Counted from the stretch's first letter, positions 1 to 64,000 are shown. The stretch: 64,000 nucleotides of DNA from Selaginella moellendorffii (GCF_000143415.4 NW_003314285.1:523370-587369), one strand, 5' to 3'. Translations and numbers: made by a program. Notes: generated by a model not told the origin, from the sequence alone.

Positions 1-1435
1 GATGCGAAGCCTATGGTGATGCTGTTGGGCCAGTACTCCACGGGAAAGACCACGTTCTTAAAGCATCTTCTGAAAGTCGATTATCCAGGTTTGCTGATGC
101 ACCGTTTGTAAAGCTCGACTGACATTTTTCCAGGCTGCCACGTTGGTCCGGAACCAACAACTGATCGTTTCATCGTGGTCATGGTAATAGCTCAGCTCCT
201 CTATTTACAAGCGTTATGTTTATGGACATGACTCGCAGGGAGGGCCCGACGAGCGAACCATTCCTGGAAATACTGCTGTTGTCCAGTCAGAAATGCCATT
301 TACTGGACTTTCGAAGTTTGGAGCTGCGTTTCTGACGAAGTTTGAATGCTCTCTGTTGTCGCACCCGGTAAGTAAATTTTGATTTACGAGTCTGTCTTTA
401 CTGATATAAGCTCATTGTATAGCTCCTGGAACACATCACATTTGTAGACACTCCTGGTGTCTTGTCTGGAGAGAAGCAGAGGACTCAGCGGAGCTATGAC
501 TTCACCGGTGTAACCGAATGGTTCGCTGCGAAGTGTGATCTCATACTCCTCTTGTTTGATCCCCATAAGCTCGACATAAGTGACGAATTCAAGCGTGTTA
601 TTGGTTCGCTTCACGGCCATGACGATAAGATAAAAGTGGTCCTTAACAAAGCTGATCAGGTCGACACGCAGCAGGTAACTCGAAGGTTCTGTGTTGTTTT
701 ATCGTCTCACTAACTTTTTGACAGCTTATGAGAGTGTATGGCGCGCTCATGTGGTCTCTGGGAAAGGTCCTGAACACACCAGAAGTAATGCGCGTCTACA
801 TTGGGTATGCAACTGTTTATAATCTCAATGACAGTCATGATGTTTTTGCATTTTGCAGTTCATTCAACGATAAGCCTCTGAATGACAAGCTTGGTCCGAT
901 TGGAAAGGAGCTGTTCGAGAAGGAACAGAGTGACATTCTGATCGATCTGATGGACATTCCTCGCAAGGCCTGCGATCGGAAGGTGACATGTCTGTTTGCC
1001 GGTTTGAGCCAGTACTCACTAGCCGGGAATGTTTTCTTTCAGGTGAACGAGTTTGTAAAGCGGGCTCGCGCCGCTAAGATCCATGCACACATCATTGCTC
1101 ATTTGAAGAAGGAAATGCCAGCAATGGTGGGAAAGAACAAAGCTCAGCAACGTCTAATGGTTAACCTTGAAGACGAGTTTGCGAAGGTAAGCGTCGTTTT
1201 CTTTTCTACCTAGCTCTAAGAGTCGAGTTTGCTTGCGCAGGTTCAACGTGAGCTGCACTTGCCAGCCGGGGACATGCCAAATCCTGACAAGTTCCGAGAG
1301 ATACTTGCCCGGTACAACATCGACAAGTTCGAAAAGTACAAGCCCAAGCTCATACAAGCCGTGGAGACAATGCTGGCTCAAGACATACCAGACCTCCTCA
1401 ACAAGTTCCACAACCCATACGATTTCTCCAGGTGA
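1..1435 (+). CDS. EHD1: EH-domain-containing dynamin-like protein (EHD/RME-1), 5' part outside the window, multi-exon
   Basis: Spliced translation gives PMVMLLGQYSTGKTT (P-loop), GPEPTTDRF, FVDTPGVLSGEKQRTQRSYDF, VLNKADQVD, LMRVYGALMWSLGKV and a C-terminal NPYD. Introns are short GT-AG. Stop is at 1433-1435. Confidence 0.93.
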
Positions 1436-1817
1436 ACGATGAGTCTTTTCATTTCACTCCTCTCTCGAGTCAACTTGTTTGTTGGCTGCATGTACTTTAC
1501 CGAGGCGTAATAAAGAACTTTGAGTTCCATGCCGGCGTCCATGTCAGCAATGGGACACGACGTTTCAATGCTGGATTTTGGATTGTCGTGATCCAAAAGT
1601 TTAGGGCTCGTGGCGGGAGCGGGGCTGTAATCGACGGAGTCGCGCGCTGGTCAGTAGAGTTTGCAACGTTTTTTTCTTCGAAGCTGAGACAACCGTGATA
1701 ATGCCAACGGCTTTTGGCTCATGGAGTTCCAATTACAGGGAAGTTCGTCTGGCCAGCTAGAAACAAGGTTTTGGGGGACGCCAGGACAGGATTTAGTAGC
1801 TCAGAGTCAGCTCGGAA

Positions 1818-4365
1818 ATGTGGAGGCCAGCAGTGTGGACAGTGTTTTTGGTGGGCTTAGCGGGGGTCTATTACACAGGTGCTGTTCCAGATGCTTTGAG
1901 TCTCAACGATGCGTATTCGCTCATGGGGTTCAAGTCACAGATATGGAACGATCCATACGCTTCGCTGAGCAACTGGAAAGTGGATCCGGCCGTGGGACAC
2001 GCATGCTTTTGGAACGGGATCAAGTGCGCAGACTTGACGGCTTATAGAGTTAGCTCGATACAGCTGACGGGGTTGAGCTTAGTCGGACCGGTTGCTTCGA
2101 ACATAGGGGCGCTTTCGGAGCTCAGGGAATTGAATCTGTCCAACAACGGGTTCACGGGGGCCATTCCTGCTGCTATCGGACAGTGCACGAAGTTGACGGT
2201 GCTGGACTTGAGCCACAACGCTATGAGTGCGGTCATTCCCAACGAGCTTGGATCGGTTGTTTCGCTGCAGAAGATTTACCTGGGATACAATCAGTTCGTG
2301 GGAACTCTCATGTTTCCGTCGTCTTTGACCGCCATGACGGACCTGTCCGTGGAGCACAACAACTTCAACGGCTACCCGCTCGACATACTCGTCAACTTGA
2401 AGAACATCGTGTCCCTCAACTTGGGATCCAACACCTTCTCAGGTGTCATCGACAGCAAAGATCTCACTCACTTCAATTCGACTCTGAAGGAGCTTTTGCT
2501 GGGGTCCAATCTCTTCCAGGGGCCGGTTCCTTCGACTCTTTCCTATCTCGTTGGGCTCGAGAAGCTGGATCTCGGGGGAAACAACTTGACAGGGGATGTT
2601 CCAGTAGAGATTCAGTTCTGTCCAAACCTGTACTACGTGAACATGAGCTACAATCAGCTGACAGGCGTCATCCCGACGGTCTATAACAAGCTACAGTCAT
2701 TGTCGGTTTTGGACTTGCGAGGGAATGCGATCACTGGGACTATCAACATGGGAATTATGGGATGCACAAACTTGACAGACTTACGCCTTGGTGAGAACCA
2801 GCTGAACGGGACTATTCCAGGGGGATTTGGAAATCTGGCCTACCTTAGCTACCTGGATTTATCTGGCAACAGTTTGACAGGAAAGATACCCGCGGAGTTC
2901 GCCTCGCTGTCGCTGAAGACCTTGAATCTGTCGTCAAATCTCCTAACAGGCGCTCTTCTCGAATTTAGCAGTAGTCTTGTGGAGCTCGACCTGGCAGAGA
3001 ACAATTTCGTAGGATCTATACCGCAGGTGTATGGCAGCCTACCGAACCTGGAGTTTCTATCGCTGGCATACAATAGTCTGACAGGTGAAATCCCGTCTCA
3101 ACTGGGAAACTCTGCCAAGCTCAAGACCGTCAACCTCACCGGAAATTCCCTCACGAACAAGATTCCTTGGGCTCTTGCTTCTGCAAATATGGCACTTTTC
3201 TCCGTCGCAAGCAACGCGCTCAGCGGTGAGATCCCGGACACTTCTGCAATGAGACGGTTCTCGCCAGATGGCTTCCTTCCTGGCAACATTCTGCTGTGTG
3301 GAGCTGTTATCCAGAGAAGCTGTCCGAAGAAAGGCTTCCCAACGTGGGCCAAGGCTGTGCTAGGAACGTTCGTTCCGATCGTCACAGCTCTCCTCGGGGC
3401 GTTACTCTTCCTGTGGTTGTTTCCGCACGGCGAGTACTCTGCCAAAACGGTCCGGATGATCACCGACGACTTCAACAACACTAATCTCATAGGTGTAGGA
3501 GGCATGTCTACCGTCTACAAAGGTGTGTTTCCGGATGGAAACCAGGTAGCTGTGAAGCGTCTCCGGCCAGAGTTTTACAACGCAAAGACAAACACGAACT
3601 TCAATCTGGAACGCAAGCTGCTACTCGACGTCAAGCATCCTAATATTGTCCAAGTTCTTGGATCATGCAACAGCGGGAACCTCAAGGTTCTCATTCTCGA
3701 GAACATGCCGAATGGGAACCTAGACATGCATCCAAACCTGCCTTGGAGCCACAGAATGGATATAGCTGGAGGAGTAGCACAGGCTTTGGCATATCTTCAT
3801 GGCGAGTGGCAAGGCGCTAACCCGATGCATTGCGACCTCAAAGCAAGCAGTGTCTTGCTGGACGAGAAGTTCAACGCACACATAACTGACGTCCGCTTAG
3901 CAAACCAGAGCAGTACTATTATCAGCGACGGTACCTTCAGCGGATCTATCGGTTACATGCCACCAGGTGAATTCCTTTTCTATTGTTGCTATTGCTTAGT
4001 CCAGTTTCCTAACCAAAGGCTTTTCCTGTTTACAAGGATAAGCAGAGTATGCACTCTCGACCGTTCCCACAAAAGCTGGTGACGTCTACAGCTTTGGGAC
4101 TCTGGTGATGGAGCTTCTGACTGGAGTAAAGCCAGACGCGTCCATGCCAATGGACTCTAATCTCCAGGCGATGGTCAGGCAAGCATTTCCTGATAAGCTC
4201 CACTCTGTGCTGGACCCACAGATTCTCGACTACAACTTTCGTGATCAAATCACGATGTGCACAAAGATTGCCTTGCACTGCACAAACGATCTGCCTATCG
4301 ACCGTCCAAGTATGCGGGATGTCCTCGACATGTTCAGTCGGGCTTATTCCATCGAGCCAGCGTAA
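1818..4365 (+). CDS. LRR receptor-like kinase, non-RD (LRR-XII-like); exons 1818-3966 and 4046-4365
   Basis: Signal peptide, LRRNT (CFWNGIKC), many LxxLxLxxNxLxGxIP repeats, a TM helix and a kinase (GVGGMSTVYKG, VAVK, HCDLK, GSIGYMPP|EY, DVYSFG). The single intron sits in the PE-Y position typical of RLKs. Confidence 0.93.
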
Positions 4366-4629
4366 GCAACTGTCTTGTGCTTTTCTTTGTTTTAACTTTA
4401 CGTTTAACAGGAGATCCTTGAGATGAGTCACCAACACCTGTATGCTCCCCATTCGCTACACGTGGGCGTTCTGGATGGCAAACACGTCGCGAGGTTGATG
4501 GTTTGCGTGTTGGTACCCTGTCGGCGGTTTACTTTCCAGGTTTTTGATCTTCCTCTCCCCCCTTTTTCTCTTTTTAGTGCGGCTGTCCTAGGAGCTCACA
4601 TTGTCCTTTCAGCTTGTTGGGTCGCAGCG

Positions 4630-5770
4630 ATGGAGGCGTCACAGGACTTCACAGCTCGTAACGTTCTTCTCAGGCAGATGTTGTCAGCTGGGATAGCTGG
4701 GACTCTGGCGGACGGAATCACATATCCGATGATGACTGTGAAATCGCGCATGATGGTACTTGGGTCTCGCTTTTTGTTGCTTGGATCTTGCTAAAAATGA
4801 GCGAATGCGCAGGTCCAAGGGTCCGCTGGCGCAGGAAACTCTGGTGCTGTGCTGTATATGTATAAAGGGCCAATGCATGCGATCCAGACCATCGCAAGCC
4901 AAGAGGGTTGGAGAACCTTGTACAAGGGATATGCGACGCTTACTCAGGTTGCCACTGCGCAAGCACTGTATATGGCGACTTATCAGACGACAAAGCGAAT
5001 TGTTCCAGGTAACTTACTCGCTCAAAACCGAAACTCTCAGCTCAACTTCTGTTCCTAGGTGGGCAGGATAATCCCGTGGTTCAATTCGGCGGTGGATTAG
5101 CCGCGACACTCGTTCAATCGCTCATTAACGTCCCTGTGGAGATCATTAGGCAGAGACAAATGGTTCAAAGAGCGGGAGAAGGCTCTTACAAGGTATGTTG
5201 CTGTTTTAGAGCTCATTTCATCTAGATCGTGACCAAAGTAAGTGGTGGCTACAGGGATCGCTAGACACGGTGAAGATAGTATACAGGCAAGAAGGTTTCG
5301 GTGCTCTCTACCGGGGTTTTCTCCTCGCACAAATGGTTTGGGGGCCTTACAATGCCATATACTTGCCGTTGTGGGAGACGTGCAAACGTTTTGCTGCACG
5401 CTACTCGCAAGTAGACAGCGTAGAGAAGCTCGACATCGGATATGAGCTTGGGAGCTCCTTCTTCAGTGCCTCGGTTGCAGCAGCGATTACAAATCCCATG
5501 GTAAGCTGACACTGTACTCGCCTTTCGCGTCACTAACTTTGGTTCGCGCAGGACGTGATCAAAACGAGATTGCAAGTCCAGGGAAAGAGCAACGTCTCAA
5601 ACTCGACGAACTATAACGGGGCTGTGGACGCAGCCAAGGCAATCTGGAAACGCGAGGGATTCAAAGGTTTCACTTGCGGCATCACGTCCAGGATGTTCTG
5701 GGTGGCTCCGTCCAGCATGATCATGTTCACGACATACGACCAGATCTTCAAGCGCTTGAATCGATCATAG
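4630..5770 (+). CDS. Mitochondrial carrier (SLC25) family protein, 5 exons
   Basis: Three carrier repeats: YPMMTVKSRMMVQ, VPVEIIRQRQMVQ and NPMDVIKTRLQVQ, followed by EGWRTLYKG, EGFGALYRG and EGFKGF. Introns are GT-AG. Confidence 0.9.
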
Positions 5771-5880
5771 TAAAGGCTATCAGAAACACTGTCAAGGGTC
5801 TTTGGTTCTTTTGAAACAAAACAATTCTTTTTTGTTCTCTCTTACTCTACTCGAGATACTAGGGCTCTAGTAGTGTTGGT

Positions 5881-7383
5881 ATGGTGCGAGTCGATGTGAA
5901 GCTCCACAGAGCTTCTCGGATCTATCGACCCTCGGTAAGAGTGAAAATGCGCTCTTGCTTTGCTCGGCTGATCGATCGTCTTTGCAGGAAGTCGTGGACG
6001 GGGTAGTGACGATCACAAGCCTCTCGGGCTTGAGCCATCAAGGGATTCGTCTCACCGCTCTTGGCTCCGTCATAATTCAGGCTAGTTTGAGGGACCATTT
6101 CTCTTCTTTTGTTTAGATGGTTGGATGGTTTCTTTCAGCCAAGCCCAAAAGCAGTTGGTGTCATTGAATCTCTTTACAGCTCCGTGAAGCCTATGGTGAT
6201 CCTGTACAAGTTTTTCTCTCGGTTGTTTCTGTCCAGAGTTTCTCAAGAGCTTTGTCCAGGAAAAAAGCGATGGACTTGAGCGGAGCAGGAAAACTTGGCA
6301 TTGGAAAATCTGAGGTTTGCGTCTTCTTTTCTCTCTCTCTCGTCTAACGTGTCCTAAATCCACAGCTTGCTTTCGATTTTCCTTTGGAGTCGCAAAGCTC
6401 CCAGGGAGACGGTGTTCTGGGTGTGTTATACGAGACATATCACGGTGCATACATCAATATCCAGGTACTCTTATTTCCCTTTCGCGTGACTTTTGCTCAA
6501 CTCTTCTACTGGCAGTATCAAGTGATTGTAGAGGTGGTCCGAGGCTATCTACAAAAGCCATACACCGCAAACTTTGAGTTCTTTGTTGAAGGACACCGAG
6601 GTAGGGACTACCAAAACTTTCTCTTAATCTGCTTTTCTTTTCTCTAACAGCGAGGCTTCTCTCAAGGCCGGAATTCGTCAGCTTCTACATCACTCACGAC
6701 ACTCAAAACCACTTTCTCTTGCCTGCGATTCGTTCAGGTAAGCTCCTACACCTCTTGAGTCCTGCATACAGCTAAAAAAAACTCTTCTGTCGATGGTGAA
6801 GGTGGTTTCAAGGTCACTGGCAAGGTGGCGACTCAGTGCCTCGTTTCAGAACCTCTTACCGGAGAACTAACAGTCGAGTACTCGAAGACTCCACTGCTGT
6901 CCATCGACGTTCTACTCTTTCGCGTCGAATCCATCCTCGTTTCGGACAGGAGCTCAATAGAGAGAACCGAAATCCAAACAACACAAGTAAGCGAAAACAA
7001 AAAAAATCTAAACACTGTCATCTCAGCATCGCATTTTCCACCAGATAGCCGATGGAGACGTATACCGAGGCGTCGCAATACCCATCTACGTGATTCTTCC
7101 TCGCCTCTTGACATGCCCAACGCTCTCAGCCAAGTAAGCCAGCGAGCTTTTCCTTCTTTTCTTTCCCAGGCTTGCGTAATTGTCTCCTGTTTCGTCGGCG
7201 CAGCACTTTCTCCGTGAACTTCGAGCTTTGCATGAAGATCACATTCGACACGAGGCCGAGCACGCAACTCGAGGCCGACTCAAAACAATTGGTAACATGA
7301 TTGCGCCATAAATTCAGCTCTCAACCAGTTTGTCCGTGCAGGTGGCGTTTGAAACCCTTCCAGTGCGACTCCTACGATCGTGA
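5881..7383 (+). CDS. VPS26C: VPS26C / DSCR3 retriever subunit, multi-exon
   Basis: Exons translate to MVRVDVKLHRASRIYRP, LSHQGIRL, LYETYHGAYINIQY, LTGELTVEYS..PLLSIDVLLFRVES, EIQTTQIADGDV, PIYVILPRLLTCPT and ETLPVRLLRS*. Confidence 0.88.
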
Positions 7384-7662
7384 TGCAATGCTCTCGCATG
7401 AGCCGCTGGATAGCCAGGATCCAACGGCTCATACAATATACGATTTATCATTGGATCAAACGACAATCCTGTTTTTGTTTCATGAGAAATCAAGGGAAAA
7501 AAAAAGAATCATTTTTCCCGTACAAAAAGCGTCCGACCAAACGACAAAGTTTATAGACGGTCTCGTCCAGGCCTGCAAAATCCCCTCATGGATATAAGAA
7601 GAGAAAATCCACAAGAATTATTCCTGCACGGAGAGAGATTCGTTCGAATCGAGGAGGAAAGA

Positions 7663-8112
7663 ATGTCTAGAAGATGGACGATGAGAGGAATCCTCACGGA
7701 CCTTATTTGTGGAGCACCATCGCCAGAGCAGCCGCCACAACTGGTCCCAAAAGGAAGCCTCGCAGTGTACGTTGGACGAGATCGCAAGCGCTTCGTGATT
7801 CCAGTCATCTACCTCAACGATCAACGCTTCCAGGAATTGCTGGCCATGGAGGAGAGCGCCTCCTCCTCCCATTTCAGCTACCACGGTGGCCTCTTCTTTC
7901 CCTGTGACCCAGCTTCTTTCGAGCACGCTATGGCGTCCGCCGGCTACAAGCTCCAAAGCCCGAAGATAAGATCGATCATCCCCTCCCTTCCTTCTCTTAA
8001 GCTCCTTGGCTCGATTTGTCTCAGCTTCTTTGTCAGCAGATCATCCCCTTCATCCGGACTGATTCCACCACCTCGCATCGCATCGACTTGCACATCTTCT
8101 CCAGATTCGTGA
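7663..8112 (+). CDS. SAUR auxin-inducible family protein (intronless; alternative start 7588)
   Basis: VPKGSLAVYVGRDRKRFVIPVIYLNDQRFQELL...FSYHGGLFFPCDPASFE is the SAUR core. Confidence 0.85.
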   Translation: MSRRWTMRGILTDLICGAPSPEQPPQLVPKGSLAVYVGRDRKRFVIPVIYLNDQRFQELLAMEESASSSHFSYHGGLFFPCDPASFEHAMASAGYKLQSPKIRSIIPSLPSLKLLGSICLSFFVSRSSPSSGLIPPPRIASTCTSSPDS

Positions 8113-9947
8113 CTTTGGTTTGCATGGCTCGCAGCCCCCATCTCAGCTCCTCGTTTTGCATCAGAGCCCTGCGGTACACACTCGGGTCGATCGGCCCTGC
8201 CTGTTGCTGTTTCTCTGCGTCAAGAAGCCTGCTCGCCTCTTCTTCTTCTCCTCCTTGTTCTTGGTGGTGGTCGATCTTCTGTGGACTCTTGCCTGGACTT
8301 TTGCCTGGACTCTTTCCTGGATCTATGTTCTTGGCCTGGCTGGGACTGTTGTTCACGGCGCTCGAGACTGTTTGCTTGCGAAGTTCCTTCTGTGCCAACA
8401 GCGTACGCACGGCCACGGGAGCAGGAAACCGCGGGTTCTGTGCTATGTGAGCGCACGCCTTGGGGGAGAGTTTCTGGTAATTCACCGCGTTGCACAGGCT
8501 CAGCGCTTCCGCGTTTCTGATAAACGGATGAGCCTGCAAAACAAACCAAGAGCATTGAATCAGCGTTCGGTCATTTCTTTTTCACTTACTTCCAGGTAGA
8601 TGTCCACCGCTCTGTAGAGTCTGTCGTCGGTTACTCTTGACCAAGGCGGTAGCACTTTCGCGAGGCGGAGGAGCTTCTGCGGGTGCAAATGCGGGTCTGG
8701 CGCCACTTCCGACAGGTACATATCCACCAGCGTTCCCAGCTTGATCAGCGCTTCCTCCCCAATGGAGCACGAATTCTCGGAAACGTAGCTCTTGAGGAAG
8801 TACCAGAGCAGCCGCAGCACAGCATCATCATCGTAGACCGGGCCTCCGGACCTCGGGGAAGTCGATGACGGTAGCAAAAGGTTGTCGAGGGTGGCGTTGT
8901 GTAGCTGCAAACCAATCATCCTCTCGATTTGTGACCGGCACAGCTTGCTCGATTCTATCCCCACGGCCATCCTATAGATCACGAACAGCGATCGGCACGT
9001 CGTCGATCCTGGTTCCAGATGACCCAGCAAGCTCACAATTGTTTCCAGCACTTCGCACTGGAGTTGCTGACCACCTTCCCGGCTCCCACCATCTTTGCCT
9101 TCACTCTCACCCGTAGCACTACTAGCACTGTGCCTGGACGAAACCCAGCTATACCCAAGCGAAGCCAAGCTCGTTTTCAAGTAGTAGAGCAAGAACCTGG
9201 AGATATAGCGATGCTCCATGTTGACTGTGAAGAGCGCTCGCACGACCCTTTCCATGAGATACATGGACAGCCCGCAAACGTCCGTGAACCACCAAGTTCT
9301 TGGAGACAGGCTCGTGGACGCTCGGAGCTCTTGATCCGGTGACATGGGCGATTCCCCGGCGGTGTGAAGAAGCTCGATGCTGGACGAGATTTTCCCTGCT
9401 GTGGCAAATGCTAGCCGTTGGACGATCCGGTGATTCTCGGCTATATGGAGGACGCTGTCACACCCCTTGAGCGCCGCTACCAAATCCTGCCACTGCCAGG
9501 AATCGACGCCGCCGAGCGCCTCCTCGGTCCTGGACACGAGATTTCCAGCCGAAATATCCTCGGTCATCACCAATTCGTCCGCGGCAGCCCTGAGCACGGC
9601 GACATTGGATGGGGCGATCTCGAGCTGGCCACCGGAGTAGCAAAAAGATGCCGCCATTTCGAATGCCGGGGCTCCGCCAGGAAAATCGCGAAGAACAAGC
9701 CGCTGCCGCTTGGATTTCCGGCTGCCGGCTGCGCCAGTGCTGCTCGTCGCGATGAGATGCCTCGCCCGCCCGGAATACTTCGCCATTTGCCTCTGTCGGA
9801 TCGATCGGAAGGGAAAATTTCAAGAAACGCTATGAGATCGAGAGCGATTACCTTGCTGAGGACGAAAATGTGCTCCTCGTCGATCTCCACCTCTAGATCA
9901 TTGTCAAGAACGCGCGATCTAGCTGCTGGGAGCCGCTGCCTCGCCAT
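8033..9947 (-). CDS. BTB/POZ-NPH3 (NRL family) protein; exons 9947-9852, 9792-8590, 8533-8033
   Basis: DFPGGAPAFEMAASFCY, WWFTDVC, DRLYRAVDIYLE|AHP, NYQKLSPKACAHIAQNPRFP and a C-terminal coiled coil (NEELRWGLRAMQTKVTNLEKMC). Splice sites preserve the frame. Confidence 0.92.
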
Positions 9948-10437
9948 GGATTGAGGAGACCTCGTCGGTCTGGCGCCGATCGTCCTCTGCATCACGGGCT
10001 TGCTCGCGGCACACAAAAAGGCCTCTTCTTTTTAACCCTTTCCTGGGGTGGTGACGTGGCACTATCTAGTCGGTCCGTTAAAAGCACCGGCCAGGATTTC
10101 CGTTAAGCATGGCATATTCTTACCAGTGACAAGAATATTCCACGAATGTCTCTTGCGCGGGGCGATTTTTAAATTCAAACAATAGTTTCGCGCGGAGGAG
10201 AATGAATCCCGTGAACAATCAAACGCTCCACATCTCTTTTGATGTAAGGATTTGACCTAATGCGACCAACACAAGCAATAAATCCTTCCTGTTTTTCTTC
10301 AATATTTTCCAAACTTGGTGATCGTTGCAAACTATTCAAAATTTCCAAATTCTCTTAAACCATGATGCACTTTCAATTTATGGAGGAAAGCAAAAGCTCC
10401 ACAAATACAAAAAGGTTCCAATTAAGGCATATCAATT

Positions 10438-11034
10438 TCAGGCTTTCACTGCAAAAGCTGCTTTGAGCGTCTGGATGGTGTCTATGCCCACCTTGAAGGC
10501 CTTGCTTAGAACTTGATCGTCGATTCCAGACCCAAAGATGGTGGCGGGGATGGAAACAGTGCCGGCATTGGAGCTCCCGAAGGCTGAGATGGCCTTGGCC
10601 GCGTACTGTCCTTCGTTGAATTGGAAGTGGACGAGACCCTTCGGAAACACGAACGCATCGCCCGTCCCAAGCTTCTGGACGAATAGCTTGTTGGTGGTGT
10701 CCACCAGGCCAACGGCGAGGGAGCCCTCTAAAACGTAGAGGAGCTCCGAGGCCCGGGGATGGATGTGTGGGGGATTGACCGAGCTTGGCTGGAAGAAGAG
10801 CTGGGCCATGGAGACGCCCAGACCAACAAGACCTGGGAATTCCACAAGCGATGCCTTCCTCACCATGAAAGTTCCTGGCGCAGCCGTGACATCGCCGCGA
10901 AAGGCAGTGAAGGTGAAGAAGCTCGCGTTGGTGGCGGTGGGATCAGCAGCATAATCCGAGACAAGCTCCGGGTCTGCGGCAAAAACTCCTACCGCGAGAA
11001 ACAAAGAGCACACCAGCAAGTAAGCCATCGACAT
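10438..11034 (-). CDS. Germin-like protein (cupin), secreted, copy 1
   Basis: Signal peptide, germin box 1 NPPHIHPRASE and box 2 GDAFVFPKGLVHFQFN. Intronless. Confidence 0.93.
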   Translation of the reverse strand: MSMAYLLVCSLFLAVGVFAADPELVSDYAADPTATNASFFTFTAFRGDVTAAPGTFMVRKASLVEFPGLVGLGVSMAQLFFQPSSVNPPHIHPRASELLYVLEGSLAVGLVDTTNKLFVQKLGTGDAFVFPKGLVHFQFNEGQYAAKAISAFGSSNAGTVSIPATIFGSGIDDQVLSKAFKVGIDTIQTLKAAFAVKA

Positions 11035-11423
11035 ATTTCTTGATCCTTTGCGATCTAAAGAGCTTTGCTTAGAAGTGTCTATTGTTTTGGAAGGCAATTA
11101 GCTGAAGGGGAGGATGAATCCATGGGCAGAGCTGGAGGCTTTTATATTTGCAAAAGCCATAGCAACTCCAAAGTTCGTACAGATGCTAGGAAATGCGCGT
11201 GTGGGTCTGGCGGAATGAAGCAACTCAGCACACGAGACCTGGATGAAATTTGTCCTTGACTATTGTCCACCCAGGATAAGATAGACAAATCTTGTCTTCC
11301 TTTCACTGTTCCCAATCTTTCAAATGGTAAAGAATTATTAAAAGGTGTGGATTCTGGACTATATGGTTATAGGAATAACGTTGTAAAGGTATAACCGTAG
11401 CTTTTAATTTGGCAAATGTCAAT

Positions 11424-11494
11424 GTCATTGTAGTATACTGGTGAGTATTTCTGCCTGCCACGCAGACGACCCGGGTTCTATCCCAGCAACGGCA
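11424..11494 (+). pseudogene. tRNA-Asp-derived pseudogene with a GCC anticodon
   Basis: Paralog of 16794-16865. The anticodon at 11457-11459 is GCC, the T-loop reads TTCTATC, the T-stem lacks one base and the acceptor stem carries a mismatch. Confidence 0.8.
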
Positions 11495-11729
11495 GTCTCT
11501 TTTTCTTACGATTCGATCTCTGCTGAAAAGAAACAATAGAGTTTCCTTGTTTTCCTTCTTGTTCCTAAACCAAAGAATCTACACACCATCAACCGGGTAT
11601 GTGATGCCATCCGCAAGCTTCAAGGGTATTTGGTATTGAATCGTTCTTTTCAAATCCTTTTTTATGTTCTTTCAATTTCTTTTTTCTTGCGGAGAATCAT
11701 GCCGATCTTTGTTTTTTTAATTCTTCCCA

Positions 11730-12500
11730 GGTTCAACGAGCTGGAACTGGAATTGCCGTCTTTCAATGCCCTTTACACTATTGCCAGGATGGATAGGCCA
11801 CGATCACACAGATTTGCTTCTCACAGGCAATGTATACATATGGTCGTCTATCAATCCACCAAGAAAATCGTTCCAGGATTCTAGCTTGGATTTTTCTCTT
11901 TTTCGTCTGTATTTCCTTTGTTTTCTTCCATTTCGTAAAGATAATCCCGCAGTGCAATTTGGAGGTGGATTAGCTGCCACTCTTATACGGCAGAGTGGAT
12001 GCTATACGGCAGAGACAAATGGTGCAACCTTAAGGCTGCTACAAGGTACTCGTTTTTCTACGAACAAAAGATGGAATTCGATGATATTTTCTGATTTATT
12101 ACAGGGATCTTTGGATGCCGGACTGAGCTCCTTTTACCGGGGGTTGCGTTATTGTATGGGGACCATATAATGCAATCTATTTACCACCAAAGACGTTCAA
12201 AGAAGATCTATGCGCGGGAAAACCGTGGACAAGCTCGATGCTCGATGCTCGCAAGCTCGTTTTGTAGCGCTGCCATCGCTGCTACTGTGACAAATCCCAT
12301 GCTACTTTTCAATGTTTTCTTATGGATTCTGGCGTGATCAAGATGAGGATACAAGTCCAAGGCAAGAGCAATATTTCGAGCTGCACGACTTACACTGGGC
12401 CTGCAGATGCCAGAGAAACGAGAAATGGGGAGGCTTTGCGAGTGGAATCACGTCGAGGATTTTCTGGGGTGCTCCTGGTGGTATGATAATGTTCACAGAT
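11730..12500 (+). pseudogene. Mitochondrial carrier pseudogene (degenerate copy of 4630-5770)
   Basis: DNPAVQFGGGLAATL, LASSFCSAAIAATVTNPM and FASGITSRIFWGAPGGMIMFT with frameshifts and deletions. Intron remnants are retained. Confidence 0.82.
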
Positions 12501-12559
12501 CCTACTACTTTAACATTAACGCATGGAATTCTTGGTTCTTCAATCAGCAGTGTGTCGCA

Positions 12560-12757
12560 ATGGCTCACTTTTGCAAGCTTCTCCTGCTGATTCTCCTCCC
12601 TCATATTGCCCAGGCCAGCGCCCAGCCAACATAGTCATGGGAGTGACTGAGTTCCATGCCCCAGGACCGCAGTACCGCAGCCTGTCAAGGAGGTCAACTT
12701 TAAGTGATGGAAGCCCAACGTGGATGTTGTTGAGTATCTCTATGCAGAAGCGATCTC
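12560..12757 (+). pseudogene. Truncated copy of the secreted nuclease gene
   Basis: MAHFCKLLLL...QPVKEVNFK*...PNVDVVEYLYAE with deletions and a stop. The catalytic half is missing. Confidence 0.85.
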
Positions 12758-13185
12758 GCTTCAGAATCCTGTGTCCACTAGGGCATATATAGGATAATGT
12801 TATTAAATAATTGCTTTTAAAATACTGTAGGGAGTGGATACCAGCAGAAGAGAGCTCGATGAGATTTCTCTTTGACTATTCCCATCCTGGATAATAAGAT
12901 AGATAAATCTTGTCTTTCTTTCACTATTCCCATCTATTTTCCTATTCCAAAGGTTGGAATTAAAAGGTGTGGACAGTGCCTGGCTATAAGGGATTTCACC
13001 GTTCAGAATGCCGTTATGCTTAAAGAACCGATGCTGTCACGCTTTTCATTTGACTTGAATTTTTAGAAAATTGCCACATCACTGTCAAATCTTGACTAAT
13101 AGTGAGTAACTTTTCTTTGATTCTTTGAAGAAAGAAAGGGGTAAATGAAGGAAAACTCTTTATGAACAAAGGTTCATTTCTTACA

Positions 13186-13407
13186 GGGATCTCTGGATGT
13201 CGCTAGAACTTTGGACAGCCCTTTATAGGGAATTTGAGATTGTATGGGGACCGTCTAATGCAATCTATTTACCACTGTGGGGAGCGTCAAAGAAGCTCTG
13301 TGTGCGGCACTCGCAAGTGGAAACTGTGGACAAGCTCGACGTGAGGTACGAGCTGGCGAGCTCGTTTTGTAGCGCTGCCATCGCTGCTGCCGTGGCAAAT
13401 CCCATGG
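13186..13407 (+). pseudogene. Mitochondrial carrier exon-4 fragment
   Basis: VWGPSNAIYLPLWG...KLDVRYELASSFCSAAIAAAVANPM matches exon 5254-5500. Confidence 0.8.
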
Positions 13408-14075
13408 TAATTTTCAATGTTTTCTTATAGTCCCTTTTCTGGCCTACGAAGAGGTTAGTGAATCATCGAGGATTTTCCTGGTGATAATAAGAGATTAAGC
13501 AAAAATTGGATTAACGTCAGTAAAAAGAAGAATTCCATTCAATCCTCCCCGTTGATTCAGACTTCAAAGTCGTGACACGAGTGTTGAAATTTTCCAAGGC
13601 AAGGACGGAGCTGTATTTTGCCACGTACCATAGAAGACCGAAAGAGTGAAAATCAGTATGAGCATTATGCCAGAGGATGTTCTCATCAATGAACATGCAT
13701 AATTCCGCTTCCTCTTGATCTAGCAAGGAGGTGACATCTTCTGGCACTATAGCTGCTACCAATTCTTCAAAAACTTTGCTGCGCTTGCAACAACGCTTCT
13801 TCAAGTGAAAACCGTGGACAAGCTCGAGGTACGAGCTCACGAGCTTTGTAGCGCTGCCATCGCCATGGCACTTTCCTTCTTTGTTTCCAGAAGCTGATTA
13901 ACGTCAGTTTAAACATTTAAATTTGCAAATAAATTTGAATAACAACCCTAAGCCGTCTCTTTTTCTGCCGGTAACAACGTGGCTGATTCAGACTTAAAGT
14001 CGTTCAAACCCGTGAGTGTTGAAAATCTTACCCAGTTTTTCAATATAAATCAAGAGCAAGATATAGTGTCTCGCA

Positions 14076-14672
14076 ATGGCTCACTTTTGCAAGCTTCTCC
14101 TGCTACCATTGATTCTCCTTCCTCATATAACCCAGGCCATCACACAGCATCCACCCAACATAGTCATGGGAGGGGAGTGGTTGAATTCCATGCCTCAAGG
14201 TAATGAATTCAGGCCGGGAGTTTCGCAGCCTGTCAAGGAAGTCAACTTTAAGCGATGCAAGCCCAATGTGGATGTTGTTGAGTACCTCTATGCAGAAATT
14301 CGCAGGAGCGATCTGGGCGGAGGCACAAACACGAATCAGGCAATGCGAGACTGGGTAGCCGAAATTGGTATCAAGGCGGCCAATGGGAAGAAGGGCGATC
14401 AAGCTGGTCACATTATCGGAAAGAACCAGGGAGGACTGGGAACTGTCAAGTGGAACATCTTCCCACAGAATGGCAACTTCAACATGGGGGCTTATGCACA
14501 GGATGTGGAGCGATTGGTGAGTGATGCCACCAAGACTAATGGTGAGGTAAAGATGTGGTTCCAGTTTGTGTATGGTGATCAGAACAACCCTTGCCGCCCC
14601 TCCAGCTTTAACTACTATCTGGTTGCCAACGACGTTACAGTCAATAACGCTTTGGCCAATCCAGTTCCTTGA
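14076..14672 (+). CDS. Secreted DNA/RNA non-specific endonuclease (His-Me finger, Endonuclease_NS_2-like), intact copy A, 198 aa
   Basis: Hydrophobic signal peptide (cleavage about TQA|IT). Motif DQAGHIIG..GG.G...NIFPQNGNFN.GAY...E...Y..RPSSF resembles the DRGH-type nuclease toxin domain. Intronless. Confidence 0.82.
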   Translation: MAHFCKLLLLPLILLPHITQAITQHPPNIVMGGEWLNSMPQGNEFRPGVSQPVKEVNFKRCKPNVDVVEYLYAEIRRSDLGGGTNTNQAMRDWVAEIGIKAANGKKGDQAGHIIGKNQGGLGTVKWNIFPQNGNFNMGAYAQDVERLVSDATKTNGEVKMWFQFVYGDQNNPCRPSSFNYYLVANDVTVNNALANPVP

Positions 14673-15109
14673 CTAGAGCGAAGATAATGCAGAGCTACTT
14701 CTCAAGAGTACTTGCTCTTAACTAGCTCAATAAGTCAATACAAGCCACTTAATTAAAGTAGAACCAGACTCCTGTCTAGTTGTACAAATGCCCCCAGCTT
14801 GTGTGTCCTGACCAGCTCCTTGGAATCTTAAAAATAGAAGCTTATTGCTGCATAACAGGACAACTGTTTGATATTAGATGGCAGGCCTTGACTTGGCCAA
14901 TAACTTGCCACACCAGAAATTGCACTAAACAACACTTCAATGCATTATAAGCAAAATTGTTGGGCTATTAATACATTAATAACTTGATTAGGTGTTAGTA
15001 ATATTACAAAGTAATTTTTATTCCTGGGTTATTAAGCTAATAGATGATTTATAGAGCAATAACTTGATTAGGTTATTAGCTAAGATTCTTCAATTAAAAG
15101 AGCAAGGGA

Positions 15110-15620
15110 ATCTAGTAGAGATGGTTTTAATGATCTTTAAAAACCCAACCTCCAAAATCTGCTACTACAATGGAGAACAAATTGCTGAGATGAACATTTA
15201 CAAGTACCTAGCCTATTCTCTCCATTGAAGATGCACATGGAAAGAGGGAGTGAAAGACTGTGTCAAGGTAGCACAATTTGCTTATTACAGTTTCCAAACT
15301 AACTGCCATGAAATTACAGGTCCAAAACTTTCACAATGCATATGGGATATGCTAGAGGACTTGTTCATATACAAAAGTTGCAAATTTACCATACTCCATT
15401 CTTGTCTTGGAAAGTGGCCTTCTTCCAACGGAGATCCTTATGTGGATATATAGTTCTTTTTGTCAAAAGACACAAAGACAAATTGGCAGCTTAGTATAGG
15501 AGATTCCATCAACCTAATGTATGAAAAAAGGCAAATGGTAGAGTACAATTGGACAATGTGGTTAAGCCTAGATTTGGAACTTGTTATACGGGAACCCCTT
15601 GAGGACTACTCTATACGGAT
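15110..15620 (+). mobile_element. Degenerate non-LTR (LINE) RT C-terminal fragment; second partial copy at about 21815-22320
   Basis: Translates to YNGEQIAEMNIYKYLAY..TWKEGVKDCVKVAQ, similar to the LINE 'yKYLG' thumb motif. Many stops. Confidence 0.45.
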
Positions 15621-15885
15621 GGGTCACCACTGTTGCAGTGAATTTTAAATTCAAACAATAGTTTGGTGCGGAGAATGAATCCCGTGAACAATCAAACGCT
15701 CCACATCTCTTTGATGTAAGGATTTGACCTAATATGACCAACACAACTTCCCATTTTCTTCAATATTTTCCAAACTTGCAAACTTCAAAAATTCCAAATT
15801 CTCTTAAACCATGATGCACTTTTAATTTATGGAGGAAAGCAAAAGCTCCAGATATACAAAAGATGCCAATTAAGGCATATCAATT

Positions 15886-16479
15886 TCAGAATTTCAGGAT
15901 AGCCGCTTTGAGCTTCTGGATGGTGTCTGTGCCCACCTTGAAGGCCTTGGTTAGAACTTGATCTTCGATTCCAGACCCAAAGATGGTGGCGGGGATGGAA
16001 ACAGTGCCGGCATTGGAGCTCCCGAAGGCTGAGATGGCCTTGGCTGGGTACTGTGCTCCGTTGAATTGGAAGTGGACGAGACCCTTCGGAAACACGAACG
16101 CATCGCCCATCCCGAGCGTCTGGACAAAGAGCTTGTTGGTGGTGTCCAGCAGACCAACGGTGAGGGAGCCCTCTAAAACGTAGAGGAGCTCCGACGCCCG
16201 GGGATGGATGTGTGGGGGATTGACCGAGCTTGGCTGGAAGAAGAGCTGGGCCATGGAGACGCCCTGACCAGCAAGACCTGGGAATTCCACAAGCGATGCC
16301 TTCCTCACCATGAAAGCTCCTGGCGCAGCCCTGACATGGCCGCGAAAGGCAGTGAAAGTGAAGAAGCTCGCATTGGTGGCGGTGGGTTCAGCAGCGTAAT
16401 CTGAGACAAGTTCCGGGTCTGAGGCAAAAACTCCTACCGCGAGAAACAAAGAGCACACTAGCAAGTAAGCCATCGACAT
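15886..16479 (-). CDS. Germin-like protein, copy 2
   Basis: Close paralog of 10438-11034 with intact germin boxes. Confidence 0.93.
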   Translation of the reverse strand: MSMAYLLVCSLFLAVGVFASDPELVSDYAAEPTATNASFFTFTAFRGHVRAAPGAFMVRKASLVEFPGLAGQGVSMAQLFFQPSSVNPPHIHPRASELLYVLEGSLTVGLLDTTNKLFVQTLGMGDAFVFPKGLVHFQFNGAQYPAKAISAFGSSNAGTVSIPATIFGSGIEDQVLTKAFKVGTDTIQKLKAAILKF

Positions 16480-16793
16480 ATCTCTTGAACCTTTGTGATC
16501 TAAAGAGCTTTTCTTAGAAGTATCTATTGATTTGGAAGGCAAGTAGAGGAGGATGAATTCATGGCCAGAGTTGGAGGCTTTTATATTTGCAAAAGCCATA
16601 GCAGCTCCAAAGTTTACACAGATGCTAACGAAAAGCGCGTGTTCATTTGGCAGAATGAAGCAACTCGGCACACAAAACCTAGATGAAATTGTCTTTCACT
16701 ATTCCCAATCGTAAAGGGTTAAAAAGTGGGAATAAAGTTGCTTAATACCTTTGACTGTTAAGACAGAGATAGCCAGCTTTGATAAATGTCAAT

Positions 16794-16865
16794 GTCGTTG
16801 TAGTATACTGGTGAGTATTTCCGCCTGTCACGCGGACGACCCGGGTTCGATCCCCGGCAACGGCT
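16794..16865 (+). tRNA. tRNA-Asp(GTC)
   Basis: GTCGTTG/CAACGGC acceptor stem, TCCGC-CTGTCAC-GCGGA anticodon arm, GGTTCGATCC B box, upstream CAA and a downstream T-run. Position 73 is T rather than the usual G. Confidence 0.88.
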
Positions 16866-17089
16866 TTCTCTTTTCTTTTTGAAAATATTTAGGGCTAGTG
16901 AATCTTGGAAAAATAATGCTCACTGTCCGATGGTGTGTAGATTCTTTTGCTTGGGAACAAGAAGGAAAACAAGGAAACTCTATTGTTTCTTTGCAGCAGA
17001 GATTGAATCGAATGCCTTATAGCTGCGAGCATATTTCGTTCTTTTTAAATAAAAAAACGGAGAATAATGGCGATCTTTGTGTGTTTCTA

Positions 17090-17790
17090 TCAACGAGGTG
17101 GAACTGGCAGTGCCGTCTTTCAATGCTCTTTACACTATTGTCAGGATGGAGAACTCTCTACAAAGGATAGGCCACGATCACACAGATTTGCTTCTCACAG
17201 GCAATGTATACATATGGTCGTCTATCAATCCGCCAAGAAAATCGTTCCAGAATTCTAGCTTGGATTTTTCTCCTTTTTCTCTGTATTTGTGGTGGAAGTG
17301 ATTGGAGGATTCATGGCCAACAGCTTAGCGATTCTGGCCGACGCGGCACACTTGCTCTCCTTGTTTTCTTCCATTTCGTTTCCGCAGTGCAATTTGGAGG
17401 TGGATTAGCTGCCACTCTTATACGGCAGAGACAAATGGTGCAAGCTTTCAAGGCTGCTACAAGTTACTCTTTTTTCTACAAACAAAAGATGGAATTTGAT
17501 GACTTTTCGGATTCCTTACAGGGATCTTTGGATACCGGGCAAGAAGGAATGAGCTTCCTTTACCGGGGGTTTGCGTTATTGTATCATATAATGCAATATA
17601 TTTACCACCAAAGAAGTTCATCATCTGCGTCATGATCAAGACGAGGATCCAAGTCCAAGGCAAGAGCAATGTTTCGAGCTGTACGACTTACGCTGGGCCT
17701 GCAGATGCTGCGGCCGCAATCTAGAGAAACTAGGGATGGGGAGGTTTTGCGAGTGGAATCACGTCGAGGATTTTCTGGGTGGTATGATAA
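17090..17790 (+). pseudogene. Mitochondrial carrier pseudogene (unit 2); a further fragment lies at about 18740-19030
   Basis: AVQFGGGLAATLIRQRQMVQ and VMIKTRIQVQGKSNVS with frameshifts. Confidence 0.8.
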
Positions 17791-17857
17791 TCCTAAGGAA
17801 AGAATATTCATGCATGCCACGTGGAATTCCCTTATCCATCATCAACGGTGTTTCGCA

Positions 17858-18050
17858 ATGGGTCACTTTTGCAAGCTTCTCCTGCTACGTTGATTCTCCT
17901 CCCTCATATCGCCCAAGCCAGCGCAGCCAACATAGTCATGGGAGACTTGAGTTCCATGCCACGAGGGAATGAATTCAAGCAACTTTAAGTGATGCAAGCC
18001 CAACGTGGATGTTGTTGAGTATCTCTATGCAGAAATTTGCACAAGCGATC
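17858..18050 (+). pseudogene. Truncated copy of the secreted nuclease gene
   Basis: MGHFCKLLLL...NFK*CKPNVDVVEYLYAEI, truncated. Counterpart of the 12560 copy. Confidence 0.85.
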
Positions 18051-19231
18051 TCATACCAATGCTTCAGAAAATAGAAGTTTACTGTGTATACTAGCGCATA
18101 TAGATCCTTTTAAAATACTGTAGGGAGTGGCCCCAAAAACTTAAGACACACCCACTAAACTTTCATTTACAATTGCCAATGACTGGTGATGAATTTGTAA
18201 TAGTAATACATTTATTTTATGATATGAAGGGACTAACAATATTAAAATCAAAATGCTCCATAAGTTATTTAATTTTAAAGAGGAATTCTTAAATGATTAT
18301 TGTACTCTTTTTTGCAAAATCCTCAGCCTGAGCTGGAGGTTTTTATTTGCAGAAGCCATAGCAACTCCAAAGTGTGTACAAATGCTGGGAAAAATGAGTG
18401 TGTTCATGCAGAAGAGACCTGGATGAGATTTGTCCTTAACTATTCCCATCCTGGTAAGATAGATAAATTTTGTCTTTCTTCCATCTAGTTTCCTATTCCA
18501 AAGGTTGGAATTAAAAGGTGGATTCTAGAATATAAAGGCTTGAACTCTTAGAAAATTGGGTGCTTGAGATGTTCTAAGCTGGGACGCTAGTGGATGCTAG
18601 TGGATGGCATCATATCACTGTCAAATCTTGACTAATAGCTGCGCTTTAAGGCTATTTTGTATTGAATTCTTCTTTTCAATCTTTGGAATGTTCTTCCAAT
18701 ATTTTTTTTTTCTTCTGGAGAATAATGGTGCTCTTTGTTCAAGGGGCTGTGGCAATGCATATACAAAGGGCCTTTTGATGCTCTTTACACTATTGCCTTG
18801 TGAGAAGGATGGAGAACTCTGTACAAAGGATATGCCACACTGACACAGATTTGCTTCTCACAGGCAATGTATATGGGCAAAATTCGTTCCAGCTTTCTGG
18901 CTTGGATTTCTCTTTTTTTTCTCTCTCTATCTCCCTTTTTATTCTTTCTTCCATTTTGTTTCAAGGTGATGAAGATAATCCCACAGTGCGAGTGAATCAT
19001 CTAGGATTTGCTGGGTTGCTCCTGATAGTATGATAATAAGAGATTAAGAAAAGAATCTCCATAGTCAGTTAAAAGACGAGACAGGGTTGCCACGTAGAAT
19101 TCCATTCACTTCCTGGGACAATCCTGGCCGTTGATTTAGACTTAGAAGTCGTGACACGAGTGTTGAAATTTTCCACCCTCAATACAAATACCCACCCAAT
19201 ATCAAGAGGCCATCATCAACGGTGTTTCGCA

Positions 19232-19828
19232 ATGGCTCACTTGTGCAAGCTTCTTCTGCTACCGTTGATTCTCTTCCCTCATATCGCCCAGGCCATCACA
19301 CAGCGTCCAGCCAGCGTAATCATGGGAGGGGAGTGGGTGAATTCCATGCCGCGAGGGAATGAATTCAGGCCGGGAGTAGTGCAGCCCGTCAAGGAGGTCA
19401 ACTTTAAGCAATGCAAGCCCAACGTGGATGTTGTTGAGTATCTCTATGCAGAAATTCGCAGGAGCGATCTGGGCAGAGGTACAAATACGAATCCGGCAAT
19501 GCGAGACTGGGTAGCCCAGATTGGTATCAAGGCGGCGAACGGGAAGAAGGGCGATCAAGCTGGTCACATTATCGGGAAGAACCAGGGAGGATTGGGAACT
19601 GTGAAGTGGAACATTTTCCCACAGAATGGCAACTTCAATATGGGGGCTTATGCACAGAGTGTGGAGCGATTGGTGAGTGACGCCACCAAAACGAATGGTT
19701 TGGTGAAGATGTGGTTCCAGTTTGTGTATGGTGATCGGAACAACACTTGCCGCCCGTCCAGCTTTAAGTACTATCTGGTTGCCAACAACGTTACAATCAG
19801 TAATGCTTTGGCCAATCCAGTTCCTTGA
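19232..19828 (+). CDS. Secreted DNA/RNA non-specific endonuclease, intact copy B, 198 aa
   Basis: Same length as copy A with about 23 aa differences by eye. Signal peptide and catalytic motif are intact. Confidence 0.82.
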   Translation: MAHLCKLLLLPLILFPHIAQAITQRPASVIMGGEWVNSMPRGNEFRPGVVQPVKEVNFKQCKPNVDVVEYLYAEIRRSDLGRGTNTNPAMRDWVAQIGIKAANGKKGDQAGHIIGKNQGGLGTVKWNIFPQNGNFNMGAYAQSVERLVSDATKTNGLVKMWFQFVYGDRNNTCRPSSFKYYLVANNVTISNALANPVP

Positions 19829-20447
19829 AGCTAGGATGAGCCGTAAATAAAACGGCTAGTTCCAAGAACTAGCCCAATAAAAGTACTAAATCCGTGTACT
19901 CGTGTCTCGCTATACAAATGCCACCGGCTAACCATCTTTCTGCAGCTCCCCTTTCAGCACATACTCAAGTTATCAGATTTGCTACCATGGAAGACCTTAA
20001 GAGTGAAAATCAGTATTGCAGTCTTGAGAATTATGTGCAGAGGATGTTCTCATCAATGAACATGCATAGTTCCGCTTCCTCTTGATCTAGCAAAGAGGTG
20101 ACATCTTCTGGCACTCTAGCTGCTACCAATTCTTCAAAAACTTTGCTGCACTTGCAGCCACGCTTGGTTTCTGTGCACGGCACTCTCAAGTGAAAACCGT
20201 GGACAAGCTCGAGGTACGAGCTCACGAGTTCGTTTTGTAGTGCATCATGGTAGGCAGAAAGGATAAGTTTTTCCTACCAACGCCTTTTAGAAGAGACGGC
20301 TTAGGGTTGTTAACGTTTGCTTCTAACGTGGCACAACGTGGCCGTCGATTCAGACTTAAAGTTGTTCAAACCCGTGAGTGTTGAAAATCTGTACCCGGTT
20401 TCTCAATATAAATATCCAGCCAAGAGCAAGAGCAAGAGCAAGATATA

Positions 20448-20950
20448 AAGGGTCACTTATGCAAGATTCTCCTGCTACCATTGACTCTCCTTCCTCATGG
20501 GAGAGTCGCAGCCTGTCAAGGAGGTCAACTTTAAGCGATGCAAGCCCAATGTGGATGTCGTTGAGTATCTCTATGCAGAAATTCACAGGAGCGATCTGGG
20601 CAGAGGCACAAACACGAATCTGGCAATGCGAGACTGAGTAGCCGAGATTGCTATTAAGGCGGCCAATGAGAAGAAGGGCGATCAAGCTGGTCACATTATC
20701 GGAAAGAACCAGGGAGGACTGGGAACTGTCAAGTGGAACATCTTCCCACAGAATGGCAACTTCAACATGGGGGCTTATGCACAGAATGTGGAGCAATTCG
20801 TGAGTCCAAGACTAATGGTGTGGTAAAGATGTGGTTCCGGTTTGTGTATGGTGATCCGAACAACCCTTGCCGCCCCTCCAGCTTTAACTACTATCTGGTT
20901 GCCAATGACATTACAATCAGTAATGCTTTGCCCAATCCAGTTCCTTGTCT
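20448..20950 (+). pseudogene. Near full-length nuclease pseudogene
   Basis: ATG lost, N-terminal deletion, in-frame TGA at DW (gactgagta) and a frameshift before KTNG. It shares 5' and 3' flanks with copy A. Confidence 0.85.
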
Positions 20951-21439
20951 AGAGAGAAGATAATGCAGGGCTACTTCTCAAGAGTCGTAAATAAAACAGC
21001 TAGTACTACGCTCCTACTAGCCCAATAAGTCAATACAAGCCACTTAATTAAATTAGAACCAAGACTCTTGTCTAGTTGTACAAATGTCCCTAGCTTGTGT
21101 GTCTTGACCAGCTCCTTGGAATTCACAAAAATAGAAGTTTATTGTTGCATAGTAGGACAACTAAACTAATTATTCCATGTGAGCAATTAGTTATTCCTTT
21201 GTCTATGGATGCTCCACAAGGAGGAGCAATAAGGATAAAAATATACTTTATTCAAGGGTATATTATATTTTAAGTAGCCATTAATTAATGAAAATTAAAT
21301 CTTTACCATTTGCTCTAATACCATATGTAACATACCTTATCTTTCTTCCCTTAAACCAATTGGAAAAAGGGTAATTATTTGATAAAAGAGCCTTTAGTGC
21401 CTATTTTATTTCCATTTATCTCTTAAGGTTCCAAGAATC

Positions 21440-21715
21440 CACAGTGATAATATGTCCAAATTCTATCTCATAATCAGATGCACTACAATAATTTATGGGT
21501 ATAGTGGTTGAATAAGTAAATACCCAAATTTGTTGTAGTTAACAACGATTGGATGGTTTAGTGTTGCAATATAACTTCATATGAGCATAGATTTAATAAG
21601 ATCAATTTGGTGAACGCTAAGTTTTGAAATCAAATAGATGAGTTGATCAGGATTTCTATTGAGGGTCCATCTATAGACACCTTTAATTTTGATGCTGTAG
21701 TTCAAACATGAAAAA
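21440..21715 (+). mobile_element. Degenerate hAT transposase C-terminal (dimerisation) fragment
   Basis: Translates to ..DELIRISIEGPSIDTFNFDAVVQT*, similar to the hAT/ZNF862 C-terminus. Confidence 0.45.
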
Positions 21716-23325
21716 ATAGACTAACATATTAATATATTGACATATTTACACTAATTGATGTTTTAACCTTCCTTTTATATTAGCTATTTTAAGGATATTT
21801 TCGAAACTAAATTCTCACTAAAGGCATATGGAAAGAAGTGAAAGACTATATGAAGGTAGCACAATTGGCTTATTACAACTTTCAAGCTGACTACCACATC
21901 AAAGTTGTCATTAGCTAGAAAGCTAAACACTAGTGATAGCCAAGAAAACATTTTATGCAGCTAAGGTTGTTTCATGAATTTACAGGTCCAAGACTTCTAC
22001 AATGCATATGGGATATGCTAAAGGATTTGTTTATATACCAAGAGTTACAAGTTTAACATATACCATACACCATCCTTATCTTGGAAAATGACCTTCTTTC
22101 AATAGGAATTCTTTTATGGAAATGAACATTGTTTTTGTAAAGCTTTACAATAAAACCACCAAGATAAATTGGTAGCTCCAACTATAGGAGATTCCATCAA
22201 CTTAATATATGAAAAGAATGGCAAATGGTGGAGTGAGTTGCACAACTAGACAATATCATTAGGCTTAGACTTGGAACTTATTGTATAGGACTCCTTGATG
22301 TTTACTCCATATAAATAGCTTATTACCATTCTGGTGCCCATAGGCTTAAGGTAGAATAAAGGCATCATTATAAACTATACATCCCATGGGAAAACCAACT
22401 ATGCAAACAATGCACTCTAGGATAGGTGGAGGATGTTTTCCACCCCCTTTACCAAGGCCATTGTTACCAACATCTACATATGGCATTTCCTTGGTATGAG
22501 TAGGATCAAGTCTTCCTGTAAGACCAAGTCTCCCTACTTTAAGATTGCAATAGATAACATAAACGAAAAGAATAAAGGAATTAGCAAGGGAGTGCAATAC
22601 ACCCATGTAAATAGGGTCTCATGCTTCTTAGATGGGAATCTATATATAATGTGTATGTGTTTATATTATGAATTTTTGTAAGTTATAGCACTTGTTTTCC
22701 TATTCTTCTACTTAGTTCTTCCCAGCAAAGTCGGGGAACTACACTGAAAATCTAGATATAAAATTGTTAAGTCTAAAGATTTTACTAGAGCTTACAACAT
22801 GAATAGTCCATGTTTTTAAAACCTTTAAGACTCTTTGAAAAGCTTTTAATATTCACTTTCTTCAACTTGGAGTATTATCAAATACACAAAACAGAGAAAA
22901 ATTAAAATTGCAACTTTGATTTATTTATCTCCATATCTATGTATGTCCAAGATCTTTATCTGTTGGAAATGAAATGTATAAAAATTATTATGCCACTTTT
23001 TTCCCACATATGTTTAAATGCTTAAAAGCTAGTTTAGAAGGTGTACATGCTTGGATGTATAAGAAAATCAAGAAAGATTTAAAAACATATAACTAAAATA
23101 ATTTCATGGTGAAGAACAATATTCCATTATATCAATAAGTGCTATGGGATATTTAGGCTACTCTATAATGTAATGTGAGAGTCATAGTTTCTTTTTTATG
23201 TTATTATATTACCATTTTTAAAAAGAAAAAGAAAATGGTATTGATTGTAGGTATTGTTCTAGCCATAAGATTTATTATGTTTATAATGTCTTACTTTTGT
23301 AGAAATTTAGTTCATTATGAGTAAA

Positions 23326-24165
23326 NNNNNNNNNNNNNNNNNNNNNNNNNNNNNNNNNNNNNNNNNNNNNNNNNNNNNNNNNNNNNNNNNNNNNNNNNNN
23401 NNNNNNNNNNNNNNNNNNNNNNNNNNNNNNNNNNNNNNNNNNNNNNNNNNNNNNNNNNNNNNNNNNNNNNNNNNNNNNNNNNNNNNNNNNNNNNNNNNNN
23501 NNNNNNNNNNNNNNNNNNNNNNNNNNNNNNNNNNNNNNNNNNNNNNNNNNNNNNNNNNNNNNNNNNNNNNNNNNNNNNNNNNNNNNNNNNNNNNNNNNNN
23601 NNNNNNNNNNNNNNNNNNNNNNNNNNNNNNNNNNNNNNNNNNNNNNNNNNNNNNNNNNNNNNNNNNNNNNNNNNNNNNNNNNNNNNNNNNNNNNNNNNNN
23701 NNNNNNNNNNNNNNNNNNNNNNNNNNNNNNNNNNNNNNNNNNNNNNNNNNNNNNNNNNNNNNNNNNNNNNNNNNNNNNNNNNNNNNNNNNNNNNNNNNNN
23801 NNNNNNNNNNNNNNNNNNNNNNNNNNNNNNNNNNNNNNNNNNNNNNNNNNNNNNNNNNNNNNNNNNNNNNNNNNNNNNNNNNNNNNNNNNNNNNNNNNNN
23901 NNNNNNNNNNNNNNNNNNNNNNNNNNNNNNNNNNNNNNNNNNNNNNNNNNNNNNNNNNNNNNNNNNNNNNNNNNNNNNNNNNNNNNNNNNNNNNNNNNNN
24001 NNNNNNNNNNNNNNNNNNNNNNNNNNNNNNNNNNNNNNNNNNNNNNNNNNNNNNNNNNNNNNNNNNNNNNNNNNNNNNNNNNNNNNNNNNNNNNNNNNNN
24101 NNNNNNNNNNNNNNNNNNNNNNNNNNNNNNNNNNNNNNNNNNNNNNNNNNNNNNNNNNNNNNNNN
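23326..24165. other. Assembly gap (840 N)
   Basis: Run of N. Confidence 1.
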
Positions 24166-26614
24166 CTATTTACAATTGTCACTGTATTTCTTTCTTATTT
24201 TTTGTCAATGGAGCCACACCATAACTCTACCAAGTTAACTAAAACTCCCTCCCACACAAAGTTACCCAACTCTTCATATCCACCCAATGAATAGAGGAGA
24301 ACAGAAGGAGCTCACCACTAAAGTGCTAGTGGCTCTTGAGAAGGCACAAGTAGATGATTAGAAAATTTTCATGTATAGTAGATCATTGAATATACCTCTA
24401 TCATTTAGATATTCTAGTTTTATTTGGAATATGCGACATATAAATATATTATATATTTTATAAATGTTCTAGAATTTAATAATACTGAAAACTATAATGT
24501 TTTTCTTAGTAAAAAGTATATTCTTCTTGCATACTCAATAAATATTTAATTAAGTCAAACTTTGACTGTCTTACTTGTGCTTCATGAGTAGGAACAATTA
24601 TTAATATATTGACATTTATTTATCTTTTTATGTTATATGCATAGGTTTAAGCTATGAATATCATTACTTGGATTTTCTAAATTTCACCAAATCCCATTAG
24701 ATTTATTATTCAATGTAGCATAATAATTTCTTTGATGAGTTGTACCTTGTTCACTAGGTAATGATGAAGAGGAAAGGTATCATTCTAGCTAACAAGTCTA
24801 GAATGTGTATGGACAAAGAAGATGTAAGTGCTAGCAAAGAAGATATAACTAAGAAAAGAACATAAAGAAAAATTAAGATGCAATCATACTCTTTATTTAA
24901 AGTTGCTATTTTGGCATTGGCGTCACATATTCCATTTTTAGAATATCCATTTTTACTTATGGTGGATGCTCCCAATTGGACGGACTTAATCTGTGACACT
25001 CCAAAAGAACAGTGAAGCAGTGGCAAAAACGGTGGCACCTCTTGAATTCTAAATTCATAGCTTTGGAAATTTTAGGTTTAAGGAGACCAAATTTATTGAG
25101 CAAGATCCTACAGTTCTTTACAATTCTTTACAGACCTTGGATATTGAAATATGAAGCCAGGTATGATGAATTTGTAACCACTTTTCTTCTTCTTTTGTAC
25201 ACTAATTCGATGTTGTTTGTTGTAGATTTTCTATCGTTATAGAATTGAAAGGCAGAGAGTTTATGGTTGCTATGGCGTGCAATTTGTAAAAGGGTGGATT
25301 TTACAACAATGGATTTCACTCACACCACGTGTATGCCTGTTATTGGTCCATGTGTATTATGAGTGTGAAAAAAACACAAGCATAGAATACTTTACGAATA
25401 TCCAATCCTTATGCCCCGGATGGGGCATCATGCCCATAGCAATGACCCATGCTATGTATGGCCCATAGACCCATTTATCCCATGCATTCGAGCAAGTTGT
25501 TAATGTTGCAAACCAAATGGACAATCGACTAAATTGCATACTATACTACCTTATTTAGAGCACTATGTTCTCACATCTTGCTCTTGGCGCTCATGGCAAA
25601 AGAATTAAATTATCCTTTTTTGGCACACCTTTTTTAACATAGTGTCATAGCAAACGTAAGTGAACTCCATCTAACTCCATCTAGAATTTGGGAGTGTGGC
25701 AGCCTTGATCGTCATCGACAGCCATCGCTGTGTCCTCCCCACATTGCCGACTGCCGCTGTGCTGCTCGCAATCATTGATGCTCCCATTGTTACCCGCCAC
25801 AGCATCTAGGCAATCGTTGAATCCTCTTGCTTCCTCCTTCTTGCACTGTGATTCTTGAGGATGGAGGTCGCCAAGCTGGAGCTGCTGGGGACGAGCTGGA
25901 TGGCAAGGCAGGGGAGAAGGCGATGACGAGTGATGGAATTGCTCCAGAACACTGGAATCTGGAGCCGTGATCGCAGCCATTGCTATCAATCCCTAGCAGC
26001 ACCGCAGCTCTCCATACCACCCAAAATATCCCCTACACCATAGCCAATAACAGATTGTACAGAGCATAGAATAACAGAGCACTAAAGTGCAAGGAAGCGT
26101 GATGAATCCAAACTTGATGATATGTGGCATCTATATATAGCCCATTGTTCATATTATGGGGACATCATTGACGCATTAAGCAAGCATCCATGGGGTATCC
26201 ATGAGGCATCCAGATGACATTTAATGCTAAACCAATAGAAAACTGCCACATGGACATTGTATTGTGAGTGAAATCTGCCGCTGTAACACTCACCCTTTTA
26301 CGAATTGCACGCCATAGTTGCGGTATTCTTGCAGTGGTCTGGGTGGGATGAAATCCTAAAATTTTGTGTTGTATAGCTGTTTTACAGTTTTGGAGCTGAA
26401 GTGTTTGCTCGAAATTTCCCAGTGAGGAGCGCACTGGCGAGCAGCAGCTTTGTGCACTGGCGCTCTCACGTTATCATCACTGCAGCCACTGATATGAACG
26501 TGAGTGGCCGGTCAATCGATCAGATGCCATAGCTGAGCGCCAATGCCATACCATTTTAGGGGTTCTTCCTCCTCCAAGTTGTCCAGATAACCGGCTGAGT
26601 AAATCCCAGGCTGT

Positions 26615-27757
26615 TGACTGGGAATCCACAGCAGCGTGGCAGTCACTGCCTTCCTGATATTCTCGAGTTTTCCTAACAAGTGGTACCATGAGACGGTGCT
26701 CAAGCCGGGACAGCCTCCACTTCCACCGGGATCTTTGGCAACGTGGCTGCTTTTCTCAGAGGCTTCAAGTCTGGAAGACCGACTACATTGCAAAGTTGAG
26801 TGACCTTGTACTTTCTTTCGCTTGTTTAAATGTCGCTTTTTCTTGGTTTCAGGTGCAATCGAGTGGGTTTTACAAGGCGCGCGTTTCTGTTCTGGCAGCA
26901 TACAAATTTGTAAAGACAGCTTTGAGACAGGATGGGAGAGCACTGTTACGCTCCTGGGACGAAATTTGTTTGCGGGTTAACTGGAAAGAGCCACTTGAAG
27001 CTCCAAGCCCACTGTGAACAATCCCAAAGCTCTCAAGCAGTATGTGCCCCTCATCGTCAACAACATAAAAGCGTGCCTTGCAAGGTGGTCTATGCAGGAT
27101 AAGATTGTTCTTCTTACCGAGATGAGAAGGGTAAGCAGTTGTCTTAGTTTTCTTGTTGACACTGGTTTTTTCTGATATGACAGTTCACGTTTCTAACTGT
27201 CCTCTACATTTTATATGGGAAAGACTCCAGTCTCGACATGGAAGAGACTCTCCTTGTACTACATTGTCAACCAAGGCATTCAGGCTCTCCCCATCAACTT
27301 CCTCGGCACTGCATACAACAAACCCATATGCGTTGTACATCATAGCTTTGTGACGTTTTCCCATTTTTCAGGCCGAGGCAAAAGCTCATCAAGCTTATCC
27401 AGGACGTGATCAACCAGCGCTTCTGGAAAGCCACGGAAACAAGCATTCTTTCCTTGCTCATGGATCAGCTGGATGACAAGAAAGAGGCGCTGGAAGACGC
27501 TCATATCATAGACATGCTCAACATCTACATGAACGCTGGTCACGACTCAACGGCTCATGTCATCATGTGGCTGGTGATTTCCTAAGGCAAAATCCTGATG
27601 TGTTTGAGAAAGTGAAGGTAAACCTTGACTTTAGCAATGTTGTCTTGCTCAGCCTAAAGAAGAAAGATTGTATGAAGGAAAGTTTGTATGAAACTGCAAT
27701 TTCAGAAGGGGAAATGCTCAACCTTTTATACATCAGAAGGATGCGCTACCTATCTAG
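26615..27757 (+). pseudogene. KAO: Cytochrome P450 CYP88A (ent-kaurenoic acid oxidase-like) pseudogene, 3'-truncated
   Basis: TM anchor followed by NKWYHETVLKPGQPPLPPGSL, FLRGFKSG, VNNPKALKQYVPLIVNNIKACLARWS, VNQGIQALPINFLGTAYNK, YMNAGHDSTAHVIMW and IRRMRYLS. It has frameshifts and no ExxR or heme-Cys region. Confidence 0.78.
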
Positions 27758-27995
27758 TTCATCCTTAAATAGTAAGGAAATTACTATATTATATTGAATA
27801 ATAGATTTAAATATGCCAATGGGGATTTAGTCAAATAACATTCATAGTCCAAACCATATAACATCCAAAAAACTAGCTCTCAAAAAAGTCATGAAGAACA
27901 TGCAAGATGGTCAAAATTTGACTTAACTTTGAGTATTCAAGAAGAAAATGCTATTTTTTGAAATAATTTTTAATGTTACTAATTTCTAGAACATT

Positions 27996-29600
27996 TCAAT
28001 GATAGAGAACAGAAGGCACCGCCACAGTCAAGGAGCAGCCCTTAACCATGCAAGGCTGCCTCATTTGGCCTTTGATTTCATCCCAGACTCTTTCACAGAC
28101 ATCGTCAATGCGCGCCAGCAGAGAATGCAGTGCCTTGAAGCTTACCGTGATCTCTACAATCGGTATCGAGTCCACGCCTGTCTCAATTGGCTCGCAGCCA
28201 ACCCACAGGAAGATGAAGAGATCGTAACTTGCCTTGTACTTATTCCTCTTTATCACGTCCCGGAAGTGTTCAACGGCGTTCTTGTGCGGATCCTTGTTCA
28301 CCGAAATTTGCCTTTTTCCCAAGCACCCGTCCTTCAGTAGATGCGCTAGGCCATTGCGATCCATATCAGCAGCTTGGCAAATGAATCTCACCGGGCAATG
28401 CGTCAGAGATCTCCCACCATGTTCGACGACCGCCGTCTCTATACCACCCACAAATACACTCACTCACTCGGCTTTGAGACCCAGCCCTTTCTGTCCCAGT
28501 AACGACCAGGTAGTGGTACAGAGACATTCTGTGTTGCCAAGCCTAACAACGTTGCTTCCACTGCGTTCCACCCACACCGAGTCATGTTCTTTCCTCCGTC
28601 CAACATGGCCACCGAGACATAACATTCGATATGTGCCACCTGTTCCCAGCCAGTGGCCTGGTAATCTCGAACAACACACCTCGCTGACGCAACAGCACGA
28701 AGATAATCACTCGCCTCCTCCAACTCTTGCTTGCCAGGTCGAACGTAAAAGCATCTCGAGTCCATCGCACTTGGAAGTTGTTCAGTGCAGCCACCAGCCA
28801 ACTGCGCAACGAAGCCCGTGTACTCTTTTCTGTCCAGCCCAGAGATGTACTTTCTCAGTGAAGTCCCCAAGGATTTCAGCTCGTCATCCAGACTGTTCTG
28901 GAGGAACAGCTGAAGCAGGCGGGGATTTTTTCCCGTTTTCTCCTGCCAGCTTTGCTGCATTTTGAAGCTCAGCCTAAAGCACACAGTTAGCAAGATGAGA
29001 AGACAGAGTCTTACTCGCCTCCTCGTATCACCAGCGACCACCAGATACTCTGGGTGACTTGGCCTAGTCAGGCTTAGCCTAACATAGTAGATCACAGCAC
29101 GCTTTGTCTCTGCCTTTTCTCTCTGTAAAGCTGTATCGACTAGTCCCTTCCGTTGCTCATCCAATTACATCATTTTGGGCTGGGACTGAAGCCAGATTTC
29201 CGTCCTCAAACTAGATATCTGTTCCGGCACTTGTTCCCCTTTGCAGAATGCAAGGCGCACAGCATGTCTCAAACAACCATCAAAGTCGGCAATTAGTAAC
29301 TTTGCAAAAAGATAAACAACCAGATAGGGCTTTGTGCTATAAATATCCAGCTGCCACCACCATGCAAAACGTTTTCCCTTCACCCAGCGGACCAGTCACG
29401 ATCCCTCATACACCCGAGCATGATAATTGCTCCTCGAGCAACTTAAGCTTCTTCAAATGTGATAGTTGCTCCTTGAGCAACTTAAGCTTGCCTTCCAAAT
29501 CCCAGATGTCGACAGCTGACGCTGAAGCATTGGCATCTTCTCCTTCTCCCATGAGCTTCTGGACATTACCGAGATTTCAAAGTCGCCACAATATACCTCT
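27996..29600 (-). pseudogene. Crinkler-type P-loop NTPase + restriction-endonuclease-fold gene, disrupted
   Basis: Walker A GIVTGPLGEGKT at 29393-29370, then VVYL..LLIADFDGCLRHAVRLAF and Walker-B-like MM*LDEQ. C-terminal YDLFIF...IPIVEITVSFKALHS. Several stops and frameshifts. Confidence 0.6.
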
Positions 29601-30749
29601 GCAAGAGCTTTCCATGCACTTACCCTCTTCCTCCACATAATATCTAGGAATCTAAAGTACCCTCTAACCTTGGATGGATCGCTTAGGCAGTGAGAACCCA
29701 CGGCCTGTAAGCTGAAAGACAAAAGCAGTCTTGCACATAGGAAGAATGAATATGTATGGATGATGAGAGCCAAAATGGTTGAGAGGAAAAGATAGAAAAT
29801 ATGAATGGACAAAAAAATAGGAATAGAGTATTGAGTTTGAAGACAGAAAAAAACACCAACAACGAAAAATTGTGGGGTCAAACTAGAACTTAGACCGAAG
29901 AAAATTAAAAGAGGAAAATGTGCTAAAGAAAACCTGTGCCCTCAAAGTTCAAGTGATGAAGATATAAATGGATGAATGAAAATGTGGAATTACCCCATTA
30001 ATGACTACAACTTGTATTAAGTCCCTGAAAAGAGCAAGTTATGTAATATCTCTGTAACAATGTAGAAGTAAATATGGAAAATTATCTATGCCAAAGAAAA
30101 CAAAATGGGATAGAAATTTTTTTAAGAAGGACTTAGATGCCTCTATATGCAAGGCCTAACCATGTCTCAAATTTGCTGCTAAACTAAAAACTGTTATACT
30201 GATATCAACTTGTAATTGTAACTTGTATATGATAATGAATTTCTGTCTAAATTTTTTTGTGTCTAGAGAGGGAAATTTTTCTCATGTCTATGGATAATAA
30301 TTAAATTGAATGTAAAAATCATGAAGAAAATGTTCAAGCTCACATGTAGTTGCATTTGGTATTTGCAGTCAACACAATAAAGAAAATTAATATGGCATTT
30401 GCAGTCAACACAATAAAGAAAATTAATAATAATAACTATAACCAATGAAGAATAATTCTGAGAAAGATGATGATAAAGGAAAACCAAAAACTCCAAATAT
30501 AGCCTAGAAAAACTCAAAGCTTATAATTGAGTTTTTCTAGAGAATTTAGAAATAGTCACCCCATCAACAAAAAAGAAGCGAAGAGAAAATGGGAGAAAAT
30601 GAAAAGAGAAGTATGAAAATGTGAGAAAATTAGGGAAAAGAAATAAGAAAAACAAAGAAAAGGGATAGTAATGGAACTTGATCATCACTAAAATGTTGAG
30701 TATGAGAAAATTTAAGTTGATCTTATGTTCTTGAGTTTTAAGAATTAAT

Positions 30750-31450
30750 TTTAAAGGAACTCTTTAATAGTGCTTTCAAACTAACTTGAGGTTAAGACTG
30801 AGGGTTAAGGGTTTTGGGTGGGAGTGAGCATGGACTCAGGTGGTGCCAAAAAAGCTACCCAAGGAAGTTTTCAAGAGCAATTCCCACTTTCGAAAGGGAA
30901 ATCAATTACAATATTTTTGATTTATATAAAATAGTGCTCCACTTGAGTATTATGTAGCTCATTGGTCTTTACTTCTTCCTAGGGCTTTGGGCCTTCCTTT
31001 CAGGATAAAAGTGGGGGAGTAAAGGTATCTATATCGAGCTGTTAGGCCCTAGTGTTTTTGTGTGGGGTCCCAAAGCAAGAGATGCACAAACGATTTGGGA
31101 TTTATAAAGTCTTATGATCAAATCTTGTTATACTAAGGGATGTTAGGAACCTAAAAGCTTGGTTAGGGCACTCAAAGGAAAAGGGTGGGGAAAGTATCCA
31201 TGAGGTTTACACTGGGCTGTAATGTTTCGAAATGTCATCCTAAAGTTTTGGACTAGGGAAAAGAAGAAGAGCAATCCTTTTATGTAATAATCAAGGATAT
31301 GGTCATGTGGCAAAGTAGTCCCAGAGGTTAATGGGACTTAGTAGTTAAACCTTCAGAGGTGGTGTTGGCAAGCACAACCTTGGATGGAAAAAGATTTAGT
31401 GGTGACCAAAAAAGGGATATTAAGGAAAGGTGTTCTTTATGTCTCTAGGC
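30750..31450 (-). repeat. Decayed LTR fragment related to 53300-53800 and 57480-57700
   Basis: Reverse-complement similarity, e.g. gggtgggagtgagcatggactcagg vs cccaagcccatgctcactcccaccc, with heavy transition decay. Confidence 0.65.
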
Positions 31451-31609
31451 CATGAGTGCACCTTTTTTTCCAATTGATTTTGGGTTTTGGGATATTTTGG
31501 GTTAAGTGTTTTTAAGTTTGAATGATATTGCATTGAGTGACTTCTTAGGAAGTACAAATTCAAAAAATTACATTTGCCATTAAAGAAGTTTCGAGCTCAA
31601 CTTTGTTGG

Positions 31610-34600
31610 TTGGATAGGAACTTCTATATATTTCTTGTTGAGTATATTTGGCATGGCTCTTAATTCTCTTTTGCTATGTCTTGCATTAGTTTAATAAGAA
31701 TCCTTGTATATTGAAACTAGTCCCTCAATATCGTTAGATGATAGTTTACCATGTTTGCCAAACACCTTCACTATTATGCCCTTTGTGTGAAAAATGTCTA
31801 GATTTGCTCATTTGGCATATTTATAAAATGTGGAGATTGCCTTGAATACAATGGTGTTTATCCCATGTCCAAATTCATAATCTAAAGATATTCTATATTT
31901 AGTAAGTTTTGAGTTTATCCTAGAGACTAACTCCTAGTACTAAGGGTGGCTAAAGCCCAAAGTGTGTGTTCCTCAAAGTGGGGTTTTGGGAGGTTCCAAA
32001 TGCATAGTAGGGATAGTGGGTAAGTCAAATATAGTTGACCAATATAAGGCATTAACTCCCATTTACATGCTTATTTTTGTTCCACATCCAACTTAGGTTT
32101 AAGCCTAAGTTCCATACTATGCTAGCTAGTGGAGTATCCATATCTTCATGTTAGGCCACCGGTATGTTAAAGTAATGATAAATTTCATTTGGCTTCATTT
32201 TGCGTGTTAGTACTAGCATTAGGATGTTGAATGCTTTAGGACTATTTCAAGTTGCTTTGTGCTTCTGTCCTTTTGTTCCTTTAGTTGTACACTCAAAAGT
32301 CACTCTGTGCTTTGGTTTCTTTGCTCCTTGGCTTCATGCTTAAGAGTTTGGTTTCATTCCTTCATTCAGTGGCTCAAAGCTTTGAAATTTAGGTTTTGCT
32401 CTACTATCCTTTATACACATGACATGTGACATGTAACATATAGAGGGTTTAGTTTTTGTTTCGTGGTTATTCTATGATAAATCAAAGGGTAAAAACCACA
32501 TGTGTTGTATTTGGTATCAGAGGATACATTTTAGCGAGTACTATCCAATGAGATTGGGCAACTAGTTTCGTTGCATACGCAAAGATAAAAATGATGATCC
32601 AAGTGGGTATACATTTGGGTGCAAAGGCTTTGCATTTGTTCCTTAGGTATGGATTTTAGTTACTTTTTTGTATTAAATTATATGAGCTTGTTCTTGGGCT
32701 TAGAGGATGGATTAAGATATTCCATTTGCACAAGTTTACGCTTGGGTTTATGAGTGAGGCATATTAACAACTCAATATTACACTTTGAGTTGATAAAATT
32801 AATGTTAGCTTATCGGTGGTTCTAGAAGTTGTTCCATATACTATAGGTAAAAATAAACCTTTCCTAGATTTGCTATGAGTGGGAAATAAGCTGGTCCATA
32901 GCTATTTAGCATAACACTAGTGGATCCTTCCTAAGCATAATTATAAGTGGATCAATCAAGATTGTAGGGATTAGTCTATTGGTTTAAGTAGTCATTGCCG
33001 TGCTCTCTCATAAACTTTTCTTGAATTGGATTGAAAGTAGTGCAAAAGCAAGCTTGAGATTTAGTCAAAGATGAGACAAAAAAGAGAATCCTTAGAGATG
33101 AAGGATTAAATATGTAAATCATTTTATTTTCTTCAAGAGATAATTTATAACAAGGTGTTAACTCATTGCTTATGTTCACATCATGCAATTGAAAGTCCTT
33201 GTTAATTATAGTGATCTTATAAGTGGTGAGTCGTGGGATGGATGGTGGTGAAACATTAAACCATTTTGTCTAAACTTGCTATTGAAAATTTGGGTTGCAA
33301 TGTTCAATTCTTTTCCAGAAAACTTTGCTATTGCTCTTTGAGTAGTTTAGTGTTGGATTAGTTTTGAGTTTGGTTTGATAGAGAGTGGCATAAGCTTGTC
33401 TATGTTGTGAATACAAGTTAATGATGTGGACTATTGTAAATCTTTATTGGTGGGGTGTAGCATTTATATTGCATTTTATTGAATAGAGTTTACATTTGAT
33501 ACTCACATAAACCTTTATAATAGTGACATGACATTGCTTGTGTTATTGCTTGATTGATGATCAAGTTATTATGATTTATATATATCATATCCATGTGATA
33601 GTGAGCAATGTATTTACAAAGTTGCTTGGATAAACAATGATCAATTTTAAAGTGGTTAAAAGTGAAGCCAATCTACTTGCAAGTAATAGCATTATAGTAG
33701 CTTTAACTGGATACTTAATAATAATCCATTATGCTAAGTTTAAGTTGGTACCTTATTTTCTTGAGAGTTGCCTATTGAGGTGTTGGAAAAGGGTTGTAAC
33801 ATTCATTTGCTATAGCTCGTCAGTTGATCTGTTAGCACTTGGAGTAGATTGTTGGATGGGGAAGGTGTGTAACTAAGATATTGATATTACTAGCACTTGT
33901 GTTAGTGGAAGTGGCGTTATTATTTCAAGTGATTTTTTCCTTAGACCTTGATTTTCTATGTCATTTTTCTTGTTATTGTTTTGGCTTCACATTAGGTTTT
34001 GAAGGTGATTAAAGAAAAGTGTTAAATGCAATATAGATATCTGAAGATGTGGTCTCATTGATCTTGACTTCATCTTAGTAGCGTTACATTTTTGCTAAGG
34101 ATTGTGATGTTTAACTTAGTTGTTTGAGGTTAAAATGTTAATACCAATACTATAGCTTTGTCTATGAGGAGGTTGTGTACCAATAAGAGTCTATATCATG
34201 ATTTTCACTTTAGTTTCAACTAAGTGTGATCATATATAATTATCCTCTTTAAAGCATGCTCAGAACTATTGGTTATGTGCATTAATGAGCTTATTGCAAT
34301 TGAGTTGGATTCGAGTGGCAATTTAGTTCATGCTTATTCATGTATATAGGGTGTTACATTTAGGTTGGACAAGTATATGATTCAATGGCATAAATTTAGT
34401 ATTTGGGTCTTGTAAAAGACAAATTGAAGAGTGATTATTCGTTACTTTGTAACTAGTGATTGCTTGTAGATTTTGTCAAAAGATTATGGACATTTGCTTC
34501 ACTCAATGAAGATTTATTAATGATGGGTTTACTTTACAGAATGGTGTTGTAGAGGATTGTGTCCTTAAACTTGCATGGTTTTTCCATGTTGGCATGTCAA

Positions 34601-37600
34601 CTCTACCTTTATCAATATCATTTAGTTATGTTTATTTTATGGTGTTAGATTTTATTAGGTTTTGAATGTGGTGAATCACTCATTGATAATGTGTTAACTA
34701 AGTTTTGCTGCAGGTTTAGTCTCAGATACTAAATAAGTATCTTTGACTTTGGTTAGCTTAGTTGCTAAAGAGTTTTGAGTGGTGATTCATTATTGCTTTT
34801 TTCTAGCTTTGTTCTGGTATTGATGGCATTAAAGTGATGCCCTATCATTAATATTATTGTTGTTGATATTTGAGTGAAATGAAATATCTCTCCATAGAAT
34901 TGATATTGAGATTTATTAGTCTCAATGCAAATAATGTTGGTATTTGAGCTGAAGCTTTGTGTTTTTGGCATCCATGCAATTGTTAGCTAACACAACTATA
35001 TTAACATTCAAATAAACTAAGTGGCAAGTTTGAATTAGTTGTGTTCTAGACAAGATTGTTTAGTAAGGGTTAAGTGTTGAGGTTTTCCTTAAAGTCATGG
35101 ACTATGCTAACTTTACAAGAGGAAGAGTTAGTGATTGATATTAAAGATATTAGTTCTTTATTGGATTTGAGTTGAGGATATATTGATCATTAATATTACT
35201 TCTTATGTTTGTTATGAAATGAATTATGTCTTACTATAGAAGATGGATTCATGGAGGATTAATTTGGTGGTCACTCGTTAAGCATAACTTTGTTATGTTT
35301 ACTTTTTAGATTAATGTAGAAATGCTTTTCATTAACTTTGTATTATAATGTTTAGCTTATAGATGTGTTGAAAGGATATTGTGATTTATACTATGATTTC
35401 TTCTTTGGCATTGACATTAGTTCATATGAAACTTGTGATCATTATTTGGTGAGACTTGGCTATATGCTTTTTCAAACTTTTGGTTCCTTGAGTTTTTATG
35501 CTCATTGTTCCATTTGTTAAAATTTTTTAGGGAAAGCATTCTAACTCATAAATTTGATGTTGAAGTTAGTATTTACATTTGGCAATCATTAGTGATGATT
35601 GACTATTATCCAGGTTAGTTGATCATCTTTGTCAAAGATTTTACTTGATTATTGTTAATATAGAATGCTTTGTTGGCTTTTAGGATGGTGAATTCTTTCT
35701 TCAATGATTTCTCTATTGATGGGATGATTATAGATTTTTGCATTACCACAAGTTCTTTATAGTTTACTCTGGATTGGTCTTTTCAGTTTGAGATATTAGT
35801 AGGATGTTATTAGTTTTTGCTTAAACAACTTGAGTTCCTTCGTATTATTGACTGAGATTTATTTAAGCTGGCTAGTACAATAGTTAACATAAATGAGTGT
35901 TTATTGGTCTTGCTACATTCATTCTATTTTGTTGATTATTGCTCGAGTTGGTTCTGATAGATTAGGATGTTATTTCTTTCAAATGATACATTCGCGAGCA
36001 TTTTACTTGCTAATTAATGATACTTTGTGTTCTTTGAAGTTATTTTTCATAAGTTGCTGAACATGCTATCTGTAATCTTTGATAGTTAAGATTTATCATT
36101 GAATTTTCTTGATGATACATCAGATATTTAATTTTGTTTGATGATAAATCTTATATTTTCCGGTTATGATAATCTTGGTGGTTCCTATACTCTAATACTA
36201 GTTTATCAGATGATAACTTACTTGGAATGCTTTTGTGTTCTAATATAAGCTTTATTCACTGATAATTAATTCTCTTAGATATCATTGTCTTTGACTTTGA
36301 TATTGTCCATTTATTGATCTTTGTGTTTGGGCCAGTATAGACAAACTGGCTTTGGCACTTTATGTGCATTATGAAATCTTTAGTCATGGGGTAGCTATTG
36401 TCAACTGATCACATCATCTGTCTCTCTATCAATGTTCCTTATTTCGTTAAAAGAGCGTGATCATGTAAAAACTTTAACTACCTATTTACAGTAGTCTATC
36501 GATTACCGACAAGTTTTGTTTCTTTATTCATGAGGGTTGGGGCCTCTGGCTTTTCTCTTTATGTCCTTACAGGCAGGGGTGTATCACACTTTTGTAAGCT
36601 GGGTGACATATGAAGTAGCAAGGGTGGCTGATTCAATTAGTCATTTCCTTGTCAGTGATGGCCAAAAGGTGTTTGAGTTGGTAGTGCATTTGCTTTGGAC
36701 AAAGAAATTACCCTAACTCATTTAAGTTAGTGCATTTCTCATATAATATGATTGCCATAAACTTTTTTTTGGAGTTGTGTCCTTGGCAGTGGTTTAGAGT
36801 TGAGTATGCATTGATGAAAACATCAATCTTCCCTAAGGGGGGGAGAGTGTCATAAATATAATTGTGGGTATCACTTTCGGATATTTTTTCGTTACTGCCA
36901 TGACGGCAAAAAGTTCATATTGTTAGACCCTTTATCAATCCTTTTATCAGTCCTTTTTGTTCAAGTGTTAGTAAACTGGGCTTAGGATCTGTACTTAGCC
37001 AGATGGACATAAAATAGAAACTCTTATGTATTTTTTGTTGAGCATACTTGGCTCGGCTATTAATTCTCTTTTGCTCTATCTTACACTGGCTTGACAAGAA
37101 CTGTTACATATTAAAACTAATCCTTCAATATTACTAGATGATAACTTACTGTGTTTGCCAAACACCTTTGCTATTATGCTCTTTGTGTTAGTCTCATTCC
37201 GGTCCCAAATGCTATTTATGGAAAGTGTCTAAATTTGCTTATTTGGCATATCTTCAGAAAGAGATTATTCTAAACACAATAGTGTTTATCTTGTGTCTAA
37301 ATTTGCAATCTAAGAACATTCTATATTTAGTAGGTTTCAAGTTTAACTCTTGGTACTAAGGGTGAAAGCCCAAAGAGTGTGTTCCTAGAGGGGGTTTGTA
37401 TATATCCCAAATATATAATAGTGATAGTGGGTAGGTTGGGCATAATTGACCAACTTGAGGCATATTCTATCTCTTGTTTATATGCATGTCCTTATTTTGC
37501 ATCTGAAATTTAAGTTCTACTCTACTGTCCTTTTGACATGTGGCATGTGACACATGGCATGTGGAGGGTTTAGGTTCCACTTCATGGTTATTCTATAATA

Positions 37601-37641
37601 AATCACCATAGAATATAAAGGTAAACCCCACATATACTACA
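31610..37641 (+). mobile_element. Non-autonomous degenerate LTR retroelement (family A), copy 1
   Basis: 5' LTR ends at about 32509 and is followed by the PBS TGGTATCAGAG (tRNA-iMet). PPT AAGGGGGGGAGA lies at 36835-36846. The 3' LTR is about 36848-37641, ends in TACA and resembles 31610-32509. The internal region has no ORF. Confidence 0.78.
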
Positions 37642-39398
37642 CTGTACTCTCAAAAATATTTATCACCATCTACTTGTTTACTAGATTTTGATTTATTTCA
37701 GATGTTGAAAATCCTCCTCAAGCATGCTATAGAGCTCATTTTCTTTAGAAATGAACACATGACTAAATAAATAAACACCTCCACATGGAGAATGTTAAGA
37801 ATCTTTATTGTAATTGTTGATTAGTAAATTCTGAGAAAATGAGTCAACATAGGAGGAGTATTTTTAAAACATTGTCCAGCTGGGTTGAAAAAAAAAAGCA
37901 TGATAGAAGTAAAGATTTTAAAAACTATTCAAAAAGAGGATTGTTGGTAAGTATGAATGTATTGGAAGGTGAATATATGAAGATGGAAAAAGGTTATAAA
38001 GGATGACAAATGTGGGCTCAGTGTCAAAAATGGTTGTGCAATCAGCAAAGATGTGTTGTAGATCATCTTGGGAAAAATCAATGATAAATCTAGAGCTACC
38101 AATAATCATAGTATAAACATGTAAATGTGACTGGAGTTTTGAGAAAAGATTAGATTGCATGGCTCAGACAAACCAAGCAAATGAACTTTGACTGTTAAAT
38201 CAACTAGATCTAGGATTCATGAAGATGAAAAACAATATTTGCCATAGATCCTTTGATAGAAAAGACATGATGCCTCAGCTATAAAGTGAGGCATCCCACT
38301 GTGACCACCATCTATTGCAAGGGAATCTCGCAACTTTTTTATGCTCTCAAGATCATATGGAAATGAACCTCTCACTAAAAGGCCAAGAGAAAAAGGTGTT
38401 GAAAAAAATGGTTGCCAGAAAAGAAAAACTATGAAAGAATCTCTCCACTTTCTTCCAGTGTATTTAGCTGATCGCAGCAGCACAAAGAATAATATATAAT
38501 TAATATAATAATCTGCAAAATCTCAAATGTACCTTTGTGAATATCAGTCTTATGGAGTCGTTTACAACATGCGCATCCTAGACTGTGTTTGTAAAGTAGA
38601 ATTCACCTGCATATAAAGTGCAAAGAAAATTAGAACATTGGTAAACTTAGGAAAAAACAAAAAACGCTCAATGCATCCAGTTAAATACACTGGAGGACCC
38701 AATAGAGAACGTTCTCTTAACTATTGTAGAGAATAATCTACAATCTGCAAAGATCTCATCAAATCATTGTGGTTTTTTCACCTGCATCTGAAGATGGCCA
38801 CTCCCGCTCAAAAATGATGTTTGGAGCTGGTAAAGTCGCCTGTTCTGGATGTGAAGAACTCGAACCGTGAGATTTGGCTGGCCAGACTAGCATAAAATCG
38901 TTGCAAAACTGTCAGCCGTGCTCTATAAACTCCAGCTTCCAGGTTCGCAGAATGAGAATGCTCTTTCATATTCCTTGCAATTCACCGCACACAAATCGTG
39001 AAAAAAGTTTGCGTGCTTAAAGGCGAAATCAGTCTGGCAAGCAAATCTCTTTGAAGTTTTTGATAGCTACTAACTTTGCTTGTTCGTTTATCTGTTTTTT
39101 TCTTGCGGATATCGAAAAATTCTCGTCTCACTGACTTGAAAATTCCGTGTTCTTGCTGAGAACACTATAACAAAAACAAGATGGACATCCATGCGAACAA
39201 ACAAACTTGGTGTTACACATTCAAAGAACAGGATTTTAAGATAGTCTTCTTCCATGAACAAGCTGTAAAAATTGATCGAATGTAACAAAGAACTACATTC
39301 TTCGCAGAAAATACAAACGAAGATTTCCTCGACCATTGTTGACACTCATAAGATCTGGGAGAAATCAATCAATATAGATTTCGAGCTAGGCTAGTCTT

Positions 39399-40071
39399 TT
39401 AGCTCTCAGCTATAGGCTTGAGCCTGATGAGCCTTCGTATGCGATCTTTGTCAGTGTGTTCTAGCATTCCCTACAAGGAAAAAAACGTGAAAAACGAGGA
39501 TACTCCTTTTGCGAATTGATCAATAAGCCTACCTGGGAGACGATCTCGTCCAGGCACAAGCAAATCTTCCCGTACTTGTCTAGAAAAACTCGCTCAGTCG
39601 GGATTTTCTTGCACACATCTTTCACGGAGGAAGTGATCGAGAATAGAACTTCCACCACTGCAAAGTTCACGCGAAAATGTGTGTGTGAGAGAGAAGAGAT
39701 CTCTAGAATCTTACACGTAAGTTCGTCGTATTCATCCTTTCCCACCGTGAAGATCCATATCTCTCCCATCACAGTGTAAGTGATATGGACGGATCTGGAC
39801 TAAGAAGAAAGGCGTGATGGATTTGATGCGAGAAAGGAAAATCAAGCTACATTCTTACTTGTGAGACGCCACAAAGGATTCCTCGTCGCGAGCGCCCTTG
39901 AGATTATCCGTGCCGAGCTTCACCAGGAATGATCTCCAGTGAAGGCGCTCCTCGCCGGGAACTCCATGAAATCTGGCGCCAGATCTCTCAGATTGAGCTC
40001 AGAACGATCACGCCTTACCTCTCGAGCAGCACATTGCCGGAGGAATTCGCGAAAAGGACGCACATAAGCAT
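39399..40071 (-). CDS. LOLITA: LOLITA longin-like subunit of the TPLATE/TSET complex, 5 exons
   Basis: MLMCVLFANSSGNVLLERFHGVPGEERLHWRSFLVKLG...GKDEYDEL...PTERVFLDKYGKICLCLDEIV...DKDRIRRLIRLKP. Confidence 0.88.
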
Positions 40072-40116
40072 CCTTGCCCAGATTTAGGGTTCTTCAGATT
40101 TTTAGGGTTTTTAGAT
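40072..40116. promoter_or_regulatory. 45-bp head-to-head intergenic spacer with two telo-box-like motifs
   Basis: TTTAGGGTT at about 40083 and TTTAGGGTTT at 40101 (AAACCCTAA on the minus strand), lying between the two start codons. Confidence 0.55.
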
Positions 40117-41237
40117 ATGGAGAAGGAGAGCCGGGTCCATCCCGCCTGCATCAACGCGTCCAATCCGTATCACGAGTGCTCGCAATACTGCTTCCGGAAG
40201 ATCGCCGAAGCGCGCGCCACAGGTAAGGATCATTCTCTCGCGTTCTTCCGGTAGAGATTTTGCGAATTTTTTTGCAGTGACCGAGGAATTGCCGAATGCG
40301 GGGCCTGTAGAAGACGAGAAAGAACAAGCGCCAGAGGTTGAAGAAGAAAAAGAAGCTCCAGTTCCAGTTCCTCCTCTAATCGAGGACGAATCTGGCTTGG
40401 ATGAGCGGCAAAAGAAGCTGAGGCTGCTACAGCGGAAAATGGTATTTTGTATTTTCTTACTTTGGTTAGAAACTAGAACTTACGTTCTTTGTTGGTGGTG
40501 CTAGGACGAAGCTCGAAAGAAGAATGAGCAAGCCATGATGGCCGAGAGGAAGAAGCAGGACGCTCCCAAAGAAGAGAGAGGCGTCTCCAAGCAAAAGTGG
40601 TTCGAGGAGAAGCAAAAGCAAGCTGGGAAGCGCCTGGAGTTTAGTGGGATTGACAAATCGAAGATGTACATGCTGGACACACAAGAAGCCGCCGAAGAGA
40701 AGTATAAAAAGCGTGACAAGAATCCTGCTCCTTTTGGATGGGATGGTAATAAGTCAATTGCGTTTCGGATCGAACTATGTATCCTAATATCTTTCTTCTT
40801 TTGTTGTTTCTGTAGTCTTCAATCAGAAGTCCTTGTATAACGCCTACAAGAAGCGGGCGAAGACAATCCCGAATACAGTGGAGGAGTACACGAAAGTCCG
40901 AGATAATGACCCCGACTTCTACTGTAACGAGACCAGCCTACAATACGGGAAGGTAGCGATCAATCATTTTCTGCAAGTCCCAGCCTAGCTCAACGTGCTG
41001 TTGTTTCAGACTCCCGCTGTCCCGGAGGAATTCGTCGATAGGATGGTCCAAGAGCTCGAAGGGAGGATTTCCAAGCGGAAGGACTTCAGCCGGAGACGCA
41101 AGTACCACGAGGAAAAAGACATCGACTCCATCAACGAGAGAAACGAACATTTCAACCGCAAGATCGAGAGAGCGTTTGGCAAGTACACTGTCGAGATCAA
41201 GAACAACTTGGAACGAGGCACTGCTCTGCCAGATTAA
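40117..41237 (+). CDS. SYF2: SYF2 pre-mRNA splicing factor (GCIP-interacting family), 5 exons
   Basis: N-terminal RVHPACINASNPYHECSQYC, GWDVFNQKSLYNAYKKR and FSRRRKYHEEKDIDSINERNEHFNRKIERAFGKYTVEIKNNLERGTALPD*. Confidence 0.93.
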
Positions 41238-41341
41238 GCACCACAAATGAGAGAGAGAAAAAGAGAGAATCTCGGTATGTACGCTTCACTTTGTAACGCA
41301 ATCTTGGTCTACGCATTTACGTGGAAAGGGTCGTTTGTTTT

Positions 41342-42904
41342 TCAGCTCTCTCGAGCGCGAGCATTCGACCAAAGAACATACGGTATGGCGAGTTTGGAAT
41401 CTAGCTGAGCTACTTTTTTGGCGGCGTCTAGCTGGTGATGGTGGCCTGAGCTGAGCAGCAAGTTGGTCCACGCGACAACCCCTGGCTGGAAGGGCATATG
41501 CTGCATCAAGTCGCGACAGTCCCCCGGGATTCGGGCCCTGGCAAGCATGTCAACAACGCAGACGTAATGCTCCTCGGCCATCTCAACGTCGAAATCAGCC
41601 GCCATCGATGAGCAGTGATCCAAGGCGGTGGCCAGCTCCCCGCGACGACTCGAGGCACACAAAACGCTGCGGAAAGTGACTTGGTTTGGCATCACGCCTT
41701 CCGAGATCATGTCTCGAAACAGGCCCAGGCACGCATCCCAATCCGCAGCTCGAGCAGCCGCGGTGATCACGGCTGTCCAGGGGACAACGCTGTTCGTGTG
41801 GCGGATCGATTGGAAGGCCTCGAGAGTTGCTTCCAGAGTGGAACACTTTCCAAAGGCCGAGACAATCGCGCTGCCGACGCTCACGTCTTCGTCCAGGCCC
41901 AAGCTGGCGGCCTCGGAGCAAATGAGCTTGGCCATTGGGAGCAGTGACGCGGATCCGCAGGCATCCAAGACGTTTAAAAATGTGATCTTGTTTGGGCGGA
42001 CGCCTTCGAGATCCATCGTGGAAAACGTTCGCACGGCGTCCGAGTGGAGGCCGTGACGGGCATATGCGGAGATCATGGCGGACCAGGCAACCACATTTTT
42101 TTGTGGAGCGGAATTAAATGCTGCTACTGATTTGGGGAGCTCGCTGTTTGTGGAGTATGCGGAGATCATCACGTTCCACGCCGCGGAATCCTTGACGGCG
42201 ATGTTTTGGAATATTTCCTCCGCTTGGCACAGATGCCCGGCCTGGGCATTTGCAGAGATCATAGCAGTGCGAAGGATTGTGTCTCTTTTGTGCAAAGGAA
42301 CTTTGTTGTAGACCTCTTGGGCTTGATTGAAACTTCCTGTTTTTGTGAGCCATGTGATTAGAGATGTTGCGATTTGAGGACTCGAGATCAGTCCACAATC
42401 ATTGGCAACGGTTTGGATCATAGTTATAAAGTGATGATGCAGAGATTCGGAACCTAAACTTATGAAACTGGAAACGCTGGGTCCAGTTCCTTCTAGGAGC
42501 ATCTTTTCAAAACACTCAAGTGCATCTTGCAAATGCCCGTTCATGGCAAATGCTGAAATCATGGCATTCCATGTTACAACGTTCTTTTGTGGCATTTTCT
42601 GAAATATGGAAAATGCATGATCGACATGGCCGATTCGGCCATACCCTGCAAGAATCGTCGTCCACGACGCGATATTTGGGTACGGCATGGCTTCAAACAT
42701 TACCTCCGCCTTTTGCATATGCCCTCTATGGGCATATGCCGACATTATAAGATTCCATGACAGTGTGCTCTTTTTCCGAATGTCAGTGAAAACCGCAAAA
42801 GCTGCGTCGAGCTCCCCACGCTTTCCGTAAAATTGTACCAGCGAATTTGCAAAAGAGACGTCTGCGAGCGAGAATTTCCCACTTTGCACGTCGATGAGCA
42901 CCAT
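41342..42904 (-). CDS. PLS-class pentatricopeptide repeat protein with a short E-type C-terminus; 5' end uncertain
   Basis: Repeated VVxWNAMISAYA..GH motifs, PNKITFLNVLDAC and EEHYVCVVDMLARA...MPFQPGVVAWTNLL. No DYW domain. Confidence 0.88.
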   Translation of the reverse strand: MVLIDVQSGKFSLADVSFANSLVQFYGKRGELDAAFAVFTDIRKKSTLSWNLIMSAYAHRGHMQKAEVMFEAMPYPNIASWTTILAGYGRIGHVDHAFSIFQKMPQKNVVTWNAMISAFAMNGHLQDALECFEKMLLEGTGPSVSSFISLGSESLHHHFITMIQTVANDCGLISSPQIATSLITWLTKTGSFNQAQEVYNKVPLHKRDTILRTAMISANAQAGHLCQAEEIFQNIAVKDSAAWNVMISAYSTNSELPKSVAAFNSAPQKNVVAWSAMISAYARHGLHSDAVRTFSTMDLEGVRPNKITFLNVLDACGSASLLPMAKLICSEAASLGLDEDVSVGSAIVSAFGKCSTLEATLEAFQSIRHTNSVVPWTAVITAAARAADWDACLGLFRDMISEGVMPNQVTFRSVLCASSRRGELATALDHCSSMAADFDVEMAEEHYVCVVDMLARARIPGDCRDLMQHMPFQPGVVAWTNLLLSSGHHHQLDAAKKVAQLDSKLAIPYVLWSNARARES

Positions 42905-43537
42905 AATGCCCACTTCTCAACTTTTTAAAGTTCCCGAACATCATCGTACGAGAATCAGTCCTTTCCAAATGGTGGAGGAGATGGGAGTCGCAAGAGAGAT
43001 TAGAGACCTTCCAATCAAAGTGAAGAGCTTTTGTGGAGGAATAGATTCATATCTGATACAGTCCCTTGGTTGGACCATCCAAGCTTGGAACAAAATTCTA
43101 TCGGATCACTCCACAGTTGACTGTGAATGCATAAACAAGATTTTTCCTTACACAAGGTTTGTATTAAAATTGAGTGAGTGACACCGCATTGTCACAAAGA
43201 AAATCACCACGTGTTTTGGTGATTTTGATAAGTTGCGTGGAGAAAATTGTGTTCTGTAGCGAGGAAAATATTCCGATGGTTCCTCGCAAGGTTCTTCGAA
43301 TTGTAGCATTGAGAGAGAGTGTGGAAGTTTGGAGCCCATAATTTAAATCTAGGTTATGAGAAAAATCATGTGAGTGTTGATATCGACCCGGATGACACTT
43401 CGCTTCTCTCCTTCCTTCGCGATTCCAAATGCTGGCCGATCGGGGCTAGGGATGGTCGCGGATTTCTCTTAGATCGGCCTCGAAATATTTCGGGCTCGTC
43501 GATCGCCGCGGTCGATCGATCGGGGTTCTTTCCCTCC

Positions 43538-46500
43538 ATGGCGGAGCTTGGGGGATCTAGCGGCGTGGTGGAGGGCGAGGGGAGGATTTCCTTGAGCGAG
43601 AATACGTGGGAGGAGAGGGTGTTTGGGCGGCCGTCGAGCGATTCGCGGCGGGCCGAGGATGAGGCGACGCTCAAGTGGATCGCGCTTCAGAAGCTGCCGA
43701 GCATGGATCGAATGCGCACGGCGCTGGTCCGGGGCGATGGCGGGGAGAAGGATTTCGAGGCGGTGGATGTGGCCAAGCTGGGGATCGCGTACAAGCAGCG
43801 GATTATGGAGCAAGTGGCGCTCGACAACGAGCGATTCTTGCGGAAGCTGCGGGATCGCATTGACAAGTATCCATTCTTTCTCCCTTTTCTTGCCTGCTTG
43901 GGAAATCCTTCTCTCTTGATCTTGGAGACTCATCCCTCCCCTCTCTTATATCCAGTTTTCATTGTGAGCCTACGATGTGCTTGGATCTTTCTCATTTCTT
44001 TCTTTCGATTGTTTTGGTTTTTTGTTTTGTTCTAGAGTGGAGATCGATCTACCCAAGATCGAAGTTCGCTTCCAGGATTTACATGTTGATGCTGATGTCT
44101 ATGTTGGAGGCCGGGCTCTCCCCACGCTCTACAACTACACCATCAACACGATCGAAGTATGATAAGCTGAGAATCTTTCCTCTGCTCTTCCTTCTCCAAG
44201 TTGACTCTGTGTTTGATATCTTTGTCCTTGGCCGGAATTCCAGGAGCTCTTTGGATCGCTTCGGCTATCTCCTACTAAGAAACGAGTGCTCACCATCCTT
44301 GACAACGTTACTGGCATCATCAAGCCGTGCAGGTGCTAATTAGATCACGCAATCCTTGTTGAAACATTTGCTTCTTCCCATTTTTCTGGATTTTTTTCCA
44401 GGCTGACTTTACTTCTGGGACCTCCCGGCTCGGGAAAGACAACTTTCTTAAAGGCACTATGCGGAAAGTTAGATCACGACCTCCGGGTAATACTATTTTT
44501 TTTTGGTTCTTTTGGATATTTGTTGGACACACAAGCTTTTCAGGTTTCAGGGAACGTTACATACAATGGATGCGAGTTTAGCGAGTTTGTGCCACACAGG
44601 ACGTCGGGATATATCAGCCAGACTGACCTTCACACCCCGGAGCTTACTGTCCGAGAGACCCTGGACTTTTCTTGTCGGTGTCAAGGTGTTGGATCACGAT
44701 ATGGTAAGATCGATGTTTGACGAGCTTGACACTGACGAGCTCTTTTGTTTGCTCTTTAGATATGCTTGCGGAGCTCTGTAGACGTGAGAAGGCTGCTGGA
44801 ATCAAACCAGACCCTGATATTGACGCTTTTATGAAGGTAAGAGCTGAGAGCTGAGAATGTTTATCGTGATTATAGTTCTTCTATGTCGGATTTATTAATT
44901 CTCTTTCGTGTCAGGCTTTGGCTTTGGAAGGACAGGAACGAAACATTCGGACGGACTACGTTCTCAAGGTAAAGTTCCTGATCTATATACTATGTCGTCA
45001 CATTTACTTTTAAGTTTTATGTCCGGGGCCACAGGTTTTAGGACTCGACATATGCGCTGACACGCTAGTTGGCGATCAAATGCGTCGCGGAATTTCTGGT
45101 GGGCAGAAGAAACGACTTACAACAGGTAAGTAAAAGTCTCTCAAGACAGTTCTAAGCAGTACTGACTTTGTTTACTCTGTCAGGAGAAGTTCTTGTTGGA
45201 CCAGCAAAAGCTTTGTTCATGGATGAGATCTCGACAGGCCTAGACAGCTCCACTACGTACCAAATTGTCAAGCATTTGAGGCAAACTGTGCACAATGCCG
45301 ACTACACCATCATTGTCTCGCTTCTCCAGCCGGCTCCAGAGGTTTACAATCTCTTCGACGATCTTATATTGCTTGCCGAGGGGCGTATAATCTATCAAGG
45401 ACCCTGCAACATGATTCTCGATTTCTTTTATTCGCTGGGATTCAAGTGTCCTGAAAGAAAAGGCGTGGCAGACTTTCTCCAGGAGGTAAATTCATAGAAA
45501 AAGAAAGGAACGATCTCAAACTTGCTCTTAATGTCAGGTGATATCAAGAAAGGACCAGGAACAGTACTGGATGGATTCAAGTCGAGAGTATAGATATGTT
45601 TCTGTGGAAGACTTCACGCTAGCTTTCTCAAGGCATCATATTGGCCAGGATCTAGCGAGAGAACTCAAAGTGCCGTACGACAAGTCCAAGAGCAATCCTG
45701 CTGCTTTGGTGACAAAGCAATATGGGTCAACCAGCTGGAACATCTTTCAAGCTTGCGTTGCGAAAGAAGTTCTTCTCATGAAACGCAATGCTTTTATCTA
45801 TGCTTTTAAAACCACACAGGTTTGTGTGTACTATTCTCTTTTTCTTTAAGCGAAGTTCTAACTATGATTTTATGATTGTTCTTCCTTGCAGATTTTGGTG
45901 ATGGCGACCGTGAGTATGACCGTGTTCTTGCGAACGCAGCATCACATTTCTGTCACAGACGGAACTATTCTGGTTTCCTCTCTTTTCTACTCGATCGTTG
46001 TCATCATGTTTAATGGTTTTGCGGAGCTCGCAATGACCATTAACAGGTTACCAATATTTTACAAGCAACGGAACTTGCTCTATCCGTCTTGGGCATTTTC
46101 CGTTCCGGCTTGGATCATGAGAATGCCCTTCTCGCTGCTTGAGACTGCGATTTGGGTGTTCCTAACTTACTGGGTTATCGGCTATGCTCCAGAGGTTGGA
46201 AGGTAAGAACTTATGTTTCCTCTTGAGCATTATCTTTCCCTGAGTGGTTGAAAACATGTAGATTCTTTCGCCAGTTTTTGTTGCTCTTCACGCTTCACAA
46301 CATGGCAATGTCTGGATTTCGTTTCATGGCATCTTTGGGAAGAACTATGCTCGTTGCAAATACTTTTGGTTCCTTTTCGCTGGTACTCGTCTTCATTCTT
46401 GGTGGTTTTGTCATCTCTCGAAGTAAGTTGAAGACAAACCTTGTTTTCTTATGGACACTAAAGTTTGGTATAGATGCTATTCATCCGTGGTGGATCTGGG

Positions 46501-49370
46501 CTTATTGGTCATCGCCTCTGATGTACGCACAAAACGCTATTGCCGTTAATGAGTTCACGGCCCCAAGATGGCGAGTGGTAAAATTTTCACCATTCTTTCT
46601 TTTTTAATCTCTTACTCTATGAATTTCTACTGCAGCTTGCACCAAATTCCACCGAAAGTGTCGGTACAATTGTGCTCAAGGCTCGAGGGATTTTTCCAGA
46701 TCCTTCTTGGTTTTGGATTGGAATTGGCGCCCTTGTCGGGTTTGCGATTTTCTTTAACATCTTTTTCACTATAGCGTTAACGGTTCTCAAGCGTAAGATT
46801 ATAATCCTTTACTTTCAAGTAGCTCAACTTCTGGTTTCACAGCTTTTGGAAAACCATCGGTGATTCTTTCTGAGGAAACATTGAACGAGAAACACAAAAC
46901 CAAGACCGGACAAGCTGTGAACTCTAGCTCTCAGGAGAAGTCATCCCAGAGTTTTAGAAAATCATTTGGTTTTCATTCAAATGGTATTGTTCTCAAATTG
47001 ATTTCCATATTCAAAGTCTGCCATTATTTCCTCAGGGGACCCCGAATCTGGAGATGTAAAAACAGGCATGGTGCTACCTTTCCAGCCACTGTCCATAGCT
47101 TTCCACAAAGTCAGCTACTTTGTTGACATGCCTAAGGTCGGTTTTAGCTTCACGTTTACAATCCTCACTGACAGGCTTGGTTTTGTAACTTCGCAGGAGA
47201 TGAAAGCACAAGGAGAAACTCTGGACAGGCTTCAGCTTCTCAAGGAGGTGAGCGGGGCTTTCAGGCCTGGAGTTCTCACAGCACTAGTTGGCGTAAGTGG
47301 AGCGGGGAAGACGACTCTAATGGATGTTCTTGCTGGTCGTAAGACTGGTGGCTACATTGAAGGCGAAATTAGCATCAATGGCTATCCAAAGAAGCAAGAC
47401 ACTTTTGCTCGAATCTCCGGCTACTGCGAGCAGACTGATATCCATTCTCCAAATGTGACAGTTGAAGAATCTCTCATTTACTCGTCATGGTTGCGGCTTC
47501 CGAAAGAAGTTGACAAACAAACGAGACTGGTACGGTAATCCTTGCGAAACTTGTTAGCTCTCTCCTTGTTCTAAATGCTTGCGTCTTCGTTTTGTTGTAA
47601 CAGATGTTTGTGAAGGAGGTGATGTCTCTTGTGGAACTCACGCCTCTCAGAAACGCTCTTGTTGGTCTCCCTGGAGTGAGTGGACTCTCGGTGGAGCAAA
47701 GGAAGAGGCTGACTATTGCCGTGGAGCTTGTTTCGAATCCTTCCATCATTTTTATGGACGAGCCAACTTCGGGACTTGACGCTCGTGCTGCAGCCATTGT
47801 GATGAGAACTGTTCGTAACACTGTGGACACGGGAAGAACAGTGGTATGCACCATTCACCAGCCTAGCATCGACATATTTGAGTCTTTTGACGAGGTATAT
47901 AAATATCATACATCTCTGATATTGCGGGAGTTCATGGTTGGATTTCACAGCTATTATTGATGAAAGGAGGTGGTCAAGTGATCTATGCAGGACCTCTCGG
48001 TAGACACTCCCACCACCTTATAGAATTCTTCCAGGTACGTTAATGAAATGCTGGGTATCATATGTAATGATACATGTTTCGTGTTTTTCTCAGGCCGTGG
48101 AAGGTGTTCCAGCTATTGAAGATGGAAGTAACCCAGCAACCTGGATGCTCGATGTCACTGCTGAGGAGGTCGAAGTCAGACTTGGAATCGATTTCGCAAA
48201 GTACTACGAACAATCTTCTTTGTACAAGTAAGTCATCACTTCTCTGGATATGGTTTTGATTCCAGCTTTATCACCAGGCAAAACGATGCTCTTGTGGAGA
48301 GACTGAGCAAGCCAATGCCAGACTCGAGCGACCTCCACTTTCCAACCAAATACTCTCAGTCATTCTATATCCAATGCAAGGCTTGCTTCTGGAAGCAATA
48401 TCGTTCTTATTGGAAGAATCCTCATTACAACGTGGTTCGCTACTTCTTCACTACAGTATGCGCTCTACTATTTGGAACGATCTTCTGGCGAGAAGGGAAA
48501 AATATGTAAGGAAATCTCTTTCACATTCCAAAGCTCACTAGAGTTCTTGTATGATCAGACGAACAGAGCAAGAGCTGTTTAACGTGATGGGATCGATGTA
48601 CGCTGCTTGCCTGTTTCTCGGAGTTAACAACTGCACCGCAGCTCAACCTGTTGTTGGTGTCGAGAGGACTGTATTCTATCGAGAACGGGCAGCAGGGATG
48701 TATTCAGCAATTCCATACGCTTTAGCACAGGTTTGTCACACATATTCAAACTAAGCTCGTGGTTTATGCAAAGTTACCGCAGGTAGCAATCGAGATTCCT
48801 TATGTCTTCATCCAAACTGCGATCTATCTCATCATAGTTTACTCCACAATCGCATACGAGTGGTCACCAGATAAATTCTTTTGGTTCTTCTTCTTCATGT
48901 ATTCCACATTCTTATACTTCACCTTCTATGGGATGATGGTGGTGTCTCTCACGCCGAACTATCAGCTGGCAGCAGTGGTTTCATCTGCATTCTTTGGTTT
49001 TTGGAATCTCTTCTCGGGGTTTTTGATCCCGCGTCCAGTAAGTTGGCTGATTGCCTCCTGCTATAATTGAGTTTTCATCTCGTTTTTGTTGTTTGTGTAG
49101 AAAATCCCGATATGGTGGAGATGGTATTACTATGCTAACCCAGTTGCGTGGACGCTCAATGGTCTCATAACTTCACAACTTGGGGACAGAGGAACAGTGA
49201 TGGATGTTCCTGGCAAAGGCCAACAAATTGTGCGAGATTACATCAAGCAGAGATTTGGTTTCCATAAGGATAGATTGGGCGAAATTGCTGCTGTCCATAT
49301 ACTGTTTGTATTGGTGTTAGCTCTTACTTTCGCCTTTAGCATCAAATATTTTAACTTCCAGAAGAGATAA
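43538..49370 (+). CDS. Full-size ABCG (PDR) transporter, >20 exons
   Basis: [76 protein letters not shown] and a C-terminal FNFQKR*. Confidence 0.96.
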
Positions 49371-52277
49371 TTACCAAAACTAAACCTTTGGAAGATAAAC
49401 CTTTGATACAGATAACGTTATAGCGTATCTTCTGTTGGAAGCTTCCAATTGGTTCTTCTTTGTTAGCTGGAATTTTTTTTCTTAAGAACACGACAAAAAC
49501 GAAAATATGTGAGCAAACAAGGAAACTGGTGTACAAAGGTACTGCTGAAAAGTAGTAGCCAGCCAAACTTCATGGCAGGGGTGATTGGTTCTTTTCTTGT
49601 GCTCAAGCTAACAATATACTTATTTTTTCGGTAGTGATTTGATTATAAAAACAAACTAGTAGAAATTAATAATTTGCTACGCATTGCATGTAGCAACACT
49701 TGGTTTGCTTAATAGTGGTGTTATTCCTACTTATTAATCCAATTGATCAAATAAGGTTTATAATTATAAGCATGTATGTAATTTATAAACACAAAATTAT
49801 TAGATGGTAGAATAAAAAAGAATATACTATTACTGGTATAATAAAATTTCTTAAACTTTATTAAGAAATTTTATAAATTATAAATATGTTTATAAATTAC
49901 AAATTATAAATACAAGATTAATCTAAATGAATAACAACCATTAGATGGTAGAATATCCAAGCATATTCTGGGTATATCCACTACCATCTCAGCCCCACAG
50001 GTTTGCTTAACAAACAAAAAAAGTAAAATGAGCTAAATATATTAAATTTCCTAGTATAAAATGTCATTTAATATAAATATTTAAAGTCAAGGAATATGCC
50101 AATTATAATTTTCCTAAAAAAGAGAAAAATATTATCTTAAACACTTCTTACAGTTAGTTGCAAAGGTTTGCTAGAATAATAAAATTAAAATTAAAATTAT
50201 AATAATTATATATATTATTATCATAAAAAAGTATAATCAAACATTTTGACAAGATTTAAGTTTTGAATTCATATGATTTAGCATAAATAATTATAAATTG
50301 TTTAAAGTTAGTAAATAAACTAGAATTTGGAGGTTCATATACGATAAGTTATACTGATAAAAATATTTATATCACAAAATTTTATTAATTTAATTATTAA
50401 AGTTAAAGAAGATTGCATTAGATAAATAACTTTATATAGTTGTGTGAGGTCCAAATGTACAATGTATATTAATATTAACGTAGTGGGATTTTGGTAGCCA
50501 TTGGATTGATTTCAATCTAGATCATATTCATTTATATAAACTAGGGTTTTTGGGCTAATTGATATGCATATTTTTATATATTCCATGCACTCGTAATAAG
50601 GGGTAGCTTTGATTGTCCTTAAAAAGTATTTGGATTTGTGCTTTTAGTTTAGATCTTGCTTTTGCATCATTTAAATCTCACTTTCTTTATAACTTTTTCA
50701 ATTTATTCTCTCTTGTTTTTTTTTTCTTTTTCATTTATCTTCATGTTAGAGCAATAACCTCCTCCTCCTTTGACTCTAGAGCAATAGTTAGTGCAATTAA
50801 TTAATGTTATATAATTGTAATTGAATAATTAAACTCAATTAATTACAACATTTATGGCATATGGCACAACTCCTTTTGCTTTTATTGCCAATCCTCGTAT
50901 TTAGCTAGAGTTCTTCAGAGGGAATCTTAAGGATGATATGTACTATTGATTTGATCACTTTACGGTGATTGCTATCTATCATTTTTAAAATAATGTTAAG
51001 CATTTATGTGAGTTTCCCATGTATCTTTAAAGGATAGTATTGCAGGCCACACACATAAATTGGAGCATTCTCCTGAACTTCTTTAAGCATATATTTGGAC
51101 ATACTAACAATTGTAATAATGCTTTCCAATAATTTTATTGTCTTTGTCAATGGCCATCTGAGTTAATGATGCAATTTGGCATTTACTTTTGAAGTTTCTT
51201 GCTTCATAAGAAGCTAAATATGTTAGAGTGTATTAAGTTGGGAATGTTATGGTTAACATTTCGTCAAACTTTTATGGGACTTATATATACACTTTAGCCA
51301 CCCTTCACAATGCTCTTCAACTAATACAATATTATGAAATATTGTTTTTTCCACTTCTCACTATATGTCTTTCAACTCCACTTCTTATGGGAGATGGTTT
51401 TACTTTGATAGAGATTGATGTTGTTATTGCTTTTGTTCAAAAACAAAGGTGAGGATATGGTTGTGGCCATGATGTCCATTATTAAGCGTGTGATAAAATT
51501 GGTGTAGCGCACTTTATCTCTCTCCCTTTAAGCTAACTGGAAAAAGGGCAATTGCTTGATGAGTGTCGCAAATGTGACTTCGGGTATCGAAAGTTACTTG
51601 TCGGCTAGTCCTTTCGGATATTCTTTCCTTACTGCCACGATGGCAGGAGGTCGGTATTGCTGGACCCGTTATCAGTTTCCCATTTGAGCTAGTTGAGAAA
51701 CTGGTCAATGACCGTATACTTAGATCGGATAAACATAAGGTAGAAACTCTATGTGTTTCTTGCTAAGCATACTCGGCCCGGTTTGCGAAACTCCTGTCAT
51801 TGGCTTGCACTTGCTAGTGTCAAGAGCCCCTGCGATATTGAGTTTGGTCCCTCAATATTCACTAGATGATAACTTACTGTGTCTGCCAAACACCCTTGCT
51901 ATCATGCCCTTTGTGTTAGTCTCAATTCGGTCCCAAATGCTAATTATGGAAAGTGTCTAAATTTGCTCATTTGGCATATCTACGGAATGTAAAGATTGGC
52001 CTGAACACAATGGTGTTCGTCCTGTGTCCAAATTCGCAATCTAGCGCCATTCTATATTTAGTAAGTTTCGAGCTTGTCTCAGAGACTAACTCCTGGTACT
52101 AAGGGAGGCTTGGGGTGAAAGCCCAAAACATGCGTTCCTCAAGGGGGGGGTTGTAGAGGGTTCCAAATGTATAGTAGGGATAGTGGGTAGGTCAGGCATG
52201 GTCGACCAATCTGAGGCATAGTTTAGCTCCCATTTATGTGCTTGTCCTTGTTCTACGTCCGGCTTGGATCTAAACCC

Positions 52278-53112
52278 CACCATGTCCCACAAGAGGTCCA
52301 TCATGACACTCTTCTAAGGCCACCTTCCTTAGTTCCCCTTCTGGAATATACACCCTTGTTTGCTTGTAATAGATGAGTCCGTTGCATTTCACATAGCCCG
52401 TTTTCTCTTCTGTTGGCAGCTCACCTCTCTGGTGAGCTTCCTGTGCCTCTAGATTCCTCAGCAACACTTCTTGTGCTAGACTATCGTTCTCATATGCTGT
52501 CCGCACATCGTCCCAAAAGGTTGCTGTTGCGCAAGTATTGCCAATCTCAAGCTCGCTTTTCGACTTAGCGCATCCACCACAATATTGCTCTTCCAAGGCT
52601 TGTACAGAATCTCGCAATCAAACTCGGCCAAGGCATTGGCCCACCGACCCTGTTTCCCTCTCAGGTCAGGCTATGACAAGAAGTGTTTCGTTGGCACATT
52701 GTCCGTGTAAACCTTGAAGTGTCTCCCAAGGTAGTGTCGCCACTCCTTGAGTGCCTTGACCACCGCAAACAATTCCTTCTCATGGGCAGGCCACTTCTGT
52801 TGAGCCTTGTCCAACTTCTTTGAGAAGAACGCTACTAGATGGTTGTTTTGCTTCAAAACTGCGCCCAACGCAAAGTCCGAAGCATCCGTTTCTACCTCAA
52901 AGTCCTTACCAAAGTCTGGTAATGCCAGCACGGGAGCCTTCCTCAACTTCCCTTTGAGGTGGACAAATGCCATCTCGCATTCTGCTGTCCATACCATCTT
53001 CCCTTTTCCTGTTTGGTCCATTAAGGGCAGGGCTACTCTCAAATAGTGTCTAATAAACTTTCGGTAGTAGTTGCATAGCCCCAAGAATGCCCTCAACTCA
53101 TGTACATTCGAT
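52278..53112 (-). mobile_element. Ty3/gypsy pol fragment (RT end, RNase H, start of integrase Zn finger)
   Basis: LRAFLGLCNYYRKFI, FEVETDASDFALGAVL, EKELFAVVKALKEWRHYL and CHDGPLVGHGG. Confidence 0.92.
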
Positions 53113-53115
53113 AAT

Positions 53116-55962
53116 TGTAAGCCACAAATTTTTCCTTTCCAATTTGCCAGCTTACCTCGTCTATCCGACCAACACTGCCTTGGCTTGTGGTAAGTTCCCT
53201 TGCCAAGGTTCCCGCCTATTGTACTAGCTCCTACTTGGTCCTACTTGGTCTCAGCTACTCACTGCACAAGCAACGGAACATTAGCCATCCATCCACGGAT
53301 TCCCAAATCTCTCCCAATCCCCCTCCCTGGGTTAGACTGGACATAAGGTTCGGCTACACTCCCCACAGGCACAAGCAGTGAAGCACACCAAGCCTCTAGG
53401 TTCCTAACACCCCTTGGTACAACAAGACTTGATCATGGGACCCTCTAAATCCCAAGCCTTGGGTGCAACACTTGCTCTGGGACATCAAGGTGAAACACCG
53501 TGGCCTAACGGCCCGGTATGGGTACCTCTACCCCCGCACTTCCATCCCGAAGGGAAGGCCCAAGCCTCTAGGAAGGGCGAGGACCAATAAGCCACAAGGT
53601 ACTCAAGTGGGGCACCACTCCACATGAGCTGGGAGCACCGCAGTCAGTTTCCCTTTCGGGAGTGGGAGCTGCTCTCAAGCACTTCCCTGGGTGGCCCCTC
53701 CGGCACCACCCAAGCCCATGCTCACTCCCACCCAAGGCCCCTGGGCCCCAGTCTCAACCTCAAGTCAGTTTGGAAGCACCACTGAAGAGTTCCTTCAAGA
53801 CTGGTTCCTGGACCTCACTATCCCTACTATACTTTTGGAACCCCCTGCAGCCCCCCCCCCCCCGGGAGACGCACGCTTTGGGCTTTCACCCCTTGACCCT
53901 ATATAGTATTTGAACTTAGTCTTAGATTCAGAGGTCGGGATTCGGTCTCAGACTCAATCTCGGACTCGATCTCGGACCCGATCTCGGACCCGATTTCGGA
54001 CTCGACTTCGGACTCGACCTTGGACTCGGTCTCGGACCCGATTTGGATCTCGGACTCCGTCTCGAACTCGGTCTCGATCTCGGTCTCCGATTCGGCCTTG
54101 GCTCGATCACTGACTCTATCTCGAACTCGGTCTCAGAGTCGGTCTTGGACTCAATCTTCAATTTGGTCCCATCCGATGAACTCTTTGTCATTTCGGTCAA
54201 GCTTTCGGGGATCCTTTAGCCTACAACATCTCAGGGAGTCGGTTCTTTACAACTCCACCACCCATAGAAGAAGTTCGATGCCCACATCGAACGTCTCTTT
54301 TTATCCTACGACTTGTTGACCATGTCTCTGGGGGCATCCCCCCACTTAGCGGTGTGCCTAAGTTAGCCTCCCCGGTCAAGAGCCCATGACAACGGAATAT
54401 AGGTGTCCCTATACCCCTCACCTCACCACGCCCTAGTATGGGGTCGGGACTTGAACCCAGCCTTGCTTTACTAGGGGGTTGGGACTCGAACCCAACCTCC
54501 GTAGAATACGTCTACGGATTCAACATCCCTGCGGGGAGTCAGGCGTAGTGCCCTACGCCTGGTCGACCTAGCAGACCCATGCTAATTAGCTTACCTTCAG
54601 CGCGCCTTCGGGTCCCAACATATGCCACTTGCTCAACTTTGCAAATTGATATTTTAATTGAACTTTGCATAAGTACATAGAGTTCTGCTTTGCAGAAATT
54701 CCTCCACTAGATCTTGCGTGTTCGCTAGGTTCTTCTCCAGTTCCCATGTTGCCTCACAGTGTGGAAATCCTTTCCACTTCACATGGAACTCTCTCACCTT
54801 GCGTCTTTGTCGCTTGCTCTTGTGCGCATTGAGGATGGCCTCGACTTCGTATTCCTCTTCCCCTTGGATAACCTCAGGTAAAGGTCTCACTTGGTCCTTG
54901 CGAAGTGGATCCTCAAAGTACGGCTTGAGTAAGTTCACGTGGAACACTGGGTGCATCTTCCCCATCTCTCGAGGAAGTCGGAGATGGTAAGCCACTTTAC
55001 TGATTCGTGCCTCAATCTTGTAAGGCCCCACAAACCTGCTTAAGGAACTCAAGATCAATTCATTTATAGGAATACATGCATTTTTACCTTTGGGTCAACT
55101 TTCGGCTGATCCCACTTGGTAGCTTGAGGTTCTTGGTGTTCAGCCACACCTTCTCCCCAGCTTGGAACTCTACATCCCGACACTTCTGGTTCGCGTACTT
55201 GGTTTGCCTTTGTTGAGCCCCTTCCAAGGAATCCCTCACTAGATTCCAAATGCTAAATCTTTCCGCCGTGAATGCCTCCACTGCGGGTAGCTCTCCATAA
55301 TACTCGGCCACGCCGAGTTCCACAGGACCTTCAATAGCTTGCCCATTGATGACTTCCCATGGACTCACCCCGATACTCGAATGTGGTGAGTTGTTATAAC
55401 ACATTTCCGCAAGTCCCAAATGACTTACCCAATCGGTCTGGTCTCCCGAGACATAGCATCGCAAATAATCCTTCAGCTACCTATTCACCCTTTCCATTTG
55501 CCCATCTGTCAAGAAGTGTTAGTGCCATCAAACTTGACTTAATACCCAATACCTGTCTATGGGTGATAGGCTGTGCTGAATTTCAACTTGGTGCGATACT
55601 ATTCCAGGAGAGTTCTCTAGAACCTACTAGTGAAGATCTTATCTTTATCTGAGATAATCTCTTCCGGCCTTCCCCGCACTCAAACCACTTGTTCGAAGAA
55701 TAGCTTCGCCACACCTTCCGCATCCACTTCCGTTGTGGGTATGAAATATGCCATTTTCGAAAATCGGTTCACCACCACAAATACCGCATCAAACCCCTCG
55801 CTTGGGGGGAGTCCCGTGATGAAGTCCATCGTAAGACATTTCCACGGACGATCTGGAATTGGGATGCTTTGCAACAAGCCCCCACTAGCCTTAGTCACGG
55901 CTTTGACCTGCTGACATGTTGGACATGTCTTTACATAGTCTTGGACGTCCTTAGCCATATCT
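53116..55962 (-). mobile_element. Chromovirus 3' half: integrase core, chromodomain, 3' UTR and LTR (about 54340-53116, with hexamer repeats at 53935-54160)
   Basis: MAKDVQDYVKTCPTCQ, LTMDFITGLP, VVVNRFSKMAYF, GPYKI...MHPVFHVNLLKPY and EEYEVEAIL...FHVKWKGFPHCEATWE. The LTR ends in CTTACA on the minus strand. Confidence 0.88.
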
Positions 55963-56714
55963 GGCTGGTCCAGTTCCCACTGGGCTCGACCCGACCCGAG
56001 GGGTAGGGTGTCAAGAGAGCAGGGCTCTCAGAAGAGCTGCGGCTCTCAACTTCTGTTCACGAGGGCGTGAACTTGCAGGGAAGCGTGGTGGATTGTAAGT
56101 AACCAAAGAGAACGACTTGAGAGACGGTCCATGGGGTTCAAATATAAAGGGAAAGGGCCTATGAATAAAAGTGCACCTCTTTTTCCAATCGGTTAAGGGT
56201 CTTGGGATATTTGGGGTTAAGCATCCTTGGGTTTGAATAGTACTGGGCTGGGTGACCTCCCGGGAAGTCCAAACTTAGGAGCTTACATTTGGTATCAGAG
56301 CACGGTCTTGGGTCCGACTCTATTGGTTGGCTAAGGGAATCACACCATTTGTTGATTGACATCTGGCTGGTCCAATTTGCTCCCGCTGGGCTCGACCCGA
56401 GGGGTAGGGTGTCAAGAGAGCCTCGAGGGGTAGGGTGTTAAGAGAGCGAGGCTCTCGGGAGAGTTGCGGCTCTCAGCTTCCGTTCATGAGGGCGTAAACT
56501 TGCAGGGAAGCATGGTGGATTGTAAGCAACCAAAGGGAACGACTCGAGAGACGGTCCATGGGGTTCAAATATAAAGGGAAAGGGCCCATGAACAAGAGTG
56601 CACCCCTTTTTCCAATCGGTTAAGGGTCTTGGGATATTTGGGGTTAAGTGTCCTTGGGTTTGAATAGTACTGGGCTGGGTGACCTCTCGGGAAGTCCAAA
56701 CTCAGGAGCTTACA
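55958..56714 (+). mobile_element. Cassandra-type TRIM, tandem (partial internal-LTR-internal-LTR), with 5S rRNA-derived LTR cores
   Basis: Two 194-bp LTRs at 56094-56287 and 56521-56714 (TGTAAG...CTTACA). PBS TGGTATCAGAGC at 56290. A purine tract precedes each LTR. 5S-like GTTAAGCATCCTTGGGTTTGAATAGTACTGGGCTGGGTGACCTCCCGGGAAGTCC at about 56216-56270 and 56643-56697. Confidence 0.88.
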
Positions 56715-57130
56715 AAGCTCCACACCATGCTAACTAGTGGAGTACCCATGTCCTCGTGTTAGGCCACCGGTATGCCAAAATAGCGCCATACTCCATTTGG
56801 CTCCGTTTTGCGTGCTGGTTCTAGCATTGGGATGTTGGTTACTCTAGGACTGTTCTAAGTCACTCCGGGCTCCTGTCCCTACGCTCCTTGGCTGCATGCT
56901 CAGGAGTTGCTCCGTGGTTTGGTTCTATCACTCCTTGGCTCCGTGCTTGGGTGTTTTGGCACCGTTCCTTCGTTCAGTGGCCCAAGGCCTTGAACCTTGG
57001 GTTCCACACCATTGTCCTTTGGACACGTGGCATATGACATGTGGCATGTGTCATGTGGCATAAAAAAGGTTTAGGTTCTGCTTCATGGTGTTATCTTATG
57101 GTAAATCACTATAGGATAAAGGGTCAAAAC

Positions 57131-58884
57131 TGTAAGCGACTAAATTTTCCATTCTACTTTAGTCACTTAACCACACCTCCGACCACTTGGAGGAGTCTCA
57201 TTCACAACCTCCATAAGTCCAATCTAGGACTTGGGACTTGCTAGCCCTGAGAATGGCATCCATGCCACTCAACATTTGCACTTGGTCCAAGTGCTCCACG
57301 TGTCCGATCCCATGATCGACACTCAAAGGTACCACCGACATGCCAGCCCGTTACGCTAAGGCCATGCCCAATCACCTTTGCCACACTGGTAGTCCATTAT
57401 CACTTGCATCACAGTCTTGGCTCTCCAAGACTAGGCAAACCATCTGTGAGTGGTCATCTGAGATCCACTCCTTAACACCCTTAGGATGCCCACCGACAAG
57501 GGGAATAGCCTTCCCCAATATCCCTCTGTCAGTCCCCACTAAGTCCCTTTCTGCCCCTGGCTGTGTTTGCCAACACTGCCACTGGATTGAGACCCACAGG
57601 CCCGACCACCAAGTCCCACGGTCCTCTGGGACTTCCTCACCACACGACTGTGTCCTTGGTCACTACCCCAGAGGACTTCTCCTCTTCCTTTCCACAGTCT
57701 GGGCCTTTGGGGCAACATTTCGGAACACCGTGGCCTTACGCGAGCCACCTGGGTACTCTCCTCACCTTTTGCCCCTAGGTGCTCTAGCCATGGGCTTAGA
57801 GCGAGGTTCCGTTGAGCCACGCCTGGTATCCAAGTAGGTAGTGCCACCCACACTTGGACTGGGAGCATCGGCTAGTCGATCTCCCGGGGGAACTAGAGCC
57901 GGCTCTTGAACACTTCACCAAGCTACCCCGCTTGTCAGTCCGTGTTCACTCTAGTCTTGGACTTCCCAGTGGGCAGCTCATCACCCAACACTGGGTCCGG
58001 CCTTCCTGGGCCAAACTGGCCTTTCCTGGCCAAACTGGCTCTACTGCAGTCCTCCCCCCTACTATACTTTTGGAGCTCACCAAACCCCCTAGGGTCTGGG
58101 AGACGAACGCTTTGGGCTTTCACCCTCTCAGGCTCCGGACTCGGACTCGAACTCGGACTCGGACTTGGACTCGGACTCGGACTCGGATTCGGACTCGGAC
58201 TCAGGCTCGGGCTCGGTCTCGGCCTCGGCCTCGGTCTCGGTCTCGGTCCTGATCTTGGTCTCGGTCTCGGTCTCGGTCCCGGTCTTGGTCCCGGTCTCGG
58301 TCTCGACTTCGGACTCCATCTCGGACTCCATTTCGGACTCCATCTCGGACTCCATCTCGGACTCCATCTCGGGTCCATCTCGGGTCCATCTCGGACTCCA
58401 TCTCGGACTCCATCTCGGGTCCATCTCGGACTCCATCTCGGACTCCATCTCGGGTCCATCTCGGACTCCATCTCGGACTCCATTTCGGGTCCATCTCGGG
58501 TCCACCTCGGACTCCATCTCGGACTCCATCTCGGACTCCATCTCGGGTCCATCTTGGACTCCACTTCGGACTCCAACTCGGGTCCATCTTGGGTCCACCT
58601 CGGACTCCATCTCGGACTCCACTTCGGACTCCAACTCGAGTCCATCTCGGACACTCCCACGTGTCATGTGTTGGTCCTTTTGGGTCCCTTTTTGGAGTCT
58701 CGCCTTTTGCTCGCTTCGTGCTCGTTCCTCGAGCTCTTTGTTGGGAGTTCCACTCCCGCTCTCAACCTTCCAAGTCGGAGCTTTTTAGTCCAAACGTGTT
58801 ACGCTCGTTTGGCTTTCGCTTCGGCCACTACCACATGGCACCCTTCCGGCTCCACTTTGGGGCCTAGGGATTTTGTGTCTCACA
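57131..58884. mobile_element. Solo LTR (family B, 1754 bp) with a 5-bp TSD
   Basis: TGTAAG...CTCACA termini flanked by AAAAC at 57126-57130 and 58885-58889. Removing it restores the family A LTR end. Confidence 0.85.
58135..58652. repeat. Minisatellite inside the LTR: (TCGGAC)n/(TCGGTC)n grading into 12-mers TCGGACTCCATC/TCGGGTCCATC
   Basis: Directly visible tandem units. Confidence 0.95.
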
Positions 58885-61800
58885 AAAACCAGGTGATATA
58901 TTTGGTATCAGAGGATGAGTCTCAGCGAGTGCTATCCAATGAAATTGGGCAACTAGTCTCATTGCATACACAAAGATGAAAACGATGATCCGAGTGGGTA
59001 CACGTTTGGGTGCAAAGGCTTCGCAAATGTTCCTTAGGTATGGATACCTTTTTGTACTGTGATAATGTGAGCTTGCTCTTGGGCTCATAAGATGAATTGA
59101 GGTGTTCTGTTTGCACGAGTTTTCGCTTGGGTGAGTGAGTGAGGCACATTAGCAACTCGAAGTTACACTTTGAGTTGGCAGGATTAATGTTAGCCTATCG
59201 GTGGTTCCATGAGTTGTTCCATATACCAAGGGTGAAAGTAAACCTTCCCTGGGTTTGCTATGAGTGGCAAATAGGTTGGTCCGTAGCTGTTTAGCACGGC
59301 ACTAGTGGATCCTTCCTAGGCATGATTATGGGTGAATTAATCAAGACTGTGGGGATTGGTCTATTAATTCAAGTAATCATTACCGTGCTCTCTCATAAAC
59401 TTTTAGGCAGTGCAAACGCAAGCTTGAGGTTTAGTCAAGATAAGGCCGGAAAGAGAGTCGTCAGAGACGAAGGATCAAACATGTAAATCATTTTCTCTTC
59501 TTGGAGAGAAGATTTGCAACGAGGTGTTAACTCATTGCTTGTGTTCACATCATGCAAACAAGAGTCCCTATCTTGATGCATGTTGGAGATGATGGTCTTA
59601 CAATATTGAGTTGTGGGATGGATAGCGGTGAAGTGCTATATTATTTTGTCTAGGCTTGCTATTGGAAGACTTGGGTTACAATGCTTAAATCTTTTCCGGG
59701 GAACCTTGCTATTGCTCCTTGAGTAACTTGGTGTTGAATTAGTTTTGAGTTTGGTCGGAAAGAGAGTGGCATGAGCTTGTCCATGTGTTGAACAAAAGTT
59801 AGTGGTGTTCAGTGTTGTAAATCTCTATCGGTGAAGTGTGGCATTTATATTACATTTTGTTGAATTGAGTTGACACTTGATACTTACGTAAACCTTGGTA
59901 GTAATGACATGGGCATTGCTCGTAGTGTTGCTCGATTGATGATCAAGTCATTGTGATACTCATATCATATCCATATGATAATGAGCAATGTATTTATGAA
60001 GTTGCTTGGTTAAACGATAATCAACCCCAAAGTGGTTGATGGTGAAGCTAGTCTACTTGCATGAAGTAGCATTGTAGTAGCCTTGACTAGATTCTTGATG
60101 GTGGTCCATTATGCTAAACTTAAGTAGGTACCTTGTTTCTTAGAGTTCGCCCATTAAGGTGTTGAAAAAGAGTTATAGCATTCATTTGCTATAACTTGTC
60201 GGTTGATCCATTAACACTTGGAGTAAATTGTTGGATGGAGAAGTTGTGTAGTTAAGGCATTAACATCACAAGCACTAGAGTTATTGGAAGTGGCATTGTT
60301 ATTTCGAGTGGTGAGGAATTTTCCTTAAAGCTTGATTTTCCATGTTATTTTTCTTGTTAGTGTTTTGGCTTCACACTGAATCTTGAAGGTGGTTGAAGAA
60401 GAGTGTTAGTGCAAAGGTGGATATCTGAAGATGTAGTTTTCGTGATCAAGCCTTGGATGTTCACTTTGCATTTTACGGATGTCGGTGTTGGATATCAATT
60501 ATATGGGTAAGATATTCAATGCTTAAGCATACTATGGGTCATGAAAATTTGTGTTGAGGTGAACCTATGTGAAGTAGTAGGTAGGAGGAAGTTGGTTGAG
60601 TCTTGAAAGTTTACATTTTTGGATTGAGAGTCATTCCTTCTCTAGGATGGAAAATTTTCCACAAATTTTCTTAGGCTTTTCCAATGGCTGATCTATTGAT
60701 CACTTTGCTCGAAAACCTTTCCATTTTCGTAAGCCAATACAAACTAGTGAAAGAGTTGGAGTTGACTTTAGTTGGCTTAAACCTTAATAAGTAGTTTGTA
60801 TGATGCAGCCCGAAAGGGATGCTGACTTTTGGGGCTAAAGCAATTGAGTTAGATAGAGTTTGGAGTTGGTATAAAAAAGTGGCCATTGCACTTTTCTAAG
60901 AAGGGTGACCCTTGTGCCTTTCTTCTATAGCATTTTGCTTGATGGTAGGTTGCACCTTGCATTTCGTTAAACTCTATGAGAGTAGTGAGCTCTCATTGAT
61001 CTGGACTTGGTCTTGGTGGTCTTATGCCTTGGTTAAGGATGGTGATGTCCAACTTACTTGTTTGAGGTTGAGATGTTGGTACCCATACTATAACTTTGTC
61101 TATGAAGAGGTTGTGTACCGATATGAGTCCATCTCCTGGTCTTCATTTTAGTTTTGACTAAGTGTTAATCGCATAGCTAGCCTCTTCAAGGCATGCTCAG
61201 AGTTAGTGGCTAAATGTTTTAGTGAGCTTATTGCGGTTGAGCTAGATTTGAGTGGTCATTTACTTTGTGCTTGTCTATGAACTTTTATCTCGTACCTGGG
61301 GTATCACATTCATATTAGACAAGTATATAACTTGATGATAAGAGTTGGTGTTTGGGTCTTGTGAAGGCAAGTTGAGGAGTGATTGTTAGTTGCTTTGCGA
61401 TTAGTGATTACTTGTAGACTTAGTTGAGGACTGTTGACACTTGCTTTGTTCAATGATGATTTAGCAGTGATGGGCTTGCTTTATCGGATAGTGTTGCGGA
61501 GGATCATGTCGTTAAACTTACATGGGTTTTTCATGTTGGCATATTGACTCTACTTCTGTTGATATCATTTGGTTGCATTTAGTCCATGGTGTTGGATTTC
61601 ATAGAGTCTTGGATGTGGTGATTCACTCCTTGAAGATGTGTTATCTGTAGCTAAGTATTGTTGAAGGATTAGTCTCGAATACTAAATATAGTATTTTCGA
61701 CTTTGGTTAGCATGGTTGCTGGAGAGCTTTGAGTGGTGATTCACTCTTGCTTTTTTCTAGCTTTGTTATGGTGTTAATAGCATTAAAGTGATGCCTTGTC

Positions 61801-63501
61801 GTTGACATTATTGATATTGAGATCTGAGTGAAATGAGATATCTTTCTAAGGATTGATATTGAGTTTCATTAGTTTTGATGAAGATAGTGTTGATGATTTG
61901 GCTTCTTTGTGTTATTGGCATTCATACATTTGCTAATTAGCAACTGTGTTGACGTTTAAATGAACTGAGTGGCAAGTTGAGTTAGTTGTGTTCTTGATAA
62001 GATTGTTTAGTAGGGGATGAGCTTTAGCTTTTCCTTGAAACATGATTTAGTCGTGACCTATACTAACTTTACGAGAGGATAAGTTAGTGATTGATATTGA
62101 ATATTTGAATCTTTATTAGATTTGAGTTGGAATATATTGATCATTGATGATTTCTTTTGTGCTTGTTACGATGTGCGTTACGTCTTGCTATAGATGGATT
62201 CATGGAGGATCGTTTGATGATCACTTGTTAAGCATAGCTTTGTTATGCTTAGCTTTTGGATTGATGCAAAAATGCTCTTCATTAGCTTTGGCATTATGAA
62301 ATTTGGTTTATGGATGTGTTGAGAAAGATATTGTGGGTTGCACCATGATTTCTTCTTTAGCATTGAAGTTAGTTTCTATGAGACTTGTGATCATTATTAG
62401 GCAAGACTTGGCTATAGCCTTCTTCGAGCTTTTGGTTCCTTGAATTTTCATGCTTATGGTCCATTTGTTAGAAGTTGTTGGGGAAGGCATTTTGGTTTGT
62501 TAGCTTCGATGTTGAAGTTAGTATTTGCATCTAGCAATCATTGGTGATGCTTGACTATCATCTAGGATAGTTGATTATCCTTGTCAAAAGTTTTGCTTGA
62601 TTATTGTTGGTATAGAATGATTTGCCATTCTTCGGGATGGTGGAGTCCTTAGCCTATAATTCTACATCTCTTTATTGATGGGATGATTGATGATCTTTCA
62701 TGATGGTTAGTTGATCTTTTGGATGGCTTATGGGTTTTTCGCAATACCACATGTTCTTTGTGTTTTGCTCTGGATTGGTCTCTTGGGTTTGAGATATCGA
62801 TAGGATGTTGCTGACACTTGCTTAAGCAACTCTGTTTCCTTGGTATTGTTGATTAGGATCTATTCAGATTGAGTTGTGTGATGGTTGGCATGACTAAATG
62901 TTTGTTGGTCTTACCACATTCATTTTGTTTTGTTGATTGTTGTTCGAGTTAGTCCTGATAGATTAGGATGTTATTTCCTTTGGGTGATACGTTCGCGAGC
63001 ATTGTGCTTGTCGGTTAAGGATACTTTGTGTTCTTTGAGTTATCTTTCGTAAGTTGTTTAGCATACTGTCTACAATCTTCGGTAGTTAAGTTTTCTCATT
63101 AAGTTTACTTGATGATATACTTGCTATTGAATTTTGTTGAATGGTGAATCCTTTGTTTTCCAAAGATAGTGATCTTGGTGGTTCTTATACTGTAATACTA
63201 GTTTATCGGATAATAACTTACTTGGAATACTTTTGTGTTCTAATCTAAGCTTTATTTACTGATAATTAAATCTCTAAGATATCATTGTATATGACTTTGA
63301 TATTGTCCATTTATTGATCGTTGGGTTTGGGCTAGTATAGGCAGACTGGCTTCGGCACTTCGTGTGCATGATGAAATCTTTAGTTATGGGGTAGCTACTG
63401 TCGACTGGTCACATAACCCGCCTCTCTGTCGATGTTCCTTATTCCATTCAAAGGGCGTGACCGTGTAAACAACTCTAACTACCTGTTTACAGTAGTCTAT
63501 C

Positions 63502-63608
63502 TAAACCTTACCTGAATTGGACTTAAGGAGGTTGTGAATAAGACTCCTCCAAGTGGTTAGAGGTGTGGTTAAGTGACTAAAGTAGAATGGAAAAATTAGT
63601 CGCTTACA
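63502..63608 (-). repeat. Inverted fragment of the family B LTR terminus
   Basis: Reverse complement of about 57131-57230 (tgtaagcgactaa...ttccattctactttagtcacttaaccacacctc). Confidence 0.85.
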
Positions 63609-64000
63609 GTTGGCCACTAGTATTATCAGTGTTTTCCAAATTGGTATCCTCTATTTTTTGGGTGGAGGCCTTGGCATCAATGTTGTCTTGTTGGTGTTGC
63701 TATAGTGGAAGGTCTGGATATTGATATTTTTTTGGGAAATAAGGAGTCACACGAGTAGTGGAGTCATTAACATTATTTTTCATTTAATCTAAGGATTGTA
63801 AATAGATTTTAAAGTGTTATTGACAACTCCTCTAGTTTTGCCATATCCTAACTACATTTGACCTTTCATTTTGTGTGTGGATGCTTTGGATATTAAGCTT
63901 GGGGATGTCTTAATGCAAGAGAGCAAAAGCATGCTTGGTCAATGTCATTCTGTTGTATATATTAGTTGTATATTATAATTAGTGGAGGTGAACTACTACA

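Follow-up and report, generated by a model that had tools for sequence, protein, structure and literature searches.

The genome of Selaginella moellendorffii harbors what we read, on balance, as domesticated genes for a bacterial-type, EsaD-like His-Me finger non-specific nuclease, of horizontal origin and seated in the nuclear genome, to which a leader has been added. In the window (the whole stretch of 64,000 nucleotides that was analyzed), the intact copies probably represent a small tandem cluster of expressed, intronless toxin-type nuclease genes. We found no paper in the literature describing a plant family of EsaD-like nucleases. An earlier sequence-only reading had listed five copies, two intact and three pseudogenes, all of which were recovered by ORF calls and tblastn. 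The features of the locus, counted from the first letter of the window, are as follows.

Within 10164-11264, minus strand: germin-like paralog (89.5% nucleotide identity to the gene at 15886-16671, offset 5476).
12560-12749, plus strand: decayed 5' fragment, leader and about 75 codons, with frameshifts and stops (tblastn pieces in two frames, three-frame reading).
14041-14050, plus strand: TATA-like box CAATATAAAT upstream of copy A, conserved in all four alleles.
14076-14672, plus strand: copy A, intact intronless gene of 198 aa, EsaD-like PF13930 nuclease with N-terminal leader (ORF, Pfam, RNA, fold).
14076-14138, plus strand: signal-peptide-like leader of copy A, codons 1-21 (hydropathy, -3/-1 residues, dN/dS, homolog alignment).
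14397-14510, plus strand: putative catalytic core of copy A, D108-x-x-G-H112, N127-I-F-P-Q, N136 and E145 (family alignment, EsaD and EndoG columns).
15886-16671, minus strand: germin-like cupin gene, co-duplicated with the nuclease (Pfam Cupin_1, E 2.2e-34).
17858-18052, plus strand: decayed 5' fragment, paralogous to that at 12560 (tblastn, three-frame reading).
19180-19189, plus strand: TATA-like box CAATACAAAT upstream of copy B, conserved in all four alleles.
19232-19828, plus strand: copy B, intact intronless paralog of 198 aa (ORF, Pfam, RNA, dN/dS).
19232-19294, plus strand: segment of copy B equivalent to the copy A leader.
19553-19666, plus strand: counterpart in copy B of the copy A core.
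20404-20413, plus strand: TATA-like box upstream of the third copy (sequence).
20448-20945, plus strand: third copy, a pseudogene (tblastn, three-frame reading).

The array reflects segmental tandem duplication, its units being offset by 5.2-5.5 kb. Each consists of a minus-strand germin-like gene, pieces of mitochondrial-carrier pseudogenes, a 5' fragment of the nuclease and one intact nuclease gene, and the other public haplotype (L003) has an identical layout with two intact nuclease copies. Both 5' fragments contain frameshifts and stops, and nothing beyond the leader and about the first 75-80 codons survives in them; no RNA reads fell on the one at 17858-18052. The third copy has a degenerate leader, has lost approximately codons 22-44 and carries an in-frame stop and a frame change near codon 150, while its haplotype-2 counterpart reads through codons 2-149 in a single frame before changing frame too. 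The birth-and-death evolution proposed earlier is thus borne out by tandem duplication and decay, with two intact copies against three decayed ones.

Copies A and B share 88.4% amino-acid identity (tblastn) and match Pfam PF13930 above its gathering score (copy A: E 1.8e-8, 35.1 bits; copy B: E 6.6e-8, 33.3 bits; cut-off 27). The AF2 model (pLDDT 85.1, pTM 0.81) recovers a beta-beta-alpha-Me fold: the best match in a structural search (VIA) was S. aureus EsaD (8gun_A, Z 13.0, 141 residues, 3.0 Å), the 12 best matches (Z 8.5-13.0) were all beta-beta-alpha-Me nuclease or nuclease-like folds, the next one dropping to Z 4.9, and Foldseek ranked EsaD at the top too. In a comparison of the family profile with EsaD/EssD (E 2.1e-13), plant His112 falls on the His528 column, where the EsaD H528A mutant chain has its Ala. 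On Pfam, predicted fold and profile we assign the Selaginella protein to PF13930 (Endonuclea_NS_2, His-Me finger clan) as an EsaD-like member. This agrees with the family and fold named in the sequence-only reading, but its description as a DRGH-type enzyme has to be amended. The classical Arg of D-R-G-H is missing, the motif being D-Q-A-G-H in the plant protein, D-D-A-G-H in its relatives and D-D-G-G-H in EsaD, whose own sequence implies that the Arg is unnecessary for PF13930 membership.

Both copies contain the longer motif quoted in that reading, with no difference between them in the catalytic core. H112, N136 and G119/G120 are invariant in a 44-sequence family alignment, D108, N127, P130, E145 and R174 are conserved in at least 90% of it, and all four intact alleles retain H112, N127, N136, E145 and R174. 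N136 and E145 fall opposite H-L-N...L-E in EndoG, and the Serratia chain has its match at those profile positions as well; from established knowledge of EndoG and Serratia nuclease, we take these residues to be the metal-ligand Asn and Glu. The Selaginella nuclease is likely to be catalytically active.

Both ORFs were covered in stranded RNA-seq, with no splicing joints and reads confined to the two ORFs (depth up to 17.5 for copy A and 12.6 for copy B); both intact copies are thus transcribed. X15 had roughly tenfold more of this RNA than X16 or X17. Between A and B, dN/dS is 0.18-0.24 (0.24 at dS 0.24) and drops to 0.055 in the catalytic core, a substitution pattern that places both copies under purifying selection. 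No reads fell in 14700-16699 or 17500-19099, the germin-like gene at 15886-16671 received none in the runs examined, and a few were seen at 16793-16864 and 17289-17360, which are exon-sized pseudogene pieces. ORFs, Pfam and RNA revealed no expressed immunity-like gene between the copies, where only the germin-like gene and pseudogene pieces lie; this matches the earlier remark that no immunity gene is visible, for a search in which an unlinked inhibitor would not show.

The leader combines a positively charged n-region (K6) with a hydrophobic core of 12 residues (Kyte-Doolittle peak 3.28), and its positions -3 to -1 read T-Q-A. By these sequence features its n, h and c regions and its -3/-1 residues fit the signal-peptide pattern, and the AF2 model gives it a pLDDT below 50 at residues 9-19. 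This hydrophobic leader of 21 residues occurs on the Selaginella branch only and in none of the bacterial or moss homologs, whose Met1 aligns with plant Ile22. The signal peptide of the sequence-only reading is therefore retained as a leader placed ahead of a full-length bacterial-type module, and its features suggest that the Selaginella nuclease is likely secreted. The animal cases, Adineta and Cimex, are independent acquisitions likewise with signal-like leaders, and the leaderless moss homologs indicate that a plant can tolerate the nuclease without secretion.

The same enzyme could instead remain unsecreted, with transcription starting at or after the upstream ATG and translation from Met31, giving a cytosolic, moss-like protein of 168 aa with an intracellular role, for instance in stress-induced or programmed cell death or in nucleic-acid turnover. 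We consider this unlikely. The RefSeq model P0001 does start at Met31, and moss homologs lack a leader, but the model takes out 32 codons as an intron for which no joint is reported and through which one contig runs unspliced. Window-allele coverage over copy A starts only at about 14090, and the TATA-like box of this copy lies only 32 nt before the ATG. However, its first T is 45-49 nt before the ATG in three of the four alleles, and the window's copy A, with the shorter spacing, has a 13-nt deletion. The X15 reads over copy A mostly carry variants of the other haplotype, which differs by this 13-nt indel just upstream of the ATG; with reads placed at a 96% likeness threshold, the indel would shorten coverage of copy A and probably explains the drop near 14090. 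Residues 22-30 moreover share homology with the relatives' N-terminus, which puts coding sequence upstream of Met31, and the leader ORF is unbroken in each of the four alleles and has a dN/dS of 0.21 at dS 0.32, values from which we conclude that the leader evolves as coding sequence.

The nearest relatives of the secreted nuclease that we favor are leaderless proteins of about 170 aa from bacteria and mosses, with 40-57% identity. An exhaustive search gave 271 representatives, and the contexts examined were mostly bacterial: P0007 lies on a contig with transposases and a toxin-antitoxin pair, P0019 on one with PatG and a sigma factor, and further members come from Neoroseomonas, Nostoc and Fischerella. 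In the wider family the domain forms the tips of RHS, CdiA, LXG and eCIS toxins. The likeness to type VII toxins noted earlier needs correction on this point, as the closest kin among bacteria are not LXG or type VII toxins but standalone proteins (about 170 aa) and cyanobacterial proteins linked to chitinase. The family is thus mainly prokaryotic and patchy among plants: in NCBI, UniRef and EukProt, named members of the close subfamily come only from Selaginella and Ceratodon. It is not restricted to Selaginella, since mosses have intronless, leaderless homologs (for instance KAG0556134.1 and KAG0599679.1 of Ceratodon purpureus). The gene is therefore better seen as a foreign gene adopted by plants, very probably through horizontal transfer, and its presence in mosses means that the acquisition may be old or repeated.

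The intronless ORF, its bacterial-type relatives and its GC content of 0.50, above the 0.36-0.45 of the flanks, might also point to bacterial contamination or an assembly artefact, an explanation that we reject as having a negligible chance of being correct. Two haplotypes, assembled independently and 3-5% apart, both contain the gene, which has a TATA-like box and is covered by species-labelled RNA-seq. The window is collinear with scaffold GL377634.1 of S. moellendorffii (95-97% identical), on which the nuclease gene has LRR-kinase, mitochondrial-carrier, Vps26 and cupin genes as its neighbors; these neighbors are intron-containing plant genes on a 1-Mb scaffold, and the copies are interleaved with germin-like genes and pseudogene pieces of adjacent plant genes, an interleaving that the sequence-only reading had also held against contamination. 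Two haplotypes, intron-containing flanks and interleaved plant pseudogenes together establish chromosomal integration. A giant virus (Nucleocytoviricota) infecting an ancestor of Selaginella is a very improbable donor. An Atlas language-model search with the leader-bearing protein returned clusters mostly labelled Nucleocytoviricota (score 0.96), but the leaderless relative P0004 matched bacterial clusters instead, a search of 2.9 million viral contigs with the family motifs turned up no relative, and viral PF13930 structures are only 9-20% identical, while the relatives from bacteria and mosses reach 40-57%. Genes resembling those of giant viruses are on record from the same genome (PMC4083422), but those families are an exoribonuclease and EFJ10148, neither evidently the nuclease gene. 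A serious contender, though we give it somewhat less than even chances, is that the gene was acquired only once, in an early land plant or still earlier, was passed down vertically to mosses and lycophytes, and was lost elsewhere. Ceratodon purpureus has intronless homologs on chromosomes 11 and 12, many moss-like transcripts carry homologs of the Selaginella nuclease, and AU tests do not reject a single clade of all plant-type sequences (p-AU 0.31; 0.128 in another test). Against it, other annotated plants yielded no named homolog in the databases above, and the plant sequences do not come together in the best tree: P0007, from a bacterium, joins one plant clade (90/86), and a bacterial standalone clade is nested among plant clades. 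Grouping Selaginella with the bacterial standalone clade is equally acceptable (p-AU 0.317). In the standalone subfamily the moss clades take basal positions, and the chitinase-linked cyanobacterial clade is sister to this subfamily. AU tests on donor or number of transfers gave p 0.08-0.32 overall, and the plant sequences fall in a polytomy or with moderate support, with no supported nesting within a named bacterial clade, so that the phylogeny called for earlier gives nesting inside bacteria no decisive support.

In the history that we favor, a standalone toxin-type module of about 170 aa, found in bacteria either alone or at the C-terminal end of large, in some cases chitinase-linked, proteins, would have been transferred horizontally into a plant lineage. 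An upstream extension of the reading frame by 21 codons would then, in the Selaginella lineage, have created a signal-peptide-like leader, and the nuclease would have been duplicated in tandem along with the germin-like gene, two copies staying intact, transcribed and under purifying selection while three decayed. Co-translational entry into the ER would keep an enzyme without immunity protein away from nuclear and organellar DNA and deliver it outside the cell or to the vacuole. There His112 would act as the general base and Asn136 and Glu145 would hold the metal-water cluster, allowing cleavage of DNA and/or RNA. A role in defense or on extracellular nucleic acids is conceivable, and we propose it tentatively.

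Horizontally acquired microbial toxin-type genes, the KP4 killer protein and FB lectin, are known from bryophytes (PMC12513842); like the nuclease, they are short or intronless microbial genes kept and expressed in early-diverging land plants, retained in bryophytes or lycophytes and with proposed defense roles, but their folds and activities are different and the text of that study describes no nuclease toxin domain. Serratia nuclease, Anabaena NucA, EndoG, EXOG and EndA (PF01223) have the same fold (Z 10.4-11.6); the N-x-x-P-Q...N-x-G...E stretch of the plant protein aligns with EndoG and, at the same profile positions, with Serratia nuclease. They nevertheless belong to another Pfam family, which the plant protein matches below threshold (15 bits against a cut-off of 23), and are larger proteins with the DRGH Arg that it lacks.

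EsaD/EssD of S. aureus (PDB 8gun, 8guo) is the top structural and profile match, with the same Pfam family, catalytic His column and Arg-less D-x-G-H, although the two are no more than about 14-16% identical. EsaD sits as a domain at the C-terminus of a larger protein that leaves the cell through the type VII system, and the immunity protein EsaG neutralizes it, whereas the plant protein is a bare domain behind a eukaryotic-type leader, with neither trafficking domain nor neighboring immunity gene. It likewise has none of the LXG, RHS, CdiA or PAAR-type delivery regions and no adjacent immunity gene, unlike polymorphic toxins of the EsaD/YeeF/RhsA type, though its distant relatives do have RHS, LXG or CdiA regions. 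In the chitinase-linked proteins of cyanobacteria (Nostoc sp. 106C, Fischerella sp. CENA71, metagenomic P0024) the same module makes up the C-terminal ~170 residues (42-45% identity), but there it is joined to a repeat region of 450-550 aa encoded downstream of a GH18 chitinase gene, or is fused immediately after LysM and GH18, a polymorphic-toxin-like delivery layout absent from the plant gene. Standalone bacterial PF13930 proteins (metagenomic P0007 and P0019, Neoroseomonas eburnea) run co-linear with the whole mature plant protein (40-55% identity) and share its N-terminal P-x-G-A-E-W-L-N motif and C-terminal N-P end, but lack the leader and the 5-residue insertion before D-x-A-G-H and sit among transposases, integrases and toxin-antitoxin genes. 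The moss homologs of Ceratodon purpureus (KAG0556134.1, KAG0600355.1, KAG0599679.1) differ in having 165-180 aa, no signal peptide, annotation only as hypothetical proteins and no known tandem amplification beside germin-like genes, but they belong to the same subfamily (44-57% identity) and are intronless, nuclear and set amid ordinary plant genes, and moss-like transcript relatives also have TATA boxes and AT-rich UTRs.

The nuclease genes lie in an array of intact and decayed copies interspersed with germin-like genes, in which the term leader denotes the signal-peptide-like codons 1-21:

10164-11264, - strand: germin-like cupin gene, co-duplicated with the nuclease
12560-12749: decayed 5' fragment (leader and first ~75-80 codons, with stops and frameshifts), from protein-match pieces
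14076-14672, + strand: copy A, intact intronless 198-aa ORF, from ORF reading
15886-16671, - strand: second germin-like cupin gene, co-duplicated in the same way, with a nucleotide identity of 89.5% between the two
17858-18052: decayed 5' fragment (leader and first ~75-80 codons, with stops and frameshifts), from protein-match pieces
19232-19828, + strand: copy B, intact intronless 198-aa ORF, from ORF reading
20448-20945: third copy, decayed, with a degenerate leader, codons ~22-44 missing, an in-frame stop and a change of frame at ~codon 150

The five copies, two intact and three decayed, that the sequence-only reading had described were all recovered where it had placed them, and comparison of the window with itself identified the array as a segmental tandem duplication whose units are offset by 5.2-5.5 kb. 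Each of these units combines a germin-like cupin gene on the - strand with pieces of a mitochondrial-carrier pseudogene, one intact nuclease gene and one nuclease fragment from the 5' end. Copies A and B share 88.4% protein identity. Elsewhere in the window, an assembly gap of 840 N (23326-24165) accounts for the very low GC content of the bin 22001-24000 and for two spurious long ORFs that cross it. An ordinary intronless PPR-repeat gene lies at 41342-42913 on the - strand (PPR_2, E 8.9e-59), and the regions 30000-38000 and 60000-64000 are AT-rich (GC 0.30-0.38) with a strong positive GC skew of 0.2-0.3.

Because the window is collinear with the S. moellendorffii scaffold GL377634.1 (L003) at 95-97% identity, it derives from the same species, probably as the other haplotype or another assembly. 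On L003, the annotated neighbours of the nuclease gene are LRR-kinase, mitochondrial-carrier, Vps26 and cupin genes, and the scaffold likewise has two 198-aa copies that are intact, plus a third that changes frame at ~codon 150. These plant flanks and the presence of the same copies in both haplotypes exclude contamination, as had been argued from the window. A scan for sigma-70 promoters upstream of copy A gave no match.

Both copies exceed the curated cut-off of Pfam PF13930 (Endonuclea_NS_2, of the His-Me finger clan), with 35.1 and 33.3 bits against 27, and the fold proposed from the motif was recovered by structure prediction. The AlphaFold2 model, built from a 22-sequence alignment, has a pLDDT of 85.1 and a pTM of 0.81, with disorder confined to the leader. 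When it was searched against 48,161 representative chains, the best 12 matches were all beta-beta-alpha-Me nucleases or nuclease-like proteins (Z 8.5-13.0; next Z 4.9). EsaD, the type VII nuclease toxin of Staphylococcus aureus, came first (Z 13.0, 141 residues, 3.0 A), followed by NucA, EndA, EXOG, Serratia nuclease and EndoG, and Foldseek was concordant. At the sequence level, a single-protein search of the PDB returned no match and the 22-sequence profile returned noise only; it took a family profile of 44 sequences to reach EsaD/EssD, at E 2.1e-13 and over almost the full profile length.

In this alignment, the family motif D-x-A-G-H falls on D-D-G-G-H of EsaD, with Ala in that column in the H528A mutant chain (EsaD His528 is the residue changed to Ala in entry 8gun), which makes plant His112 the counterpart of EsaD His528. 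The stretch N-I-F-P-Q...N136-x-G...E145 aligns with the matching segment of EndoG, and the Serratia chain occupies the same profile positions; we take N136 and E145 to stand at the positions of the metal-ligand Asn and the water-cluster Glu. The active-site residues are retained in all four intact alleles (copies A and B in two haplotypes). Cys61 and Cys173, the putative partners of the proposed disulfide, are likewise present in 4/4 Selaginella alleles and are not conserved among relatives. Profile and model together show the predicted protein to be an EsaD-like His-Me nuclease with an apparently intact active site. The DNases EsaD, YeeF and Dickeya RhsA all have PF13930 as their toxic domain (PMC9990079, PMC5714182).

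Transcription was assessed in three RNA-seq runs. In X15, a stranded run carrying the same species label and sampled to ~12%, reads cover 14100-14699 at a depth of up to 17.5 and 19100-19899 at up to 12.6. All read pairs are oriented as + strand RNA would give, no joints were reported over the nuclease ORFs, and intergenic DNA is free of reads. Coverage in X16 and X17 is roughly ten-fold lower. The nuclease genes are therefore transcribed, unspliced and regulated, which bears out the claim that they are intronless. The germin-like copy at 15886-16671, the sole one covered, had no reads in X15, X16 or X17. Over 14149-14612 in copy A, the X15 reads mostly carry variants of the other haplotype (12/15 at 14319, for example); the plant sequenced mainly expresses, or solely has, the L003-type allele. 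At 17289-17360 and 16793-16864, RNA reads and contigs match over only ~72 nt, with unrelated sequence on both sides; these exon-sized stretches belong to the mitochondrial-carrier pseudogene region, and an expressed paralog elsewhere is the probable source of the reads.

Comparison of paralogs A and B gives a dN/dS of 0.18-0.24 at a dS of ~0.24, falling to 0.055 over codons 99-150, which form the catalytic core, and standing at 0.21 over the 21 codons of the leader; such low values indicate purifying selection since the duplication. Between the window and L003 alleles of copy A, dN/dS is near 1, based on 13 differences. The RefSeq model P0001 (LOC112340718, L003:10001-10507) arrives at 136 aa by beginning translation at Met31 and treating 32 codons as an intron. 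This model is probably wrong, since a contig bridges the removed stretch unspliced, no joint is reported there, the 198-aa ORF is complete in both haplotypes and the missing part forms the N-terminal beta-hairpin of the AlphaFold2 model. The Selaginella genes are currently annotated as encoding an uncharacterised protein.

Bacterial and moss homologs all begin with a motif of the type M-x-N-R-P-P...P-x-G-A-E-W-L-N. The Selaginella protein has 21 added residues ahead of it, so that Ile22 aligns with Met1 of the homologs. This leader holds Lys6, a 12-residue hydrophobic core and T-Q-A preceding the predicted cut. A conserved TATA-like box lies upstream; its first T precedes the ATG by 45-49 nt in three alleles, and by 32 nt in window copy A, which has a 13-nt deletion. 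Coverage of the window allele begins only near 14090, which may follow from the reads coming from the other haplotype, whose copy A differs by a 13-nt indel just upstream of the ATG, and being placed at a 96% likeness threshold. Of the proposed added signal peptide, the extension with predicted signal-peptide features thus stands, and its translation appears likely. Signal-like leaders also occur in more distant family members, namely those of the animals Adineta steineri and Cimex lectularius (the latter from an internal Met), P0043 and the metatranscriptome contig L056, which suggests that several separate eukaryotic acquisitions send the PF13930 domain into the secretory pathway. At L056:77-640, the 5' leader of the contig is AT-rich and the protein (38% identity) shows a clear hydrophobic signal at its N-terminus; this appears to be a further eukaryotic acquisition, probably of animal type akin to Adineta and Cimex.

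An exhaustive search of 1.84 billion representatives returned 271 matches at E <=1e-3, 25 of them at E <=1e-10. In many of the 271, the domain sits at the very C-terminal end of a long protein, and the neighbours in shape are toxin tips (RHS, CdiA, LXG/YeeF, eCIS). A close subfamily with bacterial and eukaryotic members, at 40-57% identity, is co-linear across the entire mature protein. Its bacterial members include a 167-aa standalone gene of Neoroseomonas eburnea and the metagenomic P0019, which adjoins a PatG protease and a sigma factor. The 122-kb contig of the metagenomic P0007 also carries transposases, a resolvase, integrases and a TacA/acetyltransferase pair; the richness in transposases and integrases around P0007 suggests that the module itself is mobile among bacteria. 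At L001:7088-11782, P0007 sits between a gene for a Y_Y_Y/BBE-domain protein and the TacA-GNAT toxin-antitoxin pair. A metagenome scan also brought up bacterial contigs, L039-L055, from human-gut metagenomes.

Among further bacterial members, in Nostoc sp. 106C and Fischerella sp. CENA71 the module ends a 618-726-aa repeat protein whose gene directly follows a GH18 chitinase gene, and the metagenomic P0024 joins LysM, GH18 chitinase and nuclease in one 1220-aa protein (loci L024:2786-6396, L023:3290-6471 and L010:10001-13663). The P0024 contig also holds SLATT, STAND NTPase and TPS-CHAT genes. The recurrent link with chitinase suggests toxins directed against chitin-bearing organisms and, because the nearest cyanobacterial versions are chitinase-linked, hints that the ancestral target may have been such an organism, for example a fungus.

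Many eukaryotic relatives, the closest of this transcript type being P0002 and P0164, are known from RNA-seq or metatranscriptome contigs of ~1 kb, with a 5' leader, a GC-rich ORF (GC3 0.68), an AT-rich 3' UTR and a TATA box ~30 nt ahead of the contig start. One has a piece of a plant LRR-receptor-kinase pseudogene in its flank, which assigns the P0002 clade to plants. The P0188 clade is from moss, since its cluster includes three annotated Ceratodon purpureus proteins (chromosomes 11 and 12, two isolates); their genes have no intron, no leader and ordinary plant genes around them. Searches of NCBI, UniRef and EukProt found no named plant besides Selaginella and Ceratodon.

In the phylogeny, all copies from Selaginella fall into one clade (100/100) within a standalone subfamily (100/99) whose sister is the chitinase-linked cyanobacterial C-terminal domains. 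Moss clades diverge first. The sequence-only reading had named nesting inside bacteria as what would support horizontal transfer. Selaginella groups weakly (82/63) with bacterial P0007 and one plant-transcript clade, beside which a clade including Neoroseomonas and P0019 is nested. By AU test, neither the union of every plant-type sequence in one clade (p 0.31) nor a grouping of Selaginella with the bacterial clade (p 0.317) is rejected. Joining Selaginella to the two main plant clades gave p 0.081, and the tests do not separate one transfer from several. The distribution of the family, overwhelmingly prokaryotic with a patchy occurrence in plants, supports an origin by horizontal transfer. 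A giant-virus donor, prompted by a language-model feature search, is not supported: viral structural matches have only 9-20% identity, a leaderless relative used as query leads to bacteria, the published Selaginella giant-virus-like genes belong to other families (PMC4083422), and no relatives were found on viral contigs.

The nuclease genes are expressed, under purifying selection and tandemly duplicated. The new leader would direct co-translational entry into the ER, keeping an immunity-less nuclease off host DNA, with export or vacuolar delivery to follow and metal-dependent, non-specific cutting of DNA and/or RNA as the presumed activity. It is plausible, if speculative, that the protein serves in defence or handles extracellular nucleic acids. 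The genes are co-amplified with germin-like genes of apoplastic type, and the closest bacterial fusions are linked to chitinase. This linkage recalls killer toxins delivered by chitinase. Bryophytes are known to retain genes of microbial toxin type, KP4 and FB lectin among them (PMC12513842). As the moss proteins show, the module can be retained by a plant without a leader. As a whole, we advance only tentatively a reading in which the plant would secrete an EsaD-like bacterial toxin nuclease, with no immunity partner, as a weapon in the apoplast or to degrade extracellular DNA. The leader would have arisen de novo by upstream frame extension in the Selaginella lineage, and the module, its ancestral target perhaps chitin-bearing, would have been acquired early in land plants or repeatedly exchanged with soil bacteria, surviving only in mosses and spikemosses.

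We found no paper on a plant PF13930 or EsaD-like nuclease, though a bare listing in the supplements of large HGT or domain surveys is possible. It is already recognised that bryophytes and other early-diverging plants have horizontally acquired toxin genes from microbes (PMC12513842), and we rate the Selaginella genes as belonging among such horizontally acquired genes of early-diverging land plants. Two features stand out: a secretion leader gained in a single lineage, and a distribution across mosses and spikemosses. One foreign nuclease, leaderless in mosses and newly leadered in Selaginella, offers a natural comparison and a test case of how an immunity-less toxin is tamed, by compartmentation instead of an inhibitor. 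It is also a candidate class of secreted plant nuclease besides S1/P1 and RNase T2.
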